Program-made: the position numbers and the translations under genes
Notes under the pieces: model-generated
What the model was told of the DNA's origin: nothing
Databases searched by the model: none
What the model saw: only the letters and a program-made list of their open reading frames with translations
Shown: positions 1 to 64,000 of the stretch, piece after piece
Layout: each line of letters opens with the position of its first letter
Numbering within the stretch: the stretch's first letter is position 1
Assembly (NCBI GenBank): GCA_041658625.1
Contig: JBAZZW010000002.1
Span: forward strand, 538,851 to 602,850
From: Actinomycetota bacterium
Lineage (GTDB): Bacteria; Actinomycetota; JAHEXW01
Reading direction: 5' to 3'
Length of the DNA stretch: 64,000 nucleotides

Positions 1-510
1 GCCGGCGCGCGTTTTTACGTCTCCTATGGCGACAACGGCGCTCGCTATCTCGATGCCGAATTCGCTCAAAAGTCTTTTAGCCACGGCTCCGACGGCTACC
101 CTGGCCGCTGTTTCACGCGCCGACGCCCTTTCCAGAACGTTTCTGATATCCCCGAAACCGTATTTGATCGCGCCCGCCAAATCGGCGTGACCCGGCCGTG
201 GTTGGGTAAGTATGTCTTCGCTGAGTGGTTTAACCTCGACGTTCATCAGGTCCTGCCAGTTTACCCAGTCCTTGTTTCTAATGATGAGAGAAATCGGGCT
301 GCCTAAAGTCGTTCCGCCGCGGATACCGCTTAAGATATCCACTTCATCGCGCTCGATCTTCATCCGACCGCCGCGACCGTAGCCAAGCTGCCGGCGAGCC
401 AGATCCTTGTTAATGTCGTCCGACGTGACCGGCAGGTTCGCGGGAACGCCGTCAATAACTGTTACCAGCGCCAAACCGTGAGATTCGCCGCCCGTCAAAA
501 ACCTCAACAT
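1..510 (-). CDS. aroC: chorismate synthase, N-terminal part (gene runs off the window start)
   Basis: Reverse-complement of 1..510 translates [26 protein letters not shown]..., the classic chorismate synthase N-terminus; ATG at 510..508 with GGAG upstream. Not in the ORF track because it is edge-truncated. Confidence 0.85.
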
Positions 511-543
511 CTTAAACTCCAGGGGGATAATTTACTTGTTTTG

Positions 544-1065
544 TCAGCCTACATTAATTGTTTCGCCAAGGTAAATCGTATATTGGTTGTCGCCGTACTG
601 AATGACGACGCTACCAGTGCCTATCGACAGCAGCTTAAAGTATTCCGCGAAGGTGTCGCCGACTCTCAAGCCCTCGTATAAAGTCCCGTTGACTTCGATC
701 GCCGCGGACGCCCCAAGCGGAATCGTTACCAGTTTTACCGTCGCGGACCCGGTTGGGGCAGCCCCGGTTGTGCTGGTTGTCCCGTCTTTATTTCTCCCTA
801 CATTGCTGGGACTACTGGACGATCCGCCAACCAACGGAGAAAAGGGGTCCTTGTTCTCATAAATCTCGTAGCCCTCGATCTTCCCGGCGGGCGTGGGCGT
901 TGTCTGTTGGGTTTCAGCTTTGGTTTTCGACGACGGTGTGGTTTCTTTTTGAAACTCGCTTCCGGTCGGCGTGGCGGCCAGGCACCCGCCCAGCGTAAAC
1001 GATATTCCCAGCAGGGCGCAAATCAACCATATCGAGACAGTTCGCTTTCCGTTAACCCTGATCAT
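544..1065 (-). CDS. PilP-like lipoprotein (type IV pilus assembly)
   Basis: 173 aa; signal peptide with lipobox LGGC, Thr/Pro/Ser-rich linker, C-terminal beta-domain; lies directly after pilM/N/O-like genes. Confidence 0.5.
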   Translation of the reverse strand: MIRVNGKRTVSIWLICALLGISFTLGGCLAATPTGSEFQKETTPSSKTKAETQQTTPTPAGKIEGYEIYENKDPFSPLVGGSSSSPSNVGRNKDGTTSTTGAAPTGSATVKLVTIPLGASAAIEVNGTLYEGLRVGDTFAEYFKLLSIGTGSVVIQYGDNQYTIYLGETINVG

Positions 1066-1715
1066 TGGGCGGCTCCTGTCGATGAACCGCCTGCGCTAGT
1101 CGCGGCGCCTTGAGCCGATCCTGTCTCCCCTGTAGTTCCGCTGGGGGCGGCGGTTTTCGCGCCGGTAACGCCGGGGGAAATTATATATGCGTTGGCTTTT
1201 ACCGTTACCTCGATGTTCGGCAACTTAGCCTTGCCTTCCTTGACGTCGATACCGGTTACGTTGATAATCCGCTGTAGCTTCTCCAGTCTGTAGATGAAGT
1301 CAAGGAGCGAGAAGAAGTATCCGTCTATCTGCATTTCCATCGTCACTTCTTTAAAGTCCGTCTTCTGGACCGGATTCGAAGGTTTAATCGATAACAGCGC
1401 GATACCGGATTTTACTGAGACATCTTCAATCTGGACGAGCAAGGCCGGTAGTTCCGCGCCGCTTTCCGGTGCCTTCTTGTCCAAGCGCAAGAGTTCGTTG
1501 TCGGTTTTGCGGCTGGCTTTCTTGAGCTCTTCCAGTTGGCTGTATGTAGCCTTTGAGCTGTTTAGCTCGGTCATCGCCGACTGTTCCTCGACTCCCAGCG
1601 TTCCCAGCCGTAGTATCTGCGGAACAACAAAGAAACCGATAAACAAGAGCAGTATCGCCGCTAAGATTACACCGATCAATGCTATTTGTTGTTTTGGAGT
1701 CAGCTTAAAACTCAT
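1062..1715 (-). CDS. pilO: type IV pilus assembly protein PilO-like
   Basis: 217 aa; N-terminal TM helix, coiled-coil, periplasmic domain; 4-nt overlap with pilN-like gene. Confidence 0.65.
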   Translation of the reverse strand: MSFKLTPKQQIALIGVILAAILLLFIGFFVVPQILRLGTLGVEEQSAMTELNSSKATYSQLEELKKASRKTDNELLRLDKKAPESGAELPALLVQIEDVSVKSGIALLSIKPSNPVQKTDFKEVTMEMQIDGYFFSLLDFIYRLEKLQRIINVTGIDVKEGKAKLPNIEVTVKANAYIISPGVTGAKTAAPSGTTGETGSAQGAATSAGGSSTGAAQ

Positions 1716-2380
1716 GGCGTCGCCTTGTTTGTGGTCGAGGTTTCTTTGAACTTGGTCAAATAAACCGTCGTCTGAAACTCAATGACCTTTACCGGCTGCG
1801 CGGCCACGGCCGTAGGCGCGGACGTGGTTTCAGCAGCCAGCGTCTGTTCCGTCGCATAATCCAGCCATACGCCCCGGAACTGGTTAATTTCGTTCAAATG
1901 AACCAGCCATCTCGCGACCGCCGCGTGGTTAAACGCGTAACCGATGATCGTAATCGGAGGCTTGGGCGCGGTTTTCGCCGCGGCGCCGGAAGCTTCCTTA
2001 GCTGTCAGAATCTCGCCCAGGTCCACCTTGACGCTCTTTAACCAGATGTCGTTTGGCACGACCATGCTGATATCGTTCAGGATGCTCGACCATTGAACCT
2101 GGTTCTCGGTCATCTTTACGATAATCGCCTGGCGTTCGTCCAAGGCCTTCTTTCTATCCTGGTACGGCTTTAACTTCTCTGTATATTGCTGAACTTTAAC
2201 GTTTTCGCTTTTGATTATATCGACGCGCTCGCTGGCCATCATGGCCTGGGCTAACGTGATTAAATATACCGCTAGGGCAACCCCGAAGACCGCGGCGAAG
2301 ACGATTCCCATGAGCGCGATAATCCGCCGCGATTTATGTTTCTCAACTACTTCAGGTGGGATTAGGTCTATGCGGGTCAT
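1712..2380 (-). CDS. pilN: type IV pilus assembly protein PilN-like
   Basis: 222 aa; N-terminus MTRIDLIPPE then single TM helix, typical PilN architecture; overlaps pilM stop. Confidence 0.7.
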   Translation of the reverse strand: MTRIDLIPPEVVEKHKSRRIIALMGIVFAAVFGVALAVYLITLAQAMMASERVDIIKSENVKVQQYTEKLKPYQDRKKALDERQAIIVKMTENQVQWSSILNDISMVVPNDIWLKSVKVDLGEILTAKEASGAAAKTAPKPPITIIGYAFNHAAVARWLVHLNEINQFRGVWLDYATEQTLAAETTSAPTAVAAQPVKVIEFQTTVYLTKFKETSTTNKATP

Positions 2381-3498
2381 TTCTCGGTCTCCCGTAACGC
2401 CAATCCTATCGGCACGGCCAACGCCGGCTCGATTTCCTGGAACTCGGTTTCAGTCAGCTGCATTTTCCCGACTTTCACGTTCTGTAGGGGCATGCCGTAC
2501 CTGACATTGATCTGCAAGGCTTTTTCCAGTTCGTCTCGTAGCCCGCCGATCTTCGCCCCACGCCCGCTAAGGACGATTGATTCCGGCGGCTTGCACCCTG
2601 TCTGGTCCAAACAGTAGTCTATGGACCGGCGGATTTCCCTGACAAACGATGCGATCCGGTTGCGCAGAATCTCCTGGGCCGCTTCTTTCTTCTCCAGCGA
2701 AGGCTTGGGAATCGCGGGGTTTTCGCTTTCCGCTAGCGAAATCTTCAACTCCTCCGCTTCTTCCTCGGTGATATTCATGTTATCGGCCAGGGCTCTCGTA
2801 AAGTCGTTCCCGCCGAACAGAAGAATTCTGACGAAGTATGGCAGACCTTCCTCGACGATAATCATGTTGCTGACGCCTGCGCCGATGTTCAACAAGCAAG
2901 ACGTTTCCAGAGCTTCCTTGGCTTGTTCGTCGGATGGAAAAGCCGGCAGACGCGGAATCAACGAGCGCATAAGCGCGAATGATTTGACATCTATGGAGGC
3001 CGGGTACAGACCGGCGCCCGACAATGCTTCCACAAACGATTGGATCATTTCCCTCTGCGCTGCGACCAAGAGCACTTTGATGTTTTTCTCGTCCTCTTTG
3101 ACTTGATATTCCTTAAGGATCTCGAAATCGATAATGGTTTCTTCCACCGGCATCGGGATGTAGTCGGCTGCCTGGAATTTGATCGCGCCCTTGAGCTCTT
3201 CATCGCTCATTTGCGGCATATCGATAACGCGCACGATTACTTTTTGGTTGGCCACGCCGAGGACGATGTTCTGTTTCGGGAACTTGTTCTTAGCCCAAAG
3301 GTCTTTGAGGATGGCCGAAACCGCTTTGGCGTCGGCTATTTCGCCGTCGACAACCAGGTTTTCGGGAATGCGGACGATTCCGACCTTGTCTAATACCGGC
3401 GGTTGCTTGCCTGTTTGAATCTCCACCACGCGAATCGACCTGGTCCCTATGTCAAGACCTATGGCCTGCGTCGGTTTGCCTAATGAGAAAAGCGCCAC
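2377..3498 (-). CDS. pilM: type IV pilus assembly ATPase-like protein PilM (actin-like fold)
   Basis: 373 aa; N-terminal IGLDIGTRSIRVVE sugar-kinase/actin-like motif, PilM-like length. Confidence 0.85.
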   Translation of the reverse strand: MALFSLGKPTQAIGLDIGTRSIRVVEIQTGKQPPVLDKVGIVRIPENLVVDGEIADAKAVSAILKDLWAKNKFPKQNIVLGVANQKVIVRVIDMPQMSDEELKGAIKFQAADYIPMPVEETIIDFEILKEYQVKEDEKNIKVLLVAAQREMIQSFVEALSGAGLYPASIDVKSFALMRSLIPRLPAFPSDEQAKEALETSCLLNIGAGVSNMIIVEEGLPYFVRILLFGGNDFTRALADNMNITEEEAEELKISLAESENPAIPKPSLEKKEAAQEILRNRIASFVREIRRSIDYCLDQTGCKPPESIVLSGRGAKIGGLRDELEKALQINVRYGMPLQNVKVGKMQLTETEFQEIEPALAVPIGLALRETEK

Positions 3499-3499
3499 G

Positions 3500-3682
3500 T
3501 TAACCTCCGCGGGCTGCGTTTGATTCTTTGGAGAGATACTTGTTGACGGCTAGGGATTTAATACGGTAGCCGCGACCGACGCGAACTGCCGGAAGCTGCC
3601 CCACTTTGATTAGCCGGTAGACCGTCATCTTTGAAACACGAAGATGTGTCGCGACCTCAGATACCGTCATCAGCGTCTTCAT
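3500..3682 (-). CDS. excisionase-family helix-turn-helix DNA-binding protein
   Basis: 60 aa; LMTVSEVATHLRVSKMTVYRLIKVGQLPAVRVGRGYRI matches HTH_17/excisionase-type domain; 2 nt upstream of pilM. Confidence 0.6.
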   Translation of the reverse strand: MKTLMTVSEVATHLRVSKMTVYRLIKVGQLPAVRVGRGYRIKSLAVNKYLSKESNAARGG

Positions 3683-3736
3683 TAAGCCACCTCATGTGTA
3701 TTGCCTGCTCAAGCTACACTTAGGAATATTATCACT

Positions 3737-3817
3737 AGTTAACATTAGTTGTCAATCGTTACCAGTTCTTAACAACTGTATTACCTCGTTAACACGAGTT
3801 AACATCAGTAACATCGG
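3737..3817. promoter_or_regulatory. cluster of GTTAACA direct repeats (three copies at 10-bp spacing) upstream of HTH-pilMNOP operon
   Basis: GTTAAC at 3738, 3788 and 3798, GTAACA at 3809, plus GTTACC/TTAACA variants; sits 55-135 bp upstream of the 3682 start codon. Confidence 0.35.
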
Positions 3818-4126
3818 GCAATGCAAGTGAACACTTTAGTGTTTTCTTGGTTTTTTTATGAGCATTGCGGGGACGCCATATTAGATAGTAAGAGCTAAAT
3901 TCTTTCCAGCGGCCGGTTACCGCTGACCGTTGTCTGATTATTCTTCTCTTAGAATATTCGACAGGGCTTCCGTTGGCTGCATGGTGGTTCTTGAATTGGT
4001 CTATAAAGCTTTCATTCGCACCTGGTAACCTTTGCATCCTTCGTCTTCGAGTTTAGGTTCGAGCATCCCTTTCAGTTTTCAGATGCGGAGGGCTCACAGT
4101 CTCTTCAAACTTGGCATATTGCCTGG

Positions 4127-4591
4127 TTAGCTGCCTGTTGGATAAACCTTTATCCGGCCGATGCTTGTGGTTCTGATTACCATAGAGCGCTTGTTGACGA
4201 GCGCAGAGAACAAAAGCGGCACCCGTGCCCGACTCTCCACCTCAACATATACTTCAGTGTTAACAACTTTGACGTCTAACAGCTCCGCACCGCACAAACC
4301 ATCCAGGTTCTTCTCTACCCATTCCATGGCATCTTCATCGGAGGCATAGTTGTTTCGCGACCCGGATTCCGCCGCCTCACGTAGATCGATTTCCTCAGCA
4401 ACCTCACGCGCCGCGACGTCACTTGCCTTATATAGTTCCGCCTTAGCCGCCATCACCCGCCCGGCATCAATGCTCCACCCCATAAACAACAAAACCACCG
4501 GCATTATCGCCACAATCAAAACCGTAATTGACCCTTCTTGTGGCTTATGTTCTAAGTTCGTTCTCTTTTTACATGCATCAATTATTTTCAT
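4127..4591 (-). CDS. TadE/TadG-like pilus assembly (pseudopilin-like) protein
   Basis: 154 aa; N-terminal GSITVLIVAIMPVVLLFMGWSIDAGR...AAREVA resembles the TadE-like N-terminal domain. Confidence 0.45.
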   Translation of the reverse strand: MKIIDACKKRTNLEHKPQEGSITVLIVAIMPVVLLFMGWSIDAGRVMAAKAELYKASDVAAREVAEEIDLREAAESGSRNNYASDEDAMEWVEKNLDGLCGAELLDVKVVNTEVYVEVESRARVPLLFSALVNKRSMVIRTTSIGRIKVYPTGS

Positions 4592-4610
4592 TTTACGTCC
4601 ATGATTTTAC

Positions 4611-4634
4611 GGACACATTCCCGGGAATGTGTCC
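4611..4634. promoter_or_regulatory. 24-bp perfect palindrome GGACACATTCCCGGGAATGTGTCC (copy 1), between arsR-like gene and TadE-like gene
   Basis: Read directly; identical to copy 2 at 5041..5064; candidate operator or RNA hairpin. Confidence 0.5.
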
Positions 4635-4639
4635 GTCGA

Positions 4640-5038
4640 CTAATGGAGATATTTCCTAAAGAGACTGCTAAGGTTGCCTAGCATCACGTCCGTGACCACC
4701 CGACTGTCTTTGTCTTCTATTTCTCTGTTAAAGGAGTGTATTACAAGAAATAGCAGCATTTCATTCCTTAACGACAATCTGACCTTGCGAACTCTATAAT
4801 AGATAAACGATCCCCTGTTTCTATAGGTAACAAATCCGGCTTTGTTCAGGTCGCTTAGATTCCGCGAAACTGTTTTAACAGGCCACCCGCCCCGAATGCT
4901 GATTTCACCAACAGTTAGCGGTCCTGTATTGTTGAGCATTTCAAGTATCTCCAAACGTTTTCTGAAGCCAAGGACTTTGAAAATATTCGCCAAATCATCA
5001 AGTTCGTTCTTCTTTGTCATTTTCTCCTTTGCAAACAT
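4640..5038 (-). CDS. ArsR/SmtB-family transcriptional regulator
   Basis: 132 aa; winged-HTH LEILEMLNNTGPLTVGEISIRGGWPVKTVSRNLSDLNKAGFV; alternative start at ATG 5020 with AGGAG RBS. Confidence 0.8.
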   Translation of the reverse strand: MFAKEKMTKKNELDDLANIFKVLGFRKRLEILEMLNNTGPLTVGEISIRGGWPVKTVSRNLSDLNKAGFVTYRNRGSFIYYRVRKVRLSLRNEMLLFLVIHSFNREIEDKDSRVVTDVMLGNLSSLFRKYLH

Positions 5039-5040
5039 CA

Positions 5041-5064
5041 GGACACATTCCCGGGAATGTGTCC
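5041..5064. promoter_or_regulatory. 24-bp perfect palindrome GGACACATTCCCGGGAATGTGTCC (copy 2), immediately upstream of arsR-like gene
   Basis: Read directly; exact duplicate of 4611..4634. Confidence 0.5.
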
Positions 5065-5070
5065 TTACTT

Positions 5071-5835
5071 TTAAAAACTTACACTTCCGGTGTCTTGGAG
5101 AGAACGTGCAAAAGGCAGTTCGGGGGCCTTCTGCCCGGTTTCATTTATGTTTACGCCACGGAATGAGTTAATCGGGATTTCAAAATAAACAGTTGCCGTT
5201 GAGCCGTCTATCGCGGTGATTTGGACATAGTGCGTGCCTTGACCGCCGAAATCATATTCGCCCCTGGCTGTTATGTTGTTTGATAGTTGCGGATCCGTGA
5301 ATTGTCCAGTCGCCAGCGTAACCGTGTAATGCGATCCGTTTCGATCCTGCCGCCCGACAACAGCGTACACTCGATAAGACTGGATTGGTTTGTTTGCGGA
5401 GAACGCGATATTTAGGTCTAGGTGGGCCGGTTCGTCATTTTGACTCTGCCGGCGCCCGTCTTCTGTTAAATAATGCCAGCGGGTAAAAACATACGGTGGC
5501 GACTTTGCCACAGAAACCGTCACCTGCAACGGTTCTGCCCAATACCCGCTGGCCGCCCACTCTTGATAGGTCTGCCAATATCCGCTTGCAACCCAGGTTG
5601 AATATGGCGCCCAAGCCCAGTAGCTTGTGTCCACCCACGTCCAGTAGCTCTTATCGTGCCATTGCCACCAAGCCCCGACCCAGCCGGCACCAGGGCAATA
5701 CACGTCGCTTCGATGCTTATGATACCCCCATGCATAAGCGAAATACATCGGCCCCCAATTCATGCCAATTAGGGAGTCATCCTGAGGAGCAGAAGAGATG
5801 ACTGGCGACGAGGGAACTCTCACGATTCTACTCAT
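5071..5835 (-). CDS. hypothetical protein with Trp/Tyr-rich repeats (SYW/GYW every ~8 residues) and a C-terminal beta-rich domain
   Basis: 254-aa longest ORF in the region; unusual composition; no family recognised. Confidence 0.4.
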   Translation of the reverse strand: MSRIVRVPSSPVISSAPQDDSLIGMNWGPMYFAYAWGYHKHRSDVYCPGAGWVGAWWQWHDKSYWTWVDTSYWAWAPYSTWVASGYWQTYQEWAASGYWAEPLQVTVSVAKSPPYVFTRWHYLTEDGRRQSQNDEPAHLDLNIAFSANKPIQSYRVYAVVGRQDRNGSHYTVTLATGQFTDPQLSNNITARGEYDFGGQGTHYVQITAIDGSTATVYFEIPINSFRGVNINETGQKAPELPFARSLQDTGSVSF

Positions 5836-6200
5836 TCAGCCACAATCGTGCCTTGAGAATCGCTGGACAGTGAGGCAATCGCTTATAGAATCATCCGAAT
5901 GCTTGCCGACAAGTTTAATCCGATGTTGGCTCCCCGGGTTGTATGTTTTTCGCACATTCCGAGCTTGCATAAGACAAACCGAGGTCGTCTTCGACGCATC
6001 TACGAAAAAGCATATCCTTAAAAATGCCAATTGCTGCTTCGTCAAAATACACGTTTTCACACCTTCTGCCCGATGCTGGGCAAGGAGGCAATAAAGAACT
6101 TGGACGCATTGATAAAAGAGAATAGCGAGAAATGCCTGGACGTTGCCTCATAGTAATTGGCTGCAAAATCGACAAACAGAACTTACATAATAATGCGAGG

Positions 6201-8945
6201 CTACTTGGGCGGTTTAGCTGCTTTCAGTCGTTGTACGGCCCACTCGTTTGAAAGATCAAGCGATTGGTTTAGCTCGAACGAGGTGTCAGCTCGTTTCTTC
6301 TCAGCATTTCGAACTTCTTTGACGGAATCGTAGAACTGTTTGCCAATCAGACGTTGTTTCTCAATTGGAATTACCGGTACTGGTATTGCTCCAAGATCAT
6401 CCCATTCAACGCGGTGTCTACTAATACCTGTGGATTGAGATAAAAGGCGGGCTCGGACTTCGGGGCTTCGAAGAAATCCCCATAAAAACCAAACATCGAA
6501 TCTTGCGTCCTTAAGTCGCATAATAGTAAACTCCGACGAGGCAATTACACCCGAGAGGTCAGCAGGAATCACGGCAATGGAACCGAGGGCAGCAGCAATG
6601 TTGCTTGCTACAATATCATTTTCTTTTGGGTTTTGAACTTTACTATATGTAAGTTCTTCTCCGAGCGCCTTATCGCCTTCCTCGGGGATTCCGTCATATC
6701 GAACACGCAGTAATGTGTTTAGTTTGCTAGGCTCGTTTTTCGGATTGAAGCCCTCATTTTCAATCTTGTCGACTATTGTGTGTAGGGGAACAACATTAAG
6801 GCCATCGGCACGCCATTTGTCAGAAATGTCATTTGGGCGGGGGAGACACGACTTAACATCAAGACGATCTCCAATAAGGCCGCTCCTGACCCGCCAAGGG
6901 CCCTTTATCCCCTGCATAAAAAGATTAAAAGCCTCAAAAAGGTCCCTAGTTTCGTCTTCAGCTGCGGTACGAGCTTCAGCTGCTTTACTAGGCCGTGTCT
7001 TCATGGGCACATCATCAAGGCCTACGTAGCGACATTCATACATAAAGGCATCCGGCTGACTTTGCTTTTTCGCGTCCCGCCGAATGAGGTATAGGACCGA
7101 TGTCTTTGCACGAGCTCCAACACGTTGAAATGCGTCCCCAGGGATACTGATTACGGCACGAACTATAAAGCGATCCCTTATAAAATCTCGTGCGAAACGA
7201 TTATTTGAGGAACTCAAGATTGAGTCGTCAATTACAGTTACGAGTTTACCGCCTGGCTTAAGAATGTCTGCATATCGTTCTAAGAACATAATGCTCGACT
7301 TTAATGATGGGCGTTGTCTATTTGTTTTCCCAAAGCCAAAGGTCCTTAGAGCGTACTGGTTGAGAATTAAAGCCTCGTCTGGCAGCGTCTCTGAGTAATC
7401 CATCGAGAATGGTGGATTTGTTAGAACGATATCGAAACCTCGTCTGCTTCCATTTGATATTTCGAAAATAAGTTTCTGAAGCTCTTCGAGCTCAAAACGC
7501 GATTGCTGATCATCTCCGACACCATGAGACACTGTCTTATCAAGGCTGTCCGCCGCATATATCCGGCTACCGCCGTCTCCATGGAGATACATGTTGATTC
7601 GTGAAATCTTTGCTAATGGTGGTTCTTTACCTGCATCAATGCCAAATATGGAATCGTTGGCGACCCTTTCTAACAAGGCGTTTTGTTCGCTGTCGCTCAG
7701 AGAAGTGTTAGATCGAATTTGATTCCGCATGTCGGTGAGGGCTTCAATAAGGAAGCCTCCTGAACCACAACAGGCATCAATTACATGGTCAATATGGTCT
7801 TTTGATGCAATTGGGGCAGCGAGTTGTTCCATCATTTTTACAATAGACCTGGGTGTAAAGTATTGCCCCAAGGCTTGTCCCCGCATGGTGGCACTTAAGA
7901 ACGTCTCAAACAAACGACCGTTAAGGTCCTCATCAATGCTGTACAAATCAAGTGATTCTAGTTTCGAGACAACTTGTCTGATTGTTCCTATCTGGAGTTC
8001 AATATGGTCATTTGGCCCAAATATCGGTTTCTTCTTTCCTCGGGCAACGTCCTCTCTAAGAACTTCATTAAGCCTGGCAAAAAGGGTCTCATCAACTGGA
8101 TTCTTTACCCCCTGTGACTGCAGAGCATCAATCCAATGCGTTGAGAAGATAACATTGTCCCGTGGTATTGGTTTCTCGTCTCGTAGTAAAGGCCCCATTA
8201 TGGGGTCATCGTGTAGTTTTCGATCCTCCCAAAGCTTTACGAACATTATTTTTACGAACTCAAAGAAAGCAGGTTGAGGATTCATCTTCTCAGCTTTCCA
8301 TATAAGTCTATGACAGCTGTTAAAAACCCTTTTGATCTCCTCAACAGAAGGCTTTTTCATTAGAAAGCGTGGCTTTTGTATCGAAGGCTTCAGGCCTTGC
8401 CTAATAGTAGTAGCCTGAAGTAACGAGCGTACCGAAAAGAAGCTTATGTTGTCATCAGCAAAGTCGGAAAATTCCAGGCTGATTATAGGCTTGCTCTCAT
8501 CCCATTTATAAAGGTCAAATGCGAGACCATTAGTTATTACGTAGTATGAACAGGGGTTTTGATTGCTAAACTCTTGATTAAGCCCTAACGCATATCCAGC
8601 ACCTTGAAAAGCCCACTTGTCGATATCTTCCCCTGGTGATTTTGCATCGATTAGCCACATAGGCTTCTCGTTACAGTAGATGACGTAATCTGGCCTATAG
8701 CCTTCTTTTTTTCTGCCTCTGGCTACAACAATCTCTTTAAGAGATACCTTTGGCCGGATTTCAGAGTCTTTGTAGCCGAGATCCTTTAGCAAACGATTTA
8801 TAAAGAATGTCTCGACTGAAGACTCATCAACTAAAACCGCTTTATCACAGTATTTGTTTGACTTCGCGTCCTTGCCAGCGCGACTCAAAGAGTCTAGGAG
8901 CGTAGGGCGAAGTAGGTCACTTTGCGGGGTTTTTGACTGTTTCAT
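6201..8945 (-). CDS. single-chain restriction-modification enzyme: PD-(D/E)xK nuclease + gamma-class N6-adenine methyltransferase + HsdS-like target-recognition domain (Type IIG-like)
   Basis: 914 aa; N-terminal RPDYVIYCNE...WLIDAKSPGE nuclease core; MTase motif I VIDACCGSGGFL then motif IV NPPF; C-terminal IPVPVIPIEKQRLI typical of HsdS TRD ends. Confidence 0.75.
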   Translation of the reverse strand: MKQSKTPQSDLLRPTLLDSLSRAGKDAKSNKYCDKAVLVDESSVETFFINRLLKDLGYKDSEIRPKVSLKEIVVARGRKKEGYRPDYVIYCNEKPMWLIDAKSPGEDIDKWAFQGAGYALGLNQEFSNQNPCSYYVITNGLAFDLYKWDESKPIISLEFSDFADDNISFFSVRSLLQATTIRQGLKPSIQKPRFLMKKPSVEEIKRVFNSCHRLIWKAEKMNPQPAFFEFVKIMFVKLWEDRKLHDDPIMGPLLRDEKPIPRDNVIFSTHWIDALQSQGVKNPVDETLFARLNEVLREDVARGKKKPIFGPNDHIELQIGTIRQVVSKLESLDLYSIDEDLNGRLFETFLSATMRGQALGQYFTPRSIVKMMEQLAAPIASKDHIDHVIDACCGSGGFLIEALTDMRNQIRSNTSLSDSEQNALLERVANDSIFGIDAGKEPPLAKISRINMYLHGDGGSRIYAADSLDKTVSHGVGDDQQSRFELEELQKLIFEISNGSRRGFDIVLTNPPFSMDYSETLPDEALILNQYALRTFGFGKTNRQRPSLKSSIMFLERYADILKPGGKLVTVIDDSILSSSNNRFARDFIRDRFIVRAVISIPGDAFQRVGARAKTSVLYLIRRDAKKQSQPDAFMYECRYVGLDDVPMKTRPSKAAEARTAAEDETRDLFEAFNLFMQGIKGPWRVRSGLIGDRLDVKSCLPRPNDISDKWRADGLNVVPLHTIVDKIENEGFNPKNEPSKLNTLLRVRYDGIPEEGDKALGEELTYSKVQNPKENDIVASNIAAALGSIAVIPADLSGVIASSEFTIMRLKDARFDVWFLWGFLRSPEVRARLLSQSTGISRHRVEWDDLGAIPVPVIPIEKQRLIGKQFYDSVKEVRNAEKKRADTSFELNQSLDLSNEWAVQRLKAAKPPK

Positions 8946-9354
8946 GTGTTCATTATCATTTGACGGAAGAACTGCGTCAAGGTTCGGCCAAACACTGTCC
9001 TATATAGCGGTCAAGTGACAGACAACTAGACAACCCATTGCTAGGCGCATTGTTCATAGAAAAGGTCAGCCAAGTAAGTTATTTAATTTCTATCTAATAA
9101 GCCATGGCAAAACCTCATCACTCTTCGGTAATCATAGAGAATGTTCGAAGACGCTCCGGCGGCCGCTGTCGCGTCACTGTAAAGTGTCAACAGAAACGGG
9201 GGAACTCCAACTCCAGTTTGTTGTTTATTGTAGCCGAGTGGGCTACGAGTCTTCTTCAAAAGAATATTCCATATACATAGCGTTTCCTCAGCTCTTGAGG
9301 TTTAGCACTTGAAAGTACATAATGAACCTAATCTTGTCTACTGGGGAGTTAATT

Positions 9355-11817
9355 ATGCCTTTGAAGATTAAGCTTAAGAATCAGTTTCGTGAGCCCCTCA
9401 ATACGGATGCGGGTTTCGTCGGTCGTGAAGACGAATTGGCGCGACTCATTACGATATTTCAGCAGAGGCAAGCCGCAACAGTCCTAGTCGCTGGACATCG
9501 AGGGGTAGGCAAGAGCGCACTGGTTGACGAGGCCTTAAAACGCTCGCAAGCCGACAAGAAAAAGCGCGTAGTTGCTCGATTGACGTTGCCCCATCTATCG
9601 CCCGGTAGTTCGGATATTCGAGATCAAATACTTCAATCGCTGGCGCGCTCGCTATATTTCTCTATCAAAGACGACAATAGCGTTCCAAAACCTCTTCGCG
9701 AAGTCAGCAAGGTTCTATATGATAAGACCTATTTGAAGGAACTACACGAGCAGACTGGGGTCGAGTCATTATTCGAAACCGAAGCTAAAGCCCGATCAGC
9801 GACAAAGACAAAGACTTCAATCGCTTTTGGCAAGATAGTTTCACTTATTGTCGGAACGTCGCTCTCTGGTGTGGTTGCTATCGGAGGAATCGCGGTTATT
9901 TCGAGAATCGTTACGGATCATGGCCTGAGTTGGGGAATAGTGGCTAGCGCTGTCGTGTTGGTTACGGTTGTGCTTTCAGCTTATCAACTTAATCTCGAAA
10001 AAGAGGATGAGAATACGACTATTGACAAGGCAACGGCTTCTAACAAGATAAACCGAATCGGTCTTTACGACGTATCTCCCGAGACCCTTGAATTTGAGCT
10101 TCGCGATCTTATAAAGGAGCTTGCAGCTAAAGGTCATCCTTGTGTCTTCGTGATTGACGAACTTGATAAGCTAGAGGCTTTTCCCAAAGGCGTTCAGCAG
10201 GACCCTGAAAGCGCTGGGCAGGATTTTAAAAAACACATCATATTCAGGATTTTGTCCAGTTTGAAAAACTTCTTTACATTGGGTTCTGGAATATTTGTGT
10301 TTATTTCAGGGGAAGATTTCTACGCCCAACTAAATGGACCCATTGAAACAGACATCTATTCGTTAGCTCATACCTTGTTCACTGATCAGGTTTTTGTTCA
10401 GGTTCTCTACTATCAGGACGTGGAGCGCTTGATTGAGCAGATTATTGCCGAAACGCCTGCGGACGAGGAGGAGTACCATCGCTTCAGGAACTATTTGTGT
10501 TGGCGCTCTCGAAATCATGTGTTTGATCTCTTATCACTCATCGGGGAATTTGTCAGATTTGATAATCGAGGCCAGCCATTTCTTTGGGGAGAGAAATCAG
10601 GAGCTCAGGACGGGCATTGGCATGAAGGCAATCTACCGACGAACTGGGAAGTTGCTGCTGCTCTGCAGAAAATAGTGGGGGCCGCTTATGATGAATCGGC
10701 GAGGCCGTCTGCTGGAGAGCAGCGTTTCAATCAAGCATTGTGGCTTACCCAACTGCGAACGGCCTATGATCTGTTCGCTGATATGCCCGTGAAGGTGCCA
10801 GAGGCTGGTTTTGAGTTGCCTGCTGCTTATGCCTGGGTAAAGAATCTAACGCCAAACGATCTTGATGACCTTGCTGGCGCAGTCGAGCGTCTGCTGGCTA
10901 AACTTGAGAGGTATGGTGCGGTAAGAGTAGTCTCGGAGACACTCACTCCCGAGACAGAAGGCCAGCCCGATGTCTCTGTGACTAGCTATACACTAGTTGA
11001 AAACCCACCTTATCCGCCCACGTCAGTCAACTCTGAAGTACAAAGAATCCCACTTGAGGATTATTATCTCGATATCGGGGCGAAAGCGGAGCACCTCGCA
11101 AAGAATCTATCCGTCTTGGGCATTGAGACACCGCAGTTATCCGATGAAATCAACGCTGTCGTCGATCTAATACTCGCAGTCAAGAACATTTCGCCACGAA
11201 ACACAGTACCGAGAAGCAGGGTCAAAGAAGGAATTAAACGAGCAGACGTTCTTGCCGAACAGATGGTCGAGACCGGCGTTAATGCAGTTATTACAAAATG
11301 GGCGGCGGATCACGGGATGCAGCTTAGTCAGGCACTTTCAGAAATTGAAAACAAAACTGGCACGCCCTGGCAAGACTCGCTTACCAGTGAGTTCCCAGAG
11401 TTTGTTGAGGCTTTGGACATAAGCGAGGTTGAATACTTCATCATCGGAGGTTCAACTTCCGAGAACCAGGTTTTAGTGCTGAATAATCGACGAGATCGTG
11501 ATTTGACGGCAGTAAGCGAGGCTTATTCAAAATCCTTGCCTGGTGAAAAGGGTCGCGATAGACGGAAACAACGTCTTCCGATAGTTGTAGTGAGCCAGTT
11601 GTCTCCCGGCAAAAATCCTCAGATTCCACGCGAAGTCGTTGAGGTTATCCAAGAAACCGAAGGTTGGTCTTTCTTCTCTGCCGTACTTGGACTTTTACCG
11701 AAAACGAAGAGAGTCAAAACGAATCTGGCAGGATGGACTGTCTTTTCTCTCGATCCTAGCTTGGATAATTTGGAAGACCTACCAGCTGAACTAGAAACGG
11801 TCTCATACATTACATAG
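9355..11817 (+). CDS. KAP-family-like P-loop NTPase with two TM helices inserted between Walker A and Walker B; ~550-aa uncharacterised C-terminal region
   Basis: Walker A VLVAGHRGVGKSAL (about 9484-9510), two hydrophobic helices (about 9814-9997), Walker B CVFVIDELDKLE (about 10135-10170). Start taken at ATG 9355 (GGGGAG RBS) rather than track start 9322. Confidence 0.65.
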   Translation: MPLKIKLKNQFREPLNTDAGFVGREDELARLITIFQQRQAATVLVAGHRGVGKSALVDEALKRSQADKKKRVVARLTLPHLSPGSSDIRDQILQSLARSLYFSIKDDNSVPKPLREVSKVLYDKTYLKELHEQTGVESLFETEAKARSATKTKTSIAFGKIVSLIVGTSLSGVVAIGGIAVISRIVTDHGLSWGIVASAVVLVTVVLSAYQLNLEKEDENTTIDKATASNKINRIGLYDVSPETLEFELRDLIKELAAKGHPCVFVIDELDKLEAFPKGVQQDPESAGQDFKKHIIFRILSSLKNFFTLGSGIFVFISGEDFYAQLNGPIETDIYSLAHTLFTDQVFVQVLYYQDVERLIEQIIAETPADEEEYHRFRNYLCWRSRNHVFDLLSLIGEFVRFDNRGQPFLWGEKSGAQDGHWHEGNLPTNWEVAAALQKIVGAAYDESARPSAGEQRFNQALWLTQLRTAYDLFADMPVKVPEAGFELPAAYAWVKNLTPNDLDDLAGAVERLLAKLERYGAVRVVSETLTPETEGQPDVSVTSYTLVENPPYPPTSVNSEVQRIPLEDYYLDIGAKAEHLAKNLSVLGIETPQLSDEINAVVDLILAVKNISPRNTVPRSRVKEGIKRADVLAEQMVETGVNAVITKWAADHGMQLSQALSEIENKTGTPWQDSLTSEFPEFVEALDISEVEYFIIGGSTSENQVLVLNNRRDRDLTAVSEAYSKSLPGEKGRDRRKQRLPIVVVSQLSPGKNPQIPREVVEVIQETEGWSFFSAVLGLLPKTKRVKTNLAGWTVFSLDPSLDNLEDLPAELETVSYIT

Positions 11818-11994
11818 CTATGTTGCCTAGCATTCTTACAACAGATTTCGAAACAGCAATGAAAACTATCGAGTGCATCTAATGTTCATCGAATAAGTCA
11901 CCGCAAAACTCCGCTACTCCTCGTTAATCACAGAGTACTCTCTTTAAAGACAATCCGCAGACAAGGACAGCCATCGGGTGATATAGTAATACAT

Positions 11995-12059
11995 TGTTGG
12001 TTGCGCTGGAGGGACTACGAATCCGTAGGTTGGAGGTTCGGCTCCTCTCGGGCGCGCCA
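11995..12059 (+). other. tRNA-like 3' fragment (T-arm-like GGAGG-TTCGGCT-CCTCT, acceptor-like CGGGCGC, G, CCA); no matching 5' acceptor strand
   Basis: Read directly; antisense ORF 11924..12130 translates to the RSRTSNLRIRSP-type peptide typical of tRNA-derived DNA. Possible degenerate tRNA or integration-site remnant. Confidence 0.25.
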
Positions 12060-12161
12060 CATCTCACCTGGGCAACAGATGATGATTTCTTTAATTGACA
12101 AGGTATTATCTGGGGCAATCTAATACTCATCTAATATTGATTGTCGCCGACAAGGAAGGCA

Positions 12162-13028
12162 ATGATATACAAAGGCTTGTACTCTCAGCGCAAGAAAATA
12201 AACCCTGATGAAGATGTTTTTTCATATTCGCTCCCTGCCCCAGTAAGAGCTGCAATATTTAATATTATTAAAAACACCAATCCGAATTGGTCATCTCACG
12301 GCAAAACCCGAAGGCCTTTAAAGGCCATTGTTAAGGATTTTTGTGAAAATCATTTATTTCACGGGATTACACCAAGAGCAGAAGACGCTTTTGCATCTGG
12401 GTACCAATACGCCGACCACCAACTTACCGATGACCTTAAGGCATGGATCCAAACGACTCCACAAGAATCTTTGTTTGATTTTATTGAAGTAGCAATTATT
12501 AATATGAGCGAGTCTAATTTAACGACGCTTGTTAAAGATATTAATGATTTGTTTCAAAGGGAAATGATTGGATTTGAGATTGTAAACGGAAACATTATTG
12601 ACAAGTCTGATGAATTCCTTCATCAAGAAGTTGTTCTGCAGCCAATTCTTGGGCTAAAAGCAGGAGGATTTGAAAAAGCCGAACAAGACTTCATGAAGGC
12701 ATTGCAGGAATATGCCCACAAAGATTATGCGGGAGCCCTTACAAGTGCTAATACTGCGCAGGAAAGCGTTATGAAGAGGATTCTTGGAGTCGAAAAAGGT
12801 GTGTCAAGTGATTTGGTTAAGACATTAGTTGAAAGGGGCATAATCCCTTCATATATGCAGAATAAAATGTTACTGCCCGTTTCGATAAGAAACAAAGATA
12901 GCGACGCACACGGCAGGCTTGATCCAATTGACGTCACGCCGGAACTAGCTCAATACGCGATTCATTGTGTCGGGGCTAATGTTGTGTTCTTGCTCAAAGT
13001 TACGAATATGGACGGCACCCAACAATAG
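12162..13028 (+). CDS. hypothetical protein with C-terminal HEPN-like Rx6H motif (candidate abortive-infection/RNase-type effector)
   Basis: ATG 12162 preceded by AAGGAAGG RBS (track start 12141 is TTG); C-terminal SIRNKDSDAHGRLD fits the HEPN Rx4-6H motif; AT-rich gene. Confidence 0.45.
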   Translation: MIYKGLYSQRKKINPDEDVFSYSLPAPVRAAIFNIIKNTNPNWSSHGKTRRPLKAIVKDFCENHLFHGITPRAEDAFASGYQYADHQLTDDLKAWIQTTPQESLFDFIEVAIINMSESNLTTLVKDINDLFQREMIGFEIVNGNIIDKSDEFLHQEVVLQPILGLKAGGFEKAEQDFMKALQEYAHKDYAGALTSANTAQESVMKRILGVEKGVSSDLVKTLVERGIIPSYMQNKMLLPVSIRNKDSDAHGRLDPIDVTPELAQYAIHCVGANVVFLLKVTNMDGTQQ

Positions 13029-13070
13029 CTGTTTATCGGTTTTGGGTTTCTCGTTTTTAGGAATAATTGC

Positions 13071-13118
13071 AACCAGACTCATAATCCGCGGCAAGTTCGA
13101 GTCCTGCTGTGTTCCCCA
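13071..13118 (+). other. second tRNA-like 3' fragment (CTCATAA loop-like segment, T-loop TTCGAGT, terminal CCCA); no 5' acceptor strand
   Basis: Read directly; GGCAAGTTCGAGTCCTGC resembles a T-arm; lies just downstream of the HEPN-motif gene. Confidence 0.25.
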
Positions 13119-13192
13119 AACAGGAGCTAATAAAAAGGCCGACTCCAATAAACAGACGTCTCTTCTCCTATTAGTTCATGTTTATCGCCTTG

Positions 13193-13591
13193 CTATTTCA
13201 AAGATCGCGCCCTTTGCGAGGCGACATATTCTTCTAGGTCGCTTTTCTGTACTCTCCACGACCCCGCTCCAGCGCCAATCCTGAAGCCTAGCAAGAGCTT
13301 CTTGTTTAGCATGTCGTAGACCTGCGCCTCAGAGAACCGCAACAGCTTGGCGACCTCGCTGACTGTCAGCAAACGATTAGGGTCAGCCATCTTGGCGGCT
13401 TCTTTTTCCGCCGCCTTTTCGTGATACTTTCTGGCGTCCTCGGCGTTAATGAACTTACGCCGGCCGAAGCGAGTGGTCCGGAATTCCCCGCGGCGCATCA
13501 TCTTGCGAACCGTGTTCGGCTCCATTTGTAAAATCTCCGCAACTTCCTCAACACTTATATATCCCGTTTTGTTAGACATATTCATGACCAC
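13193..13591 (-). CDS. DNA-binding protein with two tandem excisionase-type HTH domains
   Basis: 132 aa; YISVEEVAEILQMEPNTVRKMMRRGEF and LLTVSEVAKLLRFSEAQVYDMLNKK are both HTH_17-like. Confidence 0.6.
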   Translation of the reverse strand: MVMNMSNKTGYISVEEVAEILQMEPNTVRKMMRRGEFRTTRFGRRKFINAEDARKYHEKAAEKEAAKMADPNRLLTVSEVAKLLRFSEAQVYDMLNKKLLLGFRIGAGAGSWRVQKSDLEEYVASQRARSLK

Positions 13592-13650
13592 TTTCGTTTG
13601 CTTCAGTCTTCCGTTATCTTCATATATATCAACAATATATCATATTTCAT

Positions 13651-14472
13651 TTAACTTGTTACTAATCCGCCGTAGCCAACGACACTCGCCGTATCCATGC
13701 TGAAGTCGGCGCTGGTCGCGTACTTAATTAGCTCCGCCTTGGTGGCGCCCAGTTCTTTGGCCGCGTATAGCATGATCGCCACAGGTCCTACTCCGCACAT
13801 AGTGATGTCGTTTTCATAGACGGTCTGAAGCAGAAATTCCGGATCCAAGGCCAGAATCGCGTCTATCGCCAGCTTGTCCAATGATTCGGCAACCGATAAA
13901 GGCTCATAATGGGTGAAATCAGTCGATGCGACGATTAAGACGTCTTCTTTTTCCTGACGGATCGCCTCCGCGATGGCGTGCCCAACCTCCCGGTAGACGG
14001 TTATGTCAGGGAGTCCCTTAATAGCAACCGGCACGAAGGTAAAGTCATTACCGGTTATCACCTGCAGGAAGGGCAACTGAACTTCAACGGAATGCTCCAG
14101 CCGATGAGCGTCATAGCTGACTTTGATGTTCTTGCTGTTGGCCATCATACGCGCGGCCAGCGCTTCGTCTATGTCTGCGTTTCCCAGTGGGGTCTTCCAG
14201 GTCCCCGTGTCTTCGATTGAAATCGGGAAGCCGAACCCTGAGTGATTAGGCCCGATAACAATAAACCGTTTTGGAGGCTCGATCGCTCCATATACGCTGC
14301 CGGCAACCGGGCCGGAATATTCGTAACCCGCGTGAGGAACGACGATCCCTTTGGCTTTTACTTTCGACTCTCGCTCGGCTTGTGCCTTTAGAAGCTTCTT
14401 GACGTCCCTTGTCAGCCCTTCTTCGTAACCCAAGTAGAACAGTCCGGCCGCGTAAGGTGTCCGCTTATTCAT
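13651..14472 (-). CDS. AmmeMemoRadiSam system protein B (MEMO1-family)
   Basis: 273 aa; motifs VVPHAGYEYSG, HSVEVQLPFLQ, STDFTHY, CGVGP. Confidence 0.85.
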   Translation of the reverse strand: MNKRTPYAAGLFYLGYEEGLTRDVKKLLKAQAERESKVKAKGIVVPHAGYEYSGPVAGSVYGAIEPPKRFIVIGPNHSGFGFPISIEDTGTWKTPLGNADIDEALAARMMANSKNIKVSYDAHRLEHSVEVQLPFLQVITGNDFTFVPVAIKGLPDITVYREVGHAIAEAIRQEKEDVLIVASTDFTHYEPLSVAESLDKLAIDAILALDPEFLLQTVYENDITMCGVGPVAIMLYAAKELGATKAELIKYATSADFSMDTASVVGYGGLVTS

Positions 14473-15382
14473 TGGTTGGGTTCCCCCTCCCTACGTTCAT
14501 CATGGCAATATAGTCTCCGTCAATCGATTTGCTGACGAGTTTCGCCATTTCAAGTACCACCAAAATACTACTTACTTTTCCACATTGCAAGCCCGTTTCA
14601 TAAATAATTTTTGTTATCGCTTTTGGAGTTCCTTCTATCGCAGATAACACGGCATTTTCTTCTGCTGTTAGAGTTCCTCTAAAATGACTAATATCTACTT
14701 TGCCTTGTCCTTTTTCTGATTTGCTTGTAGGTATTTCAAGTTCTTCCAGGATGTCCTCGGCGGATTCAACTAAACAGGCTCCTGCTTTTAGAAGCTTGTT
14801 TGGAGTTGCGCTGTTCCGACTGGTAACTGATCCGGGTAGCGCGTAAACGTCTCGACCCTGCGACAAGGCCATATCAGCTGTAATTAGCGTCCCGCTTCTG
14901 GCCGCGCCCTCAACGACCAAAACGCCTATGGACAATCCGCTGATAATCCGGTTTCGCGAGGGAAAATGGTCGCCGCGAGGTTGGGTACCCGGGGGATGCT
15001 CACTTACAAGAGATCCGGCCGAAGCGATCGCTCTTTGCAGTTTCCGGTTGACTGCCGGGTAGTAAACGTCTGCTCCGCAGCCAAGGACGGCCACGGTTCC
15101 GCCTCCGCCGTCCAAGGCGCCCCGATGAGCGGCGGCGTCAACACCTTCTGCCAGACCACTAATTATCAACATTCCATTTTCGCTTAACTCTCGAGAGATT
15201 GAGTAGGCCATATCAAGCCCGTACTTAGTCGCCCTTCTGGAGCCCACAACAGCAAAACCGGCCCGATTGTCCCTGTTAACTGTGTTGATAAGATTCCCGA
15301 CAACATAGAGTTTCTCCGGCGGATCAGGAATCAGTCTCAGCATTTCCGGGTACCGCGTATCGGTTTTTCTAAGAATCATCAA
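14465..15382 (-). CDS. dprA: DNA-processing protein DprA (Smf family)
   Basis: 305 aa; Rossmann-like core VVGSRRATKYG...SGLAEGVDAAAHRGAL...VAVLGCG. Confidence 0.85.
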   Translation of the reverse strand: MMILRKTDTRYPEMLRLIPDPPEKLYVVGNLINTVNRDNRAGFAVVGSRRATKYGLDMAYSISRELSENGMLIISGLAEGVDAAAHRGALDGGGGTVAVLGCGADVYYPAVNRKLQRAIASAGSLVSEHPPGTQPRGDHFPSRNRIISGLSIGVLVVEGAARSGTLITADMALSQGRDVYALPGSVTSRNSATPNKLLKAGACLVESAEDILEELEIPTSKSEKGQGKVDISHFRGTLTAEENAVLSAIEGTPKAITKIIYETGLQCGKVSSILVVLEMAKLVSKSIDGDYIAMMNVGRGNPTNE

Positions 15383-16921
15383 CTAAATAATCCTTACCTC
15401 TCTATCAAGCGCCCGATATTGAACAGCCTCCGCGATATGTTCTATGCGTATGTCGTTTTCGCCAGCCAGATCCGCGATTGTCCGCGCGAGGCGCTTAACC
15501 TTTGAATAAGCCCGCGCAGTCATGCCGAACCGATCAATCGCTTGACCCAAGAACTCTTGTGCCTGAGAATCAAGACGGCAGAATTCACGCATCATTCTCG
15601 GTTTAAGGCGCGCGTTAACCCTAACGCCCGTTCCTTTCATTCTTTCAATCTGCCGCCGTCTGGCTTCGACCACCCGCGCCCTTATGCACCCAGAGGCTTC
15701 TCCATCCTGCTCAGACAACATTTGTTCCTTGCTGACCCTTCCGATCTGAACATGCATGTCAATCCGGTCTCTTAGCGGCCCGCTCATTTTTGAGCGGTAG
15801 TGTCTTATCTCTTGCGGCGTACAATCACAATCCCTAACGGTATCGCCAAGAAATCCGCACGGGCAAGGATTCATAGCGGCTATTAACATGAATTCGGTCG
15901 GGTAATCCACGATGCCTGCCGCGCGTGATACTGTTACCCGGCCGCTTTCAATCGGCTGCCTCATGACCTCTAGTACATGCCTTTTAAACTCGTTCACCTC
16001 GTCCAAGAAGAGAACTCCGTTATGACTTAAACTGACCTCGCCCGGCTTTGGCACTGTTCCGCCGCCGATTAATCCGATATCCGAAATCGTGTGGTGCGGG
16101 CTGCGGAACGGCCGTTCCGTAATTAGCGGACAATCCGCTGTAAGCATTCGCGCCGTACTGTAGACTTTTGTCGTCTCGATAGCCTCTTCGATGTCAAGTT
16201 CCGGCAGAATTCCTGGAAACGCTTCTGCCAGCATAGTTTTTCCAGATCCTGGCGGACCGAACATAAGAAGGTTATGTCCGCCGGCCGCGGCTATTTCCAT
16301 CGCCCGTTTGGCCTGGTCTTGACCGCGGATCTCGCACATATCTTGAGATTCCGTCGACATATCTTTCAACAGCCGTTCTACGTCAATCTTCACCGGCTTT
16401 ATGCTCGACTCGGCAGATAAAAACGTTGCGGCTTCTAAAAGATTGTTCACGGGGATAACATCGACTCCCCTGACAAGCGCGGCTTCCGGCGCGTTTTCTG
16501 CCGGGACGATAATCCCTGCGCGTCCGGACCCCCTGGCATATAGAGAAAAAGGCAAAGCTCCGGCAACTCGTCGTACAGATCCATCCAGAGCGAGTTCTCC
16601 GACAACAACATAGCTGTCAGGCTTTTTTTGCTTAATTTGCTTTGTGGCTATTAAGATTGACAAGGCGATCGGCAAATCGAAAGATGGTCCTTCCTTACGA
16701 AGATCAGCGGGTGCCAGGTTTACCGTTATTCGTCGCTTGGGAAATATAAACTCCGAATTTGTGATACCCGCCTTAACGCGCTCCCTTGATTCCCTAATTG
16801 CCGTGTCGGGTAGGCCGACAACGATAAATCCGGGAAGCCCGCCAACGACATGCGCCTCAACCTCTACCCCGCAAGCGTCTATCCCAATGACAGATGATGA
16901 TGTGATTCTAGCGATCATCAA
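15383..16921 (-). CDS. comM: YifB/ComM-family Mg-chelatase-like AAA+ ATPase
   Basis: 512 aa; N-terminal Lon-like domain, Walker A GPPGSGKT, Walker B VLFLDE, C-terminal ChlI-like region. Confidence 0.9.
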   Translation of the reverse strand: MMIARITSSSVIGIDACGVEVEAHVVGGLPGFIVVGLPDTAIRESRERVKAGITNSEFIFPKRRITVNLAPADLRKEGPSFDLPIALSILIATKQIKQKKPDSYVVVGELALDGSVRRVAGALPFSLYARGSGRAGIIVPAENAPEAALVRGVDVIPVNNLLEAATFLSAESSIKPVKIDVERLLKDMSTESQDMCEIRGQDQAKRAMEIAAAGGHNLLMFGPPGSGKTMLAEAFPGILPELDIEEAIETTKVYSTARMLTADCPLITERPFRSPHHTISDIGLIGGGTVPKPGEVSLSHNGVLFLDEVNEFKRHVLEVMRQPIESGRVTVSRAAGIVDYPTEFMLIAAMNPCPCGFLGDTVRDCDCTPQEIRHYRSKMSGPLRDRIDMHVQIGRVSKEQMLSEQDGEASGCIRARVVEARRRQIERMKGTGVRVNARLKPRMMREFCRLDSQAQEFLGQAIDRFGMTARAYSKVKRLARTIADLAGENDIRIEHIAEAVQYRALDREVRII

Positions 16922-17300
16922 TTACCGCGTTCCGGACGTGTTCGAGGTTTCTAATGCGGCCGTCATGTGACATCAAGATTGAGATAACGTCAATGCGCGT
17001 GTCTTCAAACATCGATCGAAGATTGTTTATCCCACCGTAAGTCAGATATCCATCCGCCAGCTTCAACAACTTTTTACGCTTCTTTTTATCTACGGCCTCG
17101 AATGGCTCGCCGACCGTGTTCCCGGATCTTGTTTTTACTTCAACGAAAACTAGAGTCTTGTCTTTGGCTGCGATTAAGTCGAGCTCGCCGACCTTAGTCC
17201 TATAATTACGTCCAAGAATTCGATAGCCTTTACGACGGAGATAGTCTGCGGCAAGAGATTCCCCTAGTCGTCCGAGGGCGTGGTCGTTTCTTTCATTCAT
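16908..17300 (-). CDS. yraN: YraN-family (UPF0102) endonuclease-like protein
   Basis: 130 aa; GESLAADYLRRKGYRILGRNYRTKVGELDLIA...VFVEVKTR motif. Confidence 0.8.
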   Translation of the reverse strand: MNERNDHALGRLGESLAADYLRRKGYRILGRNYRTKVGELDLIAAKDKTLVFVEVKTRSGNTVGEPFEAVDKKKRKKLLKLADGYLTYGGINNLRSMFEDTRIDVISILMSHDGRIRNLEHVRNAVIDDR

Positions 17301-17368
17301 ATTGATAATGTGTCAAATATTCTCTAATCTGTCAAGTTATATTTGACATTATTTGAGATATTGGAAAG

Positions 17369-17815
17369 TTAATTAAGTCTAGCGGCGTATTCCTCGAGGG
17401 TCATTATGTCGGTGAGACCGCGGACGACCCTGGCGAGCTTTTTATCCGCTGTTATAAGTCGGAGTCCTTCAAGGTCGGCTTGGGCGACGAAGTAGGCGTC
17501 ATAGACTGTTATGCCCGCCTGCATCGCTAACTCGATCGCTACGTGCAAAACATTTGAGTCAAATGCTATAGTTGGCAGGCCTTCGTCTTGAAGAGCTTGA
17601 ATCGCGCGATTAATCTCTCTTGGCTTGTCAATACTCGACCATCGCAAACCATTCGCGATTTCATAGAAAGAGAGCTCGGTAATAGCCGTTAGGATTCGGC
17701 CTTTGTTGATGGCCGCTTTAAGCCATAGGGCCTGATAAGAGTCTTCTTCCTCAAGGAACCATTTTATTAGTATGCTTGAATCCAAGAGAATAGGTGTGCT
17801 GCTTTTATTTGCCAA
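17369..17815 (-). CDS. vapC: PIN-domain toxin VapC-like
   Basis: 148 aa; N-terminal ILLDSSILI strand with conserved Asp, later acidic residues (DAYF, ITAD); overlaps upstream antitoxin by 11 nt. Confidence 0.7.
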   Translation of the reverse strand: MANKSSTPILLDSSILIKWFLEEEDSYQALWLKAAINKGRILTAITELSFYEIANGLRWSSIDKPREINRAIQALQDEGLPTIAFDSNVLHVAIELAMQAGITVYDAYFVAQADLEGLRLITADKKLARVVRGLTDIMTLEEYAARLN

Positions 17816-18068
17816 TAGGACCTCTCATCGCGCGGATAATCTCTGTGGAATCACCATGCCAATGGCCTTTTGTCGACTCTCGTATTTCATCCATTATCTT
17901 GCCTGCCTGTTTTCGGCGGGCTTTCAGTTCCTTTTCGTTCTTCCTCTCTTCTATCCCGGCGCGAATATACTCACGGATAATCTCGCTCCGCGATCTGGAT
18001 TCTTCTTTTGCCGTTTGATCGAGCTCATTAATATATGCGTCGGGCATGGTCAGAATAATCCTGGACAT
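17805..18068 (-). CDS. vapB: ribbon-helix-helix (CopG-like) antitoxin VapB-like
   Basis: 87 aa; N-terminal RIILTMPDAYINELDQTAKEESRSRSEIIREYI is a classic RHH fold signature. Confidence 0.65.
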   Translation of the reverse strand: MSRIILTMPDAYINELDQTAKEESRSRSEIIREYIRAGIEERKNEKELKARRKQAGKIMDEIRESTKGHWHGDSTEIIRAMRGPIGK

Positions 18069-18124
18069 TGTTACCTCCTCTTGAATGATATCTTTCTGGT
18101 ATCAATTGTATATCTCTTGTTTGT

Positions 18125-18146
18125 ATCAGGCAATACATTGCCTGAT
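18125..18146. promoter_or_regulatory. 10-2-10 inverted repeat ATCAGGCAAT-AC-ATTGCCTGAT about 57 nt upstream of vapB-like start; candidate TA operator
   Basis: Read directly; a second palindrome CCTCTCCCC-GGA-GGGGAGAGG lies at 18183..18203. Confidence 0.3.
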
Positions 18147-18471
18147 TATGATCAGCAAATATATTTGGCCCCTCACCTCAATCCTCTCCCCGGAGGGGAG
18201 AGGCAGTAACAAAACTCGAGCACCTATTCTGCGAGTCAAGACTGAGGGTGGGCGGGAGCCTCGAACATGGGTTTCCTTGAAGTTTTTCGCGCCGCCAGCC
18301 GCCGATTAATATAAAGGATCGAGCATGCGGACATTCCACGACTCGAGCGGAGAGCATTGTTTGCTCGCCGTGGCGACCTGAAACACGGGGTCAGGCCCTA
18401 TCTCATAAGAAGAAAGGGCCTGACCCCATAGCACTAACGATGGTAGGCCGCGAGCGGCATGCTCGTCTATT

Positions 18472-18933
18472 TTACCGGCGGGTTGTGCTTAGTGTTTTGT
18501 ATTCTTTTTGCGAGATGAGGCGGCGGGAGTGGGCTTCTTTGAGAATCCAGCGGGAGTCGTTGACTTCCAGGTCGGCGGACATTAGGTCTTCCCTCGCCCG
18601 CCGGTCGTCTGTGATAAGCGTGTATAGGTGGGTTAAGGCAAGAGCGGCGGAGTCGCGCTCGCCGGCGTGCATGAAATCGGTTTTGTATTCGGCAATCACG
18701 CGATCCTCGGCGGGGCTTACGTCAATTGTGCGGATCCTTCCGGCGGCGAGGTCGCGAGTGAAATCTTCTTTCCCGGGACCGAAGCCGTGGTACTCAAACT
18801 CTCGTTTGACCCGCTCGGCAACTGTTATGCCGCCTAATACGCGGTGGAGAATGTCAGGCCGGCCCAGATGGCAGTAGAACTTCATTAAGACGTCGGTATC
18901 GACGATATATCCGTTCTGAGTCATTTTACTCAA
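18472..18933 (-). CDS. PIN-like domain protein (putative nuclease/toxin)
   Basis: 153 aa; YIVDTDVLM N-terminal strand and GERDSAALALTH...LITDD acidic motifs. Confidence 0.45.
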   Translation of the reverse strand: MSKMTQNGYIVDTDVLMKFYCHLGRPDILHRVLGGITVAERVKREFEYHGFGPGKEDFTRDLAAGRIRTIDVSPAEDRVIAEYKTDFMHAGERDSAALALTHLYTLITDDRRAREDLMSADLEVNDSRWILKEAHSRRLISQKEYKTLSTTRR

Positions 18934-19495
18934 AAGGGCGTGCTTCTTTTTGCACTTCAGCCCACTCTTTATCTAGTTCCAATTCTGTAATCCAATGAGA
19001 AATATATTCTTCGTCCAAGTCACCGTACTGAACTTCGTAAACGCGTATTGCATCGACGATTTGTTTTCGGCTACCTGCGGATAGCTTTGACCATTGAAGC
19101 TTGACTAGAATCGTATCCTCCGGGCTGGCTACGCTAATGCCAACTCCCGCGAACTCTTCGAGCCGCCGACGCTTGAAACGTGAAAGATCAAAGGGTTTGT
19201 CGGTCAAGAGCCAGAAGTCGGCTTTGTCACCTGTTTCGGTATCTATCAGGTTGAACATCGTCGTTGCTTCGATGGCTTGGCTGATGGCTTCCGGATCAAG
19301 ATAAAACCGAGGTCCGGGAAAAGCTGTAACAAGCGAATCTATGTCGTTTTTCTTAATATTGACTACTACGTCCACGTCGTGGGTGGCCCTAGGCTCTCCG
19401 TAAAGGCTTGACGCAATCGATCCTGATACGAAATAGTTGATGCCTGCTTTATAAAGAGCGCTGCATATCTCTACTAGTAGTTGTTGTTGCGACAT
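18926..19495 (-). CDS. nucleotidyltransferase-fold protein (Pol-beta-type GS...DxD motif)
   Basis: 189 aa; GSIASSLYGEPRATHDVDVVV minimal NTase motif; 8-nt overlap with downstream PIN-like gene. Confidence 0.45.
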   Translation of the reverse strand: MSQQQLLVEICSALYKAGINYFVSGSIASSLYGEPRATHDVDVVVNIKKNDIDSLVTAFPGPRFYLDPEAISQAIEATTMFNLIDTETGDKADFWLLTDKPFDLSRFKRRRLEEFAGVGISVASPEDTILVKLQWSKLSAGSRKQIVDAIRVYEVQYGDLDEEYISHWITELELDKEWAEVQKEARPFE

Positions 19496-19691
19496 CGTTC
19501 GATAATCTCCCTCGAGCGGTTTGTCAGTTCTTCGTCAGAATACTGAGGATAGCGCCTTCTTAGCCCCTGCATGAGAAGCCTATCTGACAAATCTGTCAAC
19601 TCAAAAGCCTTGTCTAGTCTTTCTTGTGGAGTCATACGGCGAAGTGTTTTTATGTAAATTGCGTGATTGGGGCGCGGTTTTAATTCCATTT

Positions 19692-20030
19692 CTACCGGAC
19701 TTTTGTGAGTTCGCGGGCGGTGGTGCGCTGGCCGCAGTTGGGGCACTTAAGGTACTTCCAGCTTCCCGACTTGTTAACGCCTTGAAAACTAAAGAGGTCT
19801 TTGAGCATCGATATTTCAAAGTCTTCGTCGCAGTTGGCGCAGCGATAGCCGAAGGTTCTGGCATGCCAGCGGACCAGAAGTAACAAGCAGCCGGCGACGA
19901 GGATGCCTCCGGTCAGCATGTTTTCCGGCCAGGACATAGCCAAGATGGCGATGATACCGACGAGGAAAATGCCGACGAGGATGAAGGTTTGGATGGCGTC
20001 TGATTTGTTGGGTTCCCTTAGTTTAACCAT
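19692..20030 (-). CDS. small membrane protein with C-terminal zinc-ribbon (CxxC...CxxC)
   Basis: 112 aa; two TM helices then CANCDEDF...CPNCGQ. Confidence 0.45.
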   Translation of the reverse strand: MVKLREPNKSDAIQTFILVGIFLVGIIAILAMSWPENMLTGGILVAGCLLLLVRWHARTFGYRCANCDEDFEISMLKDLFSFQGVNKSGSWKYLKCPNCGQRTTARELTKVR

Positions 20031-20033
20031 AAC

Positions 20034-21074
20034 TTAGATTCTAAGGGTCAGGCCGCGCCGATTCAAGAAGTGCACGACAGTCCAGGTGATAACGATCAAA
20101 CCGCCGGCCACAATCGTGCCGTATTCCCAGGGTAGTCTGGCGCCATGCCGGTATAGGTCGTAGATAATGGGAGCAGCCAGGATATACTGCAGAATCCAGA
20201 CAGTCAACGCCGCGATACCGAAATCGCGCAGCGGTTTCATGATGCGTATCAACCACTTCCAGTGCAGCACTTCAATCAGACCGTATAGAAACATGAAGAC
20301 AAGCACCGACACGCCGGATGACAGCAGCGCGTAGCTGATTGACACCTCGTTCTTACTAAACGGCTCGAACGTATTGACGATGACTCCCAGCAACACGAGA
20401 GAGCAACCTACCTTGTACAGCCACCACTCGTAATCGACCGCCCCCACAACAAGGTGCTCGCCCGCTATCATGCCGAAGATTGAAATAACGGCCCAACCTA
20501 GAACCCCGAACGGGCTTCCGTGGGCAAAGGTGTTAAGGATATGAACATATGAATCCAGCTGGGACAACAGGAAATGCGTTGTCAGGAGGCCGGTGATCGC
20601 GGCAATGCGCCAGAATATGTTCAGCCTTAGCGCGAGATAGGTAATCAGATAGCTGACGCCGAGGGTTTCCAGAACACCCCAGCGCAATCCGAAATTCATC
20701 CCCACCAACATCGCTTTGGTCTCGTCCACCAGCAGCCCTATGACAATCAGCATGACAGCGCGATACAGAACCTGCTTTAATATTTCCCGCTCGGGGACGC
20801 CCTTACTGCGCCTGTTCGTCCAGGTAAACGCCAGCGACATGCCCATCGTAAAGAGGAAGAACGGGGCCACGAAGTCGCCGGGGAGAAGAAAATCGGTGCG
20901 GCCGTGCTGCAGAATCCGCGGCTCGTTGTAGGAAAAGAAAGGAACATAATCATAAATCAGCATGCCGAGAACGGCCAGGCCCCGGAATAAATCGACTACG
21001 AGCAGGCGCGGAATCTTGAGTGGCGCGAAGTTGTCTGCGAGCTGGGAGTTGTCTACACTCTGGATTTTAGCCAC
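20034..21074 (-). CDS. polytopic membrane protein, DUF1624/HGSNAT-like acyltransferase family (tentative)
   Basis: 346 aa; about 10 TM helices; family assignment from memory only. Confidence 0.45.
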   Translation of the reverse strand: MAKIQSVDNSQLADNFAPLKIPRLLVVDLFRGLAVLGMLIYDYVPFFSYNEPRILQHGRTDFLLPGDFVAPFFLFTMGMSLAFTWTNRRSKGVPEREILKQVLYRAVMLIVIGLLVDETKAMLVGMNFGLRWGVLETLGVSYLITYLALRLNIFWRIAAITGLLTTHFLLSQLDSYVHILNTFAHGSPFGVLGWAVISIFGMIAGEHLVVGAVDYEWWLYKVGCSLVLLGVIVNTFEPFSKNEVSISYALLSSGVSVLVFMFLYGLIEVLHWKWLIRIMKPLRDFGIAALTVWILQYILAAPIIYDLYRHGARLPWEYGTIVAGGLIVITWTVVHFLNRRGLTLRI

Positions 21075-22261
21075 ATCAACAGTATAGCAATCAGACTGGT
21101 TGACGTAACCAACAAATAGACCGAGGTGTAGCCGAAGGCGTCAATAATAGCGCCTCCCAACAAAGAGGCCGGCACTTGCGAGAGGGTGATCGAGATTGTG
21201 TCCAGGCCGTAGAACTCCCCTTCCCGGCCTTTGGGAACGAGCTCGGCGAGCAGCGCGAACGGTTCGTTGAAAAGAGGCGCGGCTCCGACGACGACAAAGA
21301 GCGCGGCCACGTAAAACATGGTCAGGTCGCGGAAGAAAAAGGCGATGACGCTGCCGATGGTAAGCGAGACCAAGCCGACCGTGACGATCTGGCGATGCCC
21401 CCACCTGTCGCCCAGCGCCCCAGCCGCGACGATGGCCCCGATTAAGAGAACGGCTCCGATAATGACGCCCGGGCCGAGCCGAAACAGTTCGGATACCTCG
21501 ACGCCGTATAGTTCTTTCAACATGATGGTCGCGAACGGCATCAGCGAGCCCAGGCCCAACCACCAGAAGAACTGCGCCGCGAAGAACAGAAGGATCTTCT
21601 TTTGCGATACCAGATCACGCATATACCGGCGAAAGTTTTTGAAGATTGAAATCTTGTCCTGGTCGGGAAGCTCCCCGCCCCTGTCTTCCCTAACCGATAT
21701 GAATGTGATGGCGGCCGTGAAGACGATAACGAAAGCCGTCAGGTAAAACAGCCAGGCCGGATTCTTAGCCCAGAACCAGCCGCCGAAACCAAGCACCAAG
21801 GCGGCTCCGAGCAGGCGCAGAAGTCCGGTGAACGTCGAATAAGCGCCGCGCCGGCCTTCCCCCGACATCTCCGGAATAAGGGCGTAGAATGGTATCTGGT
21901 AGGCGACCGAGAAGGTGAAAAACAGGCTTACCAGGAGCAGAAACACCCAGTAGTTAAGGGTGTGCGGCATGGCCGCGACGCATAGCGCCGCCAGAATAGA
22001 ACCTGCCAGTATATACGGCCGGCGCCGGCCCCACGGCGTCCAGGTGTTATCGGACAGCGTGCCCGCCAGCGGGGATAGGATGACGGAGATAACGTGCGAC
22101 AGGCTGGCCGCCACCCCGACCATAAAGTTGGACACGTTGATAAAGTCGTGCAGGTATAAGGTCGCGAAACCGAAGATAAGCGTTGTCGACATGGTGATAC
22201 CGACAACAGCGGAATTATGCCAGAGAAAACTAATAAGACGCGATGACTGTTTTTCCGCCAT
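21053..22261 (-). CDS. MFS transporter
   Basis: 402 aa; 12-TM topology with MFS-like loop motifs. Confidence 0.8.
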   Translation of the reverse strand: MAEKQSSRLISFLWHNSAVVGITMSTTLIFGFATLYLHDFINVSNFMVGVAASLSHVISVILSPLAGTLSDNTWTPWGRRRPYILAGSILAALCVAAMPHTLNYWVFLLLVSLFFTFSVAYQIPFYALIPEMSGEGRRGAYSTFTGLLRLLGAALVLGFGGWFWAKNPAWLFYLTAFVIVFTAAITFISVREDRGGELPDQDKISIFKNFRRYMRDLVSQKKILLFFAAQFFWWLGLGSLMPFATIMLKELYGVEVSELFRLGPGVIIGAVLLIGAIVAAGALGDRWGHRQIVTVGLVSLTIGSVIAFFFRDLTMFYVAALFVVVGAAPLFNEPFALLAELVPKGREGEFYGLDTISITLSQVPASLLGGAIIDAFGYTSVYLLVTSTSLIAILLMWLKSRV

Positions 22262-22934
22262 ACACTTGTTGGCCTTCCGTAATCTTGATTTCGATGTCGG
22301 TTTTGTAAATGATCAGGTCGACCTGGCTGCCGCGGTCTATAAATCCGACTTTGTCGCCGGTTTTAAGGTTCTGCCCCTCTTCCACGTAGCAGGTGATCTT
22401 GTTGACGAATTTGTCCGCTATCTCGATGACGGCGTAGTCGAAACCCGGGCCTTCGACCAGCAGACTGTTCCGCTCGTTCACCAGATGAAACTTGGCGCTG
22501 AAGTTGTCTATGGCCTGCCTTAGGTACGTAAACTTGATGTATTCCCACAAGTCGACCATGGGCACATTGGCCTTGGCTTTGGTGTAAGCGATTCGTTTTA
22601 TCTTGCCCGGCGCCGGCGCGTAGTTAAAGTGCACGTCGAAAGGCGACATGTAGATCCCGACGATCCAGCCGTCCGCGTGCTCCGGAAGATCAAGGTCGGT
22701 CAATTCGGTCAGCTTGATGTCTCGGCCAAGCTTGCTAGAAACAACCTTGCCGCCGGTGAACTTCTTGACATAGACGACCTGTCCGTCGGCGGGAGAGATG
22801 AAGACGTCGCCGGTGGCGTCGGCCGTCCGCGGCGGGTCGCGGTAGAACCAGACGAAGCGGTTCAGGAGGTATAGCGTCGTCAAAACGACTATAACCAGTA
22901 ATAAGACTATGAGGACAATATACAGTGGTTTCAT
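22230..22934 (-). CDS. psd: phosphatidylserine decarboxylase-family protein
   Basis: 234 aa; N-terminal TM anchor, PSD-like core, C-terminal region ending ...GGKTVIASY. Confidence 0.75.
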   Translation of the reverse strand: MKPLYIVLIVLLLVIVVLTTLYLLNRFVWFYRDPPRTADATGDVFISPADGQVVYVKKFTGGKVVSSKLGRDIKLTELTDLDLPEHADGWIVGIYMSPFDVHFNYAPAPGKIKRIAYTKAKANVPMVDLWEYIKFTYLRQAIDNFSAKFHLVNERNSLLVEGPGFDYAVIEIADKFVNKITCYVEEGQNLKTGDKVGFIDRGSQVDLIIYKTDIEIKITEGQQVYGGKTVIASY

Positions 22935-22941
22935 CTGCTAA

Positions 22942-22984
22942 CTTCTCGATTCCCTCGCTGCCACTCGCTCACTCGAAGAATATT
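22942..22984 (-). repeat. 43-bp conserved intergenic element (copy 1), 8 nt upstream of psd start
   Basis: CTTCTCGATTCCCTCGCTGCCACTCGCTCACTCGAAGAATATT; 41/43 identical to 24670..24712; shares AATATTCTTCGAG(T/C)GAGCG with 59915..59933. Confidence 0.5.
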
Positions 22985-23000
22985 CTTCCCTTATTCCCTG

Positions 23001-23981
23001 TTACTTTTCTTTAAGATACTTCCAGATAACGTACGGAAGTTTCGGAACGTAATACCCCGCCAACCCTGCCATCGATTTTAGCGCGGCGGCTTTGTTCTCC
23101 GGGATCGGACCTTGCTCGAAAACGCCGGTCCGGTAGCCGCTGTCCAGCGCCGTATAGGTCGCTTGGTACCCGAACTTTTCGTTAAAAGCTTTGACCTCGT
23201 CAGACGCCGTCCGTTTTATCAAATCTTCCGGGACATCGGCGATTGAGGATAACTCATTATACAGGGGAATAAGTTCTTCGACATAGCCTTTCGCGGCGAC
23301 GCCGGCGCGCACCTTGTTGTACCATTGCCGATCGAACGGCAAGCGCCTGTCCAGCTTGGCGATTGCCTCGACAGCGCGGGCCAGGACGGCGACGCGGTTT
23401 AAGTCCCAGACAGGATCTAGCACCCTTAGCTCGACCGTGCCGAGACGTTTGGCGATGATAATGTCCTGGAAGCGGTCCCGCGGATCTTCGCGCAGCTTGC
23501 CGATGGCGTAACTGTGGGCCATTCTGAAGGACTGCCCCATATATGTGCCACCCGCGTAAGGCGCGTTAATTGTCAGCAAGGTTAAAACGGGTAAGAAATA
23601 AGCCAGGTTGGCATAGGTAAGCTCTATGTCGGGGACCCCTCCGACGTGCAGCTGCAGCGCGCAGACGTTCGTCGGCGTACTTAGGTTGATCAAATGTCCG
23701 ATCGGCGCGATCAAGCCTTCCGAAACGCCGGCCAGTTCCCGCCGGCGCGCGGCCAGATCGTCCAGCAAAGAGGCGGCGTCGCCATGAACTTGCGTCGCTA
23801 CCTCCACCCCGCTCATCAACCCGTATTTTACGTCGGGACCCCGGCTGAAATTAGAGGCCGTCAGGCGGTAGTGCCGCCCCGGGTCACTCCACATAAGTTT
23901 GGACAGGTAATACAGGGATTTGAGAGAGGGCCTCTCCGGCTCGACAACGAAGACCTCTTCTTCCAGGCCGAAGGTAGCCAT
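23001..23981 (-). CDS. GCS2-family carboxylate-amine ligase-like protein (tentative)
   Basis: Start taken at ATG 23981 (MATFGLEEEVFVVEP), 1 nt after scpB stop; the track's 389-aa TTG-initiated form adds a Pro/Arg-rich extension overlapping scpB. LEEEVF and LQLHVGG motifs. Confidence 0.5.
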   Translation of the reverse strand: MATFGLEEEVFVVEPERPSLKSLYYLSKLMWSDPGRHYRLTASNFSRGPDVKYGLMSGVEVATQVHGDAASLLDDLAARRRELAGVSEGLIAPIGHLINLSTPTNVCALQLHVGGVPDIELTYANLAYFLPVLTLLTINAPYAGGTYMGQSFRMAHSYAIGKLREDPRDRFQDIIIAKRLGTVELRVLDPVWDLNRVAVLARAVEAIAKLDRRLPFDRQWYNKVRAGVAAKGYVEELIPLYNELSSIADVPEDLIKRTASDEVKAFNEKFGYQATYTALDSGYRTGVFEQGPIPENKAAALKSMAGLAGYYVPKLPYVIWKYLKEK

Positions 23982-23982
23982 C

Positions 23983-24654
23983 TTATTCCGCAGGCTTGTC
24001 CGCCGGAGCTTCAGCGGCGGCGGGCGTTTCGGCGGGCCTGCCCTCCGAAGCTTCAGCGGCGGAGGGTTCTTCCGTAGCGGCTTCCGCGGTTTCGCCGGCG
24101 AGCTTGAACCTGATCTTGCGCTGCGTCTCCTCGTCCGGTTCAAAACCTTCCAGTTCCGGCAGTTCGTCAAGGTTCTCCAACCCGAAGCTTTCTAAGAAAC
24201 GCTCGGTTGTGCCGTAGAGTGTCGGCCGGCCGATGACGTCGTCCTTGCCGATCTCTTTAACCAAGCCTTTGGCCAGCAGATTGGCCAGAACCGAATCGAC
24301 GCTGACGCCACGAATCGCCGCGATTTCAGCGCGGGTGATCGGTTGCCTATAGGCGATAATGGCCAGGGTTTCCAGACCGGCTTGGGTAAGCCTCCTGAAA
24401 TCTGATGAGAGAACCAGCTTCTCCACGTAGACGCGGTTCTTGGGATCGGTATAGAGCCGGTATCCGCCGGCGATCGCTTTCAATCTTATGCCCCGGCCGC
24501 CTTTGGCCATGTCTTCCTTAAGGTCGGCCAGCGCCTGCTTAACCTCATCTTCGTTTCTGCCGGTAAAGTCGGCCAGCTTCTTTAGAGGCAAAGGTTCATC
24601 GGTAACAAATAGTAGCGACTCTATAATTGATTTCAATTGTTGGTCATTGCCCAT
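23983..24654 (-). CDS. scpB: segregation and condensation protein B
   Basis: 223 aa; winged-helix ScpB core with Ala/Glu/Pro-rich acidic C-terminal tail. Confidence 0.85.
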   Translation of the reverse strand: MGNDQQLKSIIESLLFVTDEPLPLKKLADFTGRNEDEVKQALADLKEDMAKGGRGIRLKAIAGGYRLYTDPKNRVYVEKLVLSSDFRRLTQAGLETLAIIAYRQPITRAEIAAIRGVSVDSVLANLLAKGLVKEIGKDDVIGRPTLYGTTERFLESFGLENLDELPELEGFEPDEETQRKIRFKLAGETAEAATEEPSAAEASEGRPAETPAAAEAPADKPAE

Positions 24655-24669
24655 TTCTGATATCCTCAG

Positions 24670-24712
24670 CTTCTCGATTCCCTCGCTGACGCTCGCTCAC
24701 TCGAAGAATATT
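24670..24712 (-). repeat. 43-bp conserved intergenic element (copy 2), 16 nt upstream of scpB start
   Basis: CTTCTCGATTCCCTCGCTGACGCTCGCTCACTCGAAGAATATT; near-identical to 22942..22984. Confidence 0.5.
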
Positions 24713-24742
24713 TACTAACTACTAACCACTAACTGCTAACAG

Positions 24743-24784
24743 CTCTTGGCTCTTGGCTCTTGGCTCTTGGCTCTTGGCTCTTGG
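24743..24784. repeat. heptanucleotide tandem repeat (CTCTTGG)x6, preceded by TAAC-rich reiterations (24712..24740)
   Basis: Read directly in the 135-bp scpA-scpB spacer. Confidence 0.7.
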
Positions 24785-24789
24785 CTATT

Positions 24790-25569
24790 CTAGTCCTCAC
24801 TCCAGTGGTTTGAGTTAATCGCGGCCTCATCAACAAGCTTAACTTCGATGTCGCCGAACGTCTTGGCCTGACTGACGCCGATGACCCCGCGTTTGAAAAG
24901 CTCGAGGATGGTCAGAAAGACTACGATCTTCTCGATCCTGGACTCGGCTTTCCGGCAAAGGTAGCGGAAAGAACACGTTGGCTTCTTCTTAAGCTCTTTT
25001 AATAGGTCGACAGCCTTCTCGCCGACCGACAAGCTGTACAAAGCGATGTGGGAGGTATCAATCTCGAACGTCGGCTTAATCTGCAGAAGCTCCTGCGCCA
25101 TGATGGACAAATCGGTCAACCTTATGCCCTGCAGAAAATCGGGCGCCAGGTCGGCGAAATCCTCTTCCGGCGCCGCCACCCTCATGAAGTGATAGCTCTG
25201 CTCTTCGGCCCGCCCTGACAGTTCCGCCGACATCGCCTGGAAAGTCATGTATTCGATCAAGTGGTCTATCAGGCTTTCCCGCGACTCCATTTCCCCGCGG
25301 ATCTGTTCGATCTGGGCGGCTTCGTCGACCGGCAGCAGCGCGAAAGACTTAAGCTCCAGGAGCGTCGCCGCGATGACCAGGAACTCGCTGGTCAAATCCA
25401 GGTTAAGCTCCTTCATTTTGGTGACGTATTTCAGATAGTCGTCGGTGATCTTGGCGATGGGGACTTCGTAGATATCGACCTCTTGTTTGAGAATCAGGTC
25501 GAGCAGAAGGTCAAAAGGACCCGCGAAAACATCAAGTTTGATTTCGTAGGCCAGGGTGTCCGTGCTCAC
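24790..25569 (-). CDS. scpA: segregation and condensation protein A
   Basis: 259 aa; ScpA-like sequence; start overlaps trpS stop by 4 nt. Confidence 0.85.
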   Translation of the reverse strand: MSTDTLAYEIKLDVFAGPFDLLLDLILKQEVDIYEVPIAKITDDYLKYVTKMKELNLDLTSEFLVIAATLLELKSFALLPVDEAAQIEQIRGEMESRESLIDHLIEYMTFQAMSAELSGRAEEQSYHFMRVAAPEEDFADLAPDFLQGIRLTDLSIMAQELLQIKPTFEIDTSHIALYSLSVGEKAVDLLKELKKKPTCSFRYLCRKAESRIEKIVVFLTILELFKRGVIGVSQAKTFGDIEVKLVDEAAINSNHWSED

Positions 25570-26552
25570 TCTACATTCATCCGCCCGCGAACGTCGTGCA
25601 GTGTTTTCTGGGCTTCCGGCCGGGCTTTCGCCAAACCGGCCGCCAGGACTTCATCGATGAATCCTTTCTTGGCGAGGAGCTCCCGGCGTTTCTCGCGGAA
25701 GCTTGCCAGCTGATTGATGATGTTTTCCGCCAGCTTGTCTTTGCAGACGGTGCAGCCGATACTGCCCGCCCGGCACTGTTTGGCGACTTCCTTGACGTCT
25801 CCGGGCGAGAACACGCCATGGCCGGCGAACACGCTGCACACTTCGGGATGGCCCGGATCGGTCGCCCTGACGCGCGCCGGGTCGGTAATCATCGAGCGGA
25901 CCTTTTTGGTGATGACCTCCGGTTCGTCGCTTAAGTAGATGGCGTTGTCGTAGCTCTTGCTCATCTTCCTTCCGTCGAGGCCGATAACCTTGGGCGTCGC
26001 GGACAGAACGGCTTGCGGTTCGGTCAGGTTGGCTTTATACAGATGGTTGAAACGTCGGGCAATCTCCCTGGCCAGCTCGAGGTGCGGCAGTTGATCCTCG
26101 CCGACCGGAACCACGTTCGCGTGCATGATCAGAATGTCGGCCGCCTGCAAAACCGGATAGCCGAGGAAACCATAGGTAGCCACCAGCCTCTCGCCCAACT
26201 CCCTTAACTGATCTTTATAGGTGGTGTTGCGTTCCAGCCACCCCAGCGGGGTGATCATGGACAGATACAGATGGAACTCGGCGATTTCCGGGACGTCGGA
26301 TTGCCGGTAAATTAAGCATTTATTGGGGTCGAGACCCATGGCAACCCAGTCGATGACCATCTCTTTGGTGTCATCCTGGAGCCTGCTCGTGTCTTTATAC
26401 TTGGTCGTCAGGGCGTGCCAGTCGGCGATGAAGAAAAAGCAGTCGTACTTGTCCTGGGCGTCCAGCATGTTCTTAAGGTTGCCCTCGTAATGGCCGAGAT
26501 GCATCCGTCCTGTCGGACGGTAGCCCGTTAACAGCCGCTTCCTTGTCGTCAT
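25566..26552 (-). CDS. trpS: tryptophan--tRNA ligase
   Basis: 328 aa; class I HIGH-type TGYRPTGRMHLGHY and KMSKS motifs. Confidence 0.9.
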   Translation of the reverse strand: MTTRKRLLTGYRPTGRMHLGHYEGNLKNMLDAQDKYDCFFFIADWHALTTKYKDTSRLQDDTKEMVIDWVAMGLDPNKCLIYRQSDVPEIAEFHLYLSMITPLGWLERNTTYKDQLRELGERLVATYGFLGYPVLQAADILIMHANVVPVGEDQLPHLELAREIARRFNHLYKANLTEPQAVLSATPKVIGLDGRKMSKSYDNAIYLSDEPEVITKKVRSMITDPARVRATDPGHPEVCSVFAGHGVFSPGDVKEVAKQCRAGSIGCTVCKDKLAENIINQLASFREKRRELLAKKGFIDEVLAAGLAKARPEAQKTLHDVRGRMNVE

Positions 26553-26567
26553 GTTTGTCCTCTTTCG

Positions 26568-27068
26568 CTAGAAACGGTCGTCCGCGTCGCGCAAGACTCC
26601 GAGGTCGCGTTGCACGTCGGTCGGCGCTTCGCCGTTCTGGTGGAACCTGACCAAGCCGATAATATACGGATCCGCGGCCAACTCCTCGAGAATAGCCGCG
26701 CCAAGTTCCGGATGGTTCTTATGTACGTTGATCGCCCTGGCCAGCTTTCCTTTTCCCTTTTTGGCCAGCACGTCAGCCTCTTCGGGCTTATAGGCCTCGA
26801 TCGCTACGCAGACGCTTCGTCGGATCAGCGTCAGCTCCGGACAATTGGCCTTGCCGATATCGTGCAGCAAACCGGCCCTGATGAGCGGCAGACCGGCTCC
26901 GTGTCCGGCCAGATACCGGCCGACGTCCAGGGCGTGCTTGCGGTCGTATCTGGACATGGTTTTGAACAGGTCAAGCTCGTCTTTGGTCAGGTAATCCGCT
27001 ATGAAAGTATAGTCATTTTCGGTAAGCCTCGCAAACAGGCCCCGGATGAATTGTTTAACTCTTTTCAC
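26568..27068 (-). CDS. HD-domain phosphohydrolase
   Basis: 166 aa; H...HD motif LLHDIGK. Confidence 0.7.
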   Translation of the reverse strand: MKRVKQFIRGLFARLTENDYTFIADYLTKDELDLFKTMSRYDRKHALDVGRYLAGHGAGLPLIRAGLLHDIGKANCPELTLIRRSVCVAIEAYKPEEADVLAKKGKGKLARAINVHKNHPELGAAILEELAADPYIIGLVRFHQNGEAPTDVQRDLGVLRDADDRF

Positions 27069-27072
27069 GGCG

Positions 27073-27735
27073 TCACAGTCCGAAAAGCGACAGCAATCTC
27101 AGCGGCCAGGTCATAAAGAAAGTGGCCAAACCGTCCACAATCGGCAGAATAATCAAGTTGAAAAAGCCAGGTACCAAGAAGAACAGGCCGAAGATGATAA
27201 AGATGCCGAAAGGCTCGATGGACATGTAGCCCTTCAACCATTTGTCGGGCATATAAGCCTCGACCAGGCGACTGCCGTCCAAGGGCGGCAGCGGGATAAG
27301 GTTAAAAACGGCCAGCACGCAATTCACTATGACCATCCGCCCCATTATCATAACGATCGCTCCCGGCGCCCATGAGTATACGGCAGCCAGAATAATTCCG
27401 GAAACGAACGCGATGGCCAGGTTGGAAATCGGCCCGGCAATTCCGACCCAGAAGAAATCCCGCCGGCCCCGTTTGAAGAACATCGGATTGACCGGCACCG
27501 GCTTAGCGGCCGCGAATAAAATCGGGGACCCGGTCAGGATCAGTAAGATCGGCAAAAGGATTGAGCCGAAGGGATCCAAGTGCGGCAAGGGATTGAATGT
27601 CAACCGTCCGGCGTTGCGGGCCGTCGGATCGCCCATAAGCTCGGCGACGCGGCCGTGCGCGTATTCGTGGACTACCACGCCGACCAGAAGCGCCGGCAGA
27701 CTGTATAGCATGGCGGAAAGGCGCGTTAAATCCAC
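27073..27735 (-). CDS. site-2 protease family (M50) zinc metalloprotease
   Basis: 220 aa; HEYAH zinc-binding motif in a TM helix, polytopic. Confidence 0.8.
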   Translation of the reverse strand: MDLTRLSAMLYSLPALLVGVVVHEYAHGRVAELMGDPTARNAGRLTFNPLPHLDPFGSILLPILLILTGSPILFAAAKPVPVNPMFFKRGRRDFFWVGIAGPISNLAIAFVSGIILAAVYSWAPGAIVMIMGRMVIVNCVLAVFNLIPLPPLDGSRLVEAYMPDKWLKGYMSIEPFGIFIIFGLFFLVPGFFNLIILPIVDGLATFFMTWPLRLLSLFGL

Positions 27736-27736
27736 T

Positions 27737-29014
27737 CTACGCGTCCTTAAGAAGACTCGAGGCCATCTCCCGCTCAGCTTCGCGGGTGCTGACCTTGCCG
27801 TCCAACTGCGCTTTTAGAACCTCTTTCAGAACACCGGCGAACAAAGCAGAGGGCTGGTAGCCCATAGCCACCAGATCGTTCCCATTGATAAGCGGTTTAG
27901 TTTTTCGAATCTCCATGAACCGCTTGACGTTCCGCCTGACCTCCGCGCCATACATAGCGTAGACATAAACAAGCGTCTCATTGGTTTTTCCGTGCAGTTC
28001 TTCCCAGACGGCGCTGGCCGACAGGTCGGCGTTTTCTAGACGCCGGCACGCTTCCGGCGCCCAGGCCATAGCGGCCAGAATCTCTTTTTGGCGGGTTTGG
28101 CTTAAGTTGATAAGGCAACCGAAAGCCTCTGCTACATCTTTATCGGCCGGCGACAATAACGCTTTCAAAAAAGCGGCGCTCCTTTTGTAGACATGCGTAA
28201 GACCGGGTTTCAGTTCATTCTCAGCCTTAACGATCTCGCGGAACAGTTTCATCGTTCCCGTATCTGCGTGCAAGCCGGGCGCGAGCGCGTTCCAGACGCC
28301 GAATTCCTCGAGGCGTTCAACCGCGGCCGCGGCGTCCTTTTCGTCGAAAATAGCCATAATCTCGTTCCGGATGCGAGCCCCCGAGATCGTTCGTAGAAGG
28401 TCGTCCTCTACACCGGCTTTGACCAGCTTCTCCGTTTCCTTCGTCATCCGGAAACCGAACCTTTGCTCAAAGCGGACGGCGCGGAATATCCTGGTGGGAT
28501 CGTCAATGAAACTGCCGTGGTGAAGAACCCTGACGCGTTTCTTCTTGATGTCCTCGATACCTTCAAAATAGTCGAGCAACTCGCCGAAATTCCCTTTGTT
28601 TAAGGAAACGGCCATCGCGTTGATGCTGAAATCCCGGCGGTCCAAGTCGGCCTCGATGGGCCCGAACTCCACCTTCGGTAAAGCGCCGCCGGTCTCGTAA
28701 GTCTCGGTTCTGGCCGTGGCTACGTCGACGCGCCGCTTGCCCGGCAGCATCACCACAGACGTGCCGAAGCGATCGTGCATAACGACGTTGCCGTTTTTCC
28801 TGTCCGCCAGAAGGGCGGCGTAGGCCGGTCCATCGCCGTCGATGACCAAGTCGATATCCAGGTTCGGCCGGTCCATTAATAGGTCTCTGACGATTCCGCC
28901 GACCAGATAGACACGCACGCCGGCCTCTTCGGCCAGCGAACCAGATTCTTCAAGCAGTTCAAGGATTTCACGGGGCAACATGCCGCGGATGCGGTCGATT
29001 ATTTCCATAGACAA
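27737..29014 (-). CDS. cca: CCA tRNA nucleotidyltransferase / poly(A) polymerase-family protein
   Basis: 425 aa; RVYLVGGIVRDLLMDRPNLDIDLVIDGDG head-domain motif. Confidence 0.8.
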   Translation of the reverse strand: MSMEIIDRIRGMLPREILELLEESGSLAEEAGVRVYLVGGIVRDLLMDRPNLDIDLVIDGDGPAYAALLADRKNGNVVMHDRFGTSVVMLPGKRRVDVATARTETYETGGALPKVEFGPIEADLDRRDFSINAMAVSLNKGNFGELLDYFEGIEDIKKKRVRVLHHGSFIDDPTRIFRAVRFEQRFGFRMTKETEKLVKAGVEDDLLRTISGARIRNEIMAIFDEKDAAAAVERLEEFGVWNALAPGLHADTGTMKLFREIVKAENELKPGLTHVYKRSAAFLKALLSPADKDVAEAFGCLINLSQTRQKEILAAMAWAPEACRRLENADLSASAVWEELHGKTNETLVYVYAMYGAEVRRNVKRFMEIRKTKPLINGNDLVAMGYQPSALFAGVLKEVLKAQLDGKVSTREAEREMASSLLKDA

Positions 29015-29033
29015 CAGTTTAGCATTTAAGGGA

Positions 29034-30305
29034 TTAGGCGGGGGCGTTGACGGTTTCCAGGATGAGCGACCTGGGCTCCAAACGTTCCGGCCCGATCTCT
29101 ATAAAGAGGCTCAAGCCCTGGGCCGTCGCCTCCGCGCCGACCTGGGAATCGCTGAACGCGTAGGCGATTTGCTCGCCTTTCTTGACCTCGTCGCCAATTT
29201 TCTTTTCCAGCATCAGACCTTGGCTTCTCTTCGCCAGCCAGCCGATATGCTCGGTGTCCATGGAACGCACAAAGCCGTTCTCTCTGGCTGCTACGCCTTC
29301 GAATATAACCGGTGACGGCAGTCTGGCCGGTTCTTTTATCATTGCCGGATCGCCGCCTTGCGCTTGTACCATCTCCGCCAGCTTGGCCGTCGCTTTCCCG
29401 CTGGCAATCGCCTCATCTATTTGCGCAGACGCTTCTTCCTTGTTGTCGGCGTAGCCGGCTTTTATCAGCATCATCGAAACGATCTCGTGTGACAGTTTTG
29501 ACAAGTCGGCCGGTCCCCGACCGTTCAATGTCTGAATCGCCTCTCTGACTTCCAGAATACCCGTAACCGCGCGTCCGAGCGGCTGGCTCATATCGGTGAT
29601 CAGCGCCGATACGCCGCGGCCGGCCGCCGCGCCCAGTTTCACGCACAGCTCCGCCAACGCTCTTGCGTCTTCAGTCGACTTCATGAAAGCGCCGCTGCCG
29701 GCTTTGACGTCCAGAACTATGTAGTCCGCGCCGGCGGCGATTTTCTTACTCATCACGCTGGAGGCGATCAGGGGTAGGCTGGCAACGGTCTTTGTTTTGT
29801 CTCTCAAGGCGTAAATCTTCTTATCCGCCGGCGCCAGCGTTTCGCTCTGTCCCGTGATGGCGACCCCGATCTCGTTAATCTGGTCGATAAATCGCTCTCT
29901 GGTCAGCTCCACGGACAATCCCGGAATCGCCTCGAGTCTGTCCAATGTCCCTCCGGTATGTCCTAATGACCGGCCGCTCATTTTGGCCACTTTCAAACCG
30001 CACGCGGCCGCCAGCGGGGCCACAACAAGCGTTGTCTTGTCTCCGACGCCGCCCGTCGAATGCTTATCCACTTTGAACCCATCTATCCCGGACAGGTCGA
30101 CGGTCTCTCCCGACGCGACAAACGCGTGAGTCATCGCCAACGTTTCGTTGAAATCCATGCCTTTGGCAAAAACCGCTTTAAGCCAAGCTGTCATTTTCTC
30201 TTCGGAAATGATGTCCTTGGTGTATCCCAATACCACCCAGGCAATCTCTTTTGCCGTTAGCGCTTCCCCATTTATTTTCTTGTCGGTTATGTCGTCGATA
30301 TTCAC
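29034..30305 (-). CDS. pdp: pyrimidine-nucleoside (thymidine) phosphorylase
   Basis: 423 aa; HSTGGVGDKTTLVVAPL motif and length typical of the family. Confidence 0.85.
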   Translation of the reverse strand: MNIDDITDKKINGEALTAKEIAWVVLGYTKDIISEEKMTAWLKAVFAKGMDFNETLAMTHAFVASGETVDLSGIDGFKVDKHSTGGVGDKTTLVVAPLAAACGLKVAKMSGRSLGHTGGTLDRLEAIPGLSVELTRERFIDQINEIGVAITGQSETLAPADKKIYALRDKTKTVASLPLIASSVMSKKIAAGADYIVLDVKAGSGAFMKSTEDARALAELCVKLGAAAGRGVSALITDMSQPLGRAVTGILEVREAIQTLNGRGPADLSKLSHEIVSMMLIKAGYADNKEEASAQIDEAIASGKATAKLAEMVQAQGGDPAMIKEPARLPSPVIFEGVAARENGFVRSMDTEHIGWLAKRSQGLMLEKKIGDEVKKGEQIAYAFSDSQVGAEATAQGLSLFIEIGPERLEPRSLILETVNAPA

Positions 30306-30306
30306 T

Positions 30307-31512
30307 TTACGCCTCTTGTTCTATATATCTAATATCATTGTAGAAACTATTTCCCGCTACGGGCACCTTGAACCCCATCAGGTCTGAAATCGTCTTGCCG
30401 ACATCTGAGAAACTCGACCTTTCTCCCAAGGATACGCCCCTTCTTATGCCTTTTCCATAGACCATCAAAGGTACATATTCACGCGTATGATCTGTGCCAG
30501 GCATTGTCGGGTCGCAGCCGTGATCTGCGGTTATTATTAAGACGTCTGTTTGTCTCATCTCGCCCAGCAGTGTTTCCAGCATACTATCCGCCTCAAGTAA
30601 ACCTTTAGCATACCCCTCTACGTCGTTGCGGTGGCCCCAGACCGTGTCGAATTCTCCGAGTATGGTGAACACTATCCCCGGCTCCCCCTCCTTCAACAAT
30701 AAACCGGTTTGAGTAAACGCGTCGGCGTTGTTCTTGGTCTTAACCGCCTCAGTGATCCCGCGTCCGCTAAAAACGTCCCAGACCTTGCCGACCGACCACA
30801 CCTTGACGCCTGCTTCCTTGGCATAGTCCAAAACCATTTTCTCCGTCGGGGCCAAACCAAAATCCTTGCGCCTTTCCGTCCTGACGAAATGCCCTTGCTT
30901 GCCCTTAAACGGCCTCGCGATGACCCGGTCGACGCCCAACGATCCTGTTAGAATGTTCCGTGCCGTAAGGCACATCTCATATAACCGCGGCACAGGAACG
31001 ACGTCTTCGTGAGCCGCAATCTGCCAGACGCTGTCGGCCGATGTATAGACGATCGGAGAGCCGGTCGCCATATGCTCCGCGCCCAGTTCTTCGATGATTT
31101 CGGTGCCGCTGGCCGCTTTGTTTCCCAAAACGGGACAACCGATGCGGCGTTCGAACTCGGCCACGACTTCAGCTGGGAATCCGGCCGGAAAAACTGGAAA
31201 CGGATTCTCCGTAACCAAGCCCATCATCTCCCAAAGGCCGACCGTCGTGTCCTTGCCGTGAGACCGTTCGGCCATTTTCCCGAAACAACCCAAAGGTGCC
31301 TTGACCGGCGGGACTCCTTTGATATCGGTGATTAAGCCGAAACCAAGCTTTGTCAGCGCCGGCAGCCTTAAGCCCCCGACGGCCGCGGCTATGTTGGCGA
31401 TCGTATTGGCGCCGACGTCTCCGTATGCCGCCGCGTCGGGCAAAGCGCCGACGCCGAGACTATCGAAAACCAGGATTATTACTCGTGAAATAGGAGTCTT
31501 TTCTTCCCCCAT
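30307..31512 (-). CDS. deoB: phosphopentomutase
   Basis: 401 aa; alkaline-phosphatase-superfamily motifs (VLIITADHGCDPT). Confidence 0.85.
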   Translation of the reverse strand: MGEEKTPISRVIILVFDSLGVGALPDAAAYGDVGANTIANIAAAVGGLRLPALTKLGFGLITDIKGVPPVKAPLGCFGKMAERSHGKDTTVGLWEMMGLVTENPFPVFPAGFPAEVVAEFERRIGCPVLGNKAASGTEIIEELGAEHMATGSPIVYTSADSVWQIAAHEDVVPVPRLYEMCLTARNILTGSLGVDRVIARPFKGKQGHFVRTERRKDFGLAPTEKMVLDYAKEAGVKVWSVGKVWDVFSGRGITEAVKTKNNADAFTQTGLLLKEGEPGIVFTILGEFDTVWGHRNDVEGYAKGLLEADSMLETLLGEMRQTDVLIITADHGCDPTMPGTDHTREYVPLMVYGKGIRRGVSLGERSSFSDVGKTISDLMGFKVPVAGNSFYNDIRYIEQEA

Positions 31513-31516
31513 TCCC

Positions 31517-32482
31517 CTATTCCCTTCTTCCCTTGATGTTTGCTCTTGGATGCGTGCTCATGTATTCCTCTTTCAGGTGATCCTTGGCCACGTGCGTATA
31601 GACCTGCGTCGTCGAGATCGAGGCGTGGCCTAACATCTCCTGAACCGCGCGCAGGTCGGCGCCTCCTTTAAGCAGATGCGTAGCGAAACTGTGTCGCAGC
31701 GTATGTGGCGTCAACTCCGGAAACCCGGCTTTGCCTCCCTGATTCTTTATCGTCTTCCACATTGTCTGGCGGCTCAAGCCGCGCCCTTGTCTGTTCAGAA
31801 ACAGATGATCGTCGCGAGTCTTTCCGACGAGTTTTGGACGGCCGCTCATCAGGTATTTCTGCACCGCTCTGACCGCCGTTCCGCCGACCGGAACCAGACG
31901 TTCTTTTGAACCTTTGCCGAATACCCTCACGAACCCCTCTTCCGAGTCCAGGTCGCCCATTGTCAAGCCCGCCGCCTCGGAAACGCGTAAGCCGCTCGCG
32001 TACATAAGCTCCAGGATGGCCTTATCTCGCCAGCCCCGTGGCGTTTCCGGAAAGTCTCCGTCAAGCAGCTTGGCCACGTCCTCTATTGATAAAACCCTTG
32101 GCAGACGTTGGCTTTTTTTAACGTTAGCCACCGTTGCCATCGGATCGTTTGTTTGATAACCCTCTCTGACCAGGAACTTGAATAAGCCTCGGATAGCCGC
32201 GTGAGCCCTTCCGACCGACGCGGCGTTTAACGGAGTCCCTTCGGCCGTAAACGCTCCGTCGGCTAGTTCCCGGGAGTAGTCCAGGATATGCGTCTTAGTC
32301 ACGTCCGAGAAATCGGTTATGCCCGCGCGCCCCAACCAGCGCATGAAGTTATTCAAATCAAGGGCATACGCTGAGGCCGTATTCTTGGCCAGACCTTTCT
32401 CCACCGAAAGAAAATTAAGGTACTCTCCGGCTTGGGCGGCCAGCTCCGGCGGGACCGGCAATTCTTTATTTCTCCCGTCCAC
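31517..32482 (-). CDS. xerD: site-specific tyrosine recombinase XerD
   Basis: 321 aa; C-terminal HTLRHSFATHLL...LGHASISTTQVYTHV with catalytic Tyr; downstream of NUDIX gene as in Actinobacteria. Confidence 0.85.
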   Translation of the reverse strand: MDGRNKELPVPPELAAQAGEYLNFLSVEKGLAKNTASAYALDLNNFMRWLGRAGITDFSDVTKTHILDYSRELADGAFTAEGTPLNAASVGRAHAAIRGLFKFLVREGYQTNDPMATVANVKKSQRLPRVLSIEDVAKLLDGDFPETPRGWRDKAILELMYASGLRVSEAAGLTMGDLDSEEGFVRVFGKGSKERLVPVGGTAVRAVQKYLMSGRPKLVGKTRDDHLFLNRQGRGLSRQTMWKTIKNQGGKAGFPELTPHTLRHSFATHLLKGGADLRAVQEMLGHASISTTQVYTHVAKDHLKEEYMSTHPRANIKGRRE

Positions 32483-33020
32483 TTCCGCCGGCCTCCAGAT
32501 AAATCTTGATCATCCCGATGGCGGCTATTGTCTTGCCGTCCTCTATTCTGCCATCGTCGATCATTTTAATCGCTTCGGCCACGGTGACATCTACCGTACC
32601 GACGATTTCTTCCTCCGGTTCGTCCGCTACTTCAACAGACAGATCCTCGGCGGCATAGAGATGGAAAATCTCGTTGCTGTAGCCCGGAGAGGTGAAAAAC
32701 GACGATATCGGGATCAGGCGGCCAGGGGCTTGACCGGTTTCTTCGATAAGCTCGCGCCGGGCGCAATCCTCAGGAGTTTCACCCGGGTCGAGTTTGCCGG
32801 CCGGTATCTCCAACAGCATCTTGTCGACGGCGTGACGGTACTGCTCGACCAGGATAATCTTATTGTCATCTGTCACGGGGATGATTCCGACCGCGCCGCC
32901 GTGCGTAATCACCTCGCGCTCGACGATTTTGCCTGACGGCATCCTTACCTCGTCGACCCTTACTTTAAGAACTTCCCCGTTGAATACCGATTTAGACCCA
33001 ATAACCTCATAATCGTTCAA
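32466..33020 (-). CDS. NUDIX hydrolase (ADP-ribose pyrophosphatase-like)
   Basis: 184 aa; Nudix box GKLDPGETPEDCARRELIEETG. Confidence 0.8.
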   Translation of the reverse strand: MNDYEVIGSKSVFNGEVLKVRVDEVRMPSGKIVEREVITHGGAVGIIPVTDDNKIILVEQYRHAVDKMLLEIPAGKLDPGETPEDCARRELIEETGQAPGRLIPISSFFTSPGYSNEIFHLYAAEDLSVEVADEPEEEIVGTVDVTVAEAIKMIDDGRIEDGKTIAAIGMIKIYLEAGGSGREK

Positions 33021-33043
33021 AGTATACTCTCCGCTCTCTGGTC

Positions 33044-34132
33044 TTAGCTCTTAGCTCTTTTGATCATCTTCGCAGCGACATATCCCGCGGCGCCGGCCGC
33101 CCGGAAAAATTCAGGCTCTTCTTTAAACCCTCGCTTCATGGTCGATGGCTTCAGGTCGAACATGTCCAACGCTTCCTCGGTATTGTCGCCCGCAATTATG
33201 GCAATCCTGTGTTTAGCGGCCAGCCCCGACATATTCATTTTCATCATGACCGCTTCGTGTTTGGAAGTGTCCATCCTGGGAATCGGGACATCGCAGGTTA
33301 CCAGCGCCGCCAGCCCTAACGCGGCCACCGTTTGATCGCTAAGCCCTTGATGGCGGGCTCTTTTATCGGCAAAGTTGAGGCGCGGAATAGCGATCGGCCG
33401 GCCGCGCATCGCGGCCACCGCATTGACTATCTCGCCCTGTTCTATCCCTGAAAAACCCAAAAAGGTCTCTGTGCCCGCCACGCCGACGCCCATCGTCACA
33501 ATGGCCGCCTCCGCTCCGCCTATCGCCTTGGCGGCCGCCAGGCCGCTGAAGACGTTTACGGCCTCCAGGTCGCCGCCGAAGGCTTGTCCCGTTGTGACCG
33601 TAATATCGATCAGTTCTTTCCGTTTCAGATGCCGAACCTGTTCGCTCAAAGCCATCGGCAGAGCCGCGCGGTCAGTCATTATATAGGCGAGTTTTTTATT
33701 CATGCCCGCCTGTTTCTTGAAAACCGCGGCTGCCGGGCCGAGCTGGCTGTGGAGCGTACCGACTATTACCGGCATACCAAAAAGGTCTTTGAAATCGCGC
33801 AGCTTATCCATGTTGCCGGCGGTTTGTTCCTCAGCCGCCAGGACGTTTAACTGAAGGGGCGAGTAACGGAGCTTCATGATATGCCCGTCGGCAGGCAGGT
33901 CCAGGTCGCCATGCTTTAGGTTCCACACTACGAAATGCCAACCGCCGCTCCCCAGGGCAAGTTCGCCGGCGGTTGTATTTATGATAACCTCGTCGCCGGC
34001 GGCGACCGGTCCGGTAAGATCGGGATAGGCGATAGCTTTAGCCTCCTCGCCTGACGTCTCCACGACAAGTCTGATTATGCCTTTTTCGTCCGCGAGGATA
34101 TTCTTCACTGTCGCTTTGCGGTAAGAGGCCAT
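33044..34132 (-). CDS. conserved hypothetical protein (possibly DUF3866-like)
   Basis: 362 aa; continuous ORF, no motif I can name confidently. Confidence 0.5.
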   Translation of the reverse strand: MASYRKATVKNILADEKGIIRLVVETSGEEAKAIAYPDLTGPVAAGDEVIINTTAGELALGSGGWHFVVWNLKHGDLDLPADGHIMKLRYSPLQLNVLAAEEQTAGNMDKLRDFKDLFGMPVIVGTLHSQLGPAAAVFKKQAGMNKKLAYIMTDRAALPMALSEQVRHLKRKELIDITVTTGQAFGGDLEAVNVFSGLAAAKAIGGAEAAIVTMGVGVAGTETFLGFSGIEQGEIVNAVAAMRGRPIAIPRLNFADKRARHQGLSDQTVAALGLAALVTCDVPIPRMDTSKHEAVMMKMNMSGLAAKHRIAIIAGDNTEEALDMFDLKPSTMKRGFKEEPEFFRAAGAAGYVAAKMIKRAKS

Positions 34133-35091
34133 TATCTCAACTCCAGGTTGGCGCTCCGGATTGACAGCTTGGGCGCGTTCGCTCCCTTGCCCGTCAACAA
34201 GCCCTTATCCAGCTGAGTATAGTACATCCGCATCTTGCCCAGGCTGACCAGGACCACGTCCGGATCCAACACCATGATGGCTCCTTTGTCCGCGGATACC
34301 CGAGCGCCCTTTTCCACTTCCCAATCATATCCGTTGGTGCTGCGCGCGCTTATGATGACCGCGCCGGTCAGCTTCTCTTCCGATTCCGATTTTACAAAAT
34401 ACATCCTGAACACGCCATCAGACATGACGATGACGCTGGGGTCCAGGCAGGCGTTTGGAAGACCGCTTAGCGTCCGTTTGCGCCAACTCTCGCCTTCGTC
34501 ATCGGAAACCGCCAGTTTGATCGTGTCACCGTCCGAGTAATACATGTACCAGCTGCTGCCTCGCGGCTTTACGACGTCGGGCGTCGCGGCGATCTTCTGG
34601 TCAAAACGGTTGGTATCCTGCAGCCGGACGCCCTTTTCCTTCTTCCAGGTCGATCCGTCCGTGCTCACGGCGCTGAAGATGGCAAAGTTTTTCTGGGTGG
34701 CGTCGCTGCCTTCGTAAAGCATTCTGTAGCCGCCTTCTTTCAGTTTAATTATCGCGGGATTGTCGACCAACCTTTGGTCCTTGCTTTTCTTATTGGGATT
34801 TATCCTGACGCCCTCTTCTTTGCTCCACTTCAATCCATCCTGAGAAATGGCGCTTACTATCCCTTCCTCGACGGCGTAATACATTCGCCAACTGGCGTCT
34901 GGCAACCTGACGACGTCCGGAGAGATACCGACGTCTATACGGGCGCTTTCTTCCTTAGCCCAAACCTCTTCAGGCTCAGGGAAGGTTGTCTCGGCTTGCT
35001 TTAAGCCGAACTGGTAACCCGTATAGAAGAAAACGGAGAAGAGGACAACAGCCGAGGCTGCGACGGTCAGTTTAACCTTGTTGATTTTCAT
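34132..35091 (-). CDS. signal-anchored protein with BNR/Asp-box repeats (beta-propeller, sialidase/glycosidase-like)
   Basis: 319 aa; N-terminal TM/signal; repeated S-x-D-x-G-x-x-W motifs (SQDGLKWS, STDGSTWK, SDDEGESWR, STNGYDWE). Confidence 0.55.
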   Translation of the reverse strand: MKINKVKLTVAASAVVLFSVFFYTGYQFGLKQAETTFPEPEEVWAKEESARIDVGISPDVVRLPDASWRMYYAVEEGIVSAISQDGLKWSKEEGVRINPNKKSKDQRLVDNPAIIKLKEGGYRMLYEGSDATQKNFAIFSAVSTDGSTWKKEKGVRLQDTNRFDQKIAATPDVVKPRGSSWYMYYSDGDTIKLAVSDDEGESWRKRTLSGLPNACLDPSVIVMSDGVFRMYFVKSESEEKLTGAVIISARSTNGYDWEVEKGARVSADKGAIMVLDPDVVLVSLGKMRMYYTQLDKGLLTGKGANAPKLSIRSANLELR

Positions 35092-36717
<1,626 letters not shown>

Positions 36718-36964
36718 TCACCCTTCTGACCCCATTAAGGCCACAAACGGTTTTTTACATTATAGCCATAATTAGCTCTTAAATGTAGACATTTATTGCG
36801 TCATCCTGGGCTCGCGTCATGCGAACAGTCATCTTGGGGCTGCGGTTTGCAGCCGCAAGAACTAAGACGCTACTTACTTTACCAACTAAACTCGTGCCCT
36901 GTAGGACAGAAACATAATTCAGCTAAAATCGTGCATGGTGGATCGCTTTAACAAGAGATGCGTC

Positions 36965-37750
36965 TTATATTCGGCGGCCGGCTTCGTCGAGGCGTTTCAG
37001 AAAAGGCGTCGCCTCGATCACTTTGGAGAAAGACCAGCGTTCGCTAGCTAGGTTTAGGGCGACCAGAAGAACCGCCAGCGCGATCTTGAGCAAAGGCCCA
37101 GCCATCACCATCAGAATGAAACCTATAGAGGCGCCAAGTACGTTCGATCCGGCGTCGCCAAGCATATACCTTTCACGCAGGTCTCCGGCGAACAACCCGG
37201 CAGCTATGGCGACGAGCGGCATAGAAAACGGCCAGATAACAGTCTTTGACGCGTAAATGCCCCAGCCCGCCAAGGGCAATAAAGAGGTGAAGTACCCTTT
37301 AAAAGCACGTCCAGGACGCAGGTCCAACAAGTTGAAAACGTTTATTGCCAAGGCGACGACAAGGCCGTTCAATATAACCTCGGGCAGAGTTGGCTGGGTT
37401 GGCACCCACCAGCCGACCGCCAGACCGGCCAAGCCGCCGCCCACGGCTTTTATCAAACCGGTCGTGACGCGTCCTTTAAACAGTGCTGCTATATGGCCCT
37501 TGAAGCCCCTAGCCTGGCCGCCTCCGATTACGTCGTCAAGCAGCCCCAACAGACAGACGAAGACCACCAATCCGTAATAAGCCACCCACATCCGGTTATC
37601 TATGTTCTCGAAGTTTGTTATTCCGGACCATCCAAGGTCTGACAGGTTTATCAATAATGGTATGAATAAAAGAATCCCCGGAATGAAGACCACGCCTAGA
37701 CTTGTCGGAATAAGGCGGCCTTTGTAGTTCTCTTTTGTCGGCCAAAACAT
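36965..37750 (-). CDS. polytopic membrane protein (MraY/WecA-like fragment or related; tentative)
   Basis: 261 aa; many TM helices; NVFNLLDL resembles a glycosyl-phosphate transferase motif. Confidence 0.4.
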   Translation of the reverse strand: MFWPTKENYKGRLIPTSLGVVFIPGILLFIPLLINLSDLGWSGITNFENIDNRMWVAYYGLVVFVCLLGLLDDVIGGGQARGFKGHIAALFKGRVTTGLIKAVGGGLAGLAVGWWVPTQPTLPEVILNGLVVALAINVFNLLDLRPGRAFKGYFTSLLPLAGWGIYASKTVIWPFSMPLVAIAAGLFAGDLRERYMLGDAGSNVLGASIGFILMVMAGPLLKIALAVLLVALNLASERWSFSKVIEATPFLKRLDEAGRRI

Positions 37751-38416
37751 CTATTTTCTCCCCCTCAGGGCGACCTTGAGGATGGCAAGAAACTGCCGGC
37801 CGCGATGTATGAAGCCCCGGACGTTGCGATAAGTATAGCTATGCGCGAAGGCCGCCGGCACTTCCTTTACTTTTAAGCCCGACCGTAAAACATCGACGGT
37901 CATAGCCGTCTCCAGGCCGTAACCCTGGGCGAATGGATACGCCGCCTTGAAAGCCTTTTCATTCAAAGCCCGCTGTCCGCTAAGAGGCGCTTCCGCCTCG
38001 GATCCCGTCTTGCTCTTTATGACCCGCCTGGCCAACCCGAGCGCCAGTCCGAAGCCGCCGGTGCCCTCTTTCTTAGGCAGCACGGCCACGGTCATGTCCG
38101 TCTGTCCGCTGAGAATGGGGTCAAGCAGTTTGCCGGCCTCGGACGCGGTTTTTCCGGTATCACCGTCTATCAACAAGATCACGTCGAAGGGTACGCCGCC
38201 GCTTAGCGCTTTGTTGACGGCGCCGCCTTTTCCCAGATTGCGGCTCAACCGGACGACGTCGGCCCCGGCCGTTTCGGCAGCGTTCGCGGTGTCGTCCGTT
38301 GAAGCGTCGTCGACCACGATAACATTATTTATGCCGGGGACGGCGCGCAGAGCTTGAACCGTGGCGCCGATCCGGTCCGCCTCATTGTAAGCGGGTACGA
38401 GGGCAACGGTTTTCAC
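37751..38416 (-). CDS. family 2 glycosyltransferase (dolichyl/polyprenyl-phosphate sugar transferase-like)
   Basis: 221 aa; VALVPAYNEADRIGATV...VIVVDDASTDDT GT-A motifs. Confidence 0.8.
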   Translation of the reverse strand: MKTVALVPAYNEADRIGATVQALRAVPGINNVIVVDDASTDDTANAAETAGADVVRLSRNLGKGGAVNKALSGGVPFDVILLIDGDTGKTASEAGKLLDPILSGQTDMTVAVLPKKEGTGGFGLALGLARRVIKSKTGSEAEAPLSGQRALNEKAFKAAYPFAQGYGLETAMTVDVLRSGLKVKEVPAAFAHSYTYRNVRGFIHRGRQFLAILKVALRGRK

Positions 38417-39285
38417 TACTGGTTTTTGGTCGGTTCCGGCATCAGCGTGTCGGCGGTCGCCTTCTCGCCGAAATCGCCTGCTTGTCCGGCCAGGATGTAA
38501 ACGACAGCTATCTGGCCTGACGCTTTATCTATATTGTCAACCGTGTTTATGTTTAACCCCTGATACGTCTTCATATATGAGGTTTTGACATTCGACGTCT
38601 CGACGCCGGCCAGGGTAACCGGCAATTGCTTTAACGTTTTGATAATTTGCTCGTCCAGTTGTTCCGGAGGCAGATTCTTGCCGCCGTTTTGCGAGCCGCC
38701 GATGACGATAACCGCTTGCACGGTCTTATCGAAGGTGCCGCTGGTCTGCATAAAGCCCGCATCGACAAGATCGTTAATCCCCTTCGGGTTCAGTCCGTCG
38801 GCAATCCAGCGGGCTGTTTCCTCCAGCGCCTTATTCCGCGTCGCGGCCTGGCCTTGGGGGTTACCGCCGACGATGGCGGCAACCTTCTCCGCCGTGTTCT
38901 TGTTGTCCAAACCAAGCTTGCCGGAGAAAGTGGTCACCGATTGCTGCGTCGCGCCGGCCTGTTCCAAAGAAGCCTTTAGGTTCTTCAACGTCGTAGCGTC
39001 GACATCACCCGTTACGATGACTGCAACATTTTGTTGAGCCAGTTTGCCTTCGGTAAGAAGCGCGATGGCCCCTTCCTGAAATCTCGTCGCTACCGCCAGC
39101 TGACTGTTTAATTCGGCATTCGACGAGCGGAGTTTCTCGAAATCCTTTTCCATGGTGGCGATCAAAGCACGCTCCTGCTCGCTGACGACGCCGCGCTCGG
39201 CGCTCATTGAGCCCATGACGACGCCTATGCCCAGGGCCAGAAAAACGGCCACCAGCGATACGATATGGTATTTGAAATCGAACAT
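38416..39285 (-). CDS. SteB/MctB-like protein (actinobacterial copper-transporter/DUF3186 family)
   Basis: 289 aa; N-terminus MFDFKYHIVSLVAVFLALGIGVVMGS typical of this family; directly downstream of steA-like gene. Confidence 0.55.
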   Translation of the reverse strand: MFDFKYHIVSLVAVFLALGIGVVMGSMSAERGVVSEQERALIATMEKDFEKLRSSNAELNSQLAVATRFQEGAIALLTEGKLAQQNVAVIVTGDVDATTLKNLKASLEQAGATQQSVTTFSGKLGLDNKNTAEKVAAIVGGNPQGQAATRNKALEETARWIADGLNPKGINDLVDAGFMQTSGTFDKTVQAVIVIGGSQNGGKNLPPEQLDEQIIKTLKQLPVTLAGVETSNVKTSYMKTYQGLNINTVDNIDKASGQIAVVYILAGQAGDFGEKATADTLMPEPTKNQ

Positions 39286-39294
39286 TATGTCCTC

Positions 39295-40413
39295 CTAGAT
39301 CCCCAAAAGCAATCTTATTTTCAATATTATGAGCCTTGTGAAATCACGCAGCGGCGGCGAACTCTGAACTATCAACAATAGCGTGAAGACAGCCGCCAGG
39401 ATAACCACCAACAGATAGGACGGCTTTACCGTCGCCCGATACAACTTGTTGACGCCCTTGGCGTCGACCAGCGCCGGCCCGATCCGCAACCGGACCAGGA
39501 ACGTACTGGCCATCCCCTTTCGACCTTTGTCCAGGAACTCAACCATATTGGCGTGGCTGCCGACCGCCACGATCAGTTCGGCCCCCTGCTCGTAGGCCAA
39601 CAGCATAGCTATGTCTTCGCTGGTGCCCGGACTCTTAAAAACCAGGTGAGTCAAACCCAGCGTCTCAAGACGCTTGACGCCCGGCGCTCTTCCGTCCGGA
39701 TATGCGTGCACGACAAGTTCTTTGGCGCTCCGCAGCGCTTTCTCGGTGACGCTGTCCATGTCGCCGATTACGACATCCGGGGTATAATTCGCGTCCAGCA
39801 GCGCGTCGGCTCCGCCGTCTACGCCGATAAGCACCGGTTTGAATTCACCTATATACGCCTTAAGCGTTTTTAAGTCCTCTTTGTAATCATAGCCGCGGGC
39901 GACGACCAAAGCGTGGCGGCCCCGAAAACCAACCTTTGTCTCGGGCACCAAAACGCCTTCGAAAAAATGTTTTTCCTTCTCGATGAATTCCAAAGTGTTT
40001 TGGGCAAACTTCTCAAGCTCGTTGCCCATATTGGCCTGGGCTGCCTCCATCGCTTCCTCGACTTTGGCTCTGGTCAGGATAACGCCCCGGCAGACCGCTT
40101 TATGGTTCAGGACGACCGTGTCCTTGCTTATTTGGACTATGTCGCCCTCCTTGATTTGCGACATAGCTTCCTTGCCGACGTTGTCCAGAAGGTATATCCC
40201 GGCGTCGGTCAGGATTAACGGGCCCAGGTTCGGATAACGGCCGCTGATACTCTTGGCCGCGTTCACAACGACGTCGACACGGCTGTCGACCAGACTTTCG
40301 GCTGTGACGCGATCGATGTCCTCATGATCGATAAAAGCGATATCCCCCGGCTTGAGACGCTTCACCAGGTTCTTGGTTTTCTTATCTAATTTCGCCGTCC
40401 CCTTGTACTTCAT
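39295..40413 (-). CDS. steA: putative cytokinetic ring protein SteA-like
   Basis: 372 aa; GDIAFIDHEDIDRVTAESLV...SISGRYPNLGP matches the SteA N-terminal region as I recall it; C-terminal TM helix. Confidence 0.6.
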   Translation of the reverse strand: MKYKGTAKLDKKTKNLVKRLKPGDIAFIDHEDIDRVTAESLVDSRVDVVVNAAKSISGRYPNLGPLILTDAGIYLLDNVGKEAMSQIKEGDIVQISKDTVVLNHKAVCRGVILTRAKVEEAMEAAQANMGNELEKFAQNTLEFIEKEKHFFEGVLVPETKVGFRGRHALVVARGYDYKEDLKTLKAYIGEFKPVLIGVDGGADALLDANYTPDVVIGDMDSVTEKALRSAKELVVHAYPDGRAPGVKRLETLGLTHLVFKSPGTSEDIAMLLAYEQGAELIVAVGSHANMVEFLDKGRKGMASTFLVRLRIGPALVDAKGVNKLYRATVKPSYLLVVILAAVFTLLLIVQSSPPLRDFTRLIILKIRLLLGI

Positions 40414-40443
40414 TACTCTCTGCTCTCCGCTCTTTGCTCTCGG

Positions 40444-41229
40444 CTATTGCCCCGGTTCCGGCGTGTTCACTTGTACGTGAACGTGCGGCGTCGGAGGTTT
40501 CACGTAATCGTCAAGCTCCGAGGCAAAATACGGGCGCCAGTCACGAGGAATCCCCATAACGGTTTTCCCCTGCTTCACCTTATCGCCCGGTTTGACCTTG
40601 ATTTGATCTATATGCAAGAACGCCACCCGGACGTTTGGCAATCCGTCCGGCACCACTTCCACTTGCAGGTCCTCGAATTCTTCGTAGATGACTTTCGATT
40701 CGATTTTTATGACCGTCCCGCTGACCGGGGCCAAAACCGGTGTGCCCGGGTCCATGGCGATGTCGGCCACGGTCGTGCCGTACGCATATTCGCCGCGAGT
40801 CTCCATTATATAATACGTCGGAAGTTGAGCCTTACTATCGAGCGACACGTCTACGTCCGAGCCGTTGTCGTTTATAAGACACTGCCCGATCGGCGTCAGG
40901 GAATAAGCCCGCAAATGGCTTGATTCATGGTACCCGATGCCCCGAATGTTCTTATACGGGGCATATAGGTATAACGTCAGCCCGAGTTCCGGCACGGTCG
41001 CGAACGGTAGAATCAGTTTTGATGTCCGCTTTTTAGCGGTGTCGGTGGCCGTTTCTATGGTGTCTGAGGCCGGCTTGATCGTCATGGCCGATTTGACCGC
41101 TTTGGCGGCCCAGGCGGAACGGGCGACTCTGGTCACCGTCCAGGCTCCGGCAACCAGCGCAAGCACGACGACCGCGCCTAGTGCCCAATACAACGACCAG
41201 ATCCGGAAGTGTTCTCTGACGGGGTTCAT
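40444..41229 (-). CDS. hypothetical membrane-anchored protein (possibly metallopeptidase-like)
   Basis: 261 aa; N-terminal TM helix, extracytoplasmic domain; no confident family. Confidence 0.45.
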   Translation of the reverse strand: MNPVREHFRIWSLYWALGAVVVLALVAGAWTVTRVARSAWAAKAVKSAMTIKPASDTIETATDTAKKRTSKLILPFATVPELGLTLYLYAPYKNIRGIGYHESSHLRAYSLTPIGQCLINDNGSDVDVSLDSKAQLPTYYIMETRGEYAYGTTVADIAMDPGTPVLAPVSGTVIKIESKVIYEEFEDLQVEVVPDGLPNVRVAFLHIDQIKVKPGDKVKQGKTVMGIPRDWRPYFASELDDYVKPPTPHVHVQVNTPEPGQ

Positions 41230-42881
41230 TCGCTTTCTTGGCGCGCGGTTTTCGCGCGCGCGGCGGTTAAGAGTTCTCGCGCATGCTGTTTTGACGTCTC
41301 TGCTGTAGCTTCTCCTCCGGTCAGCATCCTGGCCAGCTCGTTTACCCGGCCTTCCTCGCTAAGAACCTTGACTGAAGTATAGGTCGCGCCGTCCCTCACG
41401 GATTTTGAGACAAATAAATGCGTCCCCCCGTAGGCGGCGATTTGCGGTAGATGGGTAATACAGATTACTTGGTGATTCGCGGAAAGCTGTTTTAATTTGG
41501 CGCCGACCGCCGCGGCGGTTTCCCCGCCGATGCCTGAGTCGATCTCGTCAAAAATCAGAATCGGCACAGGGTCCGCTTGGATGAAAGCGATCTTGAGCGC
41601 CAGCATGATACGTGAGACCTCGCCGCCGGAGGCCACCTTGGCGAGCGGTTTCAGACCTTGCCCCACGTTCGGGCTTAACAGAAACTCGATTCTGTCTTTG
41701 CCGGCTGGGGTCAAATCCAAAGTCTCCCCGAAGCCCACCTTGAACCTGCACCCTTTGAGGTTTAATTCGGCCAGCTCCGCCTCTACCCGTTTTTCCAGGA
41801 CGCCAGCCGCTTGCCGCCTTTTGGCGGTCATGTCCTCGGATAGAGCGTACAGGGACGCTTCCAGCTCGCGCCGGCGCGCGTTTAGCTCGTCCATCCGGGC
41901 GCTGCTATCTTCTATTTTCTCAAGCTCTGCTTTAGCCTTATCTTTGTATTTAAGTACTGCCTCTATCGTGTCGCCGTATTTCTTCTTTAGTATTTTGATG
42001 TACTCGAGCCGGGCCTCCGCTTCGTTTAACCTGGCCGCGTCGTACTGGATGCCGGCGCGATAACCGTATAAATCCCGCGCGATCTCGTCGGCCTCAATGG
42101 CCAGGCTTTCCAGCTTCTCGGCTTGGTTTTTTAGGTTCTCCTCGATCTGGGCGACCGGTTGGATTTCCCTGGCCGCCGTGTTTAAAGCGTCGACTCCTCC
42201 CGCCGTTTCATCCTCGCCCCTTAAGGCTTCAATGGCTCCGGAGACTGCTTTAGCCAGTGTCCCGGCGCTTCTTTGAATCAGCAACTCCTTCTCCAGCGTC
42301 TCGTCCTCGCCCAGTTCAGGCGCTGTCCGCTCGATCTCTTCCACCTGGAAACGCATCAGGTCCAGCTGGCTCAAACGACTGCGCTCGGCCGCCGATATCG
42401 CGTTCAGCTCGTCTTCAATCCCGGAGAACTCCGCGTAAGCCTCTTCGTAATTGGCTCTCACGCCTAACAGCTCTTCCCCGCCAAAACCGTCTAAATAGTT
42501 CAGGTGCGTGGAGACCTTCAAAAGCGCCTGGTGTTCGTGTTGCCCATGAAAATCGACCAGTCCGTCGGCTATTTCGGCGAGCATGCCGACGTTGGCCAAC
42601 TGCCTGTTTATAAAGCACTTGTTCTTGCCGGCGGCGGTCACGGACCGCGCCAGGACCGTCTCCTTGCCGTTTACGTTAATCAACGCCTCTACTTCAGCCT
42701 CGTCACCCGCAGCCCCGATCAAAACGGGGTCGGCCCTTTTTCCCAGAAGCAGATTCATCGCCTCAAGGACGATGGTCTTGCCCGCGCCGGTCTCTCCGGT
42801 CATTATGTTCAGGCCGGCCTCGAACTTTATATGCGCTTCGTCAATCAACGCGAAGTTTTTTATGCGCAGGTCTGTTAGCAT
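41226..42881 (-). CDS. recN: DNA repair protein RecN
   Basis: 551 aa; N-terminal Walker A GETGAGKT, long coiled coil, C-terminal SMC-like signature/Walker B. Confidence 0.9.
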   Translation of the reverse strand: MLTDLRIKNFALIDEAHIKFEAGLNIMTGETGAGKTIVLEAMNLLLGKRADPVLIGAAGDEAEVEALINVNGKETVLARSVTAAGKNKCFINRQLANVGMLAEIADGLVDFHGQHEHQALLKVSTHLNYLDGFGGEELLGVRANYEEAYAEFSGIEDELNAISAAERSRLSQLDLMRFQVEEIERTAPELGEDETLEKELLIQRSAGTLAKAVSGAIEALRGEDETAGGVDALNTAAREIQPVAQIEENLKNQAEKLESLAIEADEIARDLYGYRAGIQYDAARLNEAEARLEYIKILKKKYGDTIEAVLKYKDKAKAELEKIEDSSARMDELNARRRELEASLYALSEDMTAKRRQAAGVLEKRVEAELAELNLKGCRFKVGFGETLDLTPAGKDRIEFLLSPNVGQGLKPLAKVASGGEVSRIMLALKIAFIQADPVPILIFDEIDSGIGGETAAAVGAKLKQLSANHQVICITHLPQIAAYGGTHLFVSKSVRDGATYTSVKVLSEEGRVNELARMLTGGEATAETSKQHARELLTAARAKTARQESE

Positions 42882-43706
42882 TTACTTCTTCTCCAGCGCC
42901 TCATGCGCCTCATCAACAACCTTTTTGATACGAGTCTCGATTTCCAGCTCTTTGCTCTCCGCTCTCCGCTCTCCGCTACTTTGCTTCATCCAGGCCAAGA
43001 ATTCTATGTTCCCCTCGGCCCCGGTCACGGGCGAATAGGTCAATCCCATAAGCCTTAATCCGCGGCCGTTCAAACGCGAAATCACGTCCGCGAGTATCTC
43101 TTCGTGCCGGGAAGCCTCCCTTATTATACCGCCTTTGCCGACCTTGCCTTTACCGGCTTCGAACTGGGGTTTTATTAGAAAAATAAAATCCGCGTCTGGC
43201 TCGCTTAGACTAACCAAAGCCTCCGCGACCGTAACCAAAGATATGAACGACAGATCGGCCGTTATAACCTCGGCTTTGGCGGGCAGGTCTTCGGATGTAA
43301 GGTGACGGACGTTGGTCCTTTCCAGAACCAGCACGCGCGGGTCTTGCCTGAGCTTCCAGGCCAGCTGGCCGTAACCGACGTCTACGGCCATGACGCTGGC
43401 AGCCCCGCGCTCAAGCAGGACTTCGGTGAAGCCTCCCGTTGAGGCGCCGGCGTCCAGAGCGACGCGTCCCTTAACCTCAAGGTCGAAAACATCCAGCGCC
43501 CTGTTTAGTTTGTCCGCGCCTCGCGACACATACGCGTTATCAGGCTCGACATAAACAGAAGCCCGGTTATCCGTAGCGGCTCCGGGCTTATCGGCGATAT
43601 TGTTTTCGATTCTAACCCGCCCGGCCATGATGGCCCGGCGCGCTTTCTCCCTGCTCTCAAAGATGCCCCGCTCGACCAGCAGGGCATCCAGCCTCATCTT
43701 AGTCAT
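42882..43706 (-). CDS. tlyA: TlyA-family rRNA (cytidine-2'-O)-methyltransferase
   Basis: 274 aa; N-terminal S4 domain (RLDALLVERG) and FtsJ-like MTase domain (LDAGASTGGFT). Confidence 0.85.
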   Translation of the reverse strand: MTKMRLDALLVERGIFESREKARRAIMAGRVRIENNIADKPGAATDNRASVYVEPDNAYVSRGADKLNRALDVFDLEVKGRVALDAGASTGGFTEVLLERGAASVMAVDVGYGQLAWKLRQDPRVLVLERTNVRHLTSEDLPAKAEVITADLSFISLVTVAEALVSLSEPDADFIFLIKPQFEAGKGKVGKGGIIREASRHEEILADVISRLNGRGLRLMGLTYSPVTGAEGNIEFLAWMKQSSGERRAESKELEIETRIKKVVDEAHEALEKK

Positions 43707-45678
43707 TCACTCCGTTTATCCTGGACAAAAAGACTTTGCGGATACCTTTCATGAGCCGGCCGTTGCCGCCTGAAGCAACCGCGGCGCGGGGCGTCTGCGC
43801 GTGGATAAAACGCTCCTCGATGGCGTCGGCTATTTTCTTCGGGCTTAAGCCCAGTTTATCCAGGAGTTTGTCGATCGCGCCGTGTTCGATAAAACCATCG
43901 GGCAGGCCCAGCGTCAACGCGTCGACTTCAATACCGCGCTTAGCCAGCGCGCCTAGAACGCTTTCTCCGAAACCCCCGCTTAAAGCGTTTTCCTCGATAG
44001 TTACCAGCAACTTATGGCGGGTGGCGGTCGCGGCGATCAAGTCTTCGTCAATAGGTTTGGCGAATCTGGCGTTGATAATGCTCGCCGAAATACCGCGTTT
44101 GTCTAACAACTCCGCGGCGCGTTTCGCCGCTTCGACCATAGTGCCTATGGCGACTATGGAGACATCATCGCCTTCTTTTTCGATTTGAGCCCTTCCCGGC
44201 TCCAACGGCACGATCGGCCCGGAAATATCGACGCCGATACCGTTGCGCCTCGGATAGCGGATGGCCACCGGGCCGGACAGCTCGAAAGCCGTTTTGAGCA
44301 TCCGCCTTAGTTCGTTTTCATCCTTTGGCGCCATAACGGTCATGCCCGGCACGACTGCCAGATAAGTTAAGTCGAACACGCCGTGATGCGTCGGCCCGTC
44401 CTCGCCGACCACGCCCGCGCGGTCTACAGCCAAGACAACGGGTTGGCCTTGAAGACAGACATCGTGAATCACTTGATCATAAGCGCGCTGTAAGAAGGTG
44501 GAATAGATGGCGGCCACCGGTTTCAGCCCGCCCAGCGCCAGCGCCGAGGCGAAAGCGACCGCATGCTGTTCGGCAATACCTACATCATAGAATCGGTCAG
44601 GAAACTCGTCAGCAAATTTGTCCAAGCCGGTACCACTCTTCATAGCCGCCGTTATGGCGACTATGCTGTCGTCCTCGCGCGCCAGCTCGACTAAGGCCTC
44701 GCCGAAAACCTTGGTGTATGACGGCGGAGTCGACTTGCCCTTGATGGGCTCTCCGGTGGCGATATCGAAAGGAGTAGTCCCGTGAAACTTGTCGGGAAAA
44801 TTCTCGGCCGGTGGGTAGCCCTTGCCTTTCTTGGTGACTACGTGCAGCAAGACCGGCGTATTTAATTCCTTGGCCAGCCTAAGGTTCTTAGCCAGGAGTT
44901 CGATATTGTGTCCGTCGATGGGGCCGACATAGGTGAACCCGAGTTCTTCAAAAATCATACTAGGCACAACCATCTGCTTAATGCTGCTCTTAACATGCTT
45001 CCCGAACTCGTAGACTTTCTCGCCGACACGCGGGATCTTCTTCAAATCGTCCTCAAAACCCTCTTCAGCGCGACGATAGCGGCGATCCAGCCGTATCCTG
45101 CCCAAATAGCTGGCGAAAGCGCCGACGCTCGGGGATATAGACATCTCGTTGTCGTTCAAGACTACCAGGACGTTGCTTTTGATATGGCCGGCGTGATTCA
45201 GCGCCTCGTAAGCCAAGCCCGCTTGAATCGAACCATCGCCGATAACCGCGATGGCCTTCCCTTCCACGCCGCGTTGGCGCATCGCTTCGGCCAAGCCGAC
45301 GGCGAAACTGATGGACGTCGAACTATGCCCGGTGTCGACGATATCGTGCTCGCTTTCGGCCCGTTTCGGAAATCCGCTTATCCCCCCGAACTGGCGGAGG
45401 TTGTCGAACGCGTCATTCCGTCCAGTGATCATTTTATGGACGTAACACTGGTGTCCCACGTCCCAGATGATCTTGTCTTTCGGACTGTCGAAAACGTAGT
45501 GGAGGGCTAAGGTAAGTTCGACGACGCCTAAACTCGGCGCGAGATGCCCGCCGGTCTTGGATACGTCCTCGATCATCTTGGTTCGAATCTCACCGGCCAG
45601 GACATCCAGCTCTTCAGCTGATAGGTCCTTAATGTCGGCGGGGGATTTTACCTTATCCAAAAGTTGTGTGTCGGCCAT
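43699..45678 (-). CDS. dxs: 1-deoxy-D-xylulose-5-phosphate synthase
   Basis: 659 aa; TPP-binding GDG motif region and transketolase-like domains. Confidence 0.9.
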   Translation of the reverse strand: MADTQLLDKVKSPADIKDLSAEELDVLAGEIRTKMIEDVSKTGGHLAPSLGVVELTLALHYVFDSPKDKIIWDVGHQCYVHKMITGRNDAFDNLRQFGGISGFPKRAESEHDIVDTGHSSTSISFAVGLAEAMRQRGVEGKAIAVIGDGSIQAGLAYEALNHAGHIKSNVLVVLNDNEMSISPSVGAFASYLGRIRLDRRYRRAEEGFEDDLKKIPRVGEKVYEFGKHVKSSIKQMVVPSMIFEELGFTYVGPIDGHNIELLAKNLRLAKELNTPVLLHVVTKKGKGYPPAENFPDKFHGTTPFDIATGEPIKGKSTPPSYTKVFGEALVELAREDDSIVAITAAMKSGTGLDKFADEFPDRFYDVGIAEQHAVAFASALALGGLKPVAAIYSTFLQRAYDQVIHDVCLQGQPVVLAVDRAGVVGEDGPTHHGVFDLTYLAVVPGMTVMAPKDENELRRMLKTAFELSGPVAIRYPRRNGIGVDISGPIVPLEPGRAQIEKEGDDVSIVAIGTMVEAAKRAAELLDKRGISASIINARFAKPIDEDLIAATATRHKLLVTIEENALSGGFGESVLGALAKRGIEVDALTLGLPDGFIEHGAIDKLLDKLGLSPKKIADAIEERFIHAQTPRAAVASGGNGRLMKGIRKVFLSRINGVND

Positions 45679-45685
45679 CTTAAGA

Positions 45686-46564
45686 TCAACCTGTTCTTTC
45701 TACCACAAAAGCGGCTAGATTTCTGAGCGGCCCTGTTTCCAAGTCAATATCTTCCACGGCGGCCACGGCGGCTTTAGCCTCCTCGGCGGCCTTTTGCCTG
45801 GCCGCGTCAAGACCCGCTACGGCCGGATACGTCGCCTTATGTTTGGCTCGATCCTGACCCGGCCTTTTTCCTAATTCCTCAACGCTCCCGGTCTCGTCTA
45901 AAATATCGTCTGTAATCTGAAAAGCCAGACCTAAGTGGTTCCCGTATTCGGTCAGCGCATTGAGGTCTTTGTCTCCAGCTCCGGCCAGTATGGCTCCCGC
46001 CCTAACCGAGGCCCGGATCAGCCGGCCGGTTTTGTGGGTGTGGATATATAGAACGGTATCCAGATCTACGTGCCGCCCGGTCGACTCCATGTCGACAAAC
46101 TGTCCGCCGACCATGCCTCCCGGTCCGGCCGCTTCGGCCAGCTCGTTGATTGTCTTTATAATACTACGCTGTTCAGATGCCTTCTGCAACCTGCTTACAA
46201 GGGCAAACGCCTCGGCGAACAGGGCATCTCCGGCCAGAATCGCGATGTCCTCGCTGAATTTCCGATGGCATGTAGGCAGACCCCTTCTTAAGTCATCGTT
46301 ATCGATAGCCGGTAGGTCGTCATGAATGAGCGAGTATGTGTGGATATACTCGATCGCGCAAGCGGTTGGCATGACCGACTCGCCCTCGGCGCCGCAGGCT
46401 TCGGCTGCCAGGATGGTGAGTATGGGCCGGAATCTTTTGCCTCCGGCAAAAAGGCTGTAGCGCATAGCGCGATAGATTATCTCAGGGTAGGTATCGGCCG
46501 GCGGAAAGAAGGTTTCCAGCGCTTCCTCAACCAGCTCGCGTATATCATCCGGGTATCGGGGCAT
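45686..46564 (-). CDS. ispA: polyprenyl (farnesyl/geranyl) diphosphate synthase
   Basis: 292 aa; first Asp-rich motif LIHDDLPAIDNDDLRRG and second FQITDDILD. Confidence 0.85.
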   Translation of the reverse strand: MPRYPDDIRELVEEALETFFPPADTYPEIIYRAMRYSLFAGGKRFRPILTILAAEACGAEGESVMPTACAIEYIHTYSLIHDDLPAIDNDDLRRGLPTCHRKFSEDIAILAGDALFAEAFALVSRLQKASEQRSIIKTINELAEAAGPGGMVGGQFVDMESTGRHVDLDTVLYIHTHKTGRLIRASVRAGAILAGAGDKDLNALTEYGNHLGLAFQITDDILDETGSVEELGKRPGQDRAKHKATYPAVAGLDAARQKAAEEAKAAVAAVEDIDLETGPLRNLAAFVVERTG

Positions 46565-46570
46565 TAAAAT

Positions 46571-46711
46571 TTAAGCGCACTCCCCGGCAAGTCTGATGCA
46601 CTCGTCGATCAGTTCGAGCGCTTCGTCGTCGCCGATTTCGCCGGCCTCCAATATGGCCAACTTCTGTCGCAGTTCTTGCATGATGTCTTCGCGCTCGTCC
46701 TTGGCTTTCAT
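46571..46711 (-). CDS. small ORF (46 aa) translationally coupled to nusB; possibly a short XseB-like protein (uncertain)
   Basis: ATGA overlap with nusB stop; translates MKAKDEREDIMQELRQKLAILEAGEIGDDEALELIDECIRLAGECA; below the ORF-track length cutoff. Confidence 0.3.
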   Translation of the reverse strand: MKAKDEREDIMQELRQKLAILEAGEIGDDEALELIDECIRLAGECA

Positions 46712-47121
46712 TTCGCGCCGACCTCCGTATCCTTTACGATATGGCCTAAAATGCCGTTGACGAAACGGCCGGAATCGTCCGTGCTGTACGCGTTCGCCAG
46801 CTCAACCGCCTCGTTAATGGTTACGCTCGCCGGCACGTCGTCTTCGTTCTCCAATTCGTATATGCTCATCCTCAAGATGTTCCGGTCGAGGATAGGCATT
46901 CTGTTCAAAGACCATCTATCCGCGTATTTGTCTATGGTCGCGTCGAGTTTCGGTTTCTCCCTCATAACGCCGTTGATTATCCGTTCGACAAAAGGGCGGA
47001 TGTCCTTGCCCGCCAAAACATCGTTATAACGTTCCAGCGCCACCGCCGGTTCACAGCCTTCGATTTCCAGCCGGTATAAGACTTCGATGATTATCTCGCG
47101 CGCCCGATGCCGGCGGTTCAA
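46708..47121 (-). CDS. nusB: transcription antitermination factor NusB
   Basis: 137 aa; NusB-like helical protein beginning MNRRHRAREIIIEVLY. Confidence 0.85.
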   Translation of the reverse strand: MNRRHRAREIIIEVLYRLEIEGCEPAVALERYNDVLAGKDIRPFVERIINGVMREKPKLDATIDKYADRWSLNRMPILDRNILRMSIYELENEDDVPASVTINEAVELANAYSTDDSGRFVNGILGHIVKDTEVGAK

Positions 47122-47124
47122 AAT

Positions 47125-47427
47125 CTATTCCCCGCTAAAGTCGAGGCGTTCGATCATGATATTGACTTCCTCGACTTTTGCCCCGGTCATGCAGTTTACA
47201 TCGTTTGAGACAGCTTTTTGGGCCACCTCGGCAACTTCGGGGTAGACCGTATTATGGTGGACGACTAAGTTGATATCGAATGTCAGCGCGTCGTTCTTGG
47301 GGGTGATTGTTATGGATTTAATCTGGGAGACGCCGCTAACGCGCCCAATGCTCTCCCTGACCATTCTCTCCAGCGCGCTGCCGGCGATCTGTATCTCGCC
47401 GATCGTAATCTCGTCGGTATCGGCCAT
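47125..47427 (-). CDS. Asp23/Gls24-family envelope stress response protein
   Basis: 100 aa; typical position between accC and nusB. Confidence 0.8.
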   Translation of the reverse strand: MADTDEITIGEIQIAGSALERMVRESIGRVSGVSQIKSITITPKNDALTFDINLVVHHNTVYPEVAEVAQKAVSNDVNCMTGAKVEEVNIMIERLDFSGE

Positions 47428-47429
47428 CT

Positions 47430-48776
47430 TTACGCCCCCTTATAATTCTCTTCCACAAAATTAGTGTACGCTTTCCCAGTCAGGAATTCACGGTTCGTTA
47501 GGATCCATTTGTGAAACGGGATGGTTGTTTTAAGCCCGTCGATGCGCAGCTCGTCAAGCGCCCGCAAACCCCGGGCGACCGCTTCGTCCCGGTCTCGGCC
47601 CCAGACGATGAGCTTCGCCAGCATCGAGTCGTACTGCGCGGGCACTTTATATCCCGAGTACAGGTGGGTGTCGACGCGAACGCCCGGTCCACCCGGCGGG
47701 CTGTAAAAGTCTACCGTGCCTCCGGCGGGCTTAAACCCGTTCTCGGCGTCTTCGGCGTTAATCCTGAACTCTATGGCGTGGCCCTTTAGCTCTATATCCC
47801 GCTGCGACACCGACAATGTCTGCCCGGCCGCTATGCGCAATTGTTCTTTGATTATATCCACGCCTGACACCATTTCGGTCACGGAGTGCTCAACCTGCAC
47901 GCGCGTATTGGCCTCTATGAAATAGAAATCTCCGTGCGGATCTACCAGGAACTCGATCGTTCCCGCCCCGACATAGTCGGCCACCCTGGCGGCCTTTATG
48001 GCGATCTTTCCCATCGTGTTCCTCAACCTGTCTTCAATATACGGACAAGGCGCTTCCTCCAGAAGTTTCTGATGACGCCTTTGAATGCTGCAGTCGCGGT
48101 CCCCGACGTGAACGATATTGCCGTGCTCGTCGGCGAGTATCTGAAATTCAATATGACGGGGTTCCAGGATATATTTCTCGATATATACGTCCGGGTTGCT
48201 GAAATACGCGCCGGCCTCGGCCTGGGCTGTCTGGAGCGCCTGCCTGAGTTCTTTGTCCGTATAACAGATGCGCATGCCGCGCCCGCCGCCGCCGCCCGCC
48301 GCTTTAACGATAACCGGGTAGCCGGCTCCAGCGGCGAACGAGAGCGCGTGTCGTTCTTTCTCGACAGCCTCGCCCGTTCCGGGGATTACGGGTATCCCGG
48401 CCTTCGCCATTATGGAGCGCGCCGATACCTTGTCACCCAAGGTATCTATGACCTTATGGGACGGACCGATAAAGGTGATGCCGCAGGTCGCGCAGACGTC
48501 GCTGAACTTCGCGTTTTCCGACAGGAAGCCGTAGCCCGGGTGGATAGCGTCTACGCCGGTGACTTCGGCGGCGCTAATAATATTCGGGATGTTCAAATAA
48601 CTCTTGTCGGCCGGAGGAGGCCCGATACAAACCGCGACGTCAGCCTCGGTTACGTGCAGAGAATACTTGTCGGCTTCCGAGTAGACGGCGACGGATTCGA
48701 TACCCATCTCGCGGCAAGCCCTTATTATTCTGACGGCGATTTCGCCCCGGTTGGCGATAAGGATACGTTTAAACAC
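47430..48776 (-). CDS. accC: acetyl-CoA carboxylase, biotin carboxylase subunit
   Basis: 448 aa; MFKRILIANRGEIAVRIIRACREMGI N-terminus and ATP-grasp motifs. Confidence 0.9.
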   Translation of the reverse strand: MFKRILIANRGEIAVRIIRACREMGIESVAVYSEADKYSLHVTEADVAVCIGPPPADKSYLNIPNIISAAEVTGVDAIHPGYGFLSENAKFSDVCATCGITFIGPSHKVIDTLGDKVSARSIMAKAGIPVIPGTGEAVEKERHALSFAAGAGYPVIVKAAGGGGGRGMRICYTDKELRQALQTAQAEAGAYFSNPDVYIEKYILEPRHIEFQILADEHGNIVHVGDRDCSIQRRHQKLLEEAPCPYIEDRLRNTMGKIAIKAARVADYVGAGTIEFLVDPHGDFYFIEANTRVQVEHSVTEMVSGVDIIKEQLRIAAGQTLSVSQRDIELKGHAIEFRINAEDAENGFKPAGGTVDFYSPPGGPGVRVDTHLYSGYKVPAQYDSMLAKLIVWGRDRDEAVARGLRALDELRIDGLKTTIPFHKWILTNREFLTGKAYTNFVEENYKGA

Positions 48777-48798
48777 GCTTTTTGTTTCTCCCGGTCTG

Positions 48799-49263
48799 CT
48801 AGGTGACCGGCTCGTAGAAAAACAAAGGCTGGCCGAATTCTACGGCTTCCCCGTTCTCGGCGGAGATCTTGACGATTCTTCCCTTTTCCTCGGCTTGGAT
48901 TTCGTTCATGAGTTTCATCGCCTCGATAACGCAAAGGGTTTGTCCCTTGTCGAAGACGTCTCCTTCCTCGACAAAAAAGTCCGCGTCCGGCGAGGGCGAG
49001 CGATAGAACGTTCCCACCATCGGGCTGTCGATCTTGCAGTAAGAAGCCTCAAGCTTCTGCAGTTCTTTATCTTCCGCGTGGCCGGGGATGTCCATCGCGG
49101 GTGGCGAACTTAACCCGACGGCAGGCGCCGTCCCACCCTCGACAATGGTGATATCGCCCCGGCGGACCGTTATCTTAACGCCCTTCTCCTCCACCGTGAC
49201 TTCGCTTAAATCATTGTTTTTTAGTATTTTTATTAGTTCATCAATCTTCTTTTTGTCCATCAA
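48799..49263 (-). CDS. accB: acetyl-CoA carboxylase, biotin carboxyl carrier protein
   Basis: 154 aa; biotinylation motif EAMKLMN. Confidence 0.85.
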
Positions 49264-49271
49264 GCCCCTCG

Positions 49272-50993
49272 CTAAAGAACTTTGTCCTTAACCGCCGACT
49301 GGACTTCGCTTATAAAATCGGCCAGTTTAACGCCGCGGTGATCCTTGCCTTCTTTGTCGCGCACGGCGACGGTGCCATCCTTTTCTTCGTTATCGCCGAC
49401 GACCAGCGCAAATGGAATCTTCTTCATTCTGGAGTCGCGAATTTTCGCGGAAACCGTCTCGTTCCTGTCATCCAGCTCGACTCGTAAGCCGGCGTTTTTC
49501 ATAATCCGCGTGGTCGAAGCGGCATAGTCGGCGTGTTTCTCCGATATCGGCAGGACGGCCGCCTGGACCGGCGCCAGCCATAACGGAAATTCGCCGCCGT
49601 AGTGCTCGATCAAGGCCCCGATGAACCTTTCCATACTGCCCAGAACTACGCGGTGTATCATAACCGGCCTGTGCTGGGCATTGTCCGCCCCGTAGTAGAC
49701 CGCGTCGAAGCTTTCCGGCAGATTGAAGTCTACCTGCACAGTCGGGCCTTGCCAGAGACGGCCCAGCGCGTCCTTCAATTTGATATCGATCTTCGGGCCA
49801 TAGAATACACCTTCGCCCGGGTCGACCTGATAGTTTATCTTGTGATGCTCCAGGGCTTTGATCAAAGCGTTTGTCGCCTTCTCCCAGTTCTCGTCGGAGC
49901 CGACCGACTTTTCGGGACGCGTCGAGAGCATAACCTCGTAATCCTCAAACCCGAATGTTTTTAAGCAGAAAAAGGCGAAATCCAGGACACCCAGTATTTC
50001 TTCCTCCGCCTGTTCGGGCAGGCAGAATATGTGAGCGTCGTCCTGGGTGAAACCGCGCACCCTGAGCAGGCCGTGCAGCACGCCGCTTCTTTCGTGCCGG
50101 TAGACGGTTCCCAGTTCAAAATACCTGATCGGTAAGGTCCGGTAGCTCCGAGGCTCCGACTTATAGACCATTATGTGGGCCGGGCAATTCATCGGTTTTA
50201 TGCCGTATTCCTGGCCTTCGATCTCAAAGAAATACATCGGGTACCGCATCTCGAGATGTCCGCTCGTCTTCCAGACGCTCGTCTTCATGATGTGCGGCCC
50301 GACGACAAAATCGTAGCCCCGCTTGCGATGCTCCTCTTTTAAAAAGTCCTCGATCAACCCGCGAAGGATCGCGCCTTTGGGGTGATAGACGACCAAACCC
50401 GGGCCTAATTCTTCCGGCAGGTCGAACAGACCGAGTTCTCGCCCGAGTTTACGGTGATCGCGCTTGGCGATCTCCTCCAGCTTGATCATGTACTCGGCCA
50501 GTTCGTCGGCCTTGCCCCAGGCTGTTCCGTAAATCCTCTGCAGCATCGGTCTGTGTTCGTCTCCCCGCCAGTAGGCCCCGGCAAGACTTAGCAGTTTGAA
50601 GTGCTTAACCTTCTTGGTATACGAACAATGAGGACCGCGGCAAAGGTCGATGAAGTCTCCCTGGCGGAAAACGGTGACGGTTTCGTCGGCCATGGCGTTT
50701 AGCAGCTCGACTTTATACGGCTGATGAAGCTCTTCAAAAAGGGCGACGGCGTCGGCTTTGGCCAGCTCCGCCCGGGTAATCGGCAAGTTTCGCTTGGCGA
50801 TCTCCCGCATCTTAACCTCGATCTTCTCAAGGTCGTCGGGCGCGAAGGTGTGCGGAAGTTCAAAATCGTAGTAGAAGCCGTCTTCAATGGTCGGGCCGAT
50901 ACCCAGCTTGACGTCTCCGAACAACTCGGTGACCGCTTGAGCCATGACATGCGCCGTAGAATGCCGGAGAATATCCAGTTCTGTCGCGTCCAC
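49272..50993 (-). CDS. thrS: threonine--tRNA ligase
   Basis: 573 aa; class II synthetase core and C-terminal anticodon-binding domain; GTG start at 50993. Confidence 0.9.
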
Positions 50994-51110
50994 GTTATTT
51001 ACGGTGATAGTAGATTTGCAGGCAATTTAGCACGATCGGCGGGATCATCAGGCCGACCAGCAACACAATATATATCGGTTTCATTTGTAGAATTATACTA
51101 TACTTTCCCT

Positions 51111-51914
51111 ATGTTCATAGACACACACGTGCATCTAGATTTTGCTGATTTCCAGCGCGACCGGTCGGAGACCGTAGCGCGGGCCGAGGCGGCCGGCGTA
51201 AGCAAGATGATCAACGTCGGTTCCAGCCTGCAGGGTTCCCGGGATTCCATTAAATTGTCTAAAGAATTTCCAGGCGTTTACGCGACCGTCGGCATCCATC
51301 CCCATGACGCCGGAGAGGCTACTCAGCGGAATCTGGCCGAACTGTTACTCCTGGCATCTAAGCCCAAGGTCGTCGCCATCGGAGAGATCGGTCTGGATTA
51401 CTTCAAATCCAAGACCAGCCCTCAGCTGCAAAAGGAAGCCTTTCTTCGTCAGCTGGATATGGCCATAAGGTTAAATAAGCCGGTCATCATACACTCGCGA
51501 GACGCCGAGGAAGACATGTTAGATGTCTTCTGGCAATTCCAAGGCGTGCGCGGCGTCCTGCACTTTTTCTCCGGCTCTCCGGATTTTGCCAAAGCCGCGG
51601 TTTCATACGGTTTATACGTGTCGTTTACGGGTGTTATCACTTACAAACCCCGCCAGCCCGGCCGCGGCAGCGGAGCCGAATACGACGCTCTCCGCGAGGA
51701 GATTATTAACAGCATTCCTGCCGACCGGCTGATGATTGAGACGGATTGTCCCTTCGCCGCGCCCGAACCTTACCGCGGGAAAAGATGCGAACCGGCCTAC
51801 GTCGTCGAGGTTGCCAGGAGGCTGGCCGAAGTCCGCGGTATTTCCCTGGATGAGATCGAACGTGTGACCACCGAGAACGCCGAAAGGTTTTTCGGACTCT
51901 CCGACCAGCCTTAG
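51111..51914 (+). CDS. tatD: TatD-family metal-dependent hydrolase
   Basis: Start at ATG 51111 (MFIDTHVHLDF); the track's 50724 start is an antisense-overlap extension into thrS. Confidence 0.85.
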   Translation: MFIDTHVHLDFADFQRDRSETVARAEAAGVSKMINVGSSLQGSRDSIKLSKEFPGVYATVGIHPHDAGEATQRNLAELLLLASKPKVVAIGEIGLDYFKSKTSPQLQKEAFLRQLDMAIRLNKPVIIHSRDAEEDMLDVFWQFQGVRGVLHFFSGSPDFAKAAVSYGLYVSFTGVITYKPRQPGRGSGAEYDALREEIINSIPADRLMIETDCPFAAPEPYRGKRCEPAYVVEVARRLAEVRGISLDEIERVTTENAERFFGLSDQP

Positions 51915-51915
51915 A

Positions 51916-52737
51916 CTAACGGCCGACCTCGGCGTAAACGTCTTCGTCGCTCGTTAACCTCAAAAACGCTCCCAAGAATACGAACACATAACAGCCCATC
52001 CAGAATACGTCAATTACGTTTGAAACCAGCGTGCCGGGCTGGTAAGCGTCAGCTACGGAAAAGAACGTAAAAGCCATGTCTCCGACCGCATATAACGCGA
52101 TCCCCGTAATGACAGCCGTGACCCACGACGGCCACTTGGAGACGTTTGAAAAGATTGCGGTCGATATGAACCCGACCAGCAGGGCTACGTCAAAGACCGG
52201 GTATAAGGCGTTGATCAGCTCGTCATACATCTGTTGCTGGATATAGGTCGAATAGATTGCCAGGTACTGGAAGAACCAAACCGCGGCCGCCGTCGTTATC
52301 ATTAAGGCTATTATTACGATTACACCGAACAGATGTTGGTTCTTTTTGCGCGAAATCCGCCAGAAGGCGAATTAGAGACAGAAACATAAACGCATAACCG
52401 GTTAGAAACGCGTACGTCCCGAATGAGGACGAAGCGGGCTGGCTTAAGCCCTTGAATATCTGAAGATAAACCCAGTATAATTCCGCGGCCGTCAGCGCAA
52501 TCATTGACAAAGCCAAGGACCCCCAAAAGAATCCTTCGTAGGCGCGCTTCTTAATGAACGCGGCGGTCGTTCCGATTACAGCGATAACCGGCGGAAACAC
52601 ATACGCGACGCCGAGGACTTTGTTTTTCGCATCTAAAGAGACCGGCCAAAAGGCCGCGCCCACATACATAAGAATATAAAATATGTGAAACACTAAAATT
52701 GCACTGATTCTTTTCGGGTCTATCCATTTATGCATAA
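51916..52737 (-). pseudogene. polytopic membrane protein gene interrupted by a frameshift at a homopolymer run (two ORFs 52223..52870 and 51916..52302)
   Basis: Both ORF halves are TM-helix-rich in different frames; frames cross between about 52302 and 52374, with a T5/A5 run at 52343..52347; sequence after the shift in the upstream frame is non-membrane-like. Confidence 0.4.
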
Positions 52738-52806
52738 TGTATTTATAATAGGATGTTATTATCGGCAAGCCAATAAGAATTTGGCAATCGAACGGAAGGA
52801 GAGAAA

Positions 52807-53745
52807 TTGGAAGCGACAGTCGAAGCCGGTCAGAGACCGCCTCTGGCCAAAGTGTTGTTCCTGGAGACAAGGCCGCAGTTCTTAACTCTTATCCCCTGCG
52901 TGCTAACCCCGGGCGTCGCGCTGGCTTATGCCGGCGGGCATTTTAACTGGGCGCATTTAATTCTTGCGCTGATCGGTTCGTTGTTGGTACACATATCGGT
53001 TAACGTACTGAATGACTATACCGACTGGGTGCGCGGTACTGACAAACTGGTCCAAAGGACGCCTTTCTCGGGCGGCAGCGGATTAATCAAGGCCGGCATG
53101 ATTTCCCCGCGAATGGTGCTTATTGAAGGCGTTGCTGCTTTATGTTTGTCCCTTGTAATCGGCATCTATTTTGTGTATCTGTATCCGGTCCTCTTATGGT
53201 TCGTGGTAGGCGGTGCATTGCTGACCGTGTTCTACACGCCGGTGTTGACCAAGACTGTCATCACGGAGATCTTCCCGGGCTTAGGTTTCGGCGTCATCCC
53301 CGTTATCGGCGCTTACATCGTAATGCAGCCGGTCGGCAAGGTCGCGATTACCCCGGAAGTCATCTGGCTTAGCATCCCCGCCACCATCCTCGTGTCGGGA
53401 CTCCTTTGGATAAACGAGATTCCCGACATCCAGGCGGACAAGGCCACCGGTCGGCGTCACGCGGTCCTGTTGATGGGCACACAGAAAGCCGCTTGGGGTT
53501 ACGTCGCTTTGTTGGTCATGACCTACGTCTCGATAGTAACGCCGATCGCCCTGGGCATCCTGCCTGTCTGGTGTCTGGCAGGCTTATTGACCATACCCCT
53601 GGCCGTAAAAGCCGGAACCGGCGCGGTCAAGAACCACGACAGCATCGAGGGCATAACCCCGGCGCTCGGCCAGAACATTTTAACCGTTCTCGCCACTCCG
53701 GTGCTATTGGCCATCGGCTTGGTTGTCTCCAAACTGGTCGGATAA
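52807..53745 (+). CDS. UbiA-family prenyltransferase (MenA-like)
   Basis: 312 aa; NVLNDYTDWVRGTD Asp-rich motif, about 8 TM helices. Confidence 0.8.
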   Translation: MEATVEAGQRPPLAKVLFLETRPQFLTLIPCVLTPGVALAYAGGHFNWAHLILALIGSLLVHISVNVLNDYTDWVRGTDKLVQRTPFSGGSGLIKAGMISPRMVLIEGVAALCLSLVIGIYFVYLYPVLLWFVVGGALLTVFYTPVLTKTVITEIFPGLGFGVIPVIGAYIVMQPVGKVAITPEVIWLSIPATILVSGLLWINEIPDIQADKATGRRHAVLLMGTQKAAWGYVALLVMTYVSIVTPIALGILPVWCLAGLLTIPLAVKAGTGAVKNHDSIEGITPALGQNILTVLATPVLLAIGLVVSKLVG

Positions 53746-53845
53746 GTTTCACAGTATATTCACAAACGGTTCACGGGATATTCTTGTGAGCCCTTGATAA
53801 TGGGCATTAGAGGTAGCCAAGGCTACCCCGCCCATCAGACAAAAG

Positions 53846-53886
53846 AAAAAGAGCAGGATAACAGACCACCTGCTCTTTTTCTTTTA
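53846..53886 (+). terminator. rho-independent terminator candidate after UbiA-family gene
   Basis: AAAAAGAGCAGG / CCTGCTCTTTTT inverted repeat with 12-nt loop, followed by CTTTT. Confidence 0.5.
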
Positions 53887-53955
53887 GCTGAAACTCCTAC
53901 TATGATACAATCATTACAAACATTTCGACCTTACCCGAATATCGAGAGACGGCAA

Positions 53956-56172
53956 ATGCCAAAAGTCAGTATAGTCATAACGTGTCATAACCATGGACGG
54001 TTTTTACCATTTGCGATAAAGAGCGCGATCTCGCAGACATATAAGGACTTTGAAGTTATTGCCGTGGATGATGGGTCCACCGACAATACAGCCGCTGTTT
54101 TAGTGAAATATGAAAACGACCCGCGATTCACAATAATACACCAGGAAAGAAAAGGACCTGCGTCGGCTCGTAACCTCGCCATTGAGCAGGCAAACGGCGA
54201 TTTCATCCTGCCCCTGGACGCAGACGATATTATAGAAAAGAACATGCTCGAAGAAACCGTGCCGGTTCTGGAGAAGAATCCAGATCTTGGTGTTGCATAC
54301 ACCCAATGGAAGACTTTTGGCGATGTCATCAAATTGGTTTTGCCAATCGAGTACAACTTTTTGGTCCTCGCCTATCATGCCAACTTCATTCCCGGGTGCT
54401 CGCTTTATCGTAAACAAGCCTGGAAAGAAGCTGGCGGATACAACACTGATATGGAATATGGAGGTGAGGCCTGGGATCTATTTGTCAGAATGGGCGAAAA
54501 AGGTTGGTGTGGTGGGTTAGTGTCTAAGACACTATTAATGACTAGAATCCATTCAGAATCAATGCAGGGTTTATCTGACAAGCATAAACAAGACATAATC
54601 AACCAGGTTGTCGCGAATAACAAAGACGTATACTCAAAGAATGTCGAAGCGAAAGACTGGTTTGAGGCAAAGCAACTAGCCCGTGAAAACAGATATCCAT
54701 TTTCTGATGTACCAATACCCGAGCTTAACGATGTATTAATAAAAAACTTGGCTTGGCCGAAACCTGCGAGTGCTCCAAAGGTCAGCATTATTATCCCCTG
54801 TTATAACCAGGCCGACCTGCTTGATGAGGCAGTTAATAGCGCTCTATGCCAAACCTATCAGTCGTTTGAGATCGTGATCGTCAATGACGGCTCAACGGAT
54901 AACATTGGTGAAGCGCTAAAGAAACATGCAAATAATCCAAAAATACATATCATCAACCAGGAGAATCAAGGAGTGGCAAGTGCAAGAAACAATGCAATTC
55001 TGACAGCTGGGGGCGAGTATATTTTGCCTCTTGATGCCGACGATATGATTGAACCTACATACCTCGAAAAGACAGTTGCCTCCCTCGACGCAGAAGAAAA
55101 AGCTGGAATTGCGTATACATACATTAAGTTCTTTGGCAACGCAGAAAGAGAAATACAACAAATTGACTTTGATTTCATGGTTCTGGCCTATCATGGTAAT
55201 TTTATGACATGCACATCTTTGTTTAGAAAGACAGCCTGGGAAGATGCGGGTGGCTATAACCCAAACATGAGGTATGGATATGAAGATTGGGATCTATGGC
55301 TTGGAATTTCCGAACGGGGTTGGGGTGTTACATTTGTGAAGGAACCACTGATCCACTATCGCCAGACTGAAACATCCAGGTCTGATGAAGCACACAGACA
55401 TCTCCCTGAGCTATACCGCCAGCTGATTGCGAATCACCCTATCACGTACGCTCAACCTCTTGCCGAGAAGAAATGGCTACGCTTTGTGAAACAGGTTAGT
55501 GATGAGACGCGTTTTCCTATCGGAAATGCGACATCTCCATGTTTTCAGACCTATATAGATAACATCATTTTTGAACCAGTCGACAAGCCGGATGTAAGCG
55601 TCATCATCACTTGCGATCACCGTGCCAATACAATTATGGAGAGTGTCAGGAGCATCCTTTTCCAGGATTACCGCAGCTTCGAGATAATAATCGTTGATCT
55701 AGGAATAGCTGGAGACGCTAAGGGTGAGCTTGAAAAGCTAAAAGCAAATCCACGTGTTGCGATCATTGATGCGACTTTTTCGAGAGACTTGATATCATCT
55801 ACCAGCAAAGCAGTTTCAGGAGCGCGAGGTAAGTATATATTGATGCTGAGTAATGGTGATGTAGTACACAAAACATTGCTTAGTAAAGCAACGCGAGAGT
55901 TCAATAAAAGAACCAAACTAGGCATTGTCTATGCGAATGAACAAGAACGCAATGGAGAAGAGGCTGCAAGAAAAATCCAGTATAGCTACGCTGCCCTAAA
56001 GCGCCAAAATTATATTGGGCGACACGCAGTTTTTAGCAAGCATGCCTGGCTGGAAGCGGGCGGCTTTAAGAAGGAGACTCTGAATCCTGACATTCTATGG
56101 GGCCTATGGCTAAGAATGGGCGACCTTGGCTGGGCGGGGAAATTGATTGATGAACCCCTGGTGCTTCAATAA
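53956..56172 (+). CDS. multi-domain family 2 glycosyltransferase (three tandem GT-A domains)
   Basis: Start at ATG 53956 (MPKVSIVITCHNHGRFL), downstream of the terminator; GT2 signatures at SIVITCHN...VIAVDDGSTD, SIIIPCYN...IVIVNDGSTD and SVIITCDH...IIIVDLG. Confidence 0.8.
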   Translation: MPKVSIVITCHNHGRFLPFAIKSAISQTYKDFEVIAVDDGSTDNTAAVLVKYENDPRFTIIHQERKGPASARNLAIEQANGDFILPLDADDIIEKNMLEETVPVLEKNPDLGVAYTQWKTFGDVIKLVLPIEYNFLVLAYHANFIPGCSLYRKQAWKEAGGYNTDMEYGGEAWDLFVRMGEKGWCGGLVSKTLLMTRIHSESMQGLSDKHKQDIINQVVANNKDVYSKNVEAKDWFEAKQLARENRYPFSDVPIPELNDVLIKNLAWPKPASAPKVSIIIPCYNQADLLDEAVNSALCQTYQSFEIVIVNDGSTDNIGEALKKHANNPKIHIINQENQGVASARNNAILTAGGEYILPLDADDMIEPTYLEKTVASLDAEEKAGIAYTYIKFFGNAEREIQQIDFDFMVLAYHGNFMTCTSLFRKTAWEDAGGYNPNMRYGYEDWDLWLGISERGWGVTFVKEPLIHYRQTETSRSDEAHRHLPELYRQLIANHPITYAQPLAEKKWLRFVKQVSDETRFPIGNATSPCFQTYIDNIIFEPVDKPDVSVIITCDHRANTIMESVRSILFQDYRSFEIIIVDLGIAGDAKGELEKLKANPRVAIIDATFSRDLISSTSKAVSGARGKYILMLSNGDVVHKTLLSKATREFNKRTKLGIVYANEQERNGEEAARKIQYSYAALKRQNYIGRHAVFSKHAWLEAGGFKKETLNPDILWGLWLRMGDLGWAGKLIDEPLVLQ

Positions 56173-56175
56173 CTA

Positions 56176-56838
56176 TTACTTTCGTACTTTTCGTGCAACA
56201 ATGCAGGCTACAGCTTGGACATAGCCATTTGAAACAGAATCAATATCGAGCAAGTCTGTTTTTGTTGCCGGAATCCAGTGGAGCCTTTCTAGGCCTTTAA
56301 AATACTTTTCTTTTTCTATTGTGAATCCATCAAGCAACGATACCAGCGCTTCATCGTCATATACTCTATACCAACTTGATTGCATCCTTCTCCCAAACGG
56401 GATAGTCAGAATGAACATACCATCGTTTGTTAAAACTCGGCTTATCTCTTGAACTACCTTAAAGTCACCATTGCTAAGAGGCTCTTCTCCATAGGCGCCA
56501 AGTCCGCAGTGCTCAATTGCTGAAACTGCACTTACAACGTCGAAAGAACCGCTTTGAAAGGAGTCTTTCAGAAAATCGCCTTTTACGAATTCGAAGTTTG
56601 GATGCTTAAGATCGTAATCTGTTAAGTCAACTCCTACTACTCTATGCCCCAGACTTGCTAGTTCAATAGGAAGTCGGCTTCTAGCGCAACCAAAGTCAAG
56701 AATCCGCAATTCCTGATTGCTCGGAATATTTTGAAAAACGAATGGAATCTCGACAATTCTTTCATTTGTAAGAAGTTGATCTGAAGGACCATCGTAATAT
56801 ATTGACTCTTCAAAAAGGGATTTTAGGTCTTTATCCAT
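56176..56838 (-). CDS. class I SAM-dependent methyltransferase
   Basis: 220 aa; motif I ILDFGCARSRLPIELASLGHRVVGVD. Confidence 0.75.
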   Translation of the reverse strand: MDKDLKSLFEESIYYDGPSDQLLTNERIVEIPFVFQNIPSNQELRILDFGCARSRLPIELASLGHRVVGVDLTDYDLKHPNFEFVKGDFLKDSFQSGSFDVVSAVSAIEHCGLGAYGEEPLSNGDFKVVQEISRVLTNDGMFILTIPFGRRMQSSWYRVYDDEALVSLLDGFTIEKEKYFKGLERLHWIPATKTDLLDIDSVSNGYVQAVACIVARKVRK

Positions 56839-56958
56839 GCTCCAAACTTAATATAGCAAACAGTGGCTGTCAACATAGCTTGTAAGAAATGTTACTTTTA
56901 TGGATAATTGAAAGTAATTTCATGTCAGCGCGTTGATCTCTTTATTTGGGTATGTTCA

Positions 56959-59355
56959 ATGACGAGAAAAGGAAAAAAGAGGCTAAATCTTGGGTGTGGG
57001 CCGGATATCAGAGAGGGCTTTATAAATGTTGACGCACGGTCACTTCCCGGCGTCGATCTAGTTTCTGATGTAAGGAAGCTGCCTTTCCCTAAATCAAGTA
57101 TTTCGGAAATTGTCGCTATCGATGTACTTGAACATTTGTCTAGACTTGAAGCGCCTGAGGCGCTTAGATATTGGGTTTCACTTCTAACCAAAGAAGGATC
57201 GATCTTTGTTCAATCACCAGATATCCGATTGCTAGCAGAGGTTATTGAAGATGACGATGAGCTTTCGCGAAGACTATACGGGGATCAGGATTATCCCGAG
57301 AATCTCCATAAAAGTGGGTTCACTTTATCGCGTCTTAGGGAATTATTAGAAGCTGAAGGCTTGAAGATCGTAAAAGGAACTTATATTAATGGGAATTTTA
57401 GAATTTGGGCTACCTATCCACGCTCAAGAATAAAAAAATGTCTTTGTCTCGGCAAAACCGATCCATACCCATCAGGTCAGATTCCAGATGAAACGCTAAT
57501 AGTTGAAGGACTAAAAGATAATGGGATCGATGTTGATTTCTATGATTATAAAGATTTCGACCCAGAATTAACTGATATCTACGATTTTGCACTACTAATT
57601 TATCATTACGACATTCCTCTTCAAGGGTATCGTTATCTTCTGGATCAAGTCGTTGCTGACAAGACCGCACTAATGACATTTGACTGGGTTCTATCTGAGG
57701 CGAGAAGAACTGGGTTTCTAGAGGTGGCGAGACTCTTCGACATTGTTTTTACAACAGACGATGTTGTTGACTGGCGTTCCTTGGGAGTGAACCAGGCAAC
57801 AATTCGACAAGGAGTTAGTTCACCTCATAAGCGCGGTCACAAGAGAAACGATCTCGATTTTGATATAGCGTTCATCGGCGGCCTAAATGACTCAAGCAGG
57901 GTTGAAAACCTTAGAACGATTATGAAGAAATATAAGGTCGCTCATTTTGATAATCAGGTAAATCAAGAATTTAGTTCCATCTATATGGGGCCTGCTCACA
58001 ATGAAAGGTTCTGTGATATATGCAGTTCAGCAAAAATCATTCTGGGCGGCGGTTTCCCTGAAACTACGAAGGGTTACTGGTCAAATCGTGTTTACATGGT
58101 CCTTGGATGTGGGGGATTCTTCCTTTCGCCATATGTTGAAGGTATGGAGAGCGAATTTGAAGATAAAAAGCACCTGGTTTTTTTTCGCTCAGAATCTGAA
58201 CTAGAAAAGAATGTTCAGTACTATCTAAAGAATGATGCCGAAAGGGAAAACATAGCTAGAAACGGAAGAGCGCTTGTGCATCAAGAGTATTCATACAAAA
58301 AGCGAACTAGAAGTTTGGTTAAAGAGATAAACGAAATGCGGCGCAAAATCGGTCTTGTGTCATACACTGAACGACAAAGCGGATTAGGCATTATGGCAAA
58401 TGAGCTAGTTGACAGCTTGAATATAACAAACATCCTATCGATAGACTCTGCCAAGGGGAAACGAGAAACTTGGAGAGAAAACCAAGTTAATGCCAACAAT
58501 CCACCGGATCAAGAATCCATATTTGAGTTTTTGTCACAGAATTTTAAGGTCCTACTCTTGCTGGAGACGCCGTTTAATCAACATATTCCGTATGTGGCAA
58601 AAAAAGCAGGCAAAAAGGTAGTCTGCTATGTTCACCATGAGTGGTTGCCACTAGATGCACCGTGGCTGCAATACGTTGATCTATTCTTGTGTCCAAATAG
58701 TATTGCCGAAGAGAAAATGAATAGTTATGTAAGAAAACAAGTCAATTGGCCAATCAATCTTTCCCAATATGAGTTTAAAAAAAGAGAGGGTCATGTCTTT
58801 ATACATAATGCTGGATATATTGGACCCTTTAATAGAAAAGGAACAGCTGATGTAATACAAGCTTTCTGTGCATCAAAGGCAGGAAAGCTGATTCTAAGAA
58901 GCCAAATCCCTCTAGAACAAGAGATTGATTTGGATCTTGTAAAAATGGCAAGAGATGATAGTCGTATAGATATCAGAATTGGCGCGCTTGATAACTATCA
59001 GGACTTGTTTAGCGAAGGTGACATTGCGTTACAGCCTAGCCGTTTTGAAGGATATGGGAGAGCAATAGCTGAGGCTATGGCTTCAGGCTTGGTAGTTGTA
59101 ACAACAGATGCTCCACCCATGAAGGACTTTGTCGGAGATTCTAAGCTTCTAGTCAAAGTGTCTTCAGAACAACCATTAAGATCCGGCCCATTTGACGCTA
59201 TATCATATGTACCAGACATAGATTCGATGACAGAGATAATTGATTCTTTGTCAAGATCAAGTGATATTGGAAAGTTTAGTCTCGAGGCCAGAGAGAGAAT
59301 TGAGTCAGGATATAGCCGGTGGGACAAAATAATTGAAATACTACAAAATGTCTAG
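56959..59355 (+). CDS. fusion protein: N-terminal SAM-dependent methyltransferase + central and C-terminal glycosyltransferase (GT1/GT4-like) domains
   Basis: Start at ATG 56959 (MTRKGKKRLNLGCGPD); MTase motif LNLGCGPD...AIDVLEHL; C-terminal EGYGRAIAEAMASGLVVVTTD typical of GT4. Confidence 0.7.
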   Translation: MTRKGKKRLNLGCGPDIREGFINVDARSLPGVDLVSDVRKLPFPKSSISEIVAIDVLEHLSRLEAPEALRYWVSLLTKEGSIFVQSPDIRLLAEVIEDDDELSRRLYGDQDYPENLHKSGFTLSRLRELLEAEGLKIVKGTYINGNFRIWATYPRSRIKKCLCLGKTDPYPSGQIPDETLIVEGLKDNGIDVDFYDYKDFDPELTDIYDFALLIYHYDIPLQGYRYLLDQVVADKTALMTFDWVLSEARRTGFLEVARLFDIVFTTDDVVDWRSLGVNQATIRQGVSSPHKRGHKRNDLDFDIAFIGGLNDSSRVENLRTIMKKYKVAHFDNQVNQEFSSIYMGPAHNERFCDICSSAKIILGGGFPETTKGYWSNRVYMVLGCGGFFLSPYVEGMESEFEDKKHLVFFRSESELEKNVQYYLKNDAERENIARNGRALVHQEYSYKKRTRSLVKEINEMRRKIGLVSYTERQSGLGIMANELVDSLNITNILSIDSAKGKRETWRENQVNANNPPDQESIFEFLSQNFKVLLLLETPFNQHIPYVAKKAGKKVVCYVHHEWLPLDAPWLQYVDLFLCPNSIAEEKMNSYVRKQVNWPINLSQYEFKKREGHVFIHNAGYIGPFNRKGTADVIQAFCASKAGKLILRSQIPLEQEIDLDLVKMARDDSRIDIRIGALDNYQDLFSEGDIALQPSRFEGYGRAIAEAMASGLVVVTTDAPPMKDFVGDSKLLVKVSSEQPLRSGPFDAISYVPDIDSMTEIIDSLSRSSDIGKFSLEARERIESGYSRWDKIIEILQNV

Positions 59356-59392
59356 AAACTCACCGGTATTTAAAAGCCAAGTTCTCTTGTTG

Positions 59393-59402
59393 CCCCCCCC
59401 CC
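59393..59402. repeat. homopolymeric C10 tract about 40 bp upstream of the hicB -10 box (TATAAT at 59441..59446)
   Basis: Read directly; a second tract C8T8 at 59889..59904 follows hicA. Confidence 0.6.
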
Positions 59403-59453
59403 GTTCTCTGATTTTGGTGTTCTTATCTGCTGTCTTCTGATATAATAACGACT

Positions 59454-59675
59454 ATGAAGAGCACATTTACTGCTGTTTTCGAGAAAACGGACGATTGGTA
59501 TATCGGCTATGTCGAAGAACTTCCTGGTGCCAACTCACAGGGAAAAACTCTTAACGAGGCGCGCGAAAACCTAAAGGAAGCTATAGAGCTTACCCTCAAA
59601 TCTAACCGCGAGATTGCCGAACGCGGCCTAACGGGCAAAAAGGTAATCAGGGAATCCATTCAGATAGCCGTCTAA
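59454..59675 (+). CDS. hicB: HicB-family antitoxin
   Basis: 73 aa; FEKTDDWYIGYVEELPGANSQGKTLNEARENLKEAIEL resembles HicB/UPF0150; -10 box only 7 nt upstream of ATG (leaderless-like). Confidence 0.65.
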   Translation: MKSTFTAVFEKTDDWYIGYVEELPGANSQGKTLNEARENLKEAIELTLKSNREIAERGLTGKKVIRESIQIAV

Positions 59676-59864
59676 ATGAAAAGGCGCGCTCTGCTAGCCC
59701 ATCTTAAGAAGCACAACTGCGTCCTGTTAAGACAAGGCGCACGTCATTCTGTGTTCATCAACACCGCGAACAATAAAGTCTCGACCGTCCCCCGACATTC
59801 TGAGATTGTCGATCTTCTTGCTAAGAAGATTTGTCGCGACCTCGAAATCCCCGCCCCTCTATAA
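59676..59864 (+). CDS. hicA: HicA-family toxin (mRNA interferase)
   Basis: 62 aa; LKKHNCVLLRQGARHSVFIN...HSEIVDLLAKKICRDL fits HicA/YcfA-like fold; start abuts hicB stop. Confidence 0.7.
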   Translation: MKRRALLAHLKKHNCVLLRQGARHSVFINTANNKVSTVPRHSEIVDLLAKKICRDLEIPAPL

Positions 59865-59988
59865 AAACATACCCTCTCCACTCAAGAACCCCCCCCTTTT
59901 TTTTGAGCTCGCAAAATATTCTTCGAGCGAGCGCTAATTACGAGCTTGCCCTGAGCTAGTCGAAGGGTCGAGAAGGGAGGGCGCCGCT

Positions 59989-60159
59989 CGCTGGACAAAC
60001 CCGGCTATGCTCTTTAATATTGTTTAAGTGCGAATACGGGTGATTAGCTCAGGGGGGAGAGCGCTTCCCCTGACACGAAACTCGTGTACCATGCCCAAGC
60101 CCCATCTCATCTGCAGGTATAACACTCTTTTGGAATCCGCCGTCGCTATGTAAGTGCAC
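59989..60159 (+). repeat. ~170-bp direct repeat, copy 1 (contains tRNA D-arm-like TAGCTCAGGGGGGAGAGCGC)
   Basis: Aligned by eye with copy 2 at 62542..62710; high identity over most of its length with a few indels. Confidence 0.6.
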
Positions 60160-60333
60160 AAAAAGCGAGCAATTGGAAGTTTGTCAATTGGAAGATTCCG
60201 AATCAGGCTTCTTTTTCGTTGCCGCTTCTTCTTCCTCGCGTTCCCATTTGGGCTTGATTCAATTCGGGACCTTGAACATCGTGAAGATTGCTAGGAAGAC
60301 GACAACTTGCCAATCTTAGTCTTGGATATTGCC

Positions 60334-60657
60334 TTAGACTACACGCTTGTAATATTTGAAACTCCCTCCAGTTGAAAGTATTGACCCCATCCAAGTACGT
60401 CGGTCGATTCCTGCTAATTCTTCATCACTTCTTGATGCCAAGTCGTCATACATCGCATAACCGAACAAAAATAGATACGATAACCCAAAACCGGCTGTAA
60501 ACGCAAACAAAGTAAAGAAAAGTGTTTCTATTGCGTCAGTTTTGTTCATCGCCATGAGAATTAAGACCACAGCAGCAATAATTGATGCTACGATGAGCGA
60601 GATTGTTCTCACGCGCTTTTGGAGTTTGCTGATTTTCATATTCGTATCATATTTCAT
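60334..60657 (-). CDS. small two-TM membrane protein, immunity-like (downstream of RHS remnant)
   Basis: 107 aa; start overlaps the RHS-fragment stop by 4 nt; two hydrophobic helices. Confidence 0.45.
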   Translation of the reverse strand: MKYDTNMKISKLQKRVRTISLIVASIIAAVVLILMAMNKTDAIETLFFTLFAFTAGFGLSYLFLFGYAMYDDLASRSDEELAGIDRRTWMGSILSTGGSFKYYKRVV

Positions 60658-61023
60658 ATTGCCCTAGTCTTCCCTTTATAATCCACACCTCGGCCGTTAC
60701 CGTGAATTGCAGAGGAGTTATTCCCGCAATAGAGATAAGGATTGAGCGCCAACCTGTCCGTCGCCTGCTGCGGCATAGCGTCCCGGGAGATGAACCTGCC
60801 GGTCGCAGGATTGTAATACCTGGCGTTTAAGTAATACATCCCGGTCTTGTTACCTGGGGTCAGGCCCTGTCGCTTAAGAGGAGAGGGCCTGACCCCAAAG
60901 CCGACCCAATGGATTCCCGAAGGTGCCTGTCGCAACGATATTCTTGGCTGTCAAGTTGCTTCCGTCCCAGACCCAGGCATATTCCGTCGGGTTCCCCCGG
61001 GCGTCATAAGCCCAGCTCCGTCA
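60654..61023 (-). pseudogene. RHS/YD-repeat protein C-terminal remnant (frameshifted), ending in a short C-terminal tip
   Basis: ORF 60654..60935 encodes MYYLNARYYNPATGRFISRD...NPYLYCGNN (RHS core end); upstream a different frame encodes YDARGNPTEYAWVWDGSNLTAKNIVATG; no intact N-terminal RHS body. Confidence 0.55.
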
Positions 61024-61202
61024 TGGCGTCATCCTGGGCTCCGTGTCTTCTAGGAGCGCAGGAACTCAGACGCTGCTATTCATTCAAGTATAATCGTGCC
61101 CTGAGAGTCAAGACCTTGCCGCCAAGACATCCCCATGATTATTCAAAACACAATAATGAGTGATCCAGTACTTGACTTTTCACATGCAATATTGCATTAT
61201 GA

Positions 61203-62453
61203 ATGCAATGCTGTAAAAAGGAGACGCGCGTGCCTAAGCATTATATAGAACGAACAATTGAGCCTTTACTGTTGCGATCGTCGCAAGAGTCACCCGCCAT
61301 CGTTCTGACCGGCCCCAGACAGTCAGGCAAAACGACGCTCCTTAAGCATGTCTTCTCCAAAACTCATCGATATATTTCCCTTGATCTGCCGGACGTCGCA
61401 GCGTCGGCGACCGCCGACCCGCGAGGTTTCCTCGATATAAATCGTCCGCCGGTAATCTTCGACGAGATCCAGTATGTACCCGGACTCCTTCCTTATATAA
61501 AAGAGCTTGTCGACGCAGACAGGCAGAGTATGGGCCGGTTCATTCTTACGGGTTCACAGAACTTGATGTTGCTCAACAGCGTGACCGAGACTCTAGCCGG
61601 GCGAGCCGCACTCTTGCGTCTCCTGCCTCTCTCATATAACGAGGCGCTCGGTCGTCCGTTGACTTCTCTGCCGTGGGAGTCGAAAAAGAGCCATGAGATC
61701 TTGCCTGAGCTTACGCATTCCAACCTCTACCAGAAGCTCATCATCGGGTCTTTTCCGGAACTCGTTGCCACTCCTAAATCCGATCCGACAATCTGGCAAG
61801 GCAGCTATATCCAAACATATCTTGAACGCGACGTGAGAAGCTTAAGACATATCGGCGATTTGTCGACCTTCCAGAACTTCTTGCGGGTCATCGCAGCGCG
61901 CTCGGGTCAGCTGTTCCAGCTTGCTGATGTATCTCGCGACCTGGGTGTCGCTTTCAACACGGCTAAGCAATGGCTCTCCATTCTGGAAGCCACCTACCAG
62001 GTCGTGGTCGTACGACCGTATTTCGAGAACGTAGGTAAACGGCTTGTCAAAACGCCGAAGGTTTACTACCTCGATACAGGGCTCTTGGCATATCTAGCGC
62101 AGATACGCGACGCGGATCAAGCATCTACAGGCCCTTTCAGCGGTGCGTTCTTTGAGACTGCGGTCTTGGCCGAGCTTACCAAGAGCTATGTTCACAGAGG
62201 GAAAGAGGCCCGGATCTTCTTCTGGCGCACAGCGGCCGGCAAAGAAGTCGATTTCGTGATAGAGGTCGGCGGGACATTGATTCCGATTGAGGTCAAAGCA
62301 TCAGCAACCCCGCGCCCAGAGATGACGACTGGCTTGCGTTCATTTATGGAAGACTACAGCCCTAGGGCAAACAAAGGTTATGTCGTACACCCGGGCAATA
62401 TCCGACTACCGCTCGCGCCGGACATCGAAGCCTTACCGTTCGCCCTTCTGTGA
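61203..62453 (+). CDS. AAA+ ATPase with C-terminal DUF4143-like domain
   Basis: 416 aa; Walker A LTGPRQSGKTTLL, Walker B VIFDEIQ, C-terminal region typical of this ATPase family. Confidence 0.7.
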   Translation: MQCCKKETRVPKHYIERTIEPLLLRSSQESPAIVLTGPRQSGKTTLLKHVFSKTHRYISLDLPDVAASATADPRGFLDINRPPVIFDEIQYVPGLLPYIKELVDADRQSMGRFILTGSQNLMLLNSVTETLAGRAALLRLLPLSYNEALGRPLTSLPWESKKSHEILPELTHSNLYQKLIIGSFPELVATPKSDPTIWQGSYIQTYLERDVRSLRHIGDLSTFQNFLRVIAARSGQLFQLADVSRDLGVAFNTAKQWLSILEATYQVVVVRPYFENVGKRLVKTPKVYYLDTGLLAYLAQIRDADQASTGPFSGAFFETAVLAELTKSYVHRGKEARIFFWRTAAGKEVDFVIEVGGTLIPIEVKASATPRPEMTTGLRSFMEDYSPRANKGYVVHPGNIRLPLAPDIEALPFALL

Positions 62454-62541
62454 CGACTCTTTGGCTTATCTTAAAAGTTCACTTCGATTTGGGGAATATC
62501 TTATAGATTTCTGACACCGCTATGTTCGCGAAGGATTTGCC

Positions 62542-62710
62542 CGCTGGACAAACAAGCCTATGCTCTTTAATATTGTTTAAGTGCGATTACGGGTGATTAG
62601 CTCAGGGGGAGAGCGCTTCCCTGACACGGAATTCGTACACTGACTTCATTCCCCTTCCCATCTGCAGGTATAACACTCTCTGGGAATATATAGCGCGTCC
62701 GTAAGTGCAC
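62542..62710 (+). repeat. ~170-bp direct repeat, copy 2
   Basis: Aligned by eye with 59989..60159; followed at 62738..62793 by a tail element that also occurs at about 5925..5980. Confidence 0.6.
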
Positions 62711-62909
62711 CGTAAGTGCTATTGAGGTAACAAAAAAGCTGGCTTCCCGGGTTATACGTTTTTCGCACACTTAGGATTTTGCATAAAGCCAGCTGAGAGT
62801 GGCTTCTTGTTGCATACGGGGGCGTAGATCACGCAAATCCGGGCGCCGACGCCGTAAAAACCTTACGCTTCACAACCTGGCCTTATAGGCAAGAAAGGGC
62901 ATTTAAACG

Positions 62910-63887
62910 TTACTGTGACTTCTTGATAAATTCTCGAATTGGCTCAAACTGTTGATAGTCAAAAGCCGCAATATGATAAGGCAATGCGCTCAAGGAGCTA
63001 CATGAATCGTCTAAATGGTTCTCCACATAAGAATTTATTAACATATCTAAAGTGTCATCCATGTTGACGACATCCATGTAGTACGGATCAAGTTCCTTAC
63101 CCGTTTCATAGATATTCAAAAACCGCCCCTTCGAGTCAACGTGATTAGCGTAGAAAGCACCTATACCTATTTTGGCAGCTGAAATCTTCTCGTAACGGTC
63201 CTTGAATCCTCCGAACACCCGTGGCTCCAGATGCCGAAACTTCCATATTCGAAATTCCCCGGTTTTCATTGTTAAATCTCTCAATTCTGCAACTATTTTG
63301 AGGAATCCTTCGCGAGTCCTTTCTGAAAAAGCCTTAATAATAGTTCCCGATTCTTCTCTTTTGACAATATCATCCGGAGCAATAACGTTCGTCCTTGAAA
63401 AGACAGATTGTGTAATATCATCTATCAATAGACAACACGTTTTCAGGTATTCCGGATTGTCAGTCGAGTGTCGAAAAACATCTGAGATTCCTGGGATCAA
63501 ATCATATATATATCCAAGCTCCTCACTTTTCTCAACACAAGCATCGATCAATTCAAGCATATTTGTGTCGCTTAGGTTTGAATGAATGACTAGCTTCATA
63601 GCGTCCCAATGACCTTCGTAGTCTGAAAAAAGACAGAGTCCACGTAAGAACCAAGACTCCTTGATGTTTGGATTTTCATCAATGATTTCTTCCAAGATCG
63701 CATTGGCCTTTTTGAAGTCTCCGAACGACATATAGGTTCTGGCTATATCAATATTCCTGCCACCCTTTTTTGTGGCCGAGTCAAACTCAAGTGCTGAATC
63801 ACAATAGGGGCATCTTGTTATACTGGCATTCGATGCTGGATCGAGTTGACCACCACAGCTGGGGCAGGAAAGCTTTCGTACCTCCAT
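62910..63887 (-). CDS. hypothetical protein with N-terminal zinc-ribbon (CPSCGG...CPYC) and helical (TPR-like) region
   Basis: 325 aa; AT-rich gene; no family recognised. Confidence 0.5.
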   Translation of the reverse strand: MEVRKLSCPSCGGQLDPASNASITRCPYCDSALEFDSATKKGGRNIDIARTYMSFGDFKKANAILEEIIDENPNIKESWFLRGLCLFSDYEGHWDAMKLVIHSNLSDTNMLELIDACVEKSEELGYIYDLIPGISDVFRHSTDNPEYLKTCCLLIDDITQSVFSRTNVIAPDDIVKREESGTIIKAFSERTREGFLKIVAELRDLTMKTGEFRIWKFRHLEPRVFGGFKDRYEKISAAKIGIGAFYANHVDSKGRFLNIYETGKELDPYYMDVVNMDDTLDMLINSYVENHLDDSCSSLSALPYHIAAFDYQQFEPIREFIKKSQ

Positions 63888-64000
63888 TGTCGTCTCCTAT
63901 CACAACCCACTTCACGGGAATCCGGACTTCTGGCTTATCCCCTTTTGGGGAATCTCACCTTAAGAGCCGATTAAGCTGGCTCCGCAATCATTGCAGAACT

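Follow-up and report, generated by a model that had tools for sequence, protein, structure and literature searches.

The two direct repeats that bound a 2.4-kb cassette in the 64,000-nucleotide stretch of DNA analysed here (the window) are, as judged from their sequence, defunct copies of the tRNA-Val(GAC) gene unit that the genome also has in functional form. These repeats are recombination points around the cassette, and the locus is a tRNA-linked genomic-island hotspot, a low-GC variable region. This is real and fairly ordinary bacterial genome plasticity; the class of island is already known and the locus reveals no new mechanism. We regard the units as probable relics of attachment junctions, left by tRNA-targeting islands of the minority 5'-fragment type, and think it likely that homologous recombination from unit to unit has reshuffled them since.

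The first unit, R1 (59989-60159, plus strand), is a type 1 pseudo-tRNA-Val(GAC) gene unit that bounds the cassette on the left and was recognised by its repeat family and a profile match, with no tRNA call. The second unit, R2 (62542-62720, plus strand), is of type 2 and forms both the right edge of the cassette and the left edge of a 15-kb module. The sequence-only reading had placed two copies at 59989-60159 and 62542-62710 on the plus strand, and both the positions and the orientation agree with ours. The global alignment of these two segments has 146 of 178 columns identical (82%), and the longest exact run that they have in common is 29 nt. The identity is distributed unevenly, with 45/49 positions in the promoter and leader, 40/44 in the tRNA-like part and 61/85 in the distal part, and it drops abruptly at the anticodon stem from ~91% to ~72%. 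Repeat finding in the window recovered the pairs 59986-60056/62539-62609 (93%) and 60068-60136/62619-62687 (77%). All units begin sharply on the left, at the -35 box, whichever of four contexts they stand in.

The copies of the repeat are confined to a single locus. The unit profile matched R1 at 59990-60171 (E = 2.6e-54) and R2 at 62543-62738 (E = 2.1e-59), and the profile search identified no third copy in the 64-kb window. The window has exactly two occurrences of each of three long sub-motifs, where shuffles predict 0. An older, weaker unit at the TatD/UbiA boundary was not found by profile search either. The exact scan for the 21-mer of the distal arm (X) returned no match in species-representative genomes or viral contigs and three matches in metagenomes, one of which is a chance coding match (L008).

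Each unit begins with a promoter, followed by 41-44 nt from the start of tRNA-Val(GAC) through the anticodon stem-loop and then by the X arm of ~80 nt. The consensus scan placed promoter-like sites (TGGACA, 17 nt, TAATAT) on the plus strand at 59992-60020 in R1 and at 62545-62573 in R2. Both are sigma-70-like with intact -35 and -10 boxes, and homology links the R1 site to the functional tRNA-Val promoter of contigs L015, L001, and L017. The tRNA-like 5' part of R1 (60038-60081, plus strand) comprises the acceptor 5' strand, the D arm, and the anticodon stem-loop (GAC), as identified from its sequence and the alignment to the functional tRNA-Val; compared with that gene, the D loop is longer by one G and the stem by one C, and the 3' strand of the stem is degenerate. 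The corresponding part of R2 (62591-62632, plus strand) retains the complete anticodon stem-loop. The string GGGTGATTAGCTCAGGGGGAGAGCGC, which had been assigned to each copy, is exact in copy 2, but copy 1 carries one extra G. The X1 arm of R1 (60082-60159, plus strand), in which the T arm is missing, contains the 21-mer CATCTGCAGGTATAACACTCT at 60108-60128 and one GTAAGTGCAC at 60150-60159. The X2 arm of R2 (62633-62720, plus strand) contains the 21-mer at 62659-62679 and two GTAAGTGC that are 11 bp apart (62701 and 62712).

The resemblance of the repeats to the 5' part of a tRNA is real, since the tRNA-like part of copy 2 matches this strain's functional tRNA-Val(GAC) at every one of its first 41 nt. 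The 3' half had been described as missing, and the degenerate X arm indeed stands where the T arm should be. Neither unit has a T arm with a paired acceptor stem, a call by a tRNA finder, or a score at the RF00005 gathering level. ARAGORN called no tRNA in the 64-kb window, and the Rfam scan matched the tRNA family to copy 2 with 23.6 bits, where the gathering score is 29, and returned no match for copy 1. The functional tRNA-Val(GAC) lies ~15 kb downstream, outside the window, at the end of the 15-kb module (same-strain contigs L015 and L022). It has the same promoter as the units, and a tyrosine integrase gene and an excisionase-like gene adjoin it. The promoter copy that drives the functional tRNA-Val of this strain moves along with the cargo.

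The sequence-only reading had offered a structured small RNA family as its alternative. A functional small RNA or tRNA mimic would be a promoter-driven transcript whose anticodon arm has a regulatory role or serves as a decoy, an anticodon nuclease being one conceivable target; the intact boxes in both copies and the promoter and 5' 41-44 nt, which are far better conserved than X, are consistent with it. However, recombination with the functional gene also accounts for the 5' conservation, and the consensus scan identified no terminator at the units. None of 4,227 Rfam families matched at the gathering score in the window, and matches other than tRNA were at chance level at E up to 10. The folding is no better than that of shuffles (z-scores from -0.6 to +0.5), and acceptor-like pairing at 6/7 positions in copy 2 is not kept in copy 1. 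The repeat is also confined to one locus. The family proposed earlier is not supported, and we regard an RNA function for the units as very improbable.

Three units (R1, R2, and the functional tRNA-Val) delimit two modules without an integrase, namely module C (the cassette, 2.4 kb) and module Z (15 kb). The content of the cassette is as described earlier: an RHS fragment, a small putative immunity ORF, and an AAA_14/DUF4143 ATPase. The orphan RHS-associated core fragment (60654-60935, minus strand) matched TIGR03696 with 50.8 bits (cutoff 32.5; E = 1.7e-13). It possesses the core domain and is missing the long YD-repeat shell because upstream stop codons truncate the frame, so it is a fragment and not a full RHS protein. 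The ORF of 107 aa with two hydrophobic helices (60334-60657, minus strand, from the ORF list) overlaps the stop of the RHS fragment by 4 nt; it has no family in Pfam, NCBIfam or PADLOC, and is immunity-like by its position only. The ATPase (61230-62453, plus strand, 407 aa from a GTG start), identified with Pfam and PADLOC, exhibits a full-length match to PADLOC PDC-S01 (PDLC04790; residues 1-407, E = 4.7e-115). It is a member of this candidate defence family, with a putative role in defence, and its exact product is present on 3 contigs.

In both strain types that are compared below, the neighbour to the left of the first unit is the same HicAB toxin-antitoxin pair (59454-59864, plus strand). 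The HicB-like gene (59454-59675; UPF0150, 34.7 bits, cutoff 27.3) and the adjacent HicA gene (59676-59864; HicA_toxin, 29.5 bits, cutoff 27) were both identified with Pfam. Module Z is a surface-protein module with a zinc-ribbon gene that runs past the end of the window, and its first gene encodes a 325-aa zinc-ribbon/TPR-like protein (62910-63887, minus strand). All inserted segments have a GC content of 44-50% versus 55.5% in the core. Neither tblastn nor the Pfam lists exhibited similarity to a tyrosine recombinase in C or Z, or an integrase remnant beside X1 or X2. In the more distant relative L017, whose integrase is 64% identical, the order is TatD, tRNA-Val, and integrase, with no insert upstream of the tRNA.

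Evidence for exchange at the units comes from the metagenome contig k141_126100 of a near-identical strain (sample ERZ27247322). The flanks of this contig are 100% identical to those of the window over 10.9 kb, and identity outside the rearranged part is 100% over >25 kb of flanking sequence. The segment 60160-62541 is absent at the equivalent site, where one hybrid unit stands, and the same cassette is found elsewhere in the contig, bounded by units again. The earlier proposal of an integrated or recombined cassette between direct repeats derived from the 5' part of a tRNA is therefore backed by a near-identical strain that does not have the cassette at this site. The order is A-C-Z-tRNA in the window and A-Z-C-tRNA in k141_126100. 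The interior of the cassette is 100% identical between the two arrangements, and every difference sits inside the units. The same modules thus occur in two orders in strains that are otherwise identical, and therefore the units are sites of DNA exchange.

The evidence base is one population in four metagenome samples, namely ERZ27249422, ERZ27247322, SRR8449812, and JGI 3300028032/3300028028. The order of the window was recovered in independent assemblies of three samples, and HicB and the 107-aa ORF, used as probes for further arrangements, revealed none that was new. The alternative order is known from the single contig k141_126100, and Logan contigs end inside the units, as might be expected if that order were a chimeric join across the repeats in one metagenome assembly. 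However, the longest run shared by the units (29 nt) does not come near the final k of 141 that the contig name implies. The hybrid units of k141_126100 also hold combinations of alleles, and in addition a promoter variant and a SNP, which the window-type sequence lacks; such k-mers must therefore be in the reads. We find an assembly artefact scarcely credible.

The variants within the units locate the exchange. The promoter heptamer (CCGGCTA, AAGCCTA or AAGGCTG) goes with the left flank, and the gcga[A/T], 5G/6G, and CCC/CCCC variants go with the type of X; the exchange therefore took place within TGCTCTTTAATATTGTTTAAGTGCGA. The exchange points fall in a stretch of 26 nt in the promoter that is identical between units, and not in the anticodon loop, where integrases of the kind that adjoins this tRNA gene cross over. 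Since the points lie in this identical stretch, the present exchange between units is most probably RecA-type homologous recombination, by which modules would be duplicated, deleted or moved today. A single reciprocal exchange was considered as the path between the two orders. Neither order can be reached from the other in this way, since a 4-nt promoter variant and one SNP call for either gene conversion or an intermediate with a duplication. A simple path would be an A-C-Z-C-tRNA intermediate from which each lineage then dropped one C.

The units might instead be live sites for a tyrosine recombinase that acts in trans, either the one adjacent to the tRNA or one encoded elsewhere, which would cut modules out and put them back at any unit in a loosely integron-like shuffling of cassettes. 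This reading would explain the precise permutation of modules between otherwise identical strains, the motifs resembling arm-type sites that flank the core on both sides, and the entire anticodon stem-loop that is kept in R2; an integrase gene and an excisionase-like gene also adjoin the array. However, the arm motif of the resident integrase is TTTGCCAAC, which differs from the X motif and is absent from the units, so that an action of this integrase on the units is only conjectural. No inverted-repeat core is obvious in the exchange interval, which lies outside the anticodon loop. The modules number only two, and the products are explained just as well by homologous recombination. We consider such active shuffling improbable. 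Slightly more doubtful still is a cassette platform in which the trans-acting recombinase would read TAAGTGC arms around the tRNA-derived core and move modules without an integrase of their own, for instance a candidate defence gene or a cluster for surface proteins, each module supplying the promoter for the next unit and finally for the essential tRNA. The resident integrase has phage-integrase SAM-like N-terminal domains and the array of units on its 3' side. Its relatives in representative genomes are only ~26% identical and thus uninformative, none was found in viral contigs, and a search over 20 kb for the far end of its island revealed no tRNA-Val fragment.

The reading that we favour for the origin of the units, relic attachment junctions, supposes that ancestral islands inserted upstream of the tRNA, bringing their own promoter and 5' part and displacing the 5' fragment of the host. 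The X arm would be the element-side arm with TAAGTGC arm-type sites, and the integrases of the ancestral elements would since have been lost. X1 is collinearly similar to the tRNA 3' end and integrase-side flank of the relative L017 (z = 3.7). The z-scores of X against these regions of relatives, which also include L019, are 3.7 and 2.6, a modest similarity (15/3000 and 68/3000 shuffles) that was noticed post hoc. The X arm was also considered as the plain decayed 3' half of the strain's own tRNA; its similarity to the strain's own flank is not significant, and that to the flank of L017 is significant to a moderate degree only. Tandem 8-9-mers 11 bp apart occupy the equivalent position in X and in integrase-side arms, and the doubled arm motif was not found in viral contigs. 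TAAGTGC is found on both sides of the core on the same strand, with five of its eight occurrences in the window, a statistic that is modest (18/5000) and was likewise noticed post hoc.

The locus was also compared with the criteria used by Islander. An intact cognate tDNA is present at one end (the tRNA-Val(GAC) beyond module Z), fragments of the 5' part that start at tRNA position 1 (R1 and R2) are found upstream of it in the same orientation, and the site is empty in a close relative (k141_126100). The sole integrase is located beyond the tRNA and not between fragment and tDNA. Islander has reported 159 islands with a 5' tDNA fragment versus 3,760 with a 3' fragment (3,919 in all; PMC4383910), and islands that integrate upstream of a tRNA have been reported in Klebsiella (10.1101/2020.11.02.365908).

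The modules have no integrase inside or beside them, X has weak homology to the 3' end of the tRNA and its downstream flank, and the exchange points are compatible with homologous recombination. All three would also fit a plain tandem duplication of tRNA-Val with its promoter and a short flank, in which the spare copies lost the T arm, cargo accumulated and was shuffled homologously, and no integrase ever took part. However, the cargo must then have entered twice, precisely between units. The drop in identity at the anticodon stem, the common sharp left edge at the -35 box, and the same-strand TAAGTGC flanking the core, with an 11-bp tandem spacing as in integrase-side arms, would also be left unexplained. 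We judge this duplication unlikely, although less so than active shuffling, and retain the relic junctions as the probable origin.

The locus is a clean natural example in which relics of tRNA genes still serve as recombination handles long after the loss of the integrase, and the relic type, a promoter with a 5' fragment, is rarely seen. The cargo moved in this way, within an otherwise clonal, uncultured population that one source assigns to the Actinomycetota, consists of a candidate anti-phage gene and a surface-protein module of 15 kb. There are also two warnings for annotation. Island finders that demand an integrase or a 3' fragment overlook such islets, and the functional tRNA-Val of the strain depends on a promoter copy borne by the cargo.

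Among known systems, the RHS fragment and the 107-aa ORF resemble orphan pairs of an RHS C-terminal fragment and an immunity gene, since a small membrane ORF comes after the truncated end of an RHS core and overlaps it. They differ in that only ~20 residues follow the core motif, with almost no toxin domain, and the role in immunity is assumed from position only. The array as a whole resembles integron arrays (IntI, attI, attC) in having modules without an integrase between repeated sites, in variable order, beside a tyrosine recombinase gene. However, the neighbouring integrase is not of the IntI type and adjoins a tRNA, no site of the attC type was recognised, the array lies where the integrase gene has its 3' end, and the modules number just two.

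An integrase of the same family as the resident one is found in L020, in a classical tRNA-Met island of 4.7 kb in which 51 bp from the 3' part of the tRNA are repeated. The integrase adjoins the intact tRNA and the block of identity stops at the anticodon loop, as at our locus, and the integrase-side arm of the tRNA-Val relatives exhibits tandem motifs with 11-bp spacing. L020 duplicates the 3' part downstream of the tRNA, whereas the units in the window duplicate the promoter and 5' part upstream of it.

The 5'-fragment islands of Islander (PMC4383910) share with the locus an intact tRNA at one end, upstream fragments that run from tRNA position 1 in the same orientation and end in the anticodon region, low-GC cargo in between, and a functional gene under a cargo-borne promoter. 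The locus differs from them in that neither interval has an integrase, the repeat also takes in the promoter and a degenerate 3' arm, and the latest exchange was in the promoter and not in the anticodon loop. Tandem island arrays at one tRNA gene are similar in their arrangement, here three direct-repeat units with two modules, and in the presence, absence, and reordering of modules from strain to strain exactly at the repeats.

Two repeat units of about 170 nt (R1 and R2) are present on the same strand at 59989-60159 and 62542-62710, as the sequence-only reading had claimed. Both units are 82% identical (146 of 178 aligned columns), and this identity is unevenly distributed among the promoter and leader (45/49), the tRNA-like part (40/44), and the distal part (61/85). 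Three long sub-motifs of the units occur exactly twice each in 64 kb where none is expected by chance, and a search with a profile of every known copy detects no third one in the window. Each unit starts with a sigma-70-like promoter (TGGACA, 17 nt, TAATAT). The tRNA-like part, about 18 nt 3' of the -10 box, reads GGGTGAT-TA-GCTC-AGGGGGA-GAGC-G-CTTCC-CTGACAC-GGAA and consists of the acceptor 5' strand, D arm, and anticodon stem-loop of tRNA-Val with anticodon GAC. Its first 41 nt in R2 are identical to the functional tRNA-Val(GAC) of the same strain. The tRNA similarity extends no further than the first four bases of the anticodon stem's 3' strand, which bears out the earlier description of a tRNA 5' half that lacks its 3' half. 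The variable loop and T arm are replaced by about 80 nt (arm X; X1 in R1 and X2 in R2) that contain an exact 21-mer, CATCTGCAGGTATAACACTCT, common to both units and one or two GTAAGTGC motifs. Between HicA and R1 (59880-59990), a C8/T8 tract is followed by a 56-nt element (core 59920-59975) that occurs again with 98% identity at another location, near UbiA, in the related strain L009 (7687-7742). It could represent a short repeat of intergenic type or a terminator-like element.

It had also been proposed that the units could be a structured sRNA gene family, which is not borne out. No tRNA genes were called in the window by ARAGORN and no Rfam matches were obtained there at gathering scores. 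A permissive scan returned a sub-threshold tRNA match for R2 (23.6 bits vs 29, T arm missing) and no match for R1. The folding of the units is no better than that of shuffled sequence (z -0.6 to +0.5), and the acceptor-like pairing (6/7 in R2) is not kept in R1. Therefore, the units are pseudo-tRNA genes and not a structured RNA family.

Exact-protein look-ups in metagenomes yielded contigs of this organism in four samples, and five of these contigs (L002, L003, and L005-L007) match the window at 99.99-100%. The first gene of the 15-kb zinc-ribbon module Z encodes 325 aa and lies within the window (62910-63887), and the far end of the module is visible in the companion contigs L015 and L022. 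In both contigs, the last gene of module Z (TPR/LITAF-like) is followed 3' by the same promoter with an intact tRNA-Val(GAC), directly after which come genes for a tyrosine integrase and an HTH_17 excisionase-like protein. The order in the window strain is therefore HicBA, R1, cassette C (the 2.4-kb segment between the units), R2, module Z, tRNA-Val, and integrase. A protein identical to the island integrase is attributed to an Actinomycetota MAG (one source). The integrase ORF in contig L001 (11451-12578) ends 16 nt away from the 3' end of the tRNA and is about 20 aa longer than that of the relative L017, so the tandem TTTGCCAAC motifs (L001 11493-11512) fall within its 3' coding end. The window itself contains a single tyrosine recombinase (31517-32482, minus strand), which is about 25-30% identical to the island integrases; from its context, it looks like an Xer-like housekeeping enzyme.

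Another order is exhibited by contig k141_126100 (155.9 kb). Its HicBA and 325-aa gene are separated by one unit alone, a hybrid with an R1-like left part and an R2-like remainder. Cassette C, with an identical ATPase, is located at a distance of 15 kb, with another unit on one side and an intact tRNA-Val with integrase on the other. The order in this strain is therefore HicBA, R, Z, R, C, tRNA-Val, and integrase. The segment 60160..62541 is thus absent from the HicBA site and relocated between such units, which supports the main earlier reading of direct repeats that bound an integrated or recombined cassette. On the window side, 10.9 kb of flanking sequence is 100% identical, and the integrase side (about 11 kb) and Z side (about 4 kb) show few mismatches or gaps, matching differences already mapped within the units. 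The 2.5-kb cassette interior is 100% identical, with all nine differences confined to the units. An assembly artefact was rejected, as the longest exact run between units is 29 nt and the hybrid units carry allele combinations absent from window-type DNA.

The promoter heptamer variants (CCGGCTA, AAGCCTA, and AAGGCTG) are always linked to the left flank. The nucleotide that precedes the tRNA (gcgaA/gcgaT), the D-loop G run (5/6), and the stem C run (3/4) are always linked to the X type and right cargo. The exchange point therefore lies within the 26-nt identical stretch TGCTCTTTAATATTGTTTAAGTGCGA, an interval that excludes the anticodon loop. Tyrosine integrases of this kind that target tRNA genes cross over in the anticodon loop. 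The location of the exchange thus points to homologous recombination as the cause of the recent event; that a live cassette-shuffling system acts in trans is considered very improbable. In the k141_126100 strain, the promoter ahead of the functional tRNA carries a 4-nt variant, and there is also one SNP, so neither order derives from the other by a single reciprocal exchange. A postulated intermediate with cassette C at both sites, from which each lineage would have lost one copy by unit-by-unit deletion, accounts for all alleles.

The RHS remnant and AAA-DUF4143 ATPase previously described in the cassette were both recovered, the former as a truncated TIGR03696 core. The immunity-like gene, a 107-aa two-helix ORF that overlaps the RHS fragment, has no family match and is a putative immunity protein by its position. 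The 407-aa AAA_14/DUF4143 ATPase (61230-62453) matches the PADLOC candidate defence family PDC-S01 (E = 4.7e-115). Its family comprises 5,541 proteins at E <= 1e-80 with about 60% identity in unrelated phyla (Competibacter, Bryobacteraceae, Dehalococcoidia, Polyangia, and others), a pattern typical of horizontal spread. This distribution suggests that the ATPase may be a frequently transferred single-gene module. HicBA is the left neighbour of R1. Module Z (L004 1-10978 and L001 1-8748; GC 46%) encodes roughly a dozen zinc-ribbon (DZR) paralogues in an array, an 837-aa sigma-70/zf-HC2/PD40/Tricorn_N fusion (sigma/anti-sigma), and the TPR/LITAF-like protein.

The low-GC island of >20 kb beyond the integrase (L022 1-19000; 969-kb contig Ga0265292_1000002) carries an MmeI-like type IIG restriction-modification gene, PIN and DUF4145 genes, and a radical-SAM/SPASM gene accompanied by small ORFs. 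It also encodes a metallo-beta-lactamase-fold protein of 992 aa that has weak Apyc1-like matches; no distal boundary was found in the 20 kb examined. The low-GC (44%) glycosyltransferase/methyltransferase cluster after UbiA (52800-59400) is strain-variable. L009 (1400-8900) has a UbiA that is only 80% identical, another transferase set, and an NTase/HEPN pair that replaces HicBA before its unit. GC is 45-51% over much of positions 1-20000 vs 55.5% for the core, and this stretch may be another acquired region.

The units are read as relic attachment junctions of tRNA-targeting islands. In L017, a more distant relative whose integrase is 64% identical, TatD is followed by the promoter with tRNA-Val and then by the integrase, and nothing is inserted upstream of the tRNA; about 27 kb lie between TatD and tRNA-Val in the window strain. 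Every inserted segment has a GC of 44-50% vs 55.5% for the core, and the island beyond the integrase is likewise low. The left edge of every unit is sharp and coincides with the -35 box, across four left contexts that are unrelated to one another, and the identity of the units to the functional gene drops abruptly at the anticodon stem. X is collinear with the tRNA 3' end and integrase-side flank of the relatives L017 and L019 with moderate significance (X1 z = 3.7, 15/3000 shuffles; X2 z = 2.6). At the equivalent downstream distance, a pair of 8-9-mers (TTTGCCAAC or TGCTAACA) with an 11-bp spacing is present in the integrase-side arms, and X2 and the L009 unit each carry two GTAAGTGC motifs 11 bp apart. 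TAAGTGC is also present in the leader, so the tRNA-derived core is flanked on both sides. The units hold 5 of the 8 TAAGTGC occurrences in the window, and any 7-mer occurs three times in only 18/5000 R2 shuffles; the statistics for the motifs and the flank are modest, and they were obtained post hoc. The layout is that of an attachment site with the promoter and tRNA 5' portion as the element-borne part.

A simple duplication of the tRNA gene in tandem, with later decay, is judged unlikely, and it stays a serious rival to the relic junctions because of four points. No integrase or integrase remnant is present in cassette C or module Z. In L020, a 40%-identical relative of the neighbouring integrase acts classically: 4.7 kb are enclosed by a 51-bp repeat that derives from the 3' part of tRNA-Met, whereas the units carry promoter and tRNA 5' part, and the arm motif of the resident integrase's relatives is absent from them. 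No related units were found outside this population among species-representative genomes and viral contigs. The fourth point is the modest strength of the statistics.

The pseudo-tRNA direct repeats of the 5'-fragment type at this tRNA-Val island hotspot are real and bound integrase-less islets, which are undergoing reshuffling within an otherwise clonal population. In Islander, islands with a 5' tDNA fragment left behind upstream form a known minority (159 vs 3,760; PMC4383910). Upstream-integrating islands are also reported from Klebsiella (10.1101/2020.11.02.365908). The repeats and islets belong to an already known kind of tRNA-linked island system, of which the present case is a further member.

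Follow-up and report, generated by a model that had tools for sequence, protein, structure and literature searches.

The locus is most probably the decayed relic of an RHS-type polymorphic toxin/immunity array that still carries a candidate orphan immunity gene. In the window, by which we mean the whole 64-kb stretch of DNA from an Actinomycetota metagenome-assembled genome that was analyzed, an RHS pseudogene remnant occupies 61161-60717 on the minus strand and corresponds to ~150 C-terminal codons of an RHS protein. It is followed on the same strand by an intact ORF of 107 aa ("TM107") and by a fragment of a second membrane-protein gene. The features of the remnant and of the DNA directly after it are as follows:

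61120-61161, minus strand: RHS remnant piece A, the upstream limit of RHS homology, THYCVLNNHGDVLA (tblastn with the relative P0004)
61018-61119, minus strand: noncoding spacer of 102 nt that interrupts the remnant and has four in-frame stops (30 nt in relatives)
60910-61017, minus strand: RHS remnant piece B, the last YD-type repeat, SWAYDARGNPTEYAWVWDGSNLTAKNIVATGTFGNP (tblastn, P0004 residues 159-195)
60849-60909, minus strand: replaced stretch, 61 nt in place of the relatives' 30 nt ("YLYAGYFYDV")
60717-60848, minus strand: RHS remnant piece C, the RHS repeat-associated core, KTGMYYLNARYYNPATGRFISRDAMPQQATDRLALNPYLYCGNN (TIGR03696)
60658-60716, minus strand: tail after the core, in frame, SSAIHGNGRGVDYKGKTRAI (the relatives' alignments stop at residue 74)
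60334-60657, minus strand: intact 107-aa ORF TM107, candidate orphan immunity gene (ORF, ATGA overlap, and transmembrane prediction)
60193-60309, minus strand: remains of a second immunity-like membrane-protein gene, now a pseudogene fragment (tblastn with TM116 of locus L005)

What identifies the remnant as RHS? The core motifs "RYYNPATGRF" and "NPYLYCGNN," which a first-pass annotation of this DNA had pointed out, are indeed present on the minus strand, both in the frame of a 93-aa ORF (60935-60654) whose RHS-homologous part is 60848-60717. The NCBIfam profile TIGR03696 (Rhs_assc_core) matches residues 23-74 of this ORF with 50.8 bits (E 1.7e-13, cutoff 32.5), bearing out the RHS homology that had been read from the motifs. 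The core is recognized by NCBIfam alone, Pfam-A profiles giving 0 matches on both RHS pieces. A word-indexed homology search with the 93-aa ORF returned no matches; an exhaustive HMMER search found the core instead, in 11,363 RHS-core proteins at E<=1e-3, the best of which (P0002-P0004) are 59-62% identical. Gene callers left the 93-aa ORF uncalled in the ENA and JGI records. The YD-type piece, also noted at the outset, lies in the other frame (61017-60910), and tblastn with P0004 links pieces A, B, and C across both frames (E 1e-29), with A and B in one gapped high-scoring segment pair (46% identity, 85 aligned columns). Piece A, whose translation was verified, aligns to P0004 residues 135-148, TFYYLTNAHGDVLA, with a BLOSUM62 score of 45; no other 14-mer in the six frames of the 64-kb window scores 30 or more. 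Piece B, likewise verified in translation, is 83% identical in DNA to L004 6475-6584. Piece C is 59-77% identical to P0002-P0004 and to the RHS533 protein of L004, and its DNA is 78-80% identical to L005. The subfamily to which the remnant belongs is intact in two uncultured genomes, as short RHS proteins. The remnant's upstream edge, at 61161, lies farther upstream than the first-pass annotation had placed it and 68 nt from a divergent ATPase gene. A reading of "HDGAG" in the third frame as RHS homology was rejected, as it overlaps the far stronger "SWAYD" reading.

Between the pieces the coding sequence is broken. The spacer 61018-61119 translates as ARS*LSGHDYT*MNSSV*VPALLEDTEPRMTP*R, and a 45-nt motif within it (61072-61028) is 80% identical to L005 578-621, with weaker similarity over ~130 nt; in L005, too, the motif stands upstream of a 5'-truncated RHS fragment. 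Because the replaced stretch 60849-60909 adds a net 31 nt relative to the 30 nt of P0004, P0005, and P0007, the frame changes between pieces B and C; DNA homology to L005 picks up again at AGACCGGGATG. Four in-frame stops, at least one frameshift, the insertion of a hairpin repeat, and the decay of its cleavage motif make the RHS piece a dead, non-functional pseudogene, and the suggestion that it could supply a toxin tip by recombination falls with it.

The toxin itself is missing. The TIGR03696 alignment spans profile positions 20-67 of 76; the PxxxxDPxGL boundary/cleavage motif is therefore absent in frame and the core is incomplete. RHS homology ends at "GNN," 19 codons ahead of the stop, and the in-frame sequence at the expected core end reads NNSSAIHGNGRG. 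In the +1 frame the tail reads "TPLQFTVTAE...", which, compared with "TPLRYTDASGE" of L040, is a decayed PxxxxDPxG motif with D, P, and G all replaced. Past the point where the homology ends, relatives continue with NNPxxxxDPSG and then with a toxin domain of ~150-430 aa (median 191 aa), and D.xG occurs within 20 aa in 110 of the 125 core motifs among the best RHS matches. A tblastn search with full-length P0004 and the L005 cassettes found no C-terminal (CT) domain match anywhere in the window; in P0002-P0004, no Pfam toxin domain was found. Rather than a continuous ORF from YD-repeat shell through core to toxin, there are two frames, four stops, and no toxin domain. Because there is no toxin, the locus is not the toxin/immunity cassette it had been taken for. 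In both the remnant and the unrelated RHS gene of L040, one additional T follows "GNN" and precedes the P of the core-end motif. That this T is no coincidence and marks a +1 frameshift switch, recurrent or programmed, where shell and toxin meet is highly improbable; its sequence context, AAYAACTCCTCTGCNATNCACGG, had no match in viral contigs.

The closest relatives, L004 and L005, are orphan RHS-CT cassette arrays with membrane proteins, which upholds the proposed origin in a polymorphic toxin locus. The L005 array runs TM116 / CT320 / TM107 / CT356 / TM157 / CT382 and that of L004 RHS533-TM202-RHS534-TM145, each RHS C-terminal cassette being followed by a small, low-GC membrane protein. The membrane-protein genes in these arrays have a GC content of 37-43%, against 53-55.5% for the toxin (RHS) genes, and the downstream gene is also lower in GC in 10/10 distant loci for which one was reported. 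The window shows a matching step, from 54.6% in the RHS remnant to 39.5% in the 107-aa ORF, and this supports reading the ORF as an immunity gene.

How well does the 107-aa ORF fit that role? It is a small same-strand ORF directly downstream of the remnant (60657-60334), where immunity genes sit, and the two frames overlap by 4 nt, the ATG of the ORF running into the stop of the remnant (ATGA; GCA ATA TGA / ATG AAA). The overlap that had been noted is thus real, and it may be a relic of an old toxin/immunity junction. The "translational coupling" drawn from it has no functional meaning, the upstream frame being an untranslated pseudogene. All pipelines call the ORF as a gene and differ in its start: an alternative start at 60639 gives the 101 aa that NCBI annotates. 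Its Shine-Dalgarno signal is weak, and its length is reached by 0.4% of shuffles. The predicted two-transmembrane topology was recovered, with hydrophobic segments at residues 19-37 and 46-68 after a basic N terminus, and the AlphaFold (AF2) model is a helical hairpin (helices 5-36 and 40-74; pLDDT 86-92 in the transmembrane region). Among 5.8 billion protein clusters the only match to the 107-aa protein was its own cluster, made up of itself and the 101-aa NCBI version. It showed no similarity to the membrane proteins of L004-L018 and L040 or to the C-terminal domains of the 150 best RHS matches, and PADLOC gave no match. Weak matches to SLATT_1, Ac110, and similar families were rejected as compositional noise. 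Because no homologue was found, the immunity reading rests on position, composition, and analogy: Of the first description as immunity-like, the position stood, and the role itself is a candidate one suggested by the context.

Directly after the 107-aa ORF, just beyond the stretch that the first-pass annotation covered, lies the last third of an L005 TM116-type gene, with an in-frame stop (60309-60193; QVVVFLAIFTMFKVPN*IKPKWEREEEEAATKKKPDSES). In tblastn it matches residues 76-114 of L005 TM116 with 26/39 identical residues (67%, E 2e-14); a word-indexed search with L005 TM116 returned no matches. Homology to an immunity gene that is paired elsewhere was thus found for this fragment and not for the 107-aa ORF.

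Could the locus be a silent but usable orphan toxin/immunity cassette, its short tip and cognate immunity gene ready to be swapped onto a full-length rhs by recombination through the core? Some 130 nt of core-coding DNA are kept at 78-80% identity to relatives, the small ORF is joined by ATGA, true orphan arrays exist in this RHS subfamily, and orphans activated by recombination are known, according to one report (PMC3967940). The missing toxin domain, with 19 codons after "GNN" in place of 150-430 aa, largely refutes this reading, and the boundary motif lost in frame and decayed in +1, the stops, frameshift, and repeat insertion in the fragment, and the absence of an rhs partner from the 64 kb leave it very improbable. 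More improbable still is a leftover of the toxin itself, in which the 107-aa ORF would be an RHS C-terminal domain that inserts into membranes and is now translated from an ATG within it. Several relatives (e.g., P0008, P0017, and P0028) do have transmembrane-like hydrophobic segments right after DPxG, and the ORF begins only ~20 codons past the core end; however, its frame differs from those of the core and of the +1-frame motif, a stop stands two codons before its ATG, its GC content of 39.5% is like that of immunity genes and unlike the 53-55.5% of toxin genes, and it resembles none of the C-terminal domains among the 150 best RHS matches.

It is unlikely, though by a smaller measure, that only the pseudogene is real, the 107-aa ORF being either a non-functional reading frame or the gene of some unrelated small membrane protein in a patchwork island. 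The lack of a homologue or of any family match above noise, the mosaic character of the region, and the disagreement of pipelines on the start (101 vs. 107 aa) speak for this reading. Position, strand, ATGA junction, and GC step nevertheless fit the immunity genes of the relatives' arrays, the other flank of the ORF is a fragment of an array-type membrane protein, a 107-codon frame in 40% GC DNA is improbable by chance (the 0.4% of shuffles), and no pipeline fails to call the gene. An assembly chimera or sequencing artefact, with frameshifts and junctions produced by mis-assembled RHS repeats, has a negligible probability. RHS loci are repeat-rich and often mis-assembled, and the relative L040 is full of frameshifts; but three further, separately deposited assemblies (ENA ERZ27249422, Logan SRR8449812, and JGI Ga0265296) are 99.99-100% identical over the whole locus, and the artefact that had been named as a possible refutation is thereby set aside.

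The remaining features of the neighborhood are repeats and a divergent gene:

60851-60896, no strand assigned: hairpin repeat GGGGTCAGGCCCT-N15-AGGGCCTGACCCC (60856-60896) with flanking AAAGC (multicopy palindromic repeat)
61230-62453, plus strand: divergent AAA_14/DUF4143 ATPase, candidate anti-phage gene (Pfam PF13173 and PF13635)
59986-60175, plus strand: direct repeat copy 1, ~185 nt (86% identity to copy 2)
62539-62725, plus strand: direct repeat copy 2 (Rfam tRNA 23.6 bits, below the gathering score of 29; this copy only)

The hairpin repeat, which is specific to this genome and lies within the replaced stretch, is a 41-nt palindrome with a 13-bp stem, 46 nt with its AAAGC flank, and its RNA folds with -35.3 kcal/mol (z -3.8). 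A second copy in the window stands at 18387-18427 (four arm matches, where 0.09 would be expected). JGI contigs carry at least 23 more distinct copies, which makes at least 25 distinct copies overall, one of the 26 matches listed duplicating the window locus; the 46 nt are up to 93% identical to the L025/L027 copies. Several of the JGI contigs with copies probably stem from this population or from a close relative of it. None of the copies lies in an open frame of more than ~200 aa, and many are embedded in a larger composite repeat of ~165 nt; neither the hairpin nor the ~165-nt repeat has an Rfam family. Multicopy, a short imperfect palindrome, and mainly intergenic, the hairpin has the properties of a REP-like repeat, and we take it to resemble repetitive extragenic palindromes of the REP/BIME type. 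The copy in the remnant differs from those in sitting inside former coding sequence. A reading of the hairpin itself as RHS coding sequence ("PLKRQG" in register with "PLRFQG" of RHS chains in the PDB) was rejected, since these 41-46 nt turn up again more than 24 times in unrelated surroundings. In ~170 kb around the hairpin copies on JGI metagenome contigs, the only RHS sequence was the locus itself.

The surroundings are patched together from blocks rich in AT and blocks rich in GC and contain HicAB, a defense-candidate ATPase, and repeats. The ATPase (PADLOC candidate PDC-S01, E 7.9e-115; start taken from the 407-aa gene call in L001) is context and not part of the RHS relic; it occupies the expected place of the RHS body. 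No other RHS core motif is present in the 64-kb window, in agreement with the early remark that an upstream RHS body is lacking. A scan of a collection of genome contigs for an intact rhs returned only Firmicutes/CPR loci at 38-53% identity, with both the source genome and the two close relatives absent from the results. The direct repeats bound a 2.55-kb segment that contains the RHS relic. In copy 1, TGGACA-17-TAATAT resembles a promoter, and a tRNA-Val(GAC)-like sequence is represented by its 5' two-thirds. The repeats consist of the 5' tRNA-like part and the sequence upstream of it, whereas att sites usually have the 3' part, and the repeats have no Rfam family of their own. They were rejected as tRNA genes: ARAGORN predicted 0 genes even at relaxed thresholds, and the Rfam tRNA score is below the gathering score.

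How does the locus compare with known systems? Orphan rhs-CT/rhsI modules are known, and in some of them the rhs sequence that is left contains in-frame stops (Poole 2011, PMC3150448). In Enterobacteriaceae they lie downstream of rhs genes as "silent cassettes" (Jackson 2009, cited in PMC5361080; Poole 2011; Koskiniemi 2014, PMC3967940), and recombination can activate them, as reported in the last of these papers. As in those modules, the window has a 5'-truncated rhs fragment with core-coding DNA (pieces A-C), then a small same-strand ORF, and in-frame stops within the retained rhs sequence; L005, a close relative of the remnant, forms arrays of exactly this type. In contrast to them, the window locus has no intact variable CT region after DPxGL. 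It has lost that toxin region and the PxxxxDPxGL boundary and hence holds no module to displace or activate. It also differs in that no main rhs gene lies within the 64 kb, the host is an actinomycetotal rather than a proteobacterial genome, and the rhs fragment is further disrupted by the hairpin repeat. Effector displacement leaves orphan immunity genes in Vibrio cholerae type VI secretion (T6SS) clusters (PMC5361080), and orphan immunity is also found in Serratia Rhs systems (PMC10539506). There, too, a gene in the immunity position stands without its effector beside remnants of old effector/immunity pairs, and the benefit proposed is the one we propose here, protection from non-self toxins. 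Those genes are recognizably homologous to paired ones in other strains, however, and the 107-aa ORF has no homologue; only the fragment 60309-60193 resembles them in this respect. The L004/L005 arrays look like immunity genes of the TsaI type. Such genes follow the toxin gene directly, frequently as a series of copies that differ from one another, and their products are small membrane proteins, bitopic or polytopic. TsaI, as described in PMC9484751, is a membrane-protein immunity factor against the T7SS toxin TspA of Staphylococcus aureus; there is no sequence relationship between TsaI/TspA and the window locus.

If the locus is a decayed array, it would have begun as an orphan rhs-CT/immunity array or as the end of a main rhs locus and would have lost its toxin-coding segments through deletions. 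One deletion may have removed the DNA that lay between the core-end motif and the start codon of the immunity gene, and another may have begun just past the 107-aa gene and ended midway through the immunity gene that came next; at the present site of the ATPase gene, the RHS body would have been displaced or lost. This history is a reconstruction from two relatives and not an observed series. The 107-aa protein would be an orphan immunity protein of the cytoplasmic membrane, an N-in hairpin with a cytoplasmic tail, which might neutralize a membrane-acting RHS C-terminal toxin delivered by neighboring strains. Such protection would explain why the 107-aa ORF alone has stayed open amid the decay. 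We put forward only tentatively, as a possibility that we would not yet favor, that this ORFan is functional and represents a new membrane immunity protein family, retained by selection after the deletion of its own RHS toxin and protecting the population from its neighbors' membrane-acting RHS toxins.

A decayed toxin array with a surviving candidate immunity gene is a known kind of feature and an ordinary outcome for such loci, and beyond correct annotation the locus is of little importance. The RHS piece should be annotated as a pseudogene, since neither "toxin" nor "usable cassette" describes it, and the small membrane ORF as a candidate orphan immunity gene. L004 and L005 provide a few RHS C-terminal domains whose partners are membrane proteins, and the hairpin/~165-nt composite repeat, together with the tRNA-like direct repeats that bracket a segment of conflict genes, may serve a wider study of the lineage. 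The locus itself is a tidy example of the decay of a polymorphic-toxin array in an uncultured actinomycetotal lineage, in which the toxin DNA goes first and the gene in the immunity position stays open.

Does the broken coding sequence at 61161-60717 derive from an RHS gene? RHS core-end motifs had been proposed here in two frames, with a profile scan for the core domain as the check, and that scan was positive: the 93-aa ORF matches the NCBIfam model TIGR03696 (RHS repeat-associated core) at 50.8 bits (E = 1.7e-13; cutoff 32.5). Searched exhaustively with HMMER, 1.84 billion representatives yielded 11,363 matches at E ≤ 1e-3; every match inspected was an RHS-core protein, and PDB RHS/Tc chains also matched weakly. 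The best three, P0002-P0004 (59-62% identity), are encoded in two NCBI assemblies from uncultured bacteria. One of them, P0004, is a short RHS protein (534 aa) to which tblastn aligns both frames in the correct order (combined E = 1e-29), along with an extra upstream piece—THYCVLNNHGDVLA at 61161-61120, opposite TFYYLTNAHGDVLA in P0004. This 14-mer has a BLOSUM62 score of 45; across all six frames of the 64 kb, every other 14-mer stays below 30. The RHS identity of the remnant is thus beyond chance. The RHS pieces had no match in Pfam-A, and the 64-kb window (51.6% GC, without N) contained neither a further RHS core motif nor a tRNA, and nothing in it reached the gathering score of an Rfam family. 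All features of the relic lie on the minus strand and are listed 5' to 3'.

Features of the RHS relic and its downstream gene
61161-61120, minus: piece A, the first
Between pieces A and B, minus: spacer of 102 nt with four in-frame stops (30 nt in relatives)
61017-60910, minus: piece B, the second RHS-like frame, translated SWAYDARGNPTEYAWVWDGSNLTAKNIVATGTFGNP
Between pieces B and C, minus: replaced stretch of 61 nt (30 nt in relatives, 'YLYAGYFYDV')
60935-60654, minus: 93-aa ORF in the frame of piece C, TTG start, including GMYYLNARYYNPATGRFISRDAMPQQATDRLALNPYLYCGNN
60848-60717, minus: piece C, ending 'YCGNN'
60695-60722, minus: extra T between 'GNN' and 'P' of the core-end motif (also at 8640-8684 of L040, the locus of the distant RHS protein P0042)
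3' of piece C, minus: tail of 19 codons, SSAIHGNGRGVDYKGKTRAI, then a stop
60657-60334, minus: 107-aa ORF, its ATG overlapping the stop codon (TGA) of the 93-aa ORF (GCA ATA TGA / ATG AAA)

Pieces B and C are in different frames because the 61-nt stretch amounts to a net gain of 31 nt. A hairpin element, GGGGTCAGGCCCT-N15-AGGGCCTGACCCC plus AAAGC, makes up 46 of these 61 nt. This 41-nt palindrome occurs twice in the window, at 60851-60896 (with AAAGC) and 18387-18427, and JGI metagenome contigs contain at least 23 further distinct copies, the majority on the 968-kb Ga0265292_1000002. Its translation bears a weak in-register likeness to 'PLRFQG' of RHS proteins, which we rejected as coincidental because the hairpin recurs at many other sites. 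Across window 18314-18475 and 60851-60896 and loci L020-L039, most copies form the center of a composite repeat of ~165 nt, whose closing helix, GAGCATGC.../...GCATGCTC, shows a few compensatory changes; four are embedded in another repeat family, and three are adjacent to tRNA genes. Neither hairpin nor composite repeat matched an Rfam family.

The 102-nt spacer holds a 45-nt motif (61072-61028, minus; CGYCTSAGTTCCTGCGCTC...GAGCCCAGGATGAC) that is 80% identical to positions 578-621 of L005, a relative's locus, just before the most truncated cassette there; weaker similarity around it reaches about 130 nt. In both places the motif lies upstream of 5'-truncated RHS fragments, with differing truncation points. 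From sequence similarity, this suggests a common ancestral orphan, already non-coding in its upstream part; the motif may mark a junction inherited by both loci or the terminus of some element.

What became of the toxin? The TIGR03696 match ends at profile position 67 of 76, and nearly all database alignments in the HMMER search end at residue 74. After the core, relatives carry 'NNPxxxxDPSG(H/Y)', followed by a C-terminal domain: among the 150 best matches, D.xG falls within 20 residues in 110 of 125 core motifs, with a median extension of 191 aa, and lengths of 150-430 aa are typical in 13 more distant genomic loci. The window has only 19 codons after the core. Read in the +1 frame, the tail gives 'TPLQFTVTAE...', a decayed PxxxxDPxG in which D, P, and G are all changed, and tblastn with complete relatives detected nothing homologous to their C-terminal domains across the whole window. 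With neither cleavage motif nor payload, the RHS piece is therefore a pseudogene of the shell/core end only, and the locus is very probably a decayed relic without a toxin.

The frame change at the core end has one counterpart among the 150 best matches. P0042, with core identity of only 57%, ends ...GNNSSAIHGCIG and a stop, the +1 frame going on 'TPLRYTDASGE...'; its gene carries the same extra T (AAY AAC [T] CCT CTG) in the identical place, yielding the same peptide, 'NNSSAIHG'. Frameshifts are numerous in this RHS gene, whose sequence may stem from an error-prone long-read assembly; the shared T may be a coincidence, a mutational hotspot, or a regulated switch.

How do intact relatives arrange these genes? 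L004 (GCA_040960625.1) carries the tandem RHS533-TM202-RHS534-TM145, and L005 (GCA_040961035.1) a textbook orphan array of C-terminal cassettes (CT) and small membrane protein genes (TM): TM116, CT320, TM107, CT356, TM157, CT382. All L005 CT fragments start inside the core region, two of them at '...LTAKNQVAVGTFGNP', and a small hydrophobic protein is encoded after each one. RHS/CT genes in these loci have 53-55.5% GC and small membrane genes 37-43%; the window shows the same step, from 54.6% in the remnant to 39.5% in the 107-aa ORF, and the gene after RHS was lower in GC in all 10 distant loci where one was reported. Directly 3' of the 107-aa ORF, a fragment (60309-60193, minus) with an in-frame stop shares 26 of 39 residues (67%, E = 2e-14) with the C-terminal third of L005 TM116. 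The live-looking arrays (L005 1-4948, L004 3690-8051) consist of cassettes with a common glycine-rich stretch (…GINMQNGLRLTGSAAVAMGVGMPG…) and variable tips without a Pfam domain, and after every cassette comes a multi-TM protein gene of low GC. Immediately upstream of the L004 array is a gene for an IS200-type Y1 transposase.

The 107-aa ORF, with its 4-nt ATGA overlap, bears out the two-TM protein of the first-pass annotation: a basic N-terminus (six K/R) precedes hydrophobic segments at 19-37 and 46-68, an 8-residue loop between them, and a 39-aa mixed-charge tail. AlphaFold without an alignment predicts a helical hairpin (helices 5-36 and 40-74, pLDDT 86-92) with a poorly defined tail. An open frame of 107 codons is reached in 0.4% of shuffles of 40% GC DNA; it is called as a gene of 101 aa by NCBI and of 107 aa by ENA, JGI, and Logan. 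The protein forms its own cluster alone among 5.8 billion clusters, matched none of the gathered membrane proteins or RHS C-terminal domains, and gave nothing significant in Pfam, NCBIfam, or PADLOC (a defense-system search). Because no homologue was found, an immunity role is argued from position, strand, junction, composition, and neighbors rather than homology, and we give this candidate immunity gene about an even chance.

Direct repeats of ~185 nt (59986-60175 and 62539-62725; 86% identical) bracket a 2.55-kb segment holding the relic and an ATPase gene, with a toxin-antitoxin pair beyond.

Neighboring genes
61230-62453, plus: AAA_14/DUF4143 ATPase, divergent, at 68 nt from the remnant's upstream edge
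59454-59864, plus: HicB/HicA pair, just beyond the direct repeat

The ATPase matches the PADLOC phage-defense candidate PDC-S01 (E = 7.9e-115), and a HicB-like antitoxin (73 aa; PF21748/PF15919) is followed immediately by a HicA toxin (62 aa; PF07927); the surroundings look like a small conflict-gene island. Each repeat has, in this order, a promoter-like TGGACA-17-TAATAT, the 5' two-thirds of a tRNA-Val(GAC)-like sequence, and conserved blocks CCCATCTGCAGGTATAACACTCT and GTAAGTGCAC; neither was recognized as a tRNA gene by ARAGORN or Rfam. A C8T8 tract (~59888-59905) lies just downstream of HicB/HicA. Composition around the relic is patchy: AT-rich blocks at 53700-59400 and 62900-63900 (36-47% GC vs. 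51.6% overall) code for large glycosyltransferase/methyltransferase fusions and for a zinc-ribbon/TPR-like protein of 325 aa, suggesting that DNA around the relic was gained by horizontal transfer. Three other contigs from separately deposited assemblies are 99.99-100% identical across the locus, ruling out the assembly artifact that had been raised; the locus is genuine.

The locus combines a dead RHS C-terminal remnant, an intact ORF for a small membrane protein where an immunity gene would sit, and a broken second immunity-type gene; relatives have homologous live arrays. Of the toxin/immunity cassette first proposed, the polymorphic-toxin origin and the immunity-position ORF stand; a toxin domain and cleavage motif are absent. 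The ancestor would have been either an orphan array of rhs-CT/immunity pairs or the 3' terminus of a main rhs locus. Deletions would have taken out the segments coding for toxins, together with some of the following immunity gene, and the hairpin would have inserted later into an already dead core. The sole still-open ORF may have been retained as an orphan immunity gene that protects from membrane-acting RHS toxins of neighbors. Orphan rhs-CT/rhsI modules can carry stops in retained rhs sequence (PMC3150448), and orphan immunity genes are a leftover of effector displacement (PMC5361080); the locus agrees with both. Its sole new element is the ORFan candidate immunity protein; decaying loci of polymorphic toxins are a type of feature already known.
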